Source: Macrostomum lignano (Eukaryota). From it: a stretch of 64,000 bases of DNA. The notes under the pieces were generated by a model. The model saw only the letters and a program-made list of their open reading frames with translations, made no database searches and was not told the DNA's origin. The position numbers and the translations under genes were made by a program. Within the stretch, counting starts at the first letter, position 1, and every line of letters starts with the position of its first letter. Of this stretch, positions 1 through 64,000 are shown piece after piece. The stretch covers positions 124,001 to 188,000 of the forward strand of contig NIVC01001263.1 of NCBI GenBank assembly GCA_002269645.1, in the 5' to 3' direction.

Positions 1-565
1 AATATTGCCAACAGTTTTAATGCAGGAAAATATCAGGTAATAAAAAAGTCCAAAGATACGCGGCTGCCCGGGCGGCTATAATGGGTTAGGAAGCTGATCC
101 TTCATCGGATTAGTGAGCGCTCGTGGCTGGATTGTTTAACGCATCGATGACTACTTTTGTGAAGGCCAGCAGGGCAGTTAATAGCCTGAAACAAGCGACA
201 GGAAGTGTCAAGGATGCGAGCTCTCCCACAAGCTGAGATGCTGGGCCTGCAGGGCGCACCTTCGTCAATAAGGGCGCTCGCAGAACGCTCTTCCACCCTC
301 CCAGTTCGGCTCACCGACAACTTGTCGAAATTCAATTTGCGATTCACGGCGCCTCCAACTCTCCAAATCAGATCCGGAATATTTGATTAGGCGGCTTGAA
401 AGCAGAACGGCAGTTTCTGTTGGAGAATATTGTGTTGGGAGCAAGTTCTGCAGCCTTCCAACGCATCTAACCCACAAGCTAACCCACAAGAAGTTTGTTC
501 TTTTCTGTCCTGCACTTTTGCCACGAGTGAAAAAAACTTAACTGATTCAGCCCAACAACCCACAG

Positions 566-3500
566 ACCTCCTGGTTGGCCTGGTGCTGGTGCTGCCGCAG
601 ATTGCGGAGCGGCTTCTCATGCAGTTTCACGGGCCTGAGTTTCTTTGCAAGGCGAAGTTCTTTGTTCAGGTATGCTTTGATACTTACAGAAACTATTGGG
701 TCAGGGGAGGCGGCAAAGTGCTCGAGATATGCACCATTGAGTATGGGGAGAGCCGGGTAACACTGTGTCTGGTGGCATTGTGTCTGGTGGCATTGTGTCT
801 GGTGGCATTGTGTCTGGTGGCATTGTGTCTGGTGGCATTGTGTCTGGTGGCATTGTGTCTGGTGGCATTGTGTCTGGTGGCATTGTGTCTGGTGGCATTG
901 TGTCTGGTGGCATTGTGTCTGGTGGCATTGTGTCTGGTGGCATTGTGTCTGGTGGCATTGTGTCTGGTGGCATTGTGTCTGGTGGCATTGTGTCTGGTGG
1001 CATTGTGTCTGGTGGCATTGTGTCTGGTGGCATTGTGTCTGGTGGCATTGTGTCTGGTGGCATTGTGTCTGGTGGCATTGTGTCTGGTGGCATTGTGTCT
1101 GGTGGCATTGTGTCTGGTGGCATTGTGTCTGGTGGCATTGTGTCTGGTGGCATTGTGTCTGGTGGCATTGTGTCTGGTGGCATTGTGTCTGGTGGCATTG
1201 TGTCTAGTGGCATTGTGTCTGGTGGCATTGTGTCTGGTGGCATTGTGTCTGGTGGCATTGTGTCTGGTGGCATTGTGTCTGGTGGCATTGTGTCTGGTGG
1301 CATTGTGTCTGGTGGCATTCTGTCGGGTGGCATTGTGTCTGGTGGCATTCTGTCTGGTGGCATTCTGTCTGGTGAAATTCTATCTGGTGACATTGTGTCT
1401 GGTGGCATTGTGTCTGGTGGCATTCTGTCTGGTGACATTGTGTCTGGTGACATTGTGTCAGGTGGCATTGTCTCTAGTGACATTGTGCCTGGTGGCATTT
1501 TGTATGGTGGAATTGTGCGAGTAGTGCACAGTGCTAAAAGCCTAAAAGCCCTCCCGCCTTCATCCCGGTCAGCACCTGGTTGCCTACGCAGCCGCTCACG
1601 CGCTGGTAGCTTTGAGCATCGACCGAGTGGACGCCATCTCGAATCCGCTGAGAGCGTCAACATCCAAGAGAGGTGAGGAAATTCCATAACCAATTTGACA
1701 GCAGCTTTCTGTAGTAAAATGCTTGCTGAGATAAAGCAAGTACGAGCGTAGATACCCTGCTTCTAGGTCGTACACGCATGTAAAGTGTGTTGATGGAAGA
1801 CTAAAAAAGCAGGGCAAGGTGGCTGAGGGGCCGAACCGGCTCAACAGCAGCGCATGGCAAGATAATTAAGTCAGGAGTCTAGAATAGAAACTCTTACACC
1901 CGTTACACCTGTTACACCTGTTTATCTACGATCATATTGATAATGACGATAATGACGCGATGACTAAACGGCTGCAAATTTCAGGCTTTCAAACCGGCTG
2001 CATCATCGCCGGCTCCTGGCTGCTGAGCGGCCTCTACAGCTGGCCGATTCTATTCTGGACTCACGTTGAGCAGCACCGCATTTTCGGCCGACAGTGCATG
2101 ATCATCTACGGCCTGGGCCAGAACGTCACTCGGCAGGAGAGGGAAGTCTTCTGGCAGGTGAGGTGCTTCATCTCTGGATGTGCTGGGCCTCAGGCAACCT
2201 CAGGCATCGGTTTAGATTGCAGTCAGCATGCAAGGGGCTGATCCTCAGGCATCGGTTTAGACTGCAGTCAGCATGCAAGGGGCTGATCCTCAGGCATCGG
2301 TTTAGACTACAGTCAGCATGCAAGGGGCTGATCCTCAGGCATCGGTTTAGACTGCAGTCAGCATGCAAGGGGCTGATCCTCAGGCATCGGTTTAGACTGC
2401 AGTCAGCATGCAAGGGGCTGATCCTCAGGCATCGGTTTAGACTACAGTCAGCATGCAAGGGGCTGATCCTCAGGCATCGGTTTAGACTACAGTCAGCATG
2501 CAAGGGGCTGATCCTCAGGCATCGGTTTAGACTGCAGTCAGCATGCAAGGGGCTGATCCTCAGGCATCGGTTTAGACTGCAGTCAGCATGCAAGGGGCTG
2601 ATCCTCAGGCATCGGTTTAGACTACAGTCAGCATGCAAGGGGCTGATCCTCAGGCATCGGTTTAGACTGCAGTCAGAATGCAAGGGGCTGATCTTCAGGC
2701 ATCGGTTTAGACTGCAGTCAGAATGCAAGGGGCTGATCCTCAGGCATCGGTTAACTCTGCAGTCAGCATGCAAGGGGCTCAGACAACAGCTCAAATTGAG
2801 AGAATCTTATCCTGCCGCACACTCCAAAAACCTGCCAGGTGTACGTCACGGCCAACATGGTCACGATTTTCGTCATTCCCGTGATTATTGTGGCCATCTG
2901 CCACATCATTTTAATTGTAATAATCTGCCGGTCGAGCCGCGGCTCCAACCTGCCGTTGTCCAGCAGCCAACGCAACAAGCGGAAGCAGCAGAGCCAGCAG
3001 CAGCAACGCCAGCAGCACCAGCAGCATCAGCACAAATCGCAGCAGCACGCCGCTTCCAGCACGGTGACTCGAGCCAAGATCAAAACTGTTAAAGTCACGT
3101 GCACCATTGTTTCAGGTGAGATGGGAGCGGAGTTCGAATAACCAAATAAGTCTTATTTAGTATGCAAAATGTAGAAAATTTACAGATTTGGGTGGTTCGG
3201 GGTTCGAGTAGATGAAGTTCCAGAACAACTGAGAGGCTGTACATCTGCATAATAAAAAGCTGTGGTGGTGACTTTCTAGGGATGGGAAGGCAACAGGGTT
3301 AGGGGCAGAGTCTACGCGCCAGCCAGGGACAATGGGCTTGCAATCAAAAGTGGAGTGTTTGCTCATTCTATGAGAGGCAATAGCAAATTATTGAGAGAAG
3401 ATGCGTGACTCGATCATAAGGTATAATTTTTCTGTAGCTAGCAAGAATCAGTTACTTCAATCTAGAGCGAAGATCAACTGGCACAGCAGGAGCAGCAAGA

Positions 3501-4711
3501 TTGATGCACCGAGGACAGAAACTCGCTGAGCACTCGACCAGCACGCGCTCTGTTGCTACAGCGGAATTGAGGGATGCTCACAGCCAATATTGCCCGCTCT
3601 TGTCCTCTGCCTGGATGACAGCTCGCAAACATGCAGCGGGATGGGCAGGGGGGGGGGGCAGGAAAGGGAGCGGGCTCAAGAGATATTCGATCGCGCAGAC
3701 AGTCTGCTGACTGCCCGGAGTTGCCAAGCTACACAAAGCACTCCCAGCTTTGAATATTGCAAACAGAGCCATCCTCTCGGTCAGGTATAAGCTGACTTCA
3801 ATTTATGAAACTAGCAGATGCTCAGTTTGCTCAGAATTTTCAGTCTGTCTCTCTGTCGCTTCATAAACTTGTTTACTATACATATCGGCATTCAAATTTA
3901 ACATTGTTGACCTACACAATCACAGCATTAACTCATTCCCAACTCCGCCCAACCCAGTGTTCATTCTGTGCTGGCTGCCGTACACAATCGGTAACTTCCT
4001 TGACGTTTACAAAGCAGCGTCATGGTCAAACAATGTCCGGGCCTTCATACAGGTAACTTAAAAACTATTCATAAAAAGTCATTTTCAATCATTTTCATTT
4101 ACTTTTTAGTTAAGCCTGTTGTTAAAAAAATATCCATCTTCAGACTCTTGGAACGCTCAATTCTGCGGCAAATCCGATAATTTTCTTTATTTTCAACTAC
4201 AAGTAAGTGTCCGGATTAGTGAGACCTACCGTTTCTGATACTGCTGCCCGACCTTTTATGCAACCCCACCCCCCTCCCCGGCTCTGCAACCCCAACCCCA
4301 TCCCCGGGTTCTACAGCCCCACCTCATCATCGGCTCTGCAACCCCCACCCCATCCCCGAGCTCTGCAACCCCACCTGCCATTCCTCCCGCAGCCAATGCT
4401 GCCGCGGGTCGCAGGGGCCGAACGGCGACCGAGGCGACCCGCAGTCGCGCAGCGGTCCGCGCTACAATCGGGTGGTTCTTCGCCTCGAGCCCATGACGAG
4501 AAACGGCCGCCGCCAATCTCGGGGCGGCGATGGCGGCGCCGGTGGCGTTGGTAGCAGCTGCGCGATCGACGCCAACGGCAGCAGGCGATGCCTGACGTTG
4601 TTGGAGCCGCCGAGCCAGCACGCCGCGGAGGAAACGGAAGCCGAAACAGCTCCGCCGTCTTGCTTCGGCAGCATCAGCAGCCAGGTGCAGCTGGCTGGCG
4701 CTTTTGACTGA
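566..4711 (+). CDS. Rhodopsin-class neuropeptide GPCR of the NPS/CCAP/vasopressin-oxytocin receptor superfamily, 5'-incomplete (TM1 exon not identified in window)
   Basis: Phase-compatible GT-AG exons: 566-669 (DLLVGLVLVLPQ..LCK, TM2-ECL1), 1573-1672 (LVALSIDRVDAISNPL, TM3), 1985-2157 (TM4 GSWLLS, ECL2 Cys), 2839-3115 (TM5, RAKIKTVK), 3958-4052 (FILCWLPY, TM6), 4144-4202 (LNSAANPIIF, TM7), 4393-4711 (CC then tail, TGA). LVALSIDR.DAI and RAKIKTVK are typical of NPS/CCAP-type receptors. Confidence 0.9.
764..1515. repeat. 15-bp minisatellite (tgtgtctggtggcat)n, ~50 copies, in a GPCR intron
   Basis: Directly visible; homogeneous at the 5' side and degenerate at the 3' end. Source of ORFs 430..1524, 701..1693 and 765..1676. 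Confidence 0.97.
2200..2780. repeat. 45-bp minisatellite (caggcatcggtttagactgcagtcagcatgcaaggggctgatcct)n, ~13 copies, in a GPCR intron
   Basis: Directly visible between the donor at 2158 and the acceptor at 2838. Confidence 0.97.
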
Positions 4712-5389
4712 GGGAACCAAAGTAGTTCTCGCAGCCATTCGGAACACTTCATAGTTTCTGAGAACTCTGGACGGATAATCTGGAGATTTTAAATCACCTA
4801 TCAAAGAAAGCTTTGAACAATCTGCACCAAAATAGTTAAGGCTGAACTCACTGAAAAAACTACAATTTTGCTTGCTGTTGTGAATCCATGGTTACATATC
4901 TGCGTATCGTATGAAGTTGAGTCATTCCTCACTATTAATTGCGTGGACCAATCAATAGAAACAACAGTTTTTCTTTTTTTCTGAAAGAAAGGTCGATGTG
5001 ACGTACTTTGTTTGCTTTGTTCAACCTATCAGCAGTGCAAACGTTCCGAATTCTCGTCTAATTTAATCGTGCAAGTGTATGGGGATTTGCTAAGAAACCA
5101 AAGCGCTCCTCGTCAGGGTGGGGGGGCTACCGGGAACGGTGCCGGTTCATGCTAATTGGGGCCAGCCACCAAGGCAGAGGCAGTTCAGGTAGGTGTGTGT
5201 GCACCTCTGGGAGTGTCTGCCAGCGTGACCAGCTCATTAAGTCTACGGCTATCAGTACATCAGCATCCACACCGCCTCTGCAAACTCATTCAGAACTCAA
5301 GGCGCGTTCACACCGCCATGAAGCGAGGCAAAAATTCGTCTGAAATTTCGTGATTCTGGCCATGAAACACATACTTGTACAACTTCTTA

Positions 5390-5560
5390 TACGTCTGACT
5401 CACGACACGACTGAAAGGTTGGGGGTTCGATTCTCGACGCATTTGGAACAATTTGTGTCCTTGAGCAAGACATTTAACTCTGCATTGCTTCAGTTCACCC
5501 AGCTGTAAAATGGGTGCCAGCATTAGCTGGGTAATTAAAGGTGTGCGGCGACCCCCCCCC
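5390..5560 (+). mobile_element. Probable tRNA-derived SINE fragment
   Basis: Pol III B-box-like ggttcgattc at ~5424-5433, followed by gtgtccttgagcaagacatttaac...cagttcacccagctgtaaaatgggtgcc, which resembles the conserved body of invertebrate/fish tRNA-SINEs (recognised from memory). A-box and TSD not clear. Confidence 0.5.
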
Positions 5561-6414
5561 CCTTGGACTGAACAGCCGTACGCAGCCTTCAGATGCGACG
5601 CGCAATGGCTGCGGCTGAGCTGTCGGTTGCACATCTGCCCATTGTGGCAGGGTTAATAAACAAAGAAAGCTTCTTCCTCTACAACGGCAACAAGTGCACA
5701 CGGAGGCAGACATTTTACGGAATAGCACTGCCATCCCAGATCCCTATTTGGGATTTCCATTCTGTTGCCGCATTCATTTAGCCACTGATGCTTCACAGAC
5801 CATACAACGCCTTGCCATCAATGCTGAGCAGTGGCCCCCATCAGGGGCAAGGGAAACAATGGATAAAGATGCATAATTGCTGCTCTGAGCTGCTTAACGC
5901 GCTGAGCGCTTGAGAGGCCAAACTGGTTTTTTTAGAAGCAAGCAGCTGCATCCCCACTCCCCCTTGCTGTGCCTGTATTTTATATTTTATGAGCTCAAAC
6001 TGATGAAGAGATTTACTCTCCCGACTTGAGTATGAAATCCACGGAGCTGCCCTCTCGTTCGCATCTGCATAGCCGTACATCAAAATAAAGCCATCCTGCT
6101 AATATCCAGGATGCATTTATTTATGCTCAAGGGCCAAGGAGCTGACGTATCGAGCTGCTCATGCAGCCGGGTCTCGCTGGCTTAGCAGGAGCTGCTCCCA
6201 CTCTGCCAGACCCGGGTCCACTGATGCCCTCTCTCCCTGATTTATTTACTAAAATATGGAGAAAGTTATTCAAATCGTGTGAGCTGAGTAGACAGAATTT
6301 AACACGATTTGTAAGTCAAAGGCATAATTCAGCTTGACAAGCTCATAGTCTACTTTAAGTAGGACGAGGCAAAAATAAACGGCCAGTTTATATTTTCTTC
6401 TTGAGCGGCTCTCT

Positions 6415-6787
<373 letters not shown>

Positions 6788-7336
6788 GCTGTCTGACGAA
6801 ACCCAAATAGAAAAAGCTGCGCATAGTAACGCACTTTCATCAAAAATTTGCTCAGCTGAGCCGGTTTCCAAAATAGTCAATCTCAGAGATGGCAGGCTAT
6901 TTTTCGTTAGGTTTCTCTCCAGACTTGCGGCTTCAATTGTCTGAAAAAACTTTTAAAAAATGATGAGGCGGAACTCCGCTTGGTAGGCTGCCGGATTTTC
7001 TGGATCTCAGCTCTGTTCCACTTCGTGCCGTCGACTTTCTGCGGGCTTGTAAAATTTTGCAAAGAAAAAACTCCAAAAATTTTCTCTCAAATCTCTTCTG
7101 TTGAGTGGTTTGACAGTCGCGCCAACACATTTTTTAGTTGTTTTGTTACTATGGACACAAAATACAGGCAGACAAGCAGGCGTCAAAACTTCTGCTCGAT
7201 ACGCTGTTTAGTTAATTTAGTCTAACTGTCTAGATAGACAGCTGGTACTTGTAATTTCAAACTTTTGTGCAGCTGGAAAGTCCAAGCCGAACTCTCTGTC
7301 GAGGCCATCTTTGTGAGCGACAGAGTTCACACGAGC

Positions 7337-8311
7337 TCACACGAAGCCGTAGGCCGTCACCTCGCAGATGGTCAGAGCATCGTTCAGCCGACTGGTCACC
7401 CGCAGCCTGCGGCCCCGCCTGTTGCAGCTGAAGTTCCGCACGGAGAAGGCGTTCGCCGTGACGAAGTCCACGCAAGCGGCGCCATCCACCTCGATGACGA
7501 AGTTGTTCAACCGGGACTGGCAGCACTCGGCCCGGTTGTACAGCGTCACCTCGGTGATGAAGGCCTCGTCGGGTGCCTCGGCTTCCCACCACTGGTTGGG
7601 GCCGCTGGCGGTGCTGAAGCAGGTCGGGTACAGCTGGCTGACGTCGCCGTCCATGGCTTTGCCGCACAGGTTGGAGGCGCCCCAGATGGTGCTCTGCCTG
7701 CAGACGGACATGGACAGCGGCGCCCTGCCTGCAATCGGGTCGGATTGGATCTGCTGAGTTTCAGTCTTGCCATCCGCAACTGCAGCAGGTCCGCAAGCTT
7801 CCAGTCTGTATCATAAACAACACAAATGAACTTGGCGGGTCAATTTATGGCCAATAAATTTTATGACAGGGATCAGCAATTCAGTCTTTACCCAAGTCTA
7901 CACATCATAGAAGCAGGCATTTTCAGCTGTTATTGACTAAATTTATTTTTGATCATGTATAAACATCTGTCTATTGCTGTTGATTCACACAGTTGAAATT
8001 CACCAGTCATGCACAGCGCACTCACCGGGGAAACCCGGCTTGCTGTGCACCGGCTGAACCGGGCCACCAGCCGGAGCCGCAACCTCGTCGGGTAACAGCA
8101 GGTGGCACTCGGAGCCCGTGAACCGGGCGCTGGCGCACCAGCCTCTGGCGGCGCACAAGGACAAGCAGTGAACGAGACGTTGGCTGCTCAGCGACTGCTC
8201 AGCGGCCGAGTTGGCTGTTGGCCAGCTAGCCCGCAGCTCGCCAGTTCTCGCCTTTCCGGATGCACCGACGACCAGCAGCAGCAGTAGCAGTGACGGCAGA
8301 GCTCGGGCCAT
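7337..8311 (-). CDS. Secreted PAN/apple + F-type lectin (fucolectin/FTP-like) domain protein
   Basis: Exon 8311-8026: signal peptide MARALPSLLLLLLVVGASG and PAN-like HCLSLC..WCASARF..SEC, donor g|gtgag. Exon 7728-7337 (phase 1 compatible): AMDGD, WW, V.LYNRAECCQSRL, GRRLRV, LTICEV, all F-type lectin hallmarks. Confidence 0.85.
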
Positions 8312-8758
8312 CGTGCGCTCATAAGTTCAAATTGTCAGACTGCCCCATCTCTTCGACTGCGCGCCGGCTTTTAACACTATTTGGAGCTCCGCCCAGCCAA
8401 TGAGGCTGAATAAACGCACCGAAAGCCCTGCATGAAAGTGTCTTCTAATTACTGACCTTTCAAGGTGGACGTGAATAACATATTTTTCGCATTACTCTAC
8501 TACCTAAGTAGGTAGGACTGTGCTAACTAGTCTTTTTCTAGCAGCTTCTTGCGAAGGATTTGAAGTTCCGAAAAAGTTTCGGCTTGTAGTGCACTGTCTG
8601 GTTTCCCTTCTTTGGCAGTTTGCTCTCATCCTCCAGCCTTCTCCGCCCACGTGCCCCGGCATTGCTTATTCACCTGTGCACTGCTACACAACAGTGTATG
8701 CTCAAATATATGGTTGTCCAAAGTCAAGTTCTGCACTCACTCACAAGCGCACTGCACG

Positions 8759-9040
8759 TTTTACATTCCTCTTGCGTCAGTATGTTTAACAGTTTTACAT
8801 TCCTCTTGCGTCAGTATGTTTAACAGTTTTACATTCCTCTTGCGTCAGTATGTTTAACAGTTTTACATTCCTCTTGCGTCAGTATGTTTAACACTTTTAC
8901 ATTCCTCTTGCGTCAGTATGTTTAACACTTTTACATTCCTCTTGCGTCAGTATGTTTAACACTTTTACATTCCTCTTGCGTCAGTATGTTTAACACTTTT
9001 ACATTCCTCTTGTGTCAGTAATTTAACACTTTTACATTCC
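8759..9040. repeat. 34-bp minisatellite (agttttacattcctcttgcgtcagtatgtttaac)n, ~8 copies
   Basis: Directly visible. Confidence 0.95.
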
Positions 9041-9326
9041 AATTCATGCAAGAATGAATGCTAAAAGCAGGATGAATGACAAGTTCAGAGGGCAACCAAG
9101 TATACGGAATTTCAAATGCGACATCGAGCTCAACCATCACCCCAGCTGCTGGATAACTCAAGCACAGTGTTCCCTTCAGTGGTAAAGCTCTCTTAATTCT
9201 GTTTATACCAGTGTATAGAGAATGATGCTGAAAAAGAAATTGTACTGAAGGTTAGACCACACATTTTAGTGAAAGTTTCCGCTTATATATGATCGCAGTT
9301 CCAGCTGCAGTCTCTCGGCATTGCAG

Positions 9327-11586
9327 TCAGTTGTAGGTCAGTCTGACGGCGGCCAGGTGGCTGTCCCGCAGGTAGGCATAGTAGCAGGCCCTGTCGCAGG
9401 CCTCGTCATCTCCGGGTCGGCAGCGGCATTCGGCAGGCAGCGCGCGGCCCCCGTAGAGGCGCCGCCGGGTCAGGTAGACCAGCAGCGACCGGATGACGGG
9501 ATAGCCAAGGCTGCCGTCGGCGGGGCAGCCGATGCCGCTGATGATGCACGGCTTCAGCTGCCGCTCCAGCGCCTGCTCCATCTGCTGGCCGTAGTACTGC
9601 GATTGGGGTCAAATAAGGTCATCTGGTTCTGTTGAATTAGCTGGGTCAGGAATGATTAAGCAATGCTGAGACCGGGCTGGGTCAATCAAGGTCATTCAGG
9701 TCAGTTGGAGTCAAATGTGATAATCAGGGTCAATCAGATTTTGAGTCAGGTCGGATGATCATGAAACTATGTAGAGGAGTTGGGGTCAGGTGGGTCAAAC
9801 TGGGTTCAAGACTTGGGGTCAGGTGGGTCAAACTGGGTTGAGGAGTTGGGGTCAGGTGGGTCAAACTGGGTTCAAGACTTGGGGTCAGGTGGGTCAAACT
9901 GGGTTCAAGACTCGGGGTCAGGTGGTTCAGGTTGGGTTGGGAATCGGGGTCAGATCGGGTCAACACAGTGTTGGAGAGTTGGGGTCATATTGGGTCAAGC
10001 TGTGTTGGAGAGTTGAGTTCAGATCGGGTCAACACAGTGTTGGGGAGTTGGGGTCAGATTGGGTCAAGCTGTGTTGGGAATCGGGGTCAGGTTGGGTCAA
10101 GCAAATTCGAAGTCAAGAGGCTTGAGGCTGTTGACACTAATTACGTGAATGTATTATACATGACTACGCAGAGCAGGCCAGCATTCTGTGCTTACACAAG
10201 TGCAATCGCACTATCCCAGTCGGGGCCTATAATACAACGAATGCGCTTTCCATTTCCCACAGAAACACCGCCAACTTTTTGGCTTCCGTCGGATCCGAAT
10301 CTCTCAATCCATCTCGAATGATTCAGCTCTGAAAAGCTGAAGAACGGTATTGAAGTCGAACAGTCCATGCTGATGGTGTGTGCACCCCCCCCCCCTGCTT
10401 TGCTCCCAGAGATGGGAACTGCAGCACACCACTACGAAAACAGATGCCAGAATACTGAAAATGCCAGGCTCGCATGCACTACCAAAACGATCCCTTCCTC
10501 AATGTTCCTGCAGTGGGCCAACAGGTTATTCGCTGCTAGGGAGGGGTGGCAGGAGTCTGCATCGTTTGCACAATTTCTGATTTTGGTGGCCGCGGGCAGT
10601 CCACTGCCAATTATGTCCGGATGAAGCTGCCAGAGGCAGAAATTTTCCCAAATCAGTTCTTTGCTTACAAGACCTATCGCACTAGAGGGCTTTGCTGCGT
10701 TCGCAACTTGCTGTTCAGCAGTGAGGGCCGCACCTTGTGAGCAAAAAATAGTCCAGAGACGAAGTGGGCAGGTTACACAAGTCAAGAGGATTTGCAATTA
10801 GAAGATTGCTAATATAATCTGTCACTGTCTCCCTATCCAATGTACAGATGAAGCTCTGGCATGTGTTCTGATTAAACAACTTGATATACAGATAATCAGG
10901 GTCAATCAGATTTTGAGTCAGGTTGGATGAAATTCAAGGACTACTCAAGTAACATATACAGGATGCTACACTTAAAATCTCGCACAACATATCAAAAGAT
11001 GAACATTGGGTCGTCTCCTATATCGAAAGCAATAACAATTTTTGTGCTTAAAAAATTAAAACCTCCTATCTCTGTAGTGTATTTTTCGGCGAAAAGTGGC
11101 CTTCATTACATTTACCATAGATTTCGAGTGTTGCGTCCTTCTACTTAAGTTGTCCTTGATGAAACTATGTAGAGGAGTTGGGGTCAGAGGAGTGGGACAA
11201 TGTGCCATAGGGTGCTTTTTTAGTAGTCTAGCGGGCAAATAAAGCCATAGACAATTCGTTATCGAGCAAGCATAACAGCCATTTATCACTGTTATTTATT
11301 GATTTTGGTGCCTTTGTATCATAGACACTTGTGGATTGCAGCAATCATGCATAGGATCTGTGGGCCTAACTAACAACCTGATTGACAAAAACAATGCTGA
11401 ACTCGTGTCGTCACATTTGTCACAGCCCGAACTTCATCAGAGGGTCAGAAGATAGGGAGACGCCTGGCTGCTGCCAAAGACACTCACCGTTCGTTGCGCC
11501 AAAACGACAGGCGCAGCAGCCACCAGCAGGGCCAGCGATAGCGCCAGCGACAGGGGGTGCACAGAAGGCAGCGCTGAAGGCAGCAT
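9327..11586 (-). CDS. Small secreted six-cysteine protein or peptide precursor, ~122 aa, family unknown
   Basis: Exon 11586-11488: MLPSALPSVHPLSLALSLALLVAAAPVVLAQRT, signal peptide, donor gtgagt, phase 0. Exon 9596-9327 after cgcag, phase 0: YYGQQMEQALERQLKPCIISGIGC...TRRRLYGGRALPAECRC...CDRACYY...TGA. Joining the two exons is inferred. Confidence 0.6.
9775..10100. repeat. Compound intronic minisatellite (33-bp ggggtcaggtgggtcaaactgggttcaagactt units, then ~50-bp units)
   Basis: Directly visible. Confidence 0.9.
10935..11158. mobile_element. Non-autonomous DNA transposon (MITE), P- or hAT-like
   Basis: Imperfect TIRs caaggactactcaagta and tacttaagttgtccttg; flanking 8-bp TSD atgaaatt / atgaaact (7 of 8 match). 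It interrupts a segment whose uninterrupted paralog lies at 9719-9789. Confidence 0.75.
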
Positions 11587-12995
11587 AATCTCTGATGCTT
11601 ATAGAGTTCAGGCAGAGTGGGAATACTGTGAGAGTGACTCCGCTGTCTTCCCAGCAGTGCATCCACTATAAATATATGCAAGTAGGTGTCGGGAGCCATT
11701 CGCTCCGCTGATTAACCAATCCAAATTCAGGTCCACTACTGCAATACTACTGACAGTAGAGTACTCGTATTGGGATATTTTTACTATAATAATTACTACT
11801 AAATTAAGGTAAAAGTCAAAGTTTTTTTAACAATGTCTAAATGGAAGCAATAACTTTGAATGTCTCGGAGAATTTTAGCACTGAGTTGGGATGGTTGAAT
11901 TTCTTTGATAGGCGATGAAGGCAAAATAACATTGTAAATTTTGAGATACTTCAGTTGAGCAAAGCAAAGTCATACTCAATTTGCTTCACCATTTTTATTA
12001 TTTAATTTACAAAACTTTTCATATCTTTTGGAAAGCAACATTTAGCCAAAATAATTGTTCTAAATGCTGAAATCGAATTTTTCCACGAAATTACAGCTTA
12101 AAGTACATGTAAATGAAGATATCTACATGGAGCTTATGTCATGACTCTCAAAAATATATCAGCAAATTGGTCTGCATCATAGCTTGTATTATCTTATTAA
12201 CAAATTATCTCATTTAATTTCAGGAAAAAATTTTAGTTTCATTTAAATTATAATATTTTAATGACAGTCGATCGTATGAGTCCCATAGTTTATTTTCAAT
12301 TAAAGTGTTTGAAAATTCTAAAATATTCAAACAATCAATATAAAAAAGAAAAGAAATAATCAACATTGGTTTAATTAATTGCGACGCGTTTCGATCAACT
12401 CAGATCATTCTCAAGCGAAGCCTTTCTATCAGTTAAAGCCAATAAGTATGAATTTTGTAAAATGATAGTCAATTTAAAAAGATGAGTCTATTAGATAGTC
12501 AAACCTTTTAAATGCATCGCACGGGTTCACGGTAATTAACGAGTGAGCGATGGCAAAATTCTCGCAAAAAGAAACCTAAATAAAATTTACTCAGCTTAAA
12601 TTCAAAGAACAGGAATTTTTTTCTTTTTTTATTTCTGCGAGGTTGCTATTTGAATTTATTTCGAAGAAAATGTCAGATGATTGAGCATAGTCAGAAATAT
12701 GGTCGACTAGAATTCATAGGTTCTAGAATAAAATAAAATCCGTGCCGAAACTCAAAGTATAACACAAAATCTGCCTAAATTCGGGAATATTGCGGCGAGG
12801 AAAACACATTAATTATTTGAATAATGTTGGATAAAAATCAATGAAAAACTGTATACAAAGAATGAAATTTCGTCCATATTTTTGACGATATATAAAATCG
12901 CACGGTTTCAAAACCTTCACCTAAAGAGTTGCGTCTGAAAAATCGAGCCAAACGGTTTTTCCTTCATAACTATAATTTTAAAGCAGAAATTTACT

Positions 12996-15900
12996 ATGCG
13001 ACGTCTAGCAGCATCGCTGCTGCTCCTTCTAGTTTTTGGTGTTTATGTCTCAGGTGGTGTGAAGTTAGAGCAGCTAGATGATGTGGACGCTTTGGAAGAG
13101 CTGGACGGATTGGACGGCGAGATCGGAGGCTTGACACAAGATGCCGCAAGCGAGGCAGCGGCCGGCGTTCACCACTACAATCACAACGGGGTGGAGCTAT
13201 TCTACCACGTCTTCCGCGGCTACCGGGTGGTGGAGCCTCAGCTGGGCGTCGTGATGGGCGAAGACACTGTCCTGCACCGGCATCACCACCGGTATCGGGT
13301 GAGCCTCGAGATGGTGATCAAGAACGACTACGAGCTGCCGCATTCGACCAGTATTAGCTGGATGAACTTTCCTGTGAAGTCCATCTCCTCGCGCTTTGTT
13401 CAAAGAGTCGCCTGCGGAAATCTTTGCCGCGGCGTGAAGTCCGCAGTGACGAAAAGGGACGGACAGTTCTGGTTGAACTTCTACTGCCACTCAAAGAAGG
13501 TCTGCTCGCGCGTCAGGCGCTACTTTTCAACCAACAGCCCACAGAGCCAGAGGCTGTTCGGATTCCTGGAGTTCACCCTTGTAGGCATCATTCACGAGCA
13601 CCAGTTCGTGTTTCACTGGCGTTCCGGAGAGGCGGGCGAAAAGCCGGTCGAGGCATTTCACTTTGGTGAGTGACCAACGGATGTCAAGTGGCGTCAAATG
13701 CAGCTTTTCTAAAAATGTATTTTTATCGATTATTACTATGTATTTGCAGAAGATGGCAAGGCCCTGCTGTACACCATTAAGAGCAACATTGGCCAGACAG
13801 TGTACGCTACCTACACGACGAAAGGTCAACGCGTGATCCCATCGAAGAAGTCACTGCCGAAGTTGTACCGGTCAGACCAGCTGGACAGTCTCAGCTCGAA
13901 CATCGGCGACTACAAGCTGATTGTTGCCGAGATGCGAAAGCACGGCAGGGTGGTGGCGCAGCTCGTATTCGACGTGTCAACCAATAAGAAGACCCTCAAC
14001 CTCATGAACTGGTTCTCGCCGACTCGGCTAGTGTCGTCATTCCCCTACGAAATCGGCAAGACTGGCTTCAACTATTTCTCCATGGCCGGACACAAGGCCC
14101 TTAAACGGACATTTTTTGTGAATTACGTGTACCGCGGCTGTCCGGGCGACACTGGATTCTGGATGATCGCCGATAAAAAAGACGTGTGCAGCTGGGCCAA
14201 AAAGGGCTGGAAGGGCTCTGCACCGGAGCTGGTGTACTCACAGGTATCCGGGATAAAGTACAGCCAGGGAAACGCCTTTTACGCTGATAGGTTCCTGGTC
14301 TATCTAACGTGAGTCTCTCCTTGATTGCTTAATTGGTAAGGTGATTTTTTAATCGACGCTGCATGCAAGTCTCCACTTCCAATAAATCTTCAGAAATGAA
14401 ACGCCCAAGCCGCGTCCGGTCCCCTACCCGTTCTTCCGCTTTGGTAGGTCCATGGAATTATTAAAAATTTTGCACAACCTTTATGGAATCATATACAGAG
14501 TTGTTATCCTACACCTACAGAGGGAGACAAGGCTCTGCTGTACACCATCAAGAGCAACATCGGGCAGACTGCATATAAAACTTTCAAAAAGAAGGGCACC
14601 ACCATGATCCCGTCGGACGGGAAACTTCCCAACCTTTACCGCTCGAAGCTGCTGGACACCTTGCCTTTCGCCGTCAAGCGATCCGGGTACGGCAAAATAG
14701 TTGCCGAAATGCGCACTGGTAGCAAAGTCGTGGCCCAGGTCGTTTTCGATGTTTCAACCAACACGAAGAAGCTGAACTTCCAGAACTGGTTCACTCGGAC
14801 TCGCATGGTCTCGTCCTTCCCCTACGAGTTGAAGAAGACTGGCTTCAACTTCTTCTCGTTCGCCGGTCACCAGGCCCACAAGCGGACTTTTTTCATCAAC
14901 AATCGCTACAGAGGCTGCCGCGGCGACGTCGGGTTCTGGGTTGTCTCTGACCGCAAAGACGTCTGCAGTTGGGATAACAAAGGCTGGCACGGCTCCGCTC
15001 CGGTGCTGGTGTACACGCAGGTGCCCAACAAGAGGTACTCCGAAGGCAACGCCTTCTTCGCCGACCGTTTCATTGTGTACCTGACGTAAGTAGCGCTGAG
15101 CTCAGTGAAGATGCCATAGACATTCAATTATGCATTCAGTTTGCTAACATGTGATTCCCTCTCTTCCTGCACGGCAGATCAAAGGTGCCAGAGCTTCATC
15201 CAGAGCTGCCTCCAGTCTTCCGATTCGGTGAGTAGCACGCAGATTAACGATAGGAAATCCAAGTAAAGCCGGTACATTCAGGTTCCGGGATCTTTTGCTG
15301 CATCCAAGTAGAGCAGCGCAGATCAGGCAACTCCTCCATCTCCAGCAAGTTTGGCTACCAGATTTTTATTATTTCCAGTGGAAAGGTTATGATTTTGTCT
15401 ATTTTAGCTCCAATTTCACATCTTCTCTACCAGATCCTGAGCCTTTTTTGTGCGCTCTCACCAACTGTCAAGCACTATGGTATACATGGACTGCGTTGGA
15501 TGTTTCTTGTTTATTATCCAATACCATCCTTAAATAATAACCGCCAAAAGTCCATTGGAAATTTTTTAACAAACCAGAACTTTTGTTTTACGGTACATGA
15601 ATATGATGGGGAGTGGAATCTGAGCCAGTGTTTCGATTCTTCCTTTGGTATTTCTATTATTATCTGATAGTGTAGTTCCTAGGGCTTTATTCAAGCACAG
15701 CTCCTGTTCTATTGGCATCTGCAGAGGGTAACAAGAACCTGCTGTACACCATCAAGAGCAACATCGGGGAGAAAGTGTACACCACCTTCAAGAACAGAGG
15801 CAACAACGAGATCCCGTCGGACCGGTCGCTGCCGAAGTTGTACCGGTCTGACCAGCTGGACACCCTCGCCAACGCAGTGGAGCGATCCGGCTTCAAGCAC

Positions 15901-18001
15901 ATCGTGGCCGAAATGCGCACTGGCAGCAGAGTCGTGGCCCAGGTCGTCTTCGACGTTTCAATCAACACCAAGTCGCTGAACTTCCAGAACTGGTTCACTC
16001 GGACTCGCATGGTCTCGTCCTTCCCCTACAAGTTGAAGAAGACTGGCTTCAACTTCTTCTCGTTCGCCGGTCACCAGGCCCACAAGCGAACTTTTTTCAT
16101 CAGCAATCGCTACAGAGGCTGCGGCGGCGACATCGGGTTCTGGGTTGTCTCTGACCGCAAAGACGTCTGCAAGTGGTCCAACAAAGGCTGGCACAGTTCC
16201 GGCCCGGTGCTGGTGTACACGCAGGTGCCCGGCGTTCCGTTTGCCAAGAGCAACGCCTACTATGCCGATCGGTTCATAGTCTACATGGCGTGAGTTGCCG
16301 CGATTCTGCACTCATTCATAGTTCAAGCTGCGTAAAAGACTGGCACACTTAACAGCGCGAACCGTTTATGTTTGCAGGAACCATGTGCCGAGGCCTCCGC
16401 CCCTGCCCATTCCGATTTTCCGATTTGGTAAGCCTGAGCAACTCCACAGCTCCTCCTATGCTACAGAGTGTTAATCCAAAGCACTATGCCTCAATTTCAG
16501 AGGGAAACAAGGTCCTTCTGTACACCATCAAAAGCCACATCGGCAAGACAGCCTACAGCACCTTCAGATCGCGCGCCTACGACCGGATCCCCAAACACCG
16601 GTCGCTGCCCGACCTATACAGATCCAACCAGCTGGACACCCTGCCCTCACTCATCCACCGGACCGGCTACAAGCGGATGGTGGCCGAGATGCGCACCGAC
16701 GGCAAGGTGGTCGCGCAGGTGGTGTTCGACGTGTCCAGGAACCCCAAGTCACTGAACATGGTCAACTGGTTCTCGAAATCCCGACTGGTCTCCTCCTACC
16801 CCTATCAGCTGGGCAAGAGCGGCTACAACTACTTCTCTGTTGCCGGGCACCAGGCCTACAAGCGGACCTTCTTCATCAACAGTGTCTACAAAGCCTGCCC
16901 GGGCGACATCGGATTCTGGGTGGTGTCGGACAGGCGGGACCCCTGCAAGTGGGCGTACAAGGGCTGGCACGGCTCAGCTCCGGCTCTGATCTACACCCGA
17001 CTGCCCGGCAAGAAGTACAGCCAGGGCAACGCATTCTATGCGGATCGATTCCTGGTCTACCTGGCGTGAGTTGTCTGACAGGGATATCTGGGCTAAGTCT
17101 GCACACCTGTATACCCTGGGCTGTGTCTGAATACCTGGATACTTTGGGATGTGTCTGCATTACTTGAGCAAGTTCCTAGCTTAAATCCTTCAAAAGTACC
17201 TGAAGCTGGATCCGCCTCCAGAAAACACAGAAGATGAGCATCGGTGATGCATTTAAGTTTATTTATGAGAGCACAAATCCTGATGCATAAATGAAACACC
17301 CACTTTACAGAAATGAAGTTCCGAAGCCAGCAGCGCCAAAGATTCCTCTGTTCCACTTTGGTAAGCCGCTCAGAAATTAATTTCCTAAATAGAACTTTTC
17401 TTGAAAAACTTTTCTATCGATATCTGGCACTGCAGAGGGGCACAGGGCCCTGCTGTACACCGTCAAGAGCGGCGCGGGCCACGAGGTGTTCAAAACATTC
17501 AGAACCAAGGGCCCCAGCGACATCCCGGCCGACCGCTCCCTGCCGGACCTGTACCGCTCCGACCAGCTGGACGCGCTGGCCTGGACCCTCCTCCACACCG
17601 GCTACAAGCGGATTGTCGCTGAGATGCGCTCCGACGGTCGCCGGGTCGCCCAAGTCGTCTTCGACGTGTCCCGACACACCAAATCGGTGGGCATGACGAA
17701 CTGGTTCACCCCGACCCGCCTCGTCTCCTCCTACCCCTATCACCTGGGCAAGACCGGCTACAACTACTTCTCTGTTGCCGGCCACCGCGCCCACAAGCGG
17801 AGCTTCTTCATCAACAAGGTGTACGCCGGCTGCGCTGGCGACTTCGGCTTCTGGATGGTGTCGGACAGGCGGGACCCCTGCAAGTGGGCCAACAAGGGCT
17901 GGAGCGGCTCCGCCCCGGTGCTGGTGTACACCAAGAAGCCCGGCAAGTACAGCCGAGGCAACGCGTTCTTTGCTGACCGGTTCCTGGTGTACCTGGAGTG
18001 A
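12996..18001 (+). CDS. Large secreted protein (~1229 aa): signal peptide, acidic N-terminal region, and five tandem ~185-aa uncharacterised modules joined by Pro-rich linkers
   Basis: Ten GT-AG exons: 12996-13665, 13750-14308, 14394-14443, 14521-15085, 15178-15227, 15725-16289, 16378-16427, 16501-17065, 17311-17360, 17436-18001. Total 3690 nt, in frame. All four linker exons are exactly 50 bp and end FRF-G or FHF-G. Each module has LYT.KS, LP.LYRS..LD, VAEMR, NWF..RLVSS.PY, NYFS.AGH, R.FF.N, GC.GD.GFW, D.C.W, ADRF.VY. Confidence 0.88.
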
Positions 18002-18929
18002 AGCTGGAGAGCAAATAAAGGATGATTGAAAGGAAAACTAAACAATTGGCGATCAGTCCTTGAAGACAATGAAACTCTAACATCTGTAATTTAACCTTTT
18101 TCGTGATATTTTTTTATCCCAAAAAACTTAATAAGTAACCTGAGAGTCCTGTTTTCAGCTTAGATACAAGTATTCATCCATGGCTTCTGAAGGTTTGAAC
18201 AAAAAACTTCAATTGCACCAAAGCACCTTTTTATCAATAGTGAGACATGCAGACTGTACTGCACGTGTCTCAACAAAATACAGACAGCCAAAATTGTGAG
18301 ACAGAAAGAGCTGTTTACTACAGTATCGTGCAGCCAGTTTTCTTGTTGTTTCCTGCTGCACTCAGATCAAGGCGAGCTCAAGGCCACAATGGGCAGGCGC
18401 TGGGGGCTGCCAGCACGTTTTCGCCCCGGGTAGTTTGGGCACGAGCAGACAGCAGCTTAGAGAAGCTTTGAGCCTGATAGATGAGGCTGTCTGGAGGCTG
18501 GGAGGGGCAGGAGAAGGGTTGGATGGAGCCACAGGGCTTGTCTAGCCCGGCAAGCTGCAAGTTGCAACAATGGGGCCAGCCAAACTCGATCTGCTTTGCA
18601 AGCTCGTTTCTTACCGAAAAAGGAGAGCTGCTTTGGCTCAGTATTGTTGTCACCCAGTTAGCAGAAGGCAGGTGAGCCCCTGGCTTGAGCATCAATAGAA
18701 ACACAGCAACGCGCGTGAGGGAGACCTCGACTGCGAGGCAAAGGTGAAAATTAAAGTTTTGTGTATTTAAAATGCATTTGGCACTGCAGTACTTAGTCAG
18801 GGCGAACATTAATTTCAAATGTTGTTTATGCAGATAAAATTGCTAGTATTAACAGTATTAATTCTATTAATTATAATTAATTATAATTATGCATGTAACT
18901 AGATTCGAGGGCTACAGATTAGAGACATC

Positions 18930-19305
18930 TGAAGGGACAGCTGAGGGGACAGCTGAAGGGACAGCTGAGGGGACAGCTGAAGGGACAGCTGAAGGGGGAC
19001 AGCTGAGGGGACAGCTGAGGGGACAGCTGAGGGGACAGCTGAAGGGGGACAGCTGAGGGGACAGCTGAAGGGACAGCTGAAGGGGGACAGCTGAGGGGAC
19101 AGCTGAGGGGACAGCTGAAGGGACAGCTGAGGGGACAGCTGAAGGGACAGCTGAGGGGGACAGCTGGGAGGGGACAGTTGAGTGGACAGCTGTTAGAGGG
19201 TAGCTGAGGGTGTAGCTGAGGGGGACAGCTGAGGGGGACAGCTGAGGGGGACAGCTGAGGGGTTCTGAGGGGTAGCTGAGGGGTTCTGAGGGGTAGCTGA
19301 GGGGG
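18930..19305. repeat. 10-13-bp minisatellite (gggacagctga)n
   Basis: Directly visible. Confidence 0.95.
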
Positions 19306-19469
19306 CATCGCATGGCTGCTTGCCTCAACGCTGGGCGCGCGCCTGTCGCCTGTAATTTGCGGCTGTGCGCAAAGTAACCTGCATTTAACTGCAAGCTAAA
19401 TGCCTAAGTTAACTACTGTTAGTAACAAGGGGCAGATTTTTGACAGATGTGTTTCAGCAATTGAAATTC

Positions 19470-19720
19470 TCTGCTGACAATCTTCTCTACTGACAATGTT
19501 CTCTACTGACAATGTTCTCTACTGACAATGTTCTCTACTGACAATCTTCTCTACTGACAATGTTCTCTACTGACAATGTTCTCTACTGACAATGTTCTCT
19601 ACTGACAATGTTCTCTACTGACAATGTTCTCTACTGACAATGCTCTCTACTGACAATGTTCTCTACTGACAATGTCTCTACTGACAATGTTCTCTACTGA
19701 CAATGTTCTCTACTGACACT
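19470..19720. repeat. 16-bp minisatellite (ctgacaatgttctcta)n
   Basis: Directly visible. Confidence 0.95.
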
Positions 19721-20107
19721 ATACTATATTTCGAGAATTTACTCTCCATGGCAAACAGAAAGAAACAAAGGCTGGTTTTCCGAGCTCAGATGCCGCTCCG
19801 CTGACCCCGCACGCATTCTCTCAACATGCAGCGGGTGACCCAATTTCGAATTGTCACCGACGCCGAGGTCTGTCATAAAAATTGGACACAAAAATCTCTC
19901 ATATCGTGGGAAATTTAAGAAATAATCTGAATTAGCTTGTTTATGGGAAAACAGATATTGCTTATTATATGATATAACCTTTATTGGGGCCACATTCCTT
20001 TCTTGGTAATAAAAGTGACTGCTTGTGCAACGTGCCGACGCAGACAATGTGCACGGATTCTGGACTGACATTGCCGAACTGGGCTGGGCAGGTCTTGTAG
20101 GTTGGGG

Positions 20108-20755
20108 CTGGGGGCCTTGGGACTGAACACTTGGACTGGAAGCGGTTGGGGGCCTTGGGACTGAACACTTGGACTGGAAGCGGTTGGGGGCCTTGGGACT
20201 GAACACTTGGACTGGAAGCGGTTGGGGGCCTTGGGACTGAACACTTGGACTGGAAGCGGTTGGGGGCGGATCCGCATTCTCTTGGCCCTCGGATCCTCCT
20301 TCTCTTGGCCCTCGGATCCTCCCTCTCTTGGCCCTCGGATCCGCCCTCTCTTGGCCATCGGATCCGCCCTCTCTTGGCCCTCGGATCCGCTCTCTCTTGG
20401 CCCTCGGATCCGCTCTCTCTTGGCCCTCGGATCCGCTCTCTCTTGGCCCTCGGATCCGCCCTCTCTTGGCCCTCGGATCCGCCCTCTCTTGGCCCTCGCC
20501 CCTCGGATCCGCCCTCTCTTGGCCCTCGGATCCGCCCTCTCTTGGCCCTCGGATCCGCCCTCTCTTGGCCCTCGGATCCTCCCTCTCTTGGCCCTCGGAT
20601 CCGCCCTCTCTTGGCCATCGGATCCGCCCTCTCTTGGCCCTCGGATCCTCCCTCTCTTGGCCCTCGGATCCGCTCTCTCTTGGCCCTCGGATCCGCCCTC
20701 TCTTGGCCATCGGCTCCGCCCTCTCTTGGCCATCGGCTCCGCCCTCTCTTGGCCC
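20108..20755. repeat. Adjacent 39-bp array (~20108-20265) and 23-bp (ggccctcggatccgccctctctt)n array (~20266-20755)
   Basis: Directly visible; explains six spurious ORFs. Confidence 0.95.
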
Positions 20756-21236
20756 CCGACATTGCCCCAAGGATTCAGCATCCCTAACAGAATCTCCGGC
20801 TGCATTCACAGACTGTTTTAATTTTCGATTTTCCTACAACTGCATGCCAGATGTCGGATTTCAGCCCCCAGACCTCAGTGGAGAAAGCGCACGGTCCACT
20901 CCAGATGTCTAGGCCTGGAACTCTTTGAAGAAAACTGCCAAAATTGGCCCAAAGAATTTTCTCACGGGCCCTGATTGGCAATCTTTACGCCTTGGCGAAC
21001 CAATTGCGGCACAGGGAAGGGGGCGGCCTTTGTGTTGAACAGGCGGGAGATACGCAAGGACAGGCAGTTAGTAAGCCCTCGGGGGACAGAAATTGAAGCC
21101 AGTGACGGAACCTTTATCTGCTCCCCCCCCTCCCCCGGATAGCTGCTGCCTCATAAAACTGCTGCCCAAAGAGCCAAAGCTAACAATTTTATTGTGAAGC
21201 CGAGCCAAGATTAGAGAGGCCAGACCAGGCGAGCCG

Positions 21237-21650
21237 ATGACTTCTTCGCCGGATTCTGCAGCAGAGTCGATGGAGACAGATGAATCCTCATCCTCCTCAA
21301 GGTGGCCAGCTCAGCAGCTGCTGAAGGCCGTCCGTTGCGGCGACGCGTCGGCGGCTCGTCGGCTGCTTTGCCGACGGGATTTCCCCAGGCAGCTGCTGGA
21401 CACCGAGGCTGAGGCGGACAGCGGCGCCACCGCGCTGCTGCTGGCCTGCCAGGCGGGCCGGCTGGACCTCCTCCTGCTGCTGCTGCGGCACGGCGCCAGC
21501 GTGCGCGCCTGCGACAGATTCGGCTGGGACGCGCTGAACACGGCCTGCTGGTACCAGCAATCGCACCTGCTGCCGCCGCTGCTTGCCAGGCTGAGTAGCG
21601 AAGACGCCGGCGATGAGACGGGTAGGAAGCTGGAGAGGCGATGCGGCTGA
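21237..21650 (+). CDS. Short ankyrin-repeat protein (137 aa as a single exon; may splice at a possible donor near 21620)
   Basis: Ankyrin motifs LLKAVRCGD...RLL, GATALLLACQAGRLDLLLLLLRHGASV and D.FGWDALNTAC. Confidence 0.8.
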   Translation: MTSSPDSAAESMETDESSSSSRWPAQQLLKAVRCGDASAARRLLCRRDFPRQLLDTEAEADSGATALLLACQAGRLDLLLLLLRHGASVRACDRFGWDALNTACWYQQSHLLPPLLARLSSEDAGDETGRKLERRCG

Positions 21651-21736
21651 GCGAAAGACTTTTTTGTGCGGGCACTGCTGAATATTGTTACTGGGGAGCT
21701 GATGCATCTTTCAAGAATTTATTAGTAATAGATAGA

Positions 21737-22125
21737 CAGATCCGGACAGGCAACCCTCAGATCCGGACGGGCAACCCTCAGATCCGGACGGGCAACCCTC
21801 AGATCCGGACGGGCAACCCTCAGATCCGAACGGGCAAACCTCAGATCCGGACGGGCAACGCTCAGATCCGGACGGGCAACGCTCAGATCCGGACGGGCAA
21901 CCCTCAGATCTGGACGGGCAAACCTCAGATCCGGACGGGCAACCCTCAGATCCGGACGGGCAAACCTCAGATCCAGACGGGCAACCCTCAGATCCGGACG
22001 GGCAACCCTCAGATCCGGACGGGCAAACCTCAGATCCAGACGGGCAACCCTCAGATCCAGACGGGCAAACCTCAGATCCGGACGGGCAAACCTCAGATCC
22101 AGACGGGCAACCCTCATCTCCGGAC
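21737..22125. repeat. 21-bp minisatellite (cagatccggacgggcaaccct)n
   Basis: Directly visible. Confidence 0.95.
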
Positions 22126-23334
22126 GAACAACTGCAATCCTCCAATTTTGAACCCAGACTGAGTGTTTCCAACTGTACCAATTAGATTGGCTTGGATTCA
22201 TACCTGTATGTACTATTATTTACCTGTCAATCTGCCATTGCCAACCATTTGTTCAATCAGCAATGCACACACCATGTTTATCTGCTTTCTGCTTGAATGC
22301 TGAAGATGCTAAAGATGTAAAAATGGACAATTTCTTCAAAATGTTGATTGTTGATCTGCATGCTTCTTGGCCTGATTTCTATAACTGTTTATGCTCTTCA
22401 TGGCAATTGCAGCACATTAATCCTAATGCGTTCAAATTAATCGAAAAAAACTTCTCAAGTCTGTTTGATTTTAATCGGTCAACCCAGCTTTTGTAAATAA
22501 ATAAAAAATAACATTGTAAAAAATTGTAACACGCGAATGCAGTCAAGATGGACGGCGCGATCTTTGACTAAAGCAGGGGATGGCAAACTTTCACCTCAGA
22601 AGCCAGATAAAGGATCTAGCTCAAGGCTGAGGTCTAGATGAGAGAAAAGAAGAAGAGAGGAGAGAAGAGATGGGAGAGAAGGGGAGAGGAAAGGGTAGAG
22701 GGGAGAGGAGAGGATAGAGGGGGAGAGACTTCTACTCACAAATGGGTCCTTTCAGAGCGCCACGCCCGGGACCTCAGGGTGTCTAGAATGGAAACCCACT
22801 TTAACAAAATGACTAATTTTCACGAAATTTTCCGAAAATATCCCGAAATACGAGCGTATGTTACATAGAATAACAAATGAATTAAAGACCGAAAAATTAG
22901 AATTTTCAGGCTTGCACCCAGGGGGTCACCTCTTATCAAAAATAAGATATCAACAATATTTTGTATTTTAAGCTGGCCAAGGAGGAAATAAACCAAGATA
23001 TCTGACTGGGAAAAATGCATAAAACTGGCCCCCAACTCGGTGTCAAGTGGCCATACATGGACAAATTTTCCCACGGCAGGAGTACGGGCTATTTTACTCA
23101 GCTCAGCTGAGGCGGGCATCTTGCACTGTGCTATATTACCTCTGCCGAGTATGGGGGGAGACACCAGCGTGAGAATTTGCTTACTTCGTGAGACTTTCTC
23201 ACGAACTCTAAGAGTAGCAACAAGCTTAGTGTAGCTTTGTCAGTCATTGTGTGCCCAGCTCGCGAAATTCACCAGACACCAGTCTAACCAATTAATCAAG
23301 TTTAAGTCTCAACACCATCTTTAATGATCTAATG

Positions 23335-23555
23335 CTGGTGGAAGTTGCTGGAAGGACACAGGAGGTGCTGGAAGGGAACGGGGGGTGCTGGAAGGACGCA
23401 GGGGGTGCTGGAAGGACGCAGGGGGTGCTGGAAGGACGCAGGGGGTGCTGGAAGGACGCAGGGGGTGCTGGAAGGGAACAGGGAGTGCTGGAAGGGAACG
23501 GGGGGTGCTGGAAGGACGCAGGGGGTGCTGGAAGCGAACAGGGGGTGTTGGAACC
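23335..23555. repeat. 20-bp minisatellite (gggggtgctggaaggacgca)n
   Basis: Directly visible. Confidence 0.93.
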
Positions 23556-24319
23556 CAGAAGGCACCAGGAGAGAGTAGGTAGAGCCGACAAGGTAAAAAA
23601 ATAAGATTAGTCAGTCGGCCATTTTTCTGGCAGTTCCTCCAGATGTAAGAAGCAGTTTCCATCGAAACGAAAATTAGTCAAAATTGTGCAAGTCACGTTG
23701 TTCCTAATTTTCTAATTTTTACCTTCTAAAGATTGCACCTGCACTATTTCTTAACCGAATTTTAACTACGAGTAGCTCGGAAATAAAAGTGCATCCAAAA
23801 CAAATGTTTACATGCTTGAATGAGCGCACTGGAGGCCAAAATTAATGTTACCCAAAGCGGAGCTTCCCGACTGCTCCAGACCCGGCTAGGTAGTAAAGTG
23901 AATATGATAATTGCTTCTCGGGCAGAGGGTTCGCTTTGACCACAGCAGGCAGAGCGAATTCTTCTGGGTGAGTCAGCGAGTTGGTTGGGGCCTGGATTCG
24001 GGTCCCCTGTGTTGGAAGGTATTATCTAAGTTATCTCCTGGTTTATAAGCAGTTTATACAAGAGTGCCAAGCCAGGTCTCTCCGCAGGTGCAGCTGTTCC
24101 TGCAAATCAGGGAAGCTGGAGGGCAGGCGGGCGGGCAGGCTCTATACAGGGTCTTTATTCTTTTTTTTTCGACTATCGGACAAAGAGTGAACAAAGACTT
24201 AAAATGTCTGAGATGAAGATTTTTCGATTCTAAAAAAATTGCGGCTAGTCAGGGTCACACAGGTTCACACAGGAATGAATGCTTTATAACGGGGATAGGG
24301 AAACTTTTCTGCCTTAAGG

Positions 24320-25095
24320 CTCAGATGTGAGAGGAAAGGAGAGAGAAGAGGAAATAAGGAGATAAGAGATGAGAGAAGATATATGGGAAGTGAGAAGAGA
24401 TGAGAGCAGATAATAGGAGAGAGGAGAGAAGAGAGAATAAGGGGACGGGGAGCTAGGAGAGAAGGGGAGAGGAGAGAAGGGGAGAGAGGAGAGAAGGGGA
24501 GAGGAGAGAAGGGGAGAGGAGAGAAGGGGAGAGGAGAGAAGGGGAGAGGAGAGAAGGGGAGAGAGGAGAGAAGGGGAGAGGAGAGAAGGGGAGAGGAGAG
24601 AAGGGGAGAGGAGAGAAGGGGAGAGGAGAGAAGAAGGGGAGATGAGAGAAGGGGAGAGGAGAAAATAAGGGGAGAGGAGAGAAGGGGAGAGGAGAGAAGG
24701 GGAGAGGAGAGAATAAGGGGAGAGGAGAGAAGGGGAGAGAAGGGGAGAGGAGAGAAGGGGAGAGGAGAGAAGGGGAGAGGAGAGAAGAAGGGGATAGAGG
24801 AGAGTAGGGGGAAGAGAGGAGAAGAAGGGGAGAGGAGAGAAGAAGGGGATAGAGGAGAGTAGGGGGAAGAGAAGAGAAGAAGGGGAGAGGAGAGAAGAAG
24901 TGGATAGAGGAGAGTAGGGGGAAGAGAGGAGAAGAAGGGGAGAGGAGAGAAGAAGAGGATAGAGGAGAGTAGGGGGAAGAGAGAAGGGGAGAGGAGAGAA
25001 TGGGAGAGGAGAGAAGGGGAGACGAGAGAAGAAGGGGATAGGGGAGAGTAGGGGGGAGAGAGGAGAAGAAGGGAGAGACGAGAGAACAAGGGGAG
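24320..25095. repeat. Purine-only (GA-rich) array with core ggggagaggagagaa
   Basis: Directly visible polypurine tract of ~770 bp. Confidence 0.95.
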
Positions 25096-25961
25096 AAACC
25101 TTGATCGGGCCGGATTGCTACAGTGAATTTTCAAAAAGGCGGACAGAGAGGCTTGGCGGGCCGGAGTTTGCCGGCCACTGCCTTATATTCGTGAGGTCTT
25201 CTTTCTACTCTAAGGGATTTCACGCAAGCTGGCATGAGATTCTGCTGCTTTTGTTCTCATTTCCCCCTTGGTTAAATTTGGTTGGCATTTTCCTGTCATT
25301 GCAGCTATAAAGAACTTCGAAAAACTGGCCAGCACATCAACCCCAAAGCCTGCATGCACGATAAACAAAGTCAAGAGAGAGAGAGGAGAGTCACGCTCGT
25401 ATTCGCATCCAAGAGCCACTCTGGGTGGGCCTCATTCGTATTTGTTTGTGAACAAGTTTCTCTCGGCTGTGCAGCCGGCTGGTTGTGGCTGCGAACGCAT
25501 CAAAATTAGTGTTATGAAATTGAGCTGCAGCGGAGGCAGGGAACGGGGCCCAGGGCAGGTTCACAAGCCAGCGACGGCAGTAGGGAGAGCCGCTCCGTTC
25601 CCACGGCGGCTCCGCACGGTGCAGCAGGGGCGGCACGCGAGTTTTTCGTGAAGTTCTTTGTTCGGCAGCCGCCCCAGCCGCCCCAAATATCTGTTAACCG
25701 GCCCGCTCTGCTCCGACCCACTTTCGCTAACATTAACAATAATTCGCGCCCCAGCAGTGTCTGATTTCGCATGCATTTGGCATTCGCTGTTCCATTTAGC
25801 CAGCCCAGGCCAGCCGGTGGGAAAGCGATGCCACCACAAATTGGACACTCACAGGGGGGAGGGAAGCGCTTGCCGAGCTCGCATTCTTGGCACCTTGGCA
25901 CATTGCTACGTGCTTTGGTTATGGCTTGCCGCGCTAACTGTTGCCACTGTTGGATTGGAGG

Positions 25962-27025
25962 ATGAGATTGGAGTAGAATGGCATGAGATTGGAATAGAAT
26001 GGTATGAGATTGAGTACAATGGCATGAGATTAGAGAAAAATAGCATGAGATTGGAGTAGAATGGTATGAGATTGGAGTAGAATGGTATGAGATTGGAGTA
26101 GAATGGCATGAGATTGAGTAGAATGGTATGAGATTGGAGTAGAATGGCATTAAATTGAAGTAGAATGCTATGAGATTGGAGTAGAATGGTATGAGACTGG
26201 AGTAGAATGGCATGAGACTGGACTAGAATGGTATGAGATTGGAGTAGAATGGCATGAGATTGGAACAGAATGGCATGAAATTGGAGTAGAATGGTATGAG
26301 ATTGGAGTAGAATGGCATGAGACTGGAGTAGAATGGTATGAGATTGAAGTAGAATGGCATAAGATTGGAGTATAATGGCATGAGATTGGAGTAGAATGGC
26401 ATTAGATTGGAGTAGAATGGCATGAGATCGGAGTAGAATGGCATTAGATTGAAGTAGAATGCTATGAGATTGGAGCAGAATGGCATGAGATTGGAGTAGA
26501 ATGGTATGAGATTGGAGTAGAATGGTATGAGATTGGAGTAGAATGGCATGAGATTGGAGTAGAATGGCATTAGATTGGAGTAGAATGGCATGAGATCGGA
26601 GTAGAATGGCATTAGATTGAAGTAGAATGCTATGAGATTGGAGTAGAATGGCATGAGACTGGAGTATAATGGCATGAGATTGGAGTAGAATGGCATTAGA
26701 TTGGAGTAGAATGGCATGAGATCGGAGTAGAATGGCATTAGATTGAAGTAGAATGCTATGAGATTGGAGCAGAATGGCATGAGATTGAGTAGAATGGCAT
26801 GAGATTGGAGTAGAATGGCATGAGACTGGAGTAGAATGGCATGAGATTGGAGTAGAATGGTATGAGATTGGAGCAGAATAGCATGAGATTGGAGTAGAAT
26901 GGCATTAGATTAAAGTAGAATGCTATGAGATTGGAGCAGAATGGTATGAGATTGGAGTAGAATGGCATGAGATTGGAGTAGAATGGCATGAGATTGGAGT
27001 AGAATGGCATGAAATGGAGTAGAAT
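25962..27025. repeat. 21-bp minisatellite (gagattggagtagaatggcat)n
   Basis: Directly visible, ~50 copies. Confidence 0.95.
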
Positions 27026-27659
27026 GGCGCGATATGGAAAAAAGACAACATGGAATCGGAGAATGACGCGAGATTCAGCACTGTTCCGGTGTTCATGGAA
27101 TGTGCCCAATCTTATCAATAAAATTCAATTATTTAGTTCCTGAGCCGAAAGCCAATTCGATAACAATAGTCCGCAGACAGGCGCGGCTGAGGAAGTCCCT
27201 GGACCGTCCGTTCCCACGTGCCCGTTTGACGCCAAGGGCAAGAACCCGCGGCGGGCGGGCGGGCACAAGAGAAAGTGTGTAAGTTTAGCTTTGGCCCCGG
27301 CTTAACTTGAGGCAGCTCCGTGGGAAACTCCCCGGCCCAAGCAGCCCCAGCCTCCCCCCACGCGGCTTCCCATGGGGCTGGCGGCACTGGGAGCCCGCAG
27401 ACTGCAGCCATGGGAATTCGGGCGGCTGGGGAGGCACCGAAGTTTTCCCACTTCGCAGCGGGCGGCGGAGTTATTGAATTCTCTTGTCCGAATCGCGGAA
27501 GAAAAGCAACATTTTGAACAATTTCTAAGGCCGGAACTGGGCGCTGGTTCCCCCAATTTAGATTGCCGATCTTGTGGGAGCATCCCGGTTTCTGATTCTA
27601 TGCAACCTCGAAAGGTTGAAATTCGCGAAACAGGCTGGATTGTTCGTTTCCTGCGCCTG

Positions 27660-28567
27660 ACCCCATGGATAATCTCTCACCGGAATCTCACCAAATGGAT
27701 AATCTGTCTCACCGGAATCTCACACAATGGATAATCTCCCACCGGAATCTCTCAACGGAATCTCAGCCGAATGGATAATCTCTCACCGGAATCTCACCCA
27801 AATGAATAATCTACCACCGGAATCTCACCCAGATGGATAATCTATCTCACGGGAATCTCACCCAAATGGATAATCTCCCCCCCGGAATCTCACCCAAATG
27901 GATAATCTCTCACCGGAATCTCACCAAATGGATAATCTGTCTCACCGGAATCTCTCAACGGAATCTCAGCCGAATGGATAATCTCTCACCGGAATCTCAC
28001 TCAGATGGATAATCTATCTCACGGGAATCTCACCCAAATGGATAATCTCCCCCCCGGAATCTCACCCAAATGGATAATCTCTCACCGGAATCTCACCAAA
28101 TGGATAATCTGTCTCACCGGAATCTCACACAATGGATAATCTATCTCACCGAATCTCACGCAATTTATAATCTGTCTCACCGGAATCTCACCCAATGGAT
28201 TATCTCTCACAATAATCTCACCCAATGGATAATCCGTCTCACTAGAATCTCACGCAATGGATAATCTTTCACAGGAATCTCACGCAATTGATAGTCTCTC
28301 ACCGGAATCTCACCCCATGGATAATCTCCCACCGGAATATCACTCATATGGATAATCTCCCACCGGAATATAACCCAAATGGATAATCTCCCACCGGAAT
28401 CTCACCCAAATGGATAACCTCACACCGGAATCTCACCCCATGGATAATCTCCCACCGGAATCTCACCCAAATGGATAACCTCCCACCGGAATCTCACCCA
28501 AATGGATAACCTCTCACCAGAATCTCACCCAAATGGATAATCTCCCACCGGAATCTCACGCAATGGA
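27660..28567. repeat. ~30-bp degenerate minisatellite (atggataatctctcaccggaatctcacccaa)n
   Basis: Directly visible. Confidence 0.93.
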
Positions 28568-28932
28568 TGTGTTGCACAAGAATCTAAAATAAGCTTGAAG
28601 CCGCTAAGAAAACTGCTCAAGTTTAAGCGAGTGCAAAATAATCAAAAAATGATTAACAAACAGTTCAAATCAGGTCAGCCAATGTATTTCTGTCAGCAAT
28701 ATGAGAATGGCTGCGTATGGAACGAATTGCGCAACGGGCGCTCAATTAAGTATAAAAATAGATGCGCAGGTGAACGATTTAACTCGGCTAGGAAATTGCC
28801 TGGCACCCATTGCCACTACTGTAAGTAGCATAATTCGCTCACACAGAATAAAATAGGTCAGAATTGTTTAGATTTTATTGTAATGTGAATTATCGAAATC
28901 GAAGTCAGACGAAAGGTCACTACAAGGTCACC

Positions 28933-31900
28933 CTAGGGCACGGTAGGCAGCTGGATGCCGGCGCACTCCACATAGACAGACTTGACCTGCGAGTAGGACC
29001 GCAGCGACTCCGCGCAATTCTCCCGGCCGAAGCCGGACATCTTGTAGCCGCCGAAAGGCACCCCGGGCGGGTAGGAGTTGTACGTGTTGATGTACAGGCT
29101 GCCCGCCTGCAGCTCGCCGATGACCCTGTGGGCCCGGGCCAGGTCCCGGGTGAACACGCCGCCCGACAGGCCGAACTCCGTGGCGTTCGCCCGCGCCACC
29201 GCCTCAGCCTCGGTGTCGAACTCCAGCAGGGTGAGCACCGCGCCGAAGATCTCTTCGCGGACGGCGCGCATCCCGTCGGAGCAGTTGGCCAGCACGCAGG
29301 GCCGCAGGAAGTGGCCGGTCTCCAGGCCGGGGACCTCGACGCGGTCGCCGCCGAACAGCCGCTTGGCGCCCTCGGCCTCGGCGGAGCCGATGTAGCCCAG
29401 GACCCGCTCGGCGTGCTGGCTGGAGATGCTGGCGCCGATGGCCGTCTCCGTCAGCATCGGGTCGCCAACTCGAAGGCCGGCGACCGCGCGCAGCAGGCGA
29501 TCGACGAAGTCGTCAAGGATGCGGCGTTCGACGAATACGCGGGCGGCGTTGCTGCACACCTGGGGATGGTGGGGTCATCCGAGGTTATCGACCTTACGTG
29601 GTAGCATTGTTGAAAGTTTCATGTGCTCTCTCTCTCTCTCTCTCAGACAGAGGAAGCTGGTGATGTGCCAGAGTGGCAGTGAGTTGGCTCAGGCTGGAAT
29701 GGATGCTGTTCAGAATGAAGCCGAGTTTTTAAGAACGGCCCATTTTTATCCAGCCGCCCAGATACACAAGGTGGAACTCGGACTCACCTGTCCCTGGCAG
29801 AGGTAATTAGCCAGCACGGCGCCTCGGACAGCTTCGTCCAGATCGGCATCGGCGAATATGATCAGCGGCGACTTGCCGCCCAGCTCCAGCGTCACTGGCC
29901 GGATCAACCGGCCGGCAGCCTCGGCCACCGCCTGTCCGCCAGCCACTCCGCCGGTGAAGGACACCTTCGCAATGTCTGGGTGTTTGACTAGAGCTCGGCC
30001 GGTGTCCGGGCCACCCTGCACTACGGAGAAGAGGCCGGCGGGCAGGCCAGCCTCGGCGTAGATCTCGGCCAGCTGCACGGCGCCCAGCGGGGTGAGCGGG
30101 GCGGGCTTAAACACCAGGCCGTTGCCGCAGGCCAGGGCTGGCGCGGATTTCCACACGGCCATCTGCGGGACCGCCGGCCATGACAAAAGTGCAGCTGTCC
30201 AACTAGTACTCGTAGAATAATTGAGGCCCAGCCCCAATGGGATAATACAGAAAATTGGGATTTTTTCAAACTTAAGCTACTAGAATGTATGTGGATCATC
30301 GTTTATTGCGGTCCAATGGCGGGATCCAGCAGCACAATAACGGGATTCGATAGCCTAATAGCGGGATCTGATAGTCTAATAGCGGGATCGGACAGCCTAA
30401 TAGCGGGATCGGACAGCCTAATAGCGGGATCGGACAGCCCAATAGCGGGATCGGACAGTCTAATAGCGGGATCGGACAGCCCAATAGCGGGATCCGTCAG
30501 CCCAATAGCGGGATCGGACAGCCCAATAGCGGGATCGGACAGCCCAATAGCGGGATAGGACAGTGAAACCGCAGCTCCACTTATTAAATATCGTTAAAAA
30601 GCTTTGCAAAAATAAATGAAACAATAAAGTATGCAATTCATGTTTAAAGATCGGCTTGCAATAAAATCTGTCGCTATTTTCGTGCCCGTAATAATAAAGT
30701 TCCCATCTTGGTAAGCGCACGTACAACTGCAACAAATAGCCAACAAAAGCGGTGAATTCGCCAAACCGAACCTGAAACGGATAATTCCAGGCGCCGATGC
30801 CAGCGCAGACTCCGAACGGCTCCCGCCTGGTGTAGTAGAACGAGCCGCCGGGCAGGTGCACGTGCTCGCCTGCCAGAGTGTGCGCCAGGCCGGAGAACAT
30901 CTGCAAGGTGTCCGCGCAGGCTTCAATGTCGGCGCTGGCTTCCCAGATTGGCTTGCCGGTGTCCAGCACCTCCACGGCGGCCAGGTGCTGCAGGCGGGCG
31001 CGGATGAGGCGGGCGGCTTCGCCCAGCTTCAAACTGCGCTCCAGGGGCGACGTCTCGCGCCATTTTGTGAATGCCTTCGGGCAAGGGAGTGCGGGTTACT
31101 CAGCTGCATCAGACTGGGCTACTCAGCTGCATCAGACTGGGCTACTCAGCTGCATCAGACTGGGTTACTCGGCTATAACCAAGGGTTACTCAGTTACAGA
31201 CAGTGTTACTCAGCTACATATTGTGTTACTCAGCTACAGACTGGGCCACTCAGCTACAGACAGGGCTGCTAAGCTACAGACAGGGCTGCTAAGCTACAGA
31301 CAGGGCTGCTAAGCTACAGACAAGGTTACTCAGCTACAGACTGGGCCACTCAGCTACAGACAGGGCTGCTAAGCTACAGACAGGGCTGCTAAGCTACAGA
31401 CAGGGCTACTCAGCTACAGACAGGGCTGCTAAGCTACAGACTGGGCTACTCAACTACAGACTGGGCCACTCAGCTACACACAGGGCTACTCAGCTACAGA
31501 CTGGGCTGCTAAGCTAAAGACTGGGCTACTCAGCTACAGACAAGGTTACTCAGCTACAGATTGGGCTACTTAACTACAGACAGGGCTACTCAGCGACTGG
31601 GCTACTCAGCTACAGACAGGGCTACTCAACTACAGATTGGGCCACTCAGCTACAGACAGGGCTGCTAAGCTACAGACTGGGCTACTCAGCTACAAACAGG
31701 GCTGCTAAGCTAGACTGGGCTACTCAGCTACAGACAGGGCTACTCAGCTACAGACAGAGCTACTCAACTACAGACTGGGCCACTCAGCTACAGACAGGGC
31801 TGCTAAGCTACAGATTGGGCTACTCAGCTACAGACTGGGTCACTCAGCTACAGACAGGGCTACTCAGCTACAGACTGGGCTACTCAGCTAGACAGGGCTA

Positions 31901-32281
31901 CTCAGCTACAGACAGGGCTACTCAGCTACAGACAGGGCTACTCAGCTAGACAGGGCTACTCAGCTACATGTACATCAGACTCAGGCGCCGCACCTCTTTA
32001 GAAGCGAGCACGGCCTTGTCGATATCGCTGGCCGTGGACTCCCGCACAGCGGCAGTCTTGTGCCCGCTGGCCGGGTACACATTGTCGAAAGCGGTGCCGC
32101 TGCCATCGCAGCGCTCCCCGTTGACGAAGTTGAGCTTGTCGGTGAGGCCGAGCGACTTCAGGGAGTCCAGCTTGGCCGCGCCGGAGGTTGTTGAAGTTGC
32201 AGCCGACGCCTTGGACTGAGCGGCAGCAAAGAGGCGGCAGCGGAACTGGGGCAGCAGGGAGGAGAAGCGGAGACGCTGCAT
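28933..32281 (-). CDS. ALDH9A1: Aldehyde dehydrogenase family 9 (4-trimethylaminobutyraldehyde/betaine aldehyde dehydrogenase), 530 aa, with a likely mitochondrial presequence
   Basis: Exons 32281-31994, 31074-30772, 30162-29788, 29559-28933, all phase 0. Motifs REPFGVCAGIGAWNYPFQ, WKSAPALACGN, KVSFTGG, LELGGKSP (catalytic Glu), GQVCSN (catalytic Cys), EEIFG, PFGGYKMSGFGREN. Confidence 0.95.
30335..30557. repeat. 21-bp minisatellite (aatagcgggatcggacagccc)n in ALDH9 intron 2
   Basis: Directly visible. Confidence 0.95.
31090..31965. repeat. ~21-bp minisatellite (gggctactcagctacagaca[c])n in ALDH9 intron 1
   Basis: Directly visible. Confidence 0.95.
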
Positions 32282-33073
32282 CTGGATTTTGGCGCAGCTC
32301 AGCTCAATGCGACAAAGAAGCGGTTTCTTTCAAAAGCAAGCAGTCAGCTTCAGATCTTGGCATGAATGAGTTTAGTTAGATCAGTCAAATTAGACTGCTA
32401 CTGAACTCTTGTTTCTTTAAATGTCCTACGCATTTCTATCTGTCTCTAAGGTGATGCCAAGGGCTCTTAAAAACTTCTCTGGACTGGCAGCGAGTCCAGC
32501 ACTGAAGAGGTGGAGAGGGAGAAGTGAGCAGCGTCTCATGAAACGCAGCAGCAACCTGACAACAGTCCATTGGATTTGCATTCAATCTGAACAAATGCAA
32601 TATAAAGCTGGGCACATTATATGGTCAGAGTATTTTACCTCCGTTAAACTCCCGAATTACAGCAACCTGTGCCACATCCATTCAAGATCCCAAAAAATAA
32701 ACAAAAGCCAAGACCGCAAGCCATGGATTTCTATCGAAAAATGCAAAAGAAACTTTCAGATCTTCCGGCCCCGCTTCAGATGCAAAAATACCGGGTGTGT
32801 CGGATCGCCACAGTCCATGATGCTGTATTGTTGGGGAATTTAGTAGAAAAAATAGCAAACAGACTGCTAATTCAGTGATTAAACAACAAGATGGACGCAG
32901 TTATACATCGCACTATATAAGCTAATTTGAGACTATCATTCACTGCAGATTAAGGGTTGCATTAGCCAGTCCGCTATTATAAGCTGCTAGTTGTTATTGA
33001 GACTAACTACTACTGACAGTACTGCATAGAGGTGGTAGAATCAGGTCAGCCATGACAGCCCTGGGCCGCAGGT

Positions 33074-33397
33074 TCAGGCGCTGAATTTGCCCAGGATGTC
33101 GGCATCGCGGAACAGGAAGTAGTCCGTGTCCTCCAGCGTCACCTTGGTGCCGCCGAACTCCGGCAGCAGCACCTTGTCGCCGACCTTCACGCTGACTGGC
33201 AGCGGCTGGCCCGAGGTCTCGCACAGCCGGCCGGGCCCGGTGGCAATGACGGTGGCCTCCAGCACTTTGCCTTTGGACTTCTCGGGCAGCAGGACGCCGC
33301 CTTTGGTTTTGAGCTGCGGCTCGAATCGCTGAACGAGGACGCGGTCGAACAGCGGCAGAAACTTGCTGGCGGCGGATCGGATGGCTGACAGATGCAT
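33074..33397 (-). CDS. HSPE1: 10-kDa chaperonin (HSP10/Cpn10), 107 aa; start codon uncertain
   Basis: KFLPLFDRVLVQR, TKGGVLLPE, VIATGPG, VKVGDKVLLPEFGGTKV, YFLFRDADILGK. Confidence 0.95.
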   Translation of the reverse strand: MHLSAIRSAASKFLPLFDRVLVQRFEPQLKTKGGVLLPEKSKGKVLEATVIATGPGRLCETSGQPLPVSVKVGDKVLLPEFGGTKVTLEDTDYFLFRDADILGKFSA

Positions 33398-33464
33398 TCT
33401 TGCGGTGGCGGCTGCTTGCGCAGGAGTGGTGGGCAGCGGCGGGGGATGTGAGCGGTTCGGCGAC

Positions 33465-36400
33465 AGACACTTCAACGAAGACACCCGAGTGACAGAAACC
33501 TAAATAGCAGACACCCGAGTGACAGAAACTTCAATGGTAGACACCCAAGAGACAGACACTTCAACGAAGACACCCGAGTGACAGAAACCTAAATAGCAGA
33601 CACCCGAGTGACAGAACTTCAATGGTAGACACCCAAGAGACATACACTTCAATAGCAGACACTCGAGAGACAGACACTTCAATAGCAGACACTCGAGAGA
33701 CATACACTTCAATAGCAGACACTCGAGAGACATACACTTCAATAGCAGACACTCGAGAGACATACACTTCAATAGCAGACACTCGAGAGACAGACACTTC
33801 AATAGCAGACACTCGAGAGACAGACACTTCAATAGCAGACACTCGAGAGACAGAACTTCAATGGTAGACACCCAAGAGACATACACTTCAATAGCAGACA
33901 CTCGAGAGACATACACTTCAATAGCAGACACTCGAGAGACATACACTTCAATAGCAGACACTCGAGAGACAGACACTTCAATAGCAGACACTCGAGAGAC
34001 AGACACTTCAATAGCAGACACTCGAGAGACAGACACTTCAATAGCAGACACTCGAGAGACATACACTTCAATAGCAGACACTCGAGAGACATACACTTCA
34101 ATAGCAGACACTCGAGAGACATACACTTCAATAGCAGACACTCGAGAGACATACACTTCAATAGCAGACACTCGAGAGACATACACTTCAATAGCAGACA
34201 CTCGAGAGACATACACTTCAATAGCAGACACTCGAGAGACATACACTTCAATAGCAGACACTCGAGAGACAGACACTTCAATAGCAGACACTCGAGAGAC
34301 ATACACTTCAATAGCAGACACTCGAGAGACAGACACTTCAATAGCAGACACTCGAGAGACATACACTTCAATAGCAGACACTCGAGAGACATACACTTCA
34401 ATAGCAGACACTCGAGAGACATACACTTCAATAGCAGACACTCGAGAGACATACACTTCAATAGCAGACACTCGAGAGACATACACTTCAATAGCAGACA
34501 CTCGAGAGACATACACTTCAATAGCAGACACTCGAGAGACAGACACTTCAATAGCAGACACTCGAGAGACATACACTTCAATAGCAGACACTCGAGAGAC
34601 ATACACTTCAATAGCAGACACTCGAGAGACATACACTTCAATAGCAGACACTCGAGAGACATACACTTCAATAGCAGACACTCGAGAGACATACACTTCA
34701 ATAGCAGACACTCGAGAGACAGACACTTCAATAGCAGACACTCGAGAGACATACACTTCAATAGCAGACACTCGAGAGACAGACACTTCAATAGCAGACA
34801 CTCGAGAGACATACACTTCAATAGCAGACACTCGAGAGACATACACTTCAATAGCAGACACTCGAGAGACATACACTTCAATAGCAGACACTCGAGAGAC
34901 ATACACTTCAATAGCAGACACTCGAGAGACATACACTTCAATAGCAGACACTCGAGAGACATACACTTCAATAGCAGACACTCGAGAGACAGACACTTCA
35001 ATAGCAGACACTCGAGAGACATACACTTCAATAGCAGACACTCGAGAGACATACACTTCAATAGCAGACACTCGAGAGACATACACTTCAATAGCAGACA
35101 CTCGAGAGACATACACTTCAATAGCAGACACTCGAGAGACAGACACTTCAATAGAGGACACCCGAATGACACTTCAATAGCAGACACTCGAGAGACATAC
35201 ACTTCAATAGCAGACACTCGAGAGACATACACTTCAATAGCAGACACTCGAGAGACAGACACTTCAATAGAGGACACCCGAATGACACTTCAATAGCAGA
35301 CACTCGAGAGACATACACTTCAATAGCAGACACTCGAGAGACATACACTTCAATAGGAGACACTCGAGAGACATACACTTCAATAGCAGACACTCGAGAG
35401 ACAGACACTTCAATAGCAGACACTCGAGAGACAGACACTTCAATAGCAGACACTCGAGAGACATACACTTCAATAGCAGACACTCGAGAGACATACACTT
35501 CAATAGCAGACACTCGAGAGACAGACACTTCAATAGAGGACACCGAATGACACTTCAATAGCAGACACTCGAGAGACATACACTTCAATAGCAGACACTC
35601 GAGAGACATACACTTCAATAGGAGACACTCGAGAGACATACACTTCAATAGCAGACACTCGAGAGACATACACTTCAATAGCAGACACTCGAGAGACAGA
35701 CACTTCAATAGCAGACACTCGAGAGACATACACTTCAATAGCAGACACTCGAGAGACATACACTTCAATAGCAGACACTCGAGAGACATACACTTCAATA
35801 GCAGACACTCGAGAGACATACACTTCAATAGCAGACACTCGAGAGACATACACTTCAATAGCAGACACTCGAGAGACATACACTTCAATAGCAGACACTC
35901 GAGAGACATACACTTCAATAGCAGACACTCGAGAGACATACACTTCAATAGCAGACACTCGAGAGACAGACACTTCAATAGCAGACACTCGAGAGACATA
36001 CACTTCAATAGCAGACACTCGAGAGACAGACACTTCAATAGCAGACACTCGAGAGACATACACTTCAATAGCAGACACTCGAGAGACATACACTTCAATA
36101 GCAGACACTCGAGAGACATACACTTCAATAGCAGACACTCGAGAGACATACACTTCAATAGCAGACACTCGAGAGACATACACTTCAATAGCAGACACTC
36201 GAGAGACATACACTTCAATAGCAGACACTCGAGAGACATACACTTCAATAGCAGACACTCGAGAGACAGACACTTCAATAGCAGACACTCGAGAGACATA
36301 CACTTCAATAGCAGACACTCGAGAGACATACACTTCAATAGCAGACACTCGAGAGACACTTCAATAGCAGACACCCGAGAGACAGACACTTCAATAGCAG

Positions 36401-38105
36401 ACACTCGAGAGACACTTCAATAGCAGACACCCGAGAGACATACACTTCAATAGCAGACACTCGAGAGACATACACTTCAATAGCAGACACTCGAGAGACA
36501 GACACTTCAATAGAGGACACCGAATGACACTTCAATAGCAGACACTCGAGAGACATACACTTCAATAGCAGACACTCGAGAGACATACACTTCAATAGCA
36601 GACACTCGAGAGACAGACACTTCAATAGAGGACACCCGAATGACACTTCAATAGCAGACACTCGAGAGACATACACTTCAATAGCAGACACTCGAGAGAC
36701 ATACACTTCAATAGGAGACACTCGAGAGACATACACTTCAATAGCAGACACTCGAGAGACAGACACTTCAATAGCAGACACTCGAGAGACAGACACTTCA
36801 ATAGCAGACACTCGAGAGACATACACTTCAATAGCAGACACTCGAGAGACATACACTTCAATAGCAGACACTCGAGAGACAGACACTTCAATAGAGGACA
36901 CCGAATGACACTTCAATAGCAGACACTCGAGAGACATACACTTCAATAGCAGACACTCGAGAGACATACACTTCAATAGGAGACACTCGAGAGACATACA
37001 CTTCAATAGCAGACACTCGAGAGACAGACACTTCAATAGCAGACACTCGAGAGACATACACTTCAATAGCAGACACTCGAGAGACATACACTTCAATAGC
37101 AGACACTCGAGAGACATACACTTCAATAGCAGACACTCGAGAGACATACACTTCAATAGCAGACACTCGAGAGACATACACTTCAATAGCAGACACTCGA
37201 GAGACATACACTTCAATAGCAGACACTCGAGAGACATACACTTCAATAGCAGACACTCGAGAGACATACACTTCAATAGCAGACACTCGAGAGACATACA
37301 CTTCAATAGCAGACACTCGAGAGACAGACACTTCAATAGCAGACACTCGAGAGACAGACACTTCAATAGCAGACACTCGAGAGACATACACTTCAATAGC
37401 AGACACTCGAGAGACATACACTTCAATAGCAGACACTCGAGAGACATACACTTCAATAGCAGACACTCGAGAGACATACACTTCAATAGCAGACACTCGA
37501 GAGACATACACTTCAATAGCAGACACTCGAGAGACATACACTTCAATAGCAGACACTCGAGAGACATACACTTCAATAGCAGACACTCGAGAGACAGACA
37601 CTTCAATAGAGGACACTCGAGAGACATACACTTCAATAGCAGACACTCGAGAGACATACACTTCAATAGCAGACACTCGAGAGACATACACTTCAATAGC
37701 AGACACTCGAGAGACACTTCAATAGCAGACACCCGAGAGACAGACACTTCAATAGCAGACACTCGAGAGACACTTCAATAGCAGACACCCGAGAGACATA
37801 CACTTCAATAGCAGACACTCGAGAGACACTTCAATAGCAGACACTCGAGAGACACTTCAATAGCAGACACCCGAGAGACAGACACTTCAACGGTAGACAC
37901 CGGAGTGACAGACACCTCAATGGTAGACACCGGAATGACAGACACCTGAGTGACAGAAACCTAAATAGCAGACACCCGAGTGACAGAAACTTCAATCGAA
38001 GACACCAGAGTGACAGACACTCGAGAGACGGACCCTTCAACGGTAGACACTGAAGTGACAAAAACTTTAATAAAAGACCCCGAGTGATATACTTCAATGG
38101 CAGAC
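33465..38105. repeat. 4.6-kb 30-bp minisatellite (cacttcaatagcagacactcgagagacata)n with degenerate margins and an internal 1358-bp duplication
   Basis: Directly visible; source of all VSAIEVYVSR, ECLLLKCMSL and IADTRETYTS ORFs. Confidence 0.98.
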
Positions 38106-38459
38106 ACCTGTAGACAAATAAAATAAAAATAACCAGAACTGCACCGCGGCAAAATCAAAAGTCACGTGACACGCAAAGCGATTTCTTAATCACTGTTTAT
38201 TAAAAGTACACTAAAAGCACACAGATATGCGCGCGGCAAGGCAACCAAAATTACTACTGCTAAAAAGCAGAAAACAGTGTATATAACTAGTCAGTGACAA
38301 CCATAAAGTATTATTGTTAGAATTGGTAGTCCGATAGACTATCCAGCACGATAGACTAATTATTTAAAGACTGGCGTATCTGGAGTAAAATATTATTATG
38401 GATAATTTAGGTGCGAAACTGCTGCTCTTAAGCTAGAAACTGGTTTTGAAGTATTTGAG

Positions 38460-38830
38460 AGGGTGGCAGTTAACACCTGAGGATCTGGGAGAGTGGCGGA
38501 TCACACCTGAGGATCTGGGAGGGTGGCGAATCACACCTGAGGATTTGGGAGAGTGGCGGATCACACCTGAGGATTTGGGAGAGTGGCGGATCACACCTGA
38601 GGATCTGGGAGAGTGGCGGATCACACCTGAGGATCTGGGAGAGTGGCGGATCACACCTGAGGATCTGGGAGAGTGGCGGATCACACCTGAGGATCTGGGA
38701 GAGTGGCGGATCACACCTGAGGATTTTGGAGAGTGGCGGATCACACATGAGGATCTGAGAGGGTGGAGGATCACACCTGAGGATCTGGGAGGGTGGAGGA
38801 TCACATCTGAGGATTTGGAAGGGTGGATCG
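38460..38830. repeat. 30-bp minisatellite (cacacctgaggatctgggagagtggcggat)n
   Basis: Directly visible, ~12 copies. Confidence 0.95.
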
Positions 38831-38927
38831 TAAACGCTAATTTCGGATAACGGACTATAGAATTAATAACTACAATTACAGCCCAAACACAAGATCAAAA
38901 GCACCATTTCTCCTTAATAAGAAAATA

Positions 38928-39885
38928 CTTCGGGTGTGTCATAAGTAATGTCACTGCAGGCCTCTGTCTAAAATATGTAGGCACATGGACTTGTGGGTAG
39001 CGTAGCTGCAAAGTATACTTAGTGAAGCAATAGCAGCGCATTTGAGACGTGCATAGGTTGTTTATGGCCCAAGCTATCGCAAGAATACGCCAAGCAGATT
39101 TAGCAAGTGCAACGCGATGAAAAATCGTCTATGCAGCGAACAAAAATCACCATGAATCTCGACAAGACGCCTGCATCAAGCAGATTCGCAAGGTGTTCAG
39201 CAGGCGGGGCTTGAATGACATCCTAAACTGCCTGGTTGCTGAGGATGAAAGCTGGCTCCACCTGGATGGCAAGGGCAGCAAGGCAGACAATCGCTGCTGG
39301 CTGGGAGCTGGGGACTCCAGGGCGACTGTGACCAGGAAGTCCATCTTGGACAAGAAGACCATGCTGCTGGTAGCCTTCACGCCAAATGAACGAGTCTCCA
39401 TCTGCACAACTCCACCGAACACCAAGGTCGATGGCCAGTACTTTATCGACTTTATCCGGCACACTGGAGACCTCTGGCGCAATCTGCGGTCAAATCCATG
39501 TCACCTGGACGAGGTTCTGTGGCAGATGGACACCGCACGGCTGCACACCTGAAGGCTGTTTCGAATTTTCGAGTGAATCTGCTCTGACAGAGTCCCTACA
39601 GCCCGGACTTCAACTTGTGCAAGAGATTCCTGTTCAAATGGCTGAAGGCTGAATTTTCCAAGAAGGTTTCGCAAACCATGAAGAGGTAAAACAGGCCGCG
39701 TTGCACTGGATACGGCAGTTGGAGGAAAAACACCTGTAGGCTGAGGTAGACAAGCTGTATGAGCACTGCCAGAGGGTGATTGATATTGGGGGACTCTATG
39801 TTGTTGAGTGGTACAGTTTTGTTCATCTGCGATTGCAAGTTCGTCTGTTTTCACATCAGTGACATTACTTATGACACACCCGAAG
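38928..39885 (+). mobile_element. Internally deleted, degenerate mariner element (958 bp)
   Basis: Perfect 29-bp TIRs cttcgggtgtgtcataagtaatgtcactg (38928-38956; inverted at 39857-39885); TA on both sides (38926-7, 39886-7); transposase remnants DESW, WQMDTARLH, PYSPD. Confidence 0.93.
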
Positions 39886-42800
39886 TAATGATTTGAACTG
39901 CCGCCCTTCCCCATAGCAACAGGTCTCGAGTGCTCAACCAGCTTGGCCCGGCGCCAAGCCTGTCGCACGAATTCGTGCAGCTCTCGCACTGGAAACGGCA
40001 GCTCAAGCTGGGGCGGAGACTCGCCGCGGCAAATCAGGAATACGGTGGTGGCCGGGGCCAGCTGCTTGGCGCAGGCAGTCAAGGATGGATAATCGTGCGT
40101 GTTGATAAGGCCGCGGCCCGACTGGAGCTCGGTTTCTAGGAAACGGCTGGCGCGCCTGGCAGCCTGGCTGGTCTGCTTCAGCCTGTCCAGATAGTCGATG
40201 GAGCTGCGCGGCAGCACCAGGATGCAGCGCCGACTGCTGACCAAGGCTTTCAGCCGGTCGAGGCCGTCTGTGAGGCACCGACGCGACGGAATGGCGTGCG
40301 ACGACTGCGGAGCGAAAATGGATGGGTAAGCTACTGTTAGTAATGTAAGCGAGCCGACTGACAAACTTGCAGTTAATTAATAATTGGCACTTGAGGAGCT
40401 CACGGTGATTGCTGGCGTCGCCTGAGACACGGCGGACTCCAACTGCTGCACCTGATTGATGAGGCGCAGCTGGGCCAGATTCCGCATCTGGGCATCCCTG
40501 CTGGCCTGTGCGACAGCCGTTGGCCCCAGAAAGTGGCCAGCAGTCGAGTCGAACTCGAACGCCAGCTGGTCATTCTGCACAGCCAGGAAGCCGAACCGGC
40601 GGATGGCGGCCAGGCGCAGGCGCGACTCATCCAGACGGGCAGCCTGGCCGGCGGCGGCGAAGTCCAGGTGGCGTTGCACCGGCTGGAACAGGCGGAGGCC
40701 GCGGGCGTGCGCGTCCTCCGGCAGGGCTGCCGAGCGCTCCGGCTCCGGGCAGATGACGCCGCTGTCCTCGCCAGGCGGAGCGGGCAGCAGGTTGAGCAAA
40801 GCTGACAGACTGTCCCACAGCGGCAGGCAGGAAGACTGTGGAAGTTCGGGTGAAAGGCCGGAGTAACTTTGACTGCTGATATGCAATGCTAGAAGTAGTA
40901 TGACGATTTTTTGGAAACCCTTTGGCAACACCCTTTGTCTGCATTTTGGCGAAAAGCCAAGCTCAAAGCTCACCTGCACTGCTCGGCTGAGGAGATGAGG
41001 CTGGCACAGCATCCAGTCTAGCAGCAGTTTGACAGTCTGCAGCAGGCGAACCCGACTAATTGCCAATTCAACGGCCTCGGCAGCGGCCGCAGTGGAATCG
41101 TCCTTTTGCGCATCCGCCTCACAAACAGTCGAGACGTTTGCGTTGGAATTTTCTGCATCAGCAGGCGGGCCATCCTGACCCAACTCTGCAGCCTCCGACT
41201 TATCGTCGTTCTCTTCGTCGTGAAACATCAACGCTGATGGAATGCCGTAGCTGAAGCAAAACGACGGCAGGCCGCCGCCGCCGCCAACGCTGGTCGACGG
41301 TGGGTCGGCCGCAGCCATTGCGGCCTCATCTTCGGCGTTGCTGTCCTCTCCTTCCCTTCCAACTTCTCCATCCTCGCCTTCAACCTCCTCGTCATCCTCG
41401 TCGTAACCGAACGCCAACTGACAGTCGCTGGACTCGCCCGATGACGAAAAAGCATCGCCTTCACTGCCAGAGCCGCGCCGTCGCCGCCTCCTTCGACGTC
41501 GTCGACGCAGCCTCGGAGCGGAGAAGCCGTGAAAATCGCCGGCAGCATCGTCTTCGTCTTCGTCCTCCCCGCCGCCTTCGACCTCTTCTGCAGCTGCATC
41601 GTCTTCATCGACATCGCTGTCATCAGCAGTCGGCTCCCCAGCGTCAAGCTCAGCCGTGGGTGCCGCAGTCGCCACGGTCTGCAGCGCGTGCCGGCACCTG
41701 GCCAGGGCGCAGCGCAGCACGCAGGCAAACAGGCCCAGGCAGAAGGCGGTGCAGGCGTGCGCATGTCGGGAGTTGGCGGCCGCCAGCGAGTCCAGGCAGA
41801 GGACGGCGGCCAGCGCGGCCTGCAGCACAGCAGAGTCGGCCAGGCGGTGCGGCCGCATCGGGTCGACCTCGGAGGCGCGCACGGCCAGGCATGCGGCTTC
41901 GTCGCCATCGTCGCAGTCGGACAGGCAGACTGAGAGGCCGGCAAGGACTGACTGGCACAGCGCGTTCAGCTCGGCGTCAAGCTGACGGTAGTTTTGACGC
42001 CGCTGATGCTGCATCAGCTGGTGAGGCTGCAGCAGGCGGCCAATCAGATAAACAAACCGCACAGCGAACTGCTTCACGGGCTTGTGCGGTCGGCCGGCTT
42101 CGGCAGAACCGGCAGCTGCCGCCGCGGAATCCAACGGTGGCAGGGATTCGAATCGGCGCTGATTTTTGTTTAAAATTTTGGCCAGGTTGCGTCTGGAGCC
42201 TTCGAACGGCTGCTCGCAGGCCAGGCATCTGCAGGAACAAAATAAGTAGAAAGGATTTCGAATGCGATTATCGGTGTGCGTATTAGTGTGGAATTATCCA
42301 GATTCCAGCTGTGTGTTCGTCCTCCCTAGCAGCTAAGTTTTAACAAACAGCAGCGCACCTAAGATAATAATACACGGCAGTGAGGTTGTAGTAGTTGCCA
42401 ACATCCAATGTGCCCAGCTGGTTGTACGGCAGGCCAATCATGGGCTCAAATCTGGCAGCGGCGCCGTAATAGCGCTGAACAAGCGCCAGCGCCACTTCGC
42501 CTTGAAACTCGCGCAGATATCTGTACAGATCCCCGATGTGCATCAGGCACCTGTGCACGGCGCCGCGCGCCCAGTCCGCGGCGGCAGCGTTGGCGCCAGC
42601 ATCGGTAGTCAGGTCGGCGCTAAGTAGAAGCTTCGGCGCCGGTGCAAAATCGGCGCAACCAACAGCGGCCACCTCGGCGAGGCCGGCAGCGTCGTCAGCT
42701 GCCACCGGATACTCCAGCAGCACCCGGGAGAGCAACTGATTGTAGAAGCCCAGCCCGCTGATCAGATGCGCCCGGTACAGGGCCTCAACCTGCCCCGAGA

Positions 42801-43059
42801 GCCTGTTGGACTGGCGGTACTTTTTAATGCAAGCCAACACCTCGTAGAAGCCTTTGCGCCATAGAATGTCTTCGCCTTTGGCGCCGAAATCAGCCGGCGT
42901 CAGAAAGATAATCTTCAATAGCGTGGACTTCAATCGGTGACGCAGGCTGGCCGCATCTGGGCAGAACAGAGCAACCTCCGGCTCATGTGGATGCTGATGA
43001 TAGATCTCATTCAGGCGGCTAATGCACTCCTCTACTACTCTATAGGTGACTTTCTCCAT
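39501..43059 (-). CDS. SMG5: Nonsense-mediated decay factor SMG5 (EST1B): 14-3-3-like/TPR domain and C-terminal PIN domain
   Basis: Exons 43059-42359, 42228-40974, 40835-40404, 40304-39501. Motifs LWRKGFYE, HRCLMHIGDLYRY, IGLPYNQLGTL, YYYLRC, LWDSLSALLNLLP, MRNLAQLRL, LPRSSIDYLDRLK. As assembled, the last exon reads through into the mariner at 39885. Confidence 0.9.
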
Positions 43060-44828
43060 GCTGGCGCTGCCTGCCTGCTACCTGATGTTAGTAGTCATGT
43101 ACGGGTTGGTACAGCCATAGAATACAGGCATTGTAGAATATGGTTCATGCATGGAAATACAGTTTAATTGCATCAGCCTAGCTCCCATATAACTACTAAT
43201 AACTACTTAAGAAGAAAGCAGATAAGATTGTTTAATTGCTACGAGTATAAAATTTGCTTATGAATTTAGTTTTTTTGTTATTACAGTTACATGTAAATAT
43301 ATAAACAAATTATGATGTTTTTGTAAATATTAATAATATGCATGATACAGAACTTTAGTCTTTTCAAAAAGCAATTTAATGAAAAAAGACATAGTTTGCT
43401 ATTATTTTAATATTGGCAATAAAAGCTAGATAATTATTTATAATACAACTACAAAGTTACATATTTGCAAGACCTACTTTTTATTCAAATTTGCCATTAT
43501 TAAAGTTGACTACCATAAATTATAAAATTAAATTATAGTTCTTTAATTGCTTTTATACTTATATTTAAAGTATTTTTAATGTTTAACTTTAAGGTGACAT
43601 TTACTCTCAAGGTATAAGCTGCAGTGCTGCCATTGCAGTCGGCCAAGGTGGTTGGCTGCCAGGACTGCACAGGGCTGACCAGGTAGGCCCAGCGGTCCGC
43701 GCTGGGAGTCGGGCTCACCAATGAGGCAGAAGGCCTTTTAGTTTGATAGATGGTACGGCAGCCAAGATTCTGCACTGCGTTGCGCATGTATTTATATGAT
43801 TATAACAAACAGTGCGAGATTGAGGGGCCAAGGGAGGTGCGAAAAGGTGGCGTGGAGTGATTGGCTACGCCAACCCCCCCCTCCCGGCTTAGTGAGCCAG
43901 CTAGCTTGGCGCGTACCCACCCCACCTCAGCTAGACAGAGGTGGGGGGGTTTCCAGTGCGGCTGGCTGCCACATGTCTTAGTTTTTATACTAAAAAGTTT
44001 GTATAAATAGATGCCTTTTGGTTTTAAGTCACTATTACTATATTAGACATATCACATGTTTTCACAATGGCCTCATTTATAAACTAAGCTTATATATACA
44101 ACTTTGACCAATCAGTTTCACCAACATTAAATAAAGATGGCTGACTAAGAGATAAAGGGTGGATAAGTCATAGGCTTTAGCTGAAGTTGTCATATTTAAG
44201 GTTGTCATATGCTTTAAACTACTAGAAAAACAATTAAATTATCTAAATTGTCATTGTCTTAGCATTTGGACACTGTTGCATTCACTAAATAGTTATATTA
44301 TATTTTATTAGCTGCACAAAGATCTTTGCTCATAGCAACAATATGTTTTTGTTTGTCAAAAAAATGATGTTCAACTTTAAAAATTTGCATTTATATTATC
44401 TGCTTAAAAGATGCAAAGCCTTAGACTAATTCTAAGCACTTGGACTTGGATTGGACAAGTCATCATCATCATATGACAATTTAAAATTATAGAGTATACT
44501 GTGAATATGACAATTTTGACTATACTTGAGTTATGATGCCAAATTATACTATTTGCTTAGTTTGTTATGTAGATTATATGTCAGTCAGTTTAACATTAGT
44601 TAGACTGGCCAAAGTTATATATATCCTCACTTCTATAAAAATGTCTTGTAACCTATAAGCTCTACTTTTATTACCTATGATATTTATGCTTTTTATTTTG
44701 TCAGCAATTGTCAAGTTTTATTCATTAAATTATTTTTACTTGATAAAAAAGTAATCTACAAACTATTTTAAGTACTTTTAAGAGAATTAGCTTGATTAAG
44801 CACTAATTCTGTTTCAAAACTTATTATA

Positions 44829-46194
44829 CGAGGGATGTTCCATAAGTACTTATACTTTTGCATGCTGCTCAGGAACTACGCAACCAATCATTGTAAGTTT
44901 TATGTCGCTGGAAAGCGGCTTTACTCATCTTTAATCTGTCGCCAAAATCATTTCGTTCTGTCAACTATGTCAAAAGTTACAACAAAAAACGTAGTCAAAG
45001 GTCACCCATAGACTTACAAGAAATTTTCAAAATCAAAACTTCAAAGTTCAGCACGCAGAGTTATTTCGGATTCTACATAATGCATTCTTTTTTGCTTCAT
45101 AAGCGAATGCCACACCCTTTTCGTCTATGGAAAATACTGGCCTAAGCTTTCACAGCATCTTAATCTTAAGATCACAGCATCTTAATCTTGTAAAGTTTCA
45201 CCACCTTGGCTGCTGCTGCATCACCATGGATGTGAACTCAAGGGAAGGACAGCGCGCTGCAATTTTTACCCTCTGGAAACTCGGAAAAAAGCGATCAGAG
45301 ATTTATGCGGATTTATGCAACATTCATGGAGCTAATGCGGTGAGCAGGATGACCGTCTACAACTGGGTTGAGCAGTTCGAAGCAGGAAGGACCAATCCTC
45401 CGGTAAAAGCTCAAAGGACGCACATGGAAAGAAGATCATGCTGTCTCTGTTTTTCGACTGCAATGGTCCTCTAACTGTCAAGTTTTTGGAGCCAAACACT
45501 ACAATAAACTCTGAGCGCTACGTTGAAACGCTAACAAAGCTGCATCATGACATCCAGAACAAGCGTCGTGAAAATCCCAGATCTTTCATTCTTCATCATG
45601 ACAATGCAAGGCCTCATACAGCACAAAAGACAGTCGAGGCAATCAGCAAGCTGAAGCTCCATCTTCTACCTCACCCTCCTTACTCTCCAGACCTGGCACC
45701 AGCAGACTTTGCTTTATTTCCAGAGTTGAAGCGCCATCTGAAAGGACGCGTGTACGAGACCAGGAACCAGATCGAGGAGGAAGTCCGCAGAATTCTGCTG
45801 TATGTCATCCCCCGACAGCTGTACGCAGAAGCCATCAAAAGCATGTTTAACAGGTGGACCAAGTGCATCAACTCCGGTGGAAACTACGTTGAGAAGGTGT
45901 CGGTACCGACTGAGGATGAGTGACAAAGAAGTCAAACTTTCTGTCATCAACAACGCGCCTCTGTTTTCATGCTTGCCATTGTAGTTGTTGCTCTTTAAAT
46001 TTCTTGTAAGTCTATGGGTGACCTTTGACTACGTTTTTTGTTGTAACTTTTGACATAGTTGACAGAACGAAATGATTTTGGCGACAGATTAAAGATGAGT
46101 AAAGCCGCTTTCCAGCGACATAAAACTTACAATGATTGGTTGCGTAGTTCCTGAGCAGCATGCAAAAGTATAAGTACTTATGGAACATCCCTCG
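44829..46194 (+). mobile_element. DD34D mariner derivative with 198-bp TIRs and an internally deleted transposase
   Basis: TIRs 44829-45026 and 45997-46194 look identical by eye; TA on both flanks. Transposase from ATG 45226 (first HTH) joins out of frame to ..MLSLFFD, HDNARPH-x-PYSPDLAPAD (34 aa between D2 and D3), stop 45923. The second HTH and first catalytic Asp are missing. Confidence 0.95.
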
Positions 46195-48715
46195 TAATAT
46201 AACACCAGATAACACCAGAAAGCTGCATCATAGTCTATGGCCAGAATGTTTGATATTTTTTGACTTGGAAAAAGGTCTATGGTCTAGTTGAAACATGAAT
46301 GATTTTTAACAAGTTGACAAATAACAAATAATTAAAAGTAAAGTTTGCTTAGCAAGCCACATGTATATGCTGCATGCCACATGAATAAGACTTTACAAGC
46401 CTTATTTGAAATATACTTAGAGGAATTATGGTATTAACTAAACCCAATAAAAACATTTGGGAATATCCTATATTAGATTTCCTACTATTATAGCATATAA
46501 AGCTTTTACTGCTTGTTGGCAATTTGACCATAATACTTTTTATTTATTCTGTAAAGACTTGTTTACTTGTTAATGTTTTGGCCATAGACTATCCTGTTGC
46601 AGCTTTCCAGTGTCCGATATATTATAAGAATTACAATCACTTTGGTGACAAGTCACTTTGGCGATAGCCATTTTGGCGACACATTTGGATCACTTTGGCA
46701 ACAACTTTGGCCAATATATTTTTTGCCAATGAAACTTTACGATTAAAGTGTGATTTATCCACTTTAATATGATATTATAATGTTATAAATTTATTTGGCA
46801 TATTGGCATATATAGGCACATACACTATGTCACTCCATTGCAGAAAAAAAGAAAAAGAAATAAACATGCATTAAAAGCATTAAAACAAAAGTTTCATAAA
46901 GTATAAATTTTTACATTTAGGCCTATTCAAAAGTATACATGCACATGACATATGCTTAATGCCATTAGAAAGCTACTCAATTATATATTGATAATATTGG
47001 TAAACATGGATCATGGTATCTTATCTTGTTTCCATTTTTATATTAATAATATTTAAAGTATACCCCTTTTCTATTTTCCATATCGCACAACTGAAAAAGC
47101 CCACACTGGAACTCCTTATCTATGACTATGTAAAGCATAGCCTGTACGCTGTAGCTGTAGTAGGTATGGACATAAAATGATCAAAATTAAAATTTTCAAG
47201 TTTTATCTACTAGAACTGGATTCTATGCGAGTGCCTAAAAACATTAGTAAAAACAGGAATATCATTAATAAAACCAAATAAAATTTATTTTAAATGCACT
47301 TATTAGACACAAAGTGTCACTTTTTGATTACAGAAGACACAGTCACTTTAACCTTTTTTAATTATAAAAGCCAAAAAATAAAGAAGTCGAGGAAGTTTGG
47401 CGATTGCATGGTCAACGACCCGAGGCACACACACACGACTAAGCTGCGCTGAATAGATGCAAATATTATCACAGAATCATATTATTTTGTTGATGAAAAA
47501 CCTTTTTTGGATGCTTACTGGATATATATTGTGTTAAACTGTTGTCTCTTTTATATTTTGTTATAGCAGTTACAATAATTTAAAGTGCAATTTGCGGAAA
47601 TTTTATTTATCGTGGTCGTGAGACGCATTTGTTTCCCCATTGATATTCGCATTGATATTCAAATTTTAACAAAAGCAAAATACTAAAAGCAACCCGTAGC
47701 ATGAAACTTTACACAGAGTAAACTGCAACCGTGAAACGACTATTGGTCAAGTTTCAGCTCGATATGTAACTTTGGCTCTGAGCAGGAGCGATTTTCGATG
47801 TGTTCCATTTAAAATACACGTGATTCCAAAATTCATATTGATATTCGAGTACAGGTACTTCTGCTTCACCGATCTTGATGAAACTTTACACAGAGTAAAC
47901 TGCAACCGTGAAACGACTATTGGTCAAGTTTCAGCTCGATATGTAACTTTGGCTTTGAGCAGGAGCGATTTTCGATGTGTTCCATTTAAAATACATGTGA
48001 TTCCAAAATTCATATTGATATTCGAGTACAGGTACTTCTGCTTCACCGATCTTGACGAAACTTTACACAGAGTAAACTGCAACCGTGAAACGACTATTGG
48101 TCAAGTTTCAGCTCGATATGTAACTTTGGCTCTGAGCAGGGGCGATTTTCGATGTGTTCCATTTAAAATACATGTGATTCCAAAATTCATATTGATATTC
48201 GAGTACAGGTACTTCTGCTTCACCGATCTTGACGAAACTTTACACAGAGTAAACTGCAACCGTGAAACGACTATTGGTCAAGTTTCAGCTCGATATGTAA
48301 CTTTGGCTTTGAGCAGGAGCGATTTTCGATGTGTTCCATTTAAAATACATGTGATTCCAAAATTCATATTGATATTCGAGTACAGGTACTTCTGCTTCAC
48401 CGATCTTGACGAAACTTTACACAGAGTAAACTGCAACCGTGAAACGACTATTGGTCAAGTTTCAGCTCGATATGTAACTTTGGCTCTGAGCAGGGGCGAT
48501 TTTCGATGTGTTCCATTTAAAATACATGTGATTCCAAAATTCATATTGATATTCGAGTACAGGTACTTCTGCTTCACCGATCTTGACGAAACTTTACACA
48601 GAGTAAACTGCAACCGTGAAACGACTATTGGTCAAGTTTCAGCTCGATATGTAACTTTGGCTCTGAGCAGGAGCGATTTTCGATGTGTTCCATTTAAAAT
48701 ACATGTGATTCCAAA

Positions 48716-51203
48716 CAACAACAACAACAACAGAGTACGCTGCCAGTTCGCAAAAGCAGCGTCAGATGGCGCGCTTCGAAGCTTGGGCGCGAACAAAAGC
48801 CGCACCGCCGGCAGAGTCCGGGGCGCCGGCGTCAGCCAGCAGACAGTCGACGTAGCGCCGAGTCCTCGCCTGTCCCCGCCGGTAGGGTGCCTGCAACGTA
48901 AGTAGCAGCACCTCCTGCACCGGCTCCGGACAGTAGGCCTCGGCGCGGATGACGTGGCCTGCCAGCTGGAGTCGCCGACGGCGCAGCAGATCGCTAGGAC
49001 GGGCCAGGCCGGCGCGATGATAGAGCGCCGTGTTGGTGACTCGCTCGTTGCCGATCTTGAAGGCGGCGCGCAGCAGGCCAGCGTGCGCCGCGTCGACTTG
49101 AGCCTCGAGCGAGTCTATCAGCGTCCAGGTCTCGGCGTTGTATAACAGGACGGTCTCGATCACCGCCTGGAACAGCGCCGCCCTCTGGCGGTCCGGTAGG
49201 GCCTCGGACTGCAGGACTGACCTTATAGAACGAAAGGCAGCCCAGGCAAGTCCTCGTCGACGCCGCAGATCCTCGCGGACGTCGGGAACCAGACCGCCGA
49301 GGTAGACGAACTGCTGACATCTTGGAAGCTCACTCGCCTGTCCGTCAGCGCCTCGGCAGAAGATTGCAGCCTCGGTGTCGTCCGGCACGCATAGCACGAC
49401 GGTCTTCTGCGTGTTGACCACCAGGCCGACGCTCGCCGCAACGGCAACCAGTCTGTCCAGCTGTCGTTGGGCGCCCTCGACGGTCGAGGACAGCAGGGCG
49501 AGGTCATCGGCGTAGCCAAGCACGCTGAGCCGTCTCTCCGGTTGGCGTCGACCCACGCGTCGCCGCAGCAGGAAGCCGTCGTCGTTGGAAGGCAGAGCAG
49601 TCCGTAGCACCCAGTCAAGCACCAGAATAAATAGGAACGGCGCTAGCGTATCTCCCTGGAGCACCCCGGAGGATGTCTCGAAGAAATCCGATAGGCCGTC
49701 CGGTGTTGAGACAGCAGCCGTCGTGCCGTGGTATAGCGCCATGACAGCAGAAATCAGCAGGTCTGGCACGTTGTACGCACGGAGCACCTCTGGGAGCGCG
49801 TCCCTCACGACCGAGTCGAAGGCCTTCCTGAAATCGACGAAGATCAGGATCAGGGTCAACTGGCGGATGCGCGCCTCCTCGATGACTCGCCGAAGAGCCA
49901 GGATCTGCGTCACTGTGCTGCGATGGGGCCGGAATCCGTTCTGCTCAGGCCACAGGTACGGGTCCAGCACAGTCTGCAACCGCGATAGCAGCATGCGGCT
50001 GAACAGCTTCGCGGCGCAGGATTGTAGGCAGATGCCTCGATGCTCCTCGAGCTTGGTGGTGCCCGGCTTCTTTGGAATGGCGACGATGTGCGCCGTGGTC
50101 CATTCGTTTGGCGCCACCTCACCGGAAAGCACGCGGTTCATCACTCTGGCGACCTCAGTGGCCACGCAGTGGATCCGCAGCGCCTCGGTGGGCATCTCGT
50201 CCGGACCAAGCGCTTTGGCGCCCGGCGACTGCCGAGCGAACTTCACAACGTCGGCTGTACTGACTGGGGCAACGTTGAAGCTCTCCTCCGCCGGCAACGG
50301 CGTCTCCGGCGGCAGCCTCAGATTTTCTGGAAGCGGAGGGGGCGGCGCGTTGACAATGGCGGTGAAGAACTCGCGCAGCTCGTACCTGCGCTCATCCGGA
50401 ATGTCGCCTGCCTGGTTGAGCGCGATGCGCCGCTTTCGCCCCGTCAGAGTGTTGATGACGGACCAGGCCACGCGCCCTCTGGAATCGGGCCCTGCGGCAG
50501 AGACGGCTTGGGTGGCGTCATCGACAGCGGACTGCTGCCGCTGCAGGTAGACAGCCGCCAGAGCCTCCTCCGCCTCGCGAGTTTGCCGCCCACTCAGACG
50601 GAGCCTCTCCAGATCTTCCCTCGCTTCGTCGATCGCGGGTCGTCCTGCCAGACCGCTGGGCCGGTCGCATCAGTGGGACTGCTTGCTCCGCATCGGCTCG
50701 AACTGCAGCGCTCACCTCCGCGTACTCGGCTCCTCCACGCTTGTCGCCCAGCGCAGTGACAAAGGCACCGGCAAAGCGACGTAGTAGCGCCGCGGTGGCC
50801 GCTTTGGCGGACGGTAGAGCGGGTCCCGAAGCCGAAGGTCGCAGATGAGCAGCCGATGGTCGGACCGCAGAGCCAGCGGCGTAATGGTGCGGCAGTTGGT
50901 GACGCGGCGGCGCACACGAAAGCGCACAAGCACGTGGTCGAGCTGTGCCAGCCTCCGCGTAGCGTTCCGGCCGCGCGCGTTCCGCCGCCTCCGCTTGCAG
51001 CCCACGAAGGTCGCGAGCCTGCCCGGTGACTTGCGGAATCTGGTGTTGGCCGACACCATGTCCTGTCTCTCCAGGAAGTCCTCTAGCGCTCCGGTGTTGC
51101 CGTTCTCGCGCGCTGTCACAAACAGCGATCGCTCGGACCTACGCAGAACTGCGTTCAGGTCTCCGAGAATGACCACTGTGTCACGTTGCGCCATCTCCTC
51201 CAC
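48716..51203 (-). mobile_element. 5'-truncated non-LTR retrotransposon (APE + RT, RTE-like clade)
   Basis: Endonuclease motifs GDLN, LDH, SDH (51203-50712). RT ORF 50471-48762 with QNGFR, DFRKAFDSV, GVLQGDTLAP, YADD, YLG. Short (CAA)n/(TTG)n tail at 48716-48732. Frame disruption between EN and RT. Clade assignment is less certain than LINE identity. Confidence 0.93.
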
Positions 51204-51958
51204 CTGTACTCGAACATCAATATGAATTTTGGAATCACATGTATTTTAAATGGAACACATCGAAAATCGCCCCTGCTCAGAGCCAAAGTTACATATCGAG
51301 CTGAAACTTGACCAATAGTCGTTTCACGGTTGCAGTTTACTCTGTGTAAAGTTTCGTCAAGATCGGTGAAGCAGAAGTACCTGTACTCGAATATCAATAT
51401 GAATTTTGGAATCACATGTATTTTAAATGGAACACATCGAAAATCGCCCCTGCTCAGAGCCAAAGTTACATATCGAGCTGAAACTTGACCAATAGTCGTT
51501 TCACGGTTGCAGTTTACTCTGTGTAAAGTTTCGTCAAGATCGGTGAAGCAGAAGTACCTGTACTCGAATATCAATATGAATTTTGGAATCACATGTATTT
51601 TAAATGGAACACATCGAAAATCGCCCCTGCTCAGAGCCAAAGTTACATATCGAGCTGAAACTTGACCAATAGTCGTTTCACGGTTGCAGTTTACTCTGTG
51701 TAAAGTTTCGTCAAGATCGGTGAAGCAGAAGTACCTGTACTCGAATATCAATATGAATTTTGGAATCACATGTATTTTAAATGGAACACATCGAAAATCG
51801 CTCCTGCTCAGAGCCAAAGTTACATATCGAGCTGAAACTTGACCAATAGTCGTTTCACGGTTGCAGTTTACTCTGTGTAAAGTTTCATGCTACGGGTTGC
51901 TTTTAGTATTTTGCTTTTGTTAAAATTTGAATATCAATGCGAATACCAATGGGGAAAC

Positions 51959-52337
51959 GGGTCTCCCTAAAACACGCACCGCCCCGCCTCACAGCGCTAC
52001 ACGTTAAAACAAATTAGACTATAACTGAAGACATTTCAAAATGCATTTTATGTTAAGCTTTAAGCTTTTATAAAATTTAGTTTTTTTTACTGTGAAATAT
52101 TTAATTCGATGTATAATAAGTGATATTAATAATAATATTAATAAAATAATAATAATTTAATTTAATAATGCAAACGAGAATATGAAAAATAATAATAATA
52201 TTTAAGGTAATAAATAAAGTTAATTATTCTGTTCCTCTTACAACAAATAGTTCTCTTTGCAAGCAAAATACTGCATTGACAAAAATGTTATAATGTGTAG
52301 CGGTCGGGGCGGTGCGGTGCGTGTTTTAGGGAGACCC
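51959..52337. mobile_element. MITE (379 bp) with GG-starting TIRs and a 9-bp TSD (Merlin- or Mutator-like), nested in the Foldback right arm
   Basis: 24-bp perfect TIR gggtctccctaaaacacgcaccgc; TSD tggggaaac at 51950-51958 and 52338-52346; AT-rich interior. Confidence 0.88.
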
Positions 52338-52835
52338 TGGGGAAACAAATGCGTGGTCGTGAGTGGTGGTGTAGGTACGTATAGGTATTAACATGAGCTG
52401 AATTCACTTTTGTGTTGTGTTGTGTTGGTGTATGCTGTATTTTGTTATTTAAGACATCAAGAGTATCAATTATCGAAGAAGACATGATAGCCTATTTTAA
52501 AGATTTTTGAGACTCAAGATAAGATCTATTATACTTTTGAGATAATTGGGATTCAATCAAGATTTGAGATTAAGCCTGATTAGTATCCAGTAGGCCTATT
52601 TACACTATTTTATTTTACAATGCTAGTATTGTTATTTGTTAAACATGTACAATTATAATAATAGAATAAAAGGAGAAACAATTATTATATAAATTAATAT
52701 TGAGCTTGTTAGTAACTTGATGTATATTAAATATAAATTATATGATAATATCATAGTCACTAATAGTCACATAGTCACAAATCTTGACTTTTTGTAAGAT
52801 CTTAAAACCGAGATAAGATTTAAAAGGGTGCTAAT

Positions 52836-53466
52836 AATTTGTCAATTGGCATCTTGTCAAGTTATTGACAAAATGACTATTTGTTAGGGGTAGCAGCATT
52901 TACAATTGACAGTGACCTTATTTTTAATTATAATTACTTTGATAGCAAATATGTATAGAGAATTGAACTTTGTATAAAAGTTTTTATTCATGATTTTAAA
53001 TTTTAATATTCAGTGATTAAATTCATAAATTATTTATCATTATTTATCATTCTTTTGAAAATATATTTTTACTTTGACCTTTGTTGTAATTCATTGTTGA
53101 CTTTTTTATTTGAATTTGAATAATTGAAAAATTCAAATAGACAAGTGTATATTTTGGAAATAATATATCAATGTCAATGTAGTTTTTTGTACTTTCAAAT
53201 TAATTAATCTATTTTATCTGCTTTATTCATGTGAAAAAGTTTAATAAAACAATTCTTGGTAAAAATATAGCTATAAACATATGTATACAATACTGCATTG
53301 TATATATGTGATATATAGTTGACAAAGTGACTACCATTTAAAATTATTGCAATTGCCAATTGGCAATTAATAAAGTGACCACGTTTAAAGGTCTATTGAT
53401 TAGCCAATTGACAAAGTGACCTAAGGTTAACGGCTCCCTAGTTGACAAAATGCCAGTTGACAATTT
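52836..53466. mobile_element. Possible decayed MITE
   Basis: Imperfect inverted repeat aatttgtcaattggcatcttgtcaa (52836-52860) versus 53442-53466 (22 of 25 match), with internal ttgacaaa motifs. No clear TSD. Confidence 0.35.
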
Positions 53467-55311
53467 GATTAGGATCTATTTAAAAAACTACCATGATCTT
53501 AACACAATCGAGATCAAGATTAAGATCTATTTGACCCCTATATAAGACCTATAAAAGTTGCATTTGTGTATTTGGGTTGTTATATTTTAATGATTAGATC
53601 TTAATTTTGCCATATTGTTATTATTGGCTTTTAAAGCTTATACATATAAAAGGGTTTCAAAAAGTTTTGTTGTTTGTATAGTTTAAGTGTATAAATTTTA
53701 TAATAATGTTACATTATTTTTCAACATAGTCCCTTTGGCTAGCAATTTAAAGCACTTCTGCCATTGGTCACATGATGCCTAAATACTCTAGTATATAACT
53801 CAGTCAGTTGGCCTCTAGCCACTAGTTGGTAAGAAGAATGACCTATTTATTAGATTTGAAATGGTACTTATAATTATAAAGTAATTGCTTAATTTAATAA
53901 AATAGACAATAGTTGGAAAATACCAGGTCTAGTCTAGTCAATAGGCCAAATAGGAGAGGATTTCAAACCCCACAATGATGGCAACATTCATTACAACCTA
54001 GGCAGTATGAACTGGTACATTGTCATAAAGCATTTAGCTAGCATTTAGTTTCCCCTGCTTTTTTGGACAATTGCCTAAAAAGCTAGCTTAGCTATTCAAT
54101 ATAAAGCTATAATAGTACTCATTTTCAGCAATTGTGTAAAATTTAACCTTTTGAATAAATACTAAATAAATCAAATCATACTGGCATAACAGGCTCCTTA
54201 AGCCTGAGCCAAATTTACTACTACTTTACTACTACTACTAAATATACTATACCTATATACCTATATGTTTTATAAGTAGGTATTTGGCAAGCAAGATCCC
54301 TTGATAATCCTAAAAATAGTCTAAGATCTTGCTAGCCAACTTTGCTTACTTGAACTTGCAAAGGTCCTTTCTCTATCCAAGGGCACTGCCACTATAGAAT
54401 CTTGCACTCAATGAATATAGAATAGACTTGAGGTCATAGTGGTAGATCTAGCACTTATCTTTAGTTATGATTTGTCATTCAAATCCATCTGGATTCTCAT
54501 TGCCAGTCCAAAACATAAGCCAGTAAGAGCTGCGTAAGTTCTGCTTATGGTCTTATAAAACCATTTAGGGCATCTACGAGTATTAGGCATTGATCTTGTT
54601 TTACCTTAGGATTTGGCATAGGATCTCATTTATTAACCTAGCTAAGATGCCCAGAGTATGCATAATTTGTGGCAACTTGAATCTGACAGTCCTTAGCAAG
54701 CAGCTTGGCTACTACCTCAACTTTCTCCTAGTTAGTGTTACTGGTAGGCTATCTACAATTACCTTCAAGATACAGTCAATACATCTATAAAAATTGCTAT
54801 GTTGAATGGACAATAAAAATCATGTGTCTATCTTTTTACTCTGTTAAGCAAATATTCTATTATATTCTTTTTTATTGTTTCATTTGTATATTATAATGAA
54901 ATTCATCAACTTTGTAACTTAATTTAATAGCAGAAATACCAAATAATTTGCTAAATATTATATAGAGTAGAAAGACAATAACTTCATCTAAATTAGAAGA
55001 AAGTAAAAAAATTTGAAAGAATTTTTAAAAGAAATATGCTGAACTTGTATTGGCAACAGCATAAGAGGAAATAAACAGTTAGTTCATAGATGTACAAGAA
55101 AGTTAAAAGACAAAAGGATATGATAACATACTAGTATCACAAATATTACCTATTCGCATTCATTCATCATGCATTTCTTTAAAGCATCATTGCTTTACCC
55201 CACAGCGGCTGTCAGCAGTGCGTCGGCAGCCCTGTCGTCATTCACAAGCAGCGCTGCGGGCACAAAATCACAGGCTACCAGCCTGCCACAATTCTGGATC
55301 CTGTCTATTTC

Positions 55312-58090
55312 ATGCGGACTGGGCCGCCCGGGCCGCCGCCGCCGCCGCCGCCCCAGCATCTTCACCCCATGCTGCACCATGGCCAGCATCTTCATCCGCC
55401 AATGATGCGGCCGCCGCCCCCGCCGCACACCTTCGTGCCCGGCCCGCCGCCTGGGCCGATGGGTCCGGGACAGACCAGCGGCGACCTGCGGGTGCACGAC
55501 TTGAACAACAGGCTGACCCAGCGGCCTCGCGACACCCCGATGCTCTGGTGGGACGCGTTCGGTGCTGAATTCTTCGAGGACGACGCCCAGCTTCAGGTGT
55601 CGCTGATGGAGGAGGACGGATTAGCCCTGCCGCCCAAATCCTACTGCATCGGCCGGAGTTTAATACCGCGCTTCTTTCATCAGCTGATGGACGCCTGCGA
55701 GGAGGCTTATCTGTGGCTGCGGGCGCCGCATGAGATGCTGATGCAGTCACCGGCGCCGCATCTGCCGCCGACATTGGTGCTGACCTGCGATGCGGCAGAG
55801 CTGGTAACCAGCTATGTGCGGAACCAGCCGTGTCTGTGCAAGGTGAGCAGTCTCTGGACTGGGGCCATTCTTTGTGAGCAGTCTCTGGACTGGGGCCATT
55901 CTGTGTGAGCAGTCTCTGGACTGGGGCCATTCTGTGTGAGCAGTCTCTGGACTGGGGCCATTCTGTGTGAGCAGTCTCTGGACTGGGGCCATTCTGTGTG
56001 AGCAGTCTCTGGACTGGGGCCATTCTGTGTGAGCAGTCTCTGGACTGGGGCCATTCTGTGTGAGCAGTCTCTGGACTGGGGCCATTCTGTGTGAGCAGTC
56101 TCTGGACTGGGGCCATTCTGTGTGAGCAGTCTCTGGACTGGGGCCATTCTGTGTCTGTGCAAGGTGAGCAGTCTCTGGACTGGGGCCATTCTGTGTCTGT
56201 GCAAGGTGAGCAGTCTCTGGACTGGGGCCATTCTGTGTCTGTGCAAGGTGAGCAGTCTCTGGACTGGGGCCACTCTGTGTCTGTGCAAGGTGAGCAGTCT
56301 CTGGACTGGGGCCATTCTGTGTCTGTGCAAGGTGAGCAGTCTCTGGACTGGGGCCACTCTGTGTCTGTGCAAGGTGAGCAGTCTCTGGACTGGGGCCACT
56401 AATAATGTGTTAGTTTTTATTTTGCCCCCCACCCCAGGTGCTAGCGGACATCCGGCTGGTGCTGGAGTTCGCCTGGAACGAGCGCGCCAGAATTCGCCTA
56501 TGGCGCATGGATATTCGAGGCTACAACGAGCTCCTGCCCCGCTCTCACGCGCAGCAGCAGCCTCCTCTGCCTCATCAGTCGGGTAGCAACGGACCTTCGT
56601 GTCTGCCCTTGTCAACAGCCAAGCCCGTCAGCAAAGCGGGCCTGCCACCTCAGGTGGTGCACATGCTGCAGGCCAGCGCCGTGCTGGAGCCGATGCAAGC
56701 GATGATGGCTCTGCAAAAGTGCAGCGACTTGGAGCCCAGGGAGTGCTTAAAACAGGTGCATTCACTGCTCACTTTTTCACTGCTTCCAATGGTCAAAGAA
56801 CCAGCTTTCGTCACCGTTGTGAACAAGTTCTCATTCCTGTGAATAAGCTCCCATTCCTGTTGTGAATAAGCTCCCATTCCTGTTGTGAATAAGCTCCCAT
56901 TCCTGTTGTGAATAAGCTCCCATTCCTGTTGTGAATAAGCTCCCATTCCTGTTGTGAATAAGCTCCCATTCCTGTTGTGAATAAGCTCTCATTCCTGTTG
57001 TGAATAAGCTCCCATTCCTGTTGTGAATAAGCTCCCATTCCTGTTGTGAATAAGCTCCCATTCCTGTTGTGAATAAGCTCCCATTCCTGTTGTGAACAAG
57101 TTCTCATTCCTGTTGTGAATAAGCTCCCATCCCTATTGTGAATAAGCTCCCATTCCTGTTGTGAATAAGCTCCCGTTCCTGTTGTGAATAAGCTCCCGTT
57201 CCTGTTGTGAATAAGCTCCCATCCCTATTGTGAATAAGCTCCCATCCCTATTGTGAATAAGCTTCCATTCCTGTTGTGAATAAGCTCCCATCCCTATTGT
57301 TAATAAACTCCCATTCCTGTTGTGAATAAGCTCCCATTCCTGTTGTGAATAAGCTCTATTAATTCAACTCGACCCTTTGCAGATGCTGCAGCAGCGCTGG
57401 CAGCGAATGCCCGGCGGCCCCGGGGGCGATGTCAGCAGCGGATTCGTTGTCGCCGGGCTCCACGGCGGCCCCGCCGCTGTCCCAGCCGTCACGCCGGGCG
57501 GCGTTGCAGTCGCAGCAGCGCCCGCGACCAGTGGCAAAGCGCGAGGCGGCGCCGGCGCCAAAGTGCCGAGGTCGCGCAAGCGGACGAAAAACACGGCCGA
57601 GAACAACTCGGCCACCGGCGGGGAGGCCAAGCCGACTGGCGGCGGCGGTCGCGGAGGCGGCGGCCGGAAGCGGAATGCGGGAGCCGCAGCGGCGGCTTCG
57701 GGCCAGGCGCGCCCGTCGATGCCGCAGCCGATGGACCCGGCGCAACCGGGCGAAGTGATGGTGGTCGGCGAGCCCGGCCTGATGGGCGGCCAGGCCTGCC
57801 AGGAGGACGAGCGGCTGATCACCCGGCTGGAGAACAGCCGATTCGTCGCTATGAACCGCTTCGGAGCGCCTCCGTCTGCCGTAGCTTCGCTTTCGCATTC
57901 GCAGCCTTCGTCGACCTCGGTCGCCTTGACGATGGCCGCGGCTTCTGCCAGCTTGTCGACGTCCTCAGCTGTCCCGTTACCGGCGTTGCCGATTCCGACA
58001 AGCGGCTCGGCTGCAACGCCGACCGCCTCCGACCAGCTGCAGCCGCCGCCCCACGCCCTGACCAAAGCGGTGTCGCCATCGCACAGCTGA
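55312..58090 (+). CDS. LDB1: LIM domain-binding protein (LDB1/2, Chip orthologue); true start may lie in an upstream exon
   Basis: Exons 55312-55842, 56438-56755, 57383-58090, all phase 0. Dimerisation domain WWDAFGAEFFEDDA, IGRSLIPRFF, LEPMQ..M, PRECLK..QRWQR; basic NLS RSRKRTK; LIM-interaction domain VMVVGEPGLMGG..EDERLITRLEN. Confidence 0.93.
55830..56400. repeat. 31-bp then 42-bp minisatellite in LDB intron 1, containing copies of the exon-end/donor junction
   Basis: The 42-bp unit gtgagcagtctctggactggggccattctgtgtctgtgcaag regenerates gtgtctgtgcaag|gtgagc, the sequence of the real donor at 55842/55843. Confidence 0.95.
56817..57357. repeat. 23-bp minisatellite (gtgaataagctcccattcctgtt)n in LDB intron 2
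   Basis: Directly visible. Confidence 0.95.
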
Positions 58091-59079
58091 TCGGCCTCGC
58101 CCTTTTCCTAGAAACCAATCAGCTCTGCTGGGGCCTGCGCCGCTGTCTGTCGGAGCCTGTCCGGCTCGCATCCCCGCAGATGCAGTTTTCTCTATTACTG
58201 CGTCAATGGCTGGCATGTAGCTCAATTTGTCTGACAAGTTTACCTGTCTGCTTCTCTAGAATTCCACTGTCTCAGCTCACTATTTGAACCTTTGTCCCCA
58301 TCTGTATCAGACTGCAGAGCGAATCGCGGCAGCTGCTCAACTGTCTGCTTCATCCGTCATTGCTCCGAGAATTCTACTATTAGTAGTTTATATATAATTA
58401 ATATTGATGCGCAATTATTGAGCTTTTTCTCACTTTTTCTACTTAGCTTAGCGAATAAAAATTCTCTGGCAGCCTGGTCGCTAGCTCGCGTTGAAGCTAC
58501 TTACCTTGTCAGTAGTATGTGTCATGAGTTGCGCATTGTACAGCTACGCGTCATGTGTACTTTTAATCTAAAATATGCCATTGTTAAGCGGGGCCTTCTG
58601 TACAAAATGTGCCGCTTATTCCTTTTGAAGCGTGTTTTGTACTTAACCAGTTTTTGTGGCGTGCTACCCCAGCCTCTGTATTATAAGATTTTGGATTTTA
58701 TCCCTTTTTAATTTTACAAGCAATTTACATGTGTGGAAATGCTACATTGTTTGCTATTGGTAGAACTGCATCCTGATTAGAACCGCGCACCCTTTGCTGA
58801 CATTTCTTTAGTCAAAGATTTTTTCTGTCCGGATTCCAGAGTGCCTGAGACTGACTTTTATTGTAGAATTTTTTCCTTTGTTTTATTAATTCAGAATTTT
58901 GCTCATTTTCGTTACTTAAAACTCAGTTTAAGATGACACTACTTTTAGTAGTTTAAATTCGGTGGCTGAGTTCATTTCTTGTTTTTCAAGCTGAGCAAAG
59001 GTTGAGTATTTTACTTAAATTTAAATCATTTGTTATTTAAACTGACACCAAATTTAAATTTAAATTAAGTTTGGTGTCA

Positions 59080-60480
59080 GTTTATTGATTGGGAATGTCA
59101 GTTTATTGATTTGTAATGTCAGTTTATTGATTGGGAATGTCAGTTTATTGATTGGGAATGTCAGTTTATTGATTGGGAATGTCTGTACAGCTACTGTACA
59201 GCTGTACAGCTACAGTCTGTACAGCTTTATTGATTGGGAATGTCAGTTTATTGATTGGAAATGGCTGTTTATTGATTGGAAATGGCAGTTTATTGATTGG
59301 AAATGGCAGTTTATTGATTGGGAATATCAGTTTATTGATTGGGAATGTCAGTTTATTGATTGGGAATGTCAGTTTATTGATTGGGAATGTCAGTTTATTG
59401 ATTGGGAATGTCAATTTATTGATTGGGAATGTCAATTTATTGATTGGGAATGTCAGTTTATTGATTGGAAATGTGCAGTTAATTAATTGGGAATGTCAGT
59501 TTATTGATTGGAAATGGCAGTTTATTTATTGGAAATGTCAGTTTATTGATTGGAAATGTCAGTTTATTGATCTAAATGTCAGTTTATTGATTTGTAATGT
59601 TCGTTTATTGATTGGAAATGTCAGTTTATTGATTGGAAATGTCAGTTTATTGATTGGAAATGTCAGTTTATTAATTGGAAATGGCAGTTTATTGATTGGA
59701 AATGCCAGTTTATTGATTGGAAATGCCAGTTTTTTGATTGGAAATGTCAGTTTATTAATTGGAAATGGCAGTTTATTGATTGGAAATGCCAGTTTATTGA
59801 TTGGAAATGCCAGTTTATTGATTGGAAATGTCAGTTTATTGATTGAAAAAGCCAGTTTATTGATTGGAAATGGCAGTTTATTGATTGGGAATATCAGTTT
59901 ATTGATTGGAAATGTCAGTTTATTGATCTAAATGTCAGTTTATTGATTTGTAATGTTCGTTTATTGATTGGGAATGTCAGTTTCTTGATTGGAAATGTCA
60001 GTTTATTGATTGGGAATGTCAGTTTATTGATTGGAAATGCCAGTTTATTGATTGGGAATATCAGTTTATTGATTTGTAATGTTCGTTTATTGATTGGGAA
60101 TGTCAGTTTATTGATTGGAAATGTCAGTTTATTAATTGGGAATGGCAGTTTATTGATTGGAAATGTCAGTTTTTTGATTGGAAATGGCAGTTTATTGATT
60201 TGTAATGTTCGTTTATTGATTGGGAATGTCAGTTTATTGATTGGAAATGTCAGTTTATTAATTGGAAATGGCAGTTTATTGATTGGAAATGTCAGTTTTT
60301 TTGATTGGAAATGGCAGTTTATTGATTGGGAATGTCAGTTTATTGATTGGAAATGTCAGTTTATTGATTGGAAATGTCAGTTTATTAAATGTGAATGTCA
60401 GTTTATTGATTGGGAATGTCAGTTTATTGATTGGAAATGTCAGTTTATTGATTGGAAATGTCAGTTTATTGATTGAAACG
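59080..60480. repeat. 21-bp minisatellite (gtcagtttattgattgggaat)n
   Basis: Directly visible, ~65 copies. Confidence 0.96.
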
Positions 60481-61489
60481 TCAGCTTTAGACGTGGATGC
60501 CATTTTGAACAGGTGAAAAATTAAAATTACTGCTATTATTAACAAAATTGTGCACAGCTCCCAAAGTGCCATCAAGCAGTCGGTGCCATTTTCTAACCGA
60601 GCGGCAAGCCAGTTTTCATTCCACATTCCTTCTGTCCTGAATTAATTGATCCTGTTCGAATCGCCGGCACTTTTCACTTACACCCCCCGCTTACACACCT
60701 TTGTCTCCTCAGCCAAGCTGGGGGTTGTTTTGTCTGTCCGTGTACTTTTGTAAATTTGTGTCTTTTATAGGAAAGTTATTAAAGATTGAAGAGCGTCCCC
60801 GCCCGCTCTACTTACTGTTAGTAGGCAGTCAGGGCAATCTTCTACTTTTGTGTGCATCCGTTTGATTTTGCGCTAATTGTTTTTTTTTAATTTTAGTTGT
60901 TACTTTCAAATAAATATTGCTGTCTGCAAGTGTCTTGGCCTGCTCTAATCTGTGCCTTCTGCCTCTATTGAGCGGGACTTTTCAACCCCCCTCCCCTTAA
61001 TTTTCCTCATCGCGCGTGGCCTATGAAGTCTGTTTTTTGCTTTCCTTTGTCTCCCTGTGTGTGCCCGTGTGCCTGCCTGTTTACTGTGCGCAGAGTCGGT
61101 GGAAATTCCAGCTCAGAGCCGCTGCTCTGGTATTCCTGCTTCATTCCCCCTGTTCGCCAGTGGCACTCGCTGTATATAACTATATAGCACCGCGCGAGTG
61201 TCCAAAGAGCCTTTTTATTTAAATAAATAAACTGCTTTTTGTCATACTAAATATACTATTGTTATTATTCATAGCTTTTACTGACTGAGAAGCCGGCTCC
61301 ATAATTGTTATGAGTGCCTTCTCGTTTAAACGGAAAATCCTTCACTATTGTGCCAATTGTCAACGGTGTTTTTTGATCTCCAGGGCGACACGTTTGCCCA
61401 GTTGCTGGTGTTTGGCGGAATCGAACCTAGGGGCTCTGACATGATGCGTTTATTTGGACCCTCATTCAGGCCAATTGACATGACCCCTG

Positions 61490-62090
61490 TGCACTAGGCA
61501 TCATAAGCATAATGATTATGCTTAAGCTTAAGCATTATGACCCCTCACCAATAACCTCTGCAGACACTAAGCATTATGACCCATCTCCCATGACCTCTGC
61601 AGACACTAAACATTATGACTTATAACTTATGACCACTCAGACCTAAACGTTATGACTCATCACCCATGACCTCTGCAGACATTAAACATTATGACCCCTC
61701 ACCTATAACCTCTGCAGACACTAAGCATTATGACCCATCACCCATGACCTCTGAAGACATTAAACATTGACCCTTCACCCATGATTTCTGCAGACACTAA
61801 GCATTATGACCAATCTCCCATGACCTCTGCAGACACAAACATTATGACCAATCTCACATGACCCTGCAGACACTAAACATTATGACCCATCTCCCATGAC
61901 CTCTGCAGACACTAGGCATTATGACTTATAACTTATGACCACTCAGACCTAAACGTTATGACTCATCACCCATGACCTCTGTAGACATTAAGCATTATGA
62001 CCCTTCACCCATGAGTTCTGCAGACACTAAGCATTATGACCAATCACCAATGACTCCTGCAAGCACTAAGCGTTATGACCCTCAACCATG
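61490..62090. repeat. Degenerate ~39-bp minisatellite (attatgacccatctcccatgacctctgcagacactaagc)n
   Basis: Directly visible. Confidence 0.85.
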
Positions 62091-62289
62091 ACCTTTTGGC
62101 TTGCAAACTAATTGTTGTGGTTCCATTTGCCATGACACTAGTTGATAAACTATGAATAATCAATATGAATCTTCCTGTTACATGTACATGTACGACTCCA
62201 TGTACACTCACTGTTATGATAACGCCATTTATGGCCTCTGTATGAAAATGGTTCTGACCACACCCCCTATGAATCCCTGTTCACTAGTC

Positions 62290-63010
62290 ACTCTTCGGTA
62301 TGACCAACCCTCTATGACCCCTGTGCCACAAATCACTCATCATTATGACCAATCCTCTATGACCCCTGTGCCACTAATCACTCATCGTTATGACCAACCC
62401 TCTATGACCCCTGTGCCTCAAATCATTCATATTTATGACCAACCCTCTATGACCCCTGTGCCACTAATCACTCATCGTTATGACCAACCCTCTATGACCC
62501 CTGTGCCACTAATCACTCATCGTTATGACCAACCCTCTATGACCCCTGTGCCACTAATCACTCATCGTTATGACCAACCCTCTATGACCCCTGTGCCACT
62601 AATCACTCATCGTTATGACCAACCCTCTATGACCCCTGTGCCACTAATCACTCATCGTTATGACCAACCCTCTATGACCCCTGTGCCACTAATCACTCAT
62701 CGTTATGACCAACCCTCTATGACCCCTGTGCCACTAATCACTCATCGTTATGACCAACCCTCTATGACCCCTGTGCCACTAATCACTCATCGTTATGACC
62801 AACCCTCTATGACCCCTGTGCCACAAATCACTTATCGTTATGACCAATTCTCTATGACCCCTGTGCCACTAATCGCTTATATTTATGACCAACCCTCTAT
62901 AACCCCTGTGCCACAAATCACTTATCGTTATGACCAATTCTCTATGACCATTGTGCCACTAATCACTCATCGTTGTGACCAACCCTCTATGACCCCTGTG
63001 CACCAAGTCA
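62290..63010. repeat. 42-bp minisatellite (cgttatgaccaaccctctatgacccctgtgccactaatcact)n
   Basis: Directly visible; source of ORF 62152..63153. Confidence 0.95.
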
Positions 63011-64000
63011 CTAATCCCTATGCCTCCGCCTCCACAACCCCACGCAGCCACACAATGTACAGTTTATGCTTTCATACAGGAATTAAACCTCTAATACTCG
63101 CGGCAGATGTCCCAAACCAAATCCCCAGGGTATGTAAGCAAATTTCCTACTGATTTATGAATCAATAATGCTCGCATGAGGTCAGCGAGTGTCTCAAACT
63201 GACTCCGGACCCCCGCTGCTCGGCATTAGCAGCCCCCGAGTTTCACTGCATGGCAGCTGCGAATCCCGCAGCGCAGCGGGCAATGTGCTTAGCGAGTCCG
63301 CACCTGTGGCTCGGTGCTCGGCCAATTTGCATGTCCGGCTGTCTCCGCCGCCAGCTCGCGCATGCAGCCGACAAGTTTCCCGCTGAGCTGCCTATCGCCT
63401 CGGCCCATTGTTGCTCATTGCGACCTTCAGATTTAATTGAGCCTGTTGATCAAGTCTGGCGGGTCGGGACTCCCCGCTGAGCACCAAAACCATATATATA
63501 AACTGTTGCTTGAGCACTGCTCATCCAGAATTTCCATCTCTGTCAACGTCTCCGTCTGGACTTGGCCTCGCGACCACTGCAGTTTCGAATTATAATACAA
63601 AGCTAGTCAACTCCGAACATTTGAAGGTCGATCGCTTAATAGCTTGGTAAGTTCTGCTGTGTGTGTTTCGATTTAGCTTTGAGAAGCCCGGGATAGCAGT
63701 GTGTGTAGCATCACTGGATTAAAGCTTATCTCTGTTCAATACAGCGGGCGCTTCTGTCTGACCTCATAACTGAGTATCCATTTCTACTCAGTTTAGTCGG
63801 AGCCTTTCAACCGGATTTCACTTGTCTCCGGCTCTTGGCTTTGTCTCTAAAGCTGATTCTCTTTGAGAAAGCAAAGCAGCTCTCAGTGTATCTGCATGAT
63901 CAGCCCTGTTCTCCTATATTTCATCCCAGTCTACCACAGCTGCCCATTGTTTGTCTGCTTGTCTGTCTGTCTACCTTTTTGTCTACCTGCCTGTCTATCT

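Follow-up and report, generated by a model that had tools for sequence, protein, structure and literature searches.

A recent mariner insertion in the last exon of an SMG5 gene of Macrostomum lignano and the reading frame that runs into it

Whether a DNA transposon has given a core RNA-surveillance gene a new C-terminus, or has landed behind its coding sequence, is the question raised by an SMG5 gene of Macrostomum lignano. The gene lies on the minus strand of the window, the stretch of 64,000 nucleotides analysed here (contig NIVC01001263.1, positions 124,001 to 188,000), and its annotated last exon runs into a mariner element (Table 1).

The SMG5 gene and the element in its last exon

Joining four minus-strand exons across GT-AG borders, with the second exon in frame exactly as in the GenBank protein P0005 and the fourth starting at 40304 directly after a ..ccgcag acceptor, gives a protein of 1063 residues that is identical to PAA51103.1/PAA70146.1 of M. 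lignano. That GenBank model derives from genome-guided RNA-seq transcript models and TransDecoder; multi-mapping reads from other copies of the element or of SMG5 may underlie its RNA-seq support. A literature search found nothing relevant on Macrostomum SMG5, Mlig016494 or nonsense-mediated decay (NMD). At the N-terminus, exon 1 encodes the 14-3-3-like/EST1 TPR region (Pfam EST1, E 6.7e-14; EST1_DNA_bind, E 1.2e-6). At E<=1, Pfam PIN_4 was undetected in the protein, and no Pfam model matched the last exon, the extension or a 119-aa transposase ORF; the PIN and mariner identities were set via PDB sequence searches, structure prediction and custom profiles. By these means the last exon was found to encode a C-terminal PIN-like domain: the top Foldseek match of its AF2 model is the human SMG5 PIN domain 2HWY (E 2e-5), followed by the SMG6 PIN domain, phmmer against 2hwy gives E 2e-6, and a profile of orthologue C-termini scores the exon at 88 bits. 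The best named homology matches, from Haplochromis and Echinococcus, are SMG5 proteins, and the M. lignano protein also carries that name in UniProt. Because all named best matches and the structural top match are SMG5, and not SMG6, sequence and predicted fold identify the gene as an SMG5 orthologue rather than an SMG6 or SMG7 paralogue.

Like SMG5 (EST1B), the protein combines the EST1/14-3-3-like and EST1_DNA_bind regions with an extended acidic, disordered middle region and a PIN-like fold at the C-terminus, and keeps the motif ..P-R-x-x-I-D-x-L-D-x-L-K... Unlike that of other animal SMG5 proteins, its PIN domain is shorter, with deletions in the second half, and the first acidic position, human VPDT, is IPSR (Ser) in M. 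lignano. The I-D-x-L-D motif reads IDYLD here and IDGLD in human, where we take its second Asp, in our own numbering, to be D893. The SMG5 PIN domain is catalytically dead, and is essential for SMG6 cleavage by completing the SMG6 nuclease, to whose site human D893 contributes the completing residue (PMC12923823).

The element is bounded by an inverted repeat of 31 nt (38926-38956 and 39857-39887, 100% complementary), which comprises the 29-bp terminal inverted repeat (TIR) CTTCGGGTGTGTCATAAGTAATGTCACTG and the flanking TA, and the TIR matches twice in the window versus 0 expected from 100 shuffles. The TA duplication and repeats of this length are those of the mariner family (about 20-40 bp expected). 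A frameshift-corrected conceptual translation aligns with residues 125-343 of the 345 of Mos1 transposase (E 2e-5 to 7e-5), and also with SETMAR, and the D-D-D motif positions are recognisable (DESW, MDTA, YSPD), the D-D spacing resting on manually joined frames. Pfam DDE_3 scores 25.3 bits, below its cutoff of 28.6, and the mariner-specific Pfam model gave no match to the transposase. The element thus resembles Mos1 in its TA duplication, its short perfect TIRs and its alignment along the whole catalytic domain, and differs from it in being 958 bp long rather than about 1.3 kb and in having no intact ORF of about 340 aa with an N-terminal HTH: the DNA-binding domain is missing, and the remainder carries at least two frameshifts and two stops. 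Judged from its sequence, it is an internally deleted, frameshifted, non-autonomous mariner, whose family is distant from both Mos1 and the second mariner remnant of the window. That remnant shares 27% identity with the inserted element.

In the Tyr936 codon (39887-39885), the TA target supplies the first two bases and the element, with its first base, the third. On the minus strand, 40304 to 39501 translates as ..GKGGSSNHY, the 127 residues FGCVISNV...HRTSSR, which contain ..VPQYQSPSGSAHTACLPQPTGVFPPTAVSSATR.., and a stop; at the junction of the filled copies, ..AATCATTA is followed by CTTCGGGTG... Scripted excision of the element, joining 39886 to 38925, gives ..SSNHYFLIKEKWCF and the native stop, the end reading ..SSNHY-FLIKEKWCF-stop. 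The sequence-only reading had described this open frame, with the TA in the Tyr codon and 127 further codons, and the tail restored by removing the element; the frame proved exact to the base on translation, the restored tail was reproduced by script, and the identification of the gene as SMG5 and of the element as a mariner likewise stood.

Table 1. Coordinates in the window of the SMG5 exons, the element and the features around the insertion
Feature	Position	Strand	Remarks
SMG5 exon 1	42359-43059	-	ATG 43059-43057; EST1/14-3-3-like region; GT donor past 42359
SMG5 exon 2	40974-42228	-	acidic/poly-Arg low-complexity middle; AG acceptor and GT donor
SMG5 exon 3	40404-40835	-	helical, precedes PIN domain; GT-AG borders; fits orthologue profile ..MRNLAQLRL..
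SMG5 exon 4, annotated CDS	39501-40304	-	PIN-like domain, tail, 127 element-derived codons, new stop TGA 39503-39501
TT run	39956-39957	-	TTT in g2, frame shifted to ..QALAPGQAG-stop; single gap at 39957 in pairwise alignment
Trp913 codon	39954-39956	-	followed by RRAK; one residue longer than the conserved end motif F-x-x-K-W-K/R of SMG5 orthologues, which it otherwise matches
TGA, out of frame here	39934-39936	-	stop of the g2-type frame; P0006, P0001 and P0007 all end ..PGQAG
TA target-site duplication, gene-proximal copy	39886-39887		first two bases of Tyr936 codon
Non-autonomous mariner, 958 bp	38928-39885	+	transposase sense is +, antisense to SMG5; TIRs and target-site duplication
Right TIR	39857-39885	-	read as SMG5 extension (..Y-FGCVISNVT..)
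Element-derived extension, 127 codons	39504-39884	-	
Transposase catalytic-domain remnant	39121-39811	+	three frames (+2, +1, +3), two internal stops; six-frame translation, tblastn blocks, Mos1 alignment
Left TIR	38928-38956	+	5′ end relative to transposase; 29/29 match with other end
TA target-site duplication, distal copy	38926-38927		
Displaced native tail and stop	38895-38924	-	FLIKEKWCF 38924-38898, TGA 38897-38895; now 3′ UTR
30-bp minisatellite, 12 copies	38459-38826		TRF; directly 3′ of gene, probably in 3′ UTR
First AATAAA on gene strand past stop codons	38196-38201	-	candidate poly(A) signal; pattern search

Empty site and age of the insertion

The M. lignano genome shows hidden tetraploidy of recent origin. 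Duplicated blocks with an identity of at least 95% add up to 180 Mb of the assembly, in which SMG5 is represented by three or more copies. An empty allele, which the sequence-only reading had proposed to seek among paralogous copies, is present in homeolog g2 (NIVC01000236.1), where the exact predicted empty site AAATCATTATTTTCTTATTAAGG carries a single TA and ..AATCATTA is followed by TTTTCTTATT... Compared with the window copy, g2 is 1.4-2.1% divergent in exons and 3-9% in introns, with dS 0.042 and an overall dN/dS of 0.23, falling to 0.07-0.11 in the folded domains, a ratio that is not assignable to either lineage. Because this diverged homeolog has precisely the predicted empty site, sequence comparison shows a real transposition that is younger than the genome duplication. 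The other filled contig, NIVC01003504.1, differs from the window at 2 positions over the 3174 bp of the gene and at none over the 958 bp of the element, and this identity (958/958 element bases), together with the identical TIRs, argues that the insertion is recent, so that the recency claimed by the sequence-only reading held.

An origin of the insertion as an assembly artefact was considered and is ruled out by the target-site duplication, the perfect TIRs, the two carrier contigs and the exact empty site. Mariner excision normally leaves a footprint, and creation of the empty site by precise excision from g2 is unlikely, since the site bears none.

A one-base difference and the ancestral C-terminal frame

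Whether the target TA was coding, the other part of that claim, hinges on a one-base difference in the T-run at 39957-39956, which is TT-type, GGCTTGGCG, in the window copy and TTT-type, GGCTTTGGCG, in g2, with two SNPs nearby, at 39963 (A/G) and 39940 (T/C). The protein of the empty-site copy (P0006) and two from an older assembly (P0001 and P0007) read ..FVRQALAPGQAG and then a stop equivalent to 39936-39934, 46 nt before the TA. Transcripts or orthologues ending upstream of the element would speak against a coding insertion, as the sequence-only reading had pointed out, and these proteins come close to that; the C-terminal motif of orthologues nevertheless favours the frame of the window copy. 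In 53 of 92 long orthologue matches, tapeworm and fish SMG5 included, the end motif lies 4-26 residues (median 8) from the C-terminus, so orthologues terminate 4-26 residues beyond the conserved Trp. Because the window copy keeps such a Trp-plus-basic motif, its frame is probably the ancestral one, as far as sequence comparison can tell. The spacing from Phe to Trp is one residue longer than in all orthologues, and the motif argument is in consequence good but short of conclusive.

Several points define how this comparison is to be read. The tails were compared by local alignment of C-termini, global MAFFT having put the conserved W on the extension, or G134 on the conserved Gly. A profile HMM built from 54 orthologue C-termini reaches only ..GLINTH, and the frame variants tie on it (88.0 versus 88.1 bits). 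An exhaustive search of 1.84 billion representative proteins returned no relative above 33% identity and no close outgroup; the frame was judged against distant orthologues only.

The element could on these grounds be a 3′ UTR insertion that makes no chimeric protein, SMG5 ending at ..FVRQALAPGQAG and the TT having arisen through faulty assembly or polishing, or through a one-base deletion of very recent date in untranslated sequence, and this we regard as unlikely. It would accord with three independent protein models that end upstream of the element, one of which (P0001) matches the window protein at 100% identity elsewhere, and with the assembly method, PacBio/Canu with short-read polishing, under which, in a genome of near-identical duplicates, the TT could be a consensus artefact; divergence past 39954 proceeds at the neutral rate, and the "restored" native stop TGA at 38897-38895 reads CGA in g2. 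The protein so shortened would, however, be without the motif of the 53 orthologue matches, and W-RRAK stands almost exactly at the place of that motif, where a wrong frame would rarely put it by chance. The terminal helix of the AF2 model runs on through Trp913, with moderate confidence only, and the TT is common to two contigs that differ elsewhere, both of which also speak for a coding insertion.

Origin and fate of the chimeric reading frame

The insertion lies 23 codons past Trp913, the last conserved residue, and 9 codons ahead of the native stop. Over 66 nt of tail, the window copy and g2 differ at 3 positions. Each of these changes is nonsynonymous when read in the window frame, and the rate is the neutral one. 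The AF2 model has a pLDDT of 89-97 over the initial 70 residues of the PIN domain and below 50 for the last 13 residues preceding the insertion. Past the conserved Trp, the tail would count 32 residues in the element-free form, longer than in 53 of 53 orthologues, and 150 with the element. The native tail thus appears to evolve neutrally and is predicted to be disordered, with protein-level constraint undetectable, and toleration of an insertion in such a tail, with at least three SMG5 copies in a recent hidden tetraploid, is unsurprising.

The length of the read-through is no evidence of selection. A frame open over the 381 nt of the extension occurs in 0.2% of mononucleotide shuffles; however, of all positions and frames in the window, 10% stay open over 127 codons or more, and minus frame 2 of the element has just three stops in its 958 nt. 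The only relative of the extension is P0157, to which it is 66% identical over 87 aa. P0157 is an ORF on the antisense strand of a related mariner, and an annotation pipeline had called it a protein. In that a host ORF enters a mariner and gains a new C-terminus, stop and 3′ UTR, the locus resembles TE exonisation and the mariner-host fusion SETMAR. In SETMAR, the transposase is read in its sense frame, DNA-binding activity has been kept, and the fusion is conserved among anthropoid primates; the SMG5 extension, unlike it, reads the antisense strand of a degraded element and is copy-specific and very young, with no sign of selection or function.

Based on these findings, we propose, as the best overall explanation and a reasonably probable one, a post-duplication antisense mariner insertion that created a fortuitous chimeric ORF. 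After the whole-genome duplication, an internally deleted mariner would have been mobilised, presumably in trans by a transposase of its family, and would have inserted by cut-and-paste into the TA of the Tyr936 codon of one SMG5 homeolog. Entering the antisense strand in its one nearly stop-free frame, translation would pass through the right TIR and 127 codons to the TGA inside the element, and the native nine-residue tail and its stop would become 3′ UTR. The sequence-only reading had expected such an extension and new 3′ UTR: the annotated CDS does enter the element, and we infer transcription through it and translation of the extension, with the RNA-seq-based GenBank model as indirect evidence of expression. 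The chimeric ORF would be a by-product rather than a selected trait, presumably near neutral, and its persistence on two near-identical contigs could reflect that the 14-3-3-like and PIN domains are left intact, that no intron lies past the new stop, so that exon-junction-dependent decay should not be triggered, and that other SMG5 copies exist in a neopolyploid, repeat-rich genome.

Two further readings concern the fate of the filled copies. They could be redundant and, damaged or silenced by the insertion, decaying toward a pseudogene, with NMD relying on the element-free g2, as the presence of several copies in a neopolyploid, the lengthened 3′ UTR and an unrelated 127-residue tail beside a PIN domain that forms a composite nuclease with SMG6 (PMC12923823), with which it could interfere, might suggest. 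The filled copies, however, keep an intact four-exon ORF with no further lesion, the low dN/dS of the folded domains given above argues the other way within its limit of lineage, and the g2 frameshift removes the conserved Trp, so that g2 is not obviously the better copy; we consider decay quite improbable. Far less credible still is a domesticated, functional TE-derived C-terminal domain, a possibility that the sequence-only reading had raised and of which we see no sign. The rarity of so long an open frame among shuffles, the annotated product and the filled allele on two contigs could be cited for it. Yet the openness is explained by the nearly stop-free antisense frame, the sole homologue is itself an antisense ORF, the extension is absent from g2, the TIRs and target-site duplication are intact as in a fresh insertion, and, because the two filled contigs do not differ at all in the extension, it holds no record of selection. 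The event appears to be an unremarkable, recent insertion, probably tolerated, in a dispensable tail, and not a domesticated part of the protein.

At face value, the locus is a clean and datable case in which a DNA transposon supplies a core RNA-surveillance gene with a new C-terminus, stop and 3′ UTR, and the same genome still shows the empty site in a homeolog. Annotation is where it chiefly matters: the SMG5 of 1063 aa that GenBank lists for this regeneration model is a gene-transposon chimera, and the C-termini of the three SMG5 copies disagree owing to the one-base T-run difference. Both points bear on studies of M. lignano that use RNAi or CRISPR or address NMD. The insertion would be biologically interesting only if the filled copies proved to be the functional ones. 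A speculative and rather unlikely extension of this is that no assembled DV1 SMG5 copy keeps the ancestral C-terminus: with g2 +1-frameshifted just before the conserved Trp, the mariner-bearing copies alone would have a complete PIN domain, and the working SMG5 would carry the 127-residue antisense-mariner tail. If so, the partner that completes the nuclease of SMG6 would bear that tail, and the element-extended 3′ UTR could alter NMD autoregulation. Mammalian SMG5 mRNA is reportedly an NMD target via its 3′ UTR. To the SMG5 3′ UTR of the filled copies the element would contribute 573 nt. A pattern search across the whole element returned no minus-strand AATAAA, and the 30-bp minisatellite further downstream occurs in both other SMG5 copies as well, at differing lengths.

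SMG5 and the mariner element in its last exon

The gene is SMG5, as the sequence-only reading had named it. Its open reading frame of 1063 codons joins four exons in frame, exon 1 matches Pfam EST1 and EST1_DNA_bind, and the closest named relatives of the protein, which is identical to M. lignano GenBank PAA51103.1 and PAA70146.1 (BOX15_Mlig016494g1 and g3), are SMG5 from a cichlid fish and from Echinococcus. Pfam reported no PIN domain for the last exon; phmmer aligned this exon with the human SMG5 PIN domain 2HWY (E 2e-6; motif LPRSSIDYLDRLK vs IPRTVIDGLDLLK), and an AlphaFold2 (AF2) model of the exon without the element (pLDDT 89-97 over the first 70 residues) had 2HWY as its top structural match (E 2e-5), with the SMG6 PIN domain in second place. 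The second half of this PIN-like domain is markedly shorter than that of other animals, Pfam PIN_4 has no match to it, and the first acidic position changes from VPDT in human to IPSR in M. lignano.

Features of the SMG5 locus and its surroundings (window coordinates unless stated)
Feature	Position	Strand	Details
SMG5 exon 1	43059-42359	minus	GT-AG borders
SMG5 exon 2	42228-40974	minus	GT-AG borders
SMG5 exon 3	40835-40404	minus	GT-AG borders
SMG5 exon 4 (last)	40304-39501	minus	canonical borders; ..ccgcag acceptor before 40304; TGA 39503-39501
PIN-like domain	40304-39888	minus
Mariner element	38928-39885		958 bp; bounded by TIRs, TA duplication on flanks
Inverted repeat	38926-38956 / 39857-39887		31 nt, 100% complementary
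Extra T of g2	L001 (NIVC01000236.1) ~11100-11120		= window 39957-39934; conserved Trp and tail removed
First downstream AATAAA	38201-38196	minus	past a 30-bp minisatellite
Minisatellite	38459-38826		different 30-bp unit x 12 copies; directly downstream of SMG5
Minisatellite	33462-37930		30-bp unit x 151 copies (4.5 kb); downstream of SMG5
Second mariner remnant	45348-45923	plus	161-aa ORF; upstream of SMG5
Reverse-transcriptase ORF	48762-50471	minus	Pfam RVT_1, E 2e-28
177-bp repeat arrays	47703-48715; 51202-51886		opposite orientation, either side of RVT_1 ORF
Other tandem-repeat examples	764-1517; 2198-2779; 25962-27028; 59075-60489; 62251-63016

The inverted repeat comprises a 29-bp TIR, CTTCGGGTGTGTCATAAGTAATGTCACTG, and the flanking TA, and inverted-repeat matches numbered two in the window versus none in 100 shuffles. 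The transposase between the TIRs, on the plus strand, is degraded into three successive frames with two stops, and its N-terminal DNA-binding part is absent. When joined, the conceptual translation aligns with residues 125-343 of the 345 of Mos1 mariner, the whole catalytic domain (E 2e-5 to 7e-5), with DESW, MDTA and YSPD motifs at the three acidic positions, and also aligns with SETMAR; its Pfam DDE_3 score falls slightly under the cutoff. Therefore, the element is a non-autonomous deletion derivative of the mariner family lying antisense to SMG5; its mariner identity and antisense placement had been recognized from the sequence alone.

The last exon translates to ..GKGGSSNHY and continues for 127 codons across the right TIR to the TGA, the Tyr codon (39887-39885) being formed by the TA target and the first base of the element. 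Scripted excision with joining of the flanks gives ..SSNHYFLIKEKWCF*, ending at TGA 38897-38895. All that had first been described from the sequence was reproduced at the positions given.

The empty site and the age of the insertion

Three SMG5 loci occur in the assembly (GCA_002269645.1, Mlig_3_7), where the window corresponds to a stretch of contig NIVC01001263.1 in reverse complement. The same insertion is present on NIVC01003504.1, which differs from the window copy by 2 mismatches across 3174 bp of gene sequence, none across the 958 bp of the element and none in 301 aligned bp downstream, and has structurally different flanks. The third locus, g2 on NIVC01000236.1, is element-free and reads AAATCATTATTTTCTTATTAAGG with a single TA, exactly matching the empty allele that had been predicted. 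Relative to the window copy, its exons diverge by 1.4-2.1%, its introns by 3-9% and its downstream sequence by 8.8%; dS is 0.042 and dN/dS 0.23, a ratio that drops to 0.07-0.11 for the folded EST1 and C-terminal regions. The sequenced DV1 line carries extra large chromosomes, owing to which 180 Mb of the assembly consists of duplicated blocks with an identity of 95% or more (PMC5730564). In the simplest history, g2 and the window copy would be homeologs, the element would have arrived after their divergence, and the two filled contigs would be alleles or very recent duplicates. The exact empty site and the identity of the filled contigs across the element uphold the earlier claim of a recent, real event: in one homeolog, a mariner element did insert recently into the annotated end of the SMG5 CDS.

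The probable ancestral C-terminal frame

That the element struck coding sequence holds for the annotated frame of the window, with TT at 39957-39956, but not for g2 and two older-assembly gene models, which stop before the element. One extra T in this run of g2 (GGCTTTGGCG vs GGCTTGGCG) makes its protein end in ..ELHEFVRQALAPGQAG (..QALAPGQAG) at the equivalent of TGA 39936-39934, 46 nt short of the TA target. The two older models have the same end; apart from it, P0001, one of the two, matches the window protein at 100% identity. Where excision restored the stop in the window, g2 reads CGA, and under the g2 frame the element would fall in the 3′ UTR.

Since a library of 1.84 billion proteins held no close outgroup (the next relative is 33% identical), distant orthologues were compared. 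Among 92 matches of at least 800 aa, 53 share a conserved C-terminal block, ..G-[IV]-x-[VL]-E-x-[IV]-x-x-F-x-x-K-W-[KR].., beyond which only 4-26 residues (median 8) remain. The window frame, ..FPVRELHEFVRQA-W-RRAK.., keeps the hydrophobic spacing to Phe and then has Trp and basic residues, with one additional residue between Phe and Trp, and can be compared with the Echinococcus SMG5 end, ..FEPLHQFAQRWKSRGRSEL; the g2 frame is without the Trp. A profile HMM of orthologue C-termini did not discriminate between the two frames, because the shortened M. lignano PIN aligns only to ..GLINTH. As a wrong frame would rarely yield Trp-basic-basic here, the window frame is likely to be ancestral, and the extra T of g2 either a real, derived frameshift in a copy of a core NMD gene or a consensus error left uncorrected. 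The assembly was made by PacBio/Canu, with Illumina and RNA-seq reads for polishing (PMC5730564), so the T-run difference may reflect an error or cross-copy polishing. The element-free homeolog may itself be truncated ahead of the conserved Trp; if it truly is, only the chimeric copies would retain a complete PIN domain.

In the window frame, the last conserved residue is Trp913, the insertion lies at Tyr936 and the native end would fall at residue 945. In the 22 codons that lie between Trp913 and Tyr936, g2 differs at three points, each of them nonsynonymous (L/P, M/I, K/M), and their 4.5% nucleotide divergence is in line with dS and introns; the 270 preceding codons have 2 nonsynonymous and 10 synonymous differences. 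AF2 gives pLDDT 52-64 to the terminal helix (exon residues 111-125, EFVRQAWRRAKLVEH) and below 50 to the final 13 residues preceding the insertion. By neutral divergence, low model confidence and position past Trp913, the element sits in an unconstrained and probably disordered tail, beyond everything conserved in orthologues.

The extension, its consequences and neighbouring repeats

When the 381 nt of the extension are shuffled by mononucleotide, the frame stays open in only 0.2% of cases; in the repeat- and GC-rich window itself, 10% of position and frame combinations remain open for 127 codons or more. In minus frame 2 the element is interrupted by just three stops over its 958 nt (open runs of 127, 117, 5 and 67 codons), so that any antisense insertion in this frame would be expected to give a long extension. 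The sole database relative of the extension, an M. lignano 'uncharacterized protein' of 175 aa (UniProt A0A1I8HR76; 66% identical over 87 residues), corresponds to this antisense frame in a related mariner copy, annotated there as a gene. That entry is probably a gene-prediction artefact, and the antisense frame is also open in diverged family members. Selection has left no record, because both filled copies are identical. Therefore, domestication of element sequence, which the sequence-only reading had entertained, is unsupported.

The GenBank CDS was built on transcript models from genome-guided RNA-seq, with ORFs called by TransDecoder (PMC5730564), which suggests that SMG5 transcripts reach at least 39501. 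Because the new stop lies in the last exon, exon-junction-dependent NMD of the chimeric mRNA would not be expected. A pattern search found no gene-strand AATAAA within the element; if the first one downstream were used, the 3′ UTR would grow from ~0.7 kb to ~1.3 kb. The SMG5 PIN domain completes the SMG6 active site (PMC12923823), so a bulky tail beside it could matter; in that study, a short tag at the C-terminus of the human SMG5 construct was compatible with activity in vitro (PMC12923823). The original observation is confirmed and its interpretation partly supported. The import of the insertion is limited by the dispensable tail, by the presence of further SMG5 copies in a genome that is neopolyploid and rich in repeats, and by a coding status hinging on a one-base T-run difference; the event is of an ordinary kind, already in public annotation and unremarked.

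The second mariner remnant, which matches Pfam Transposase_1 (E 2e-8) and DDE_3, is unrelated to the SMG5 element, with only 27% identity between transposases; tblastn found it at the window locus, and the stretches retrieved for the two remaining loci gave no match. The RVT_1 ORF marks a retroelement whose flanking repeat arrays are unusual. The minisatellites downstream of SMG5 vary in length across the three loci and give long spurious ORFs on both strands. More than 20 separate tandem-repeat arrays, with units of 12-177 bp, lie in the 64 kb, a 21-bp array (59075-60489) being the source of most excess AATAAA matches, and this abundance agrees with the 15% simple and tandem repeats reported for the M. 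lignano genome.
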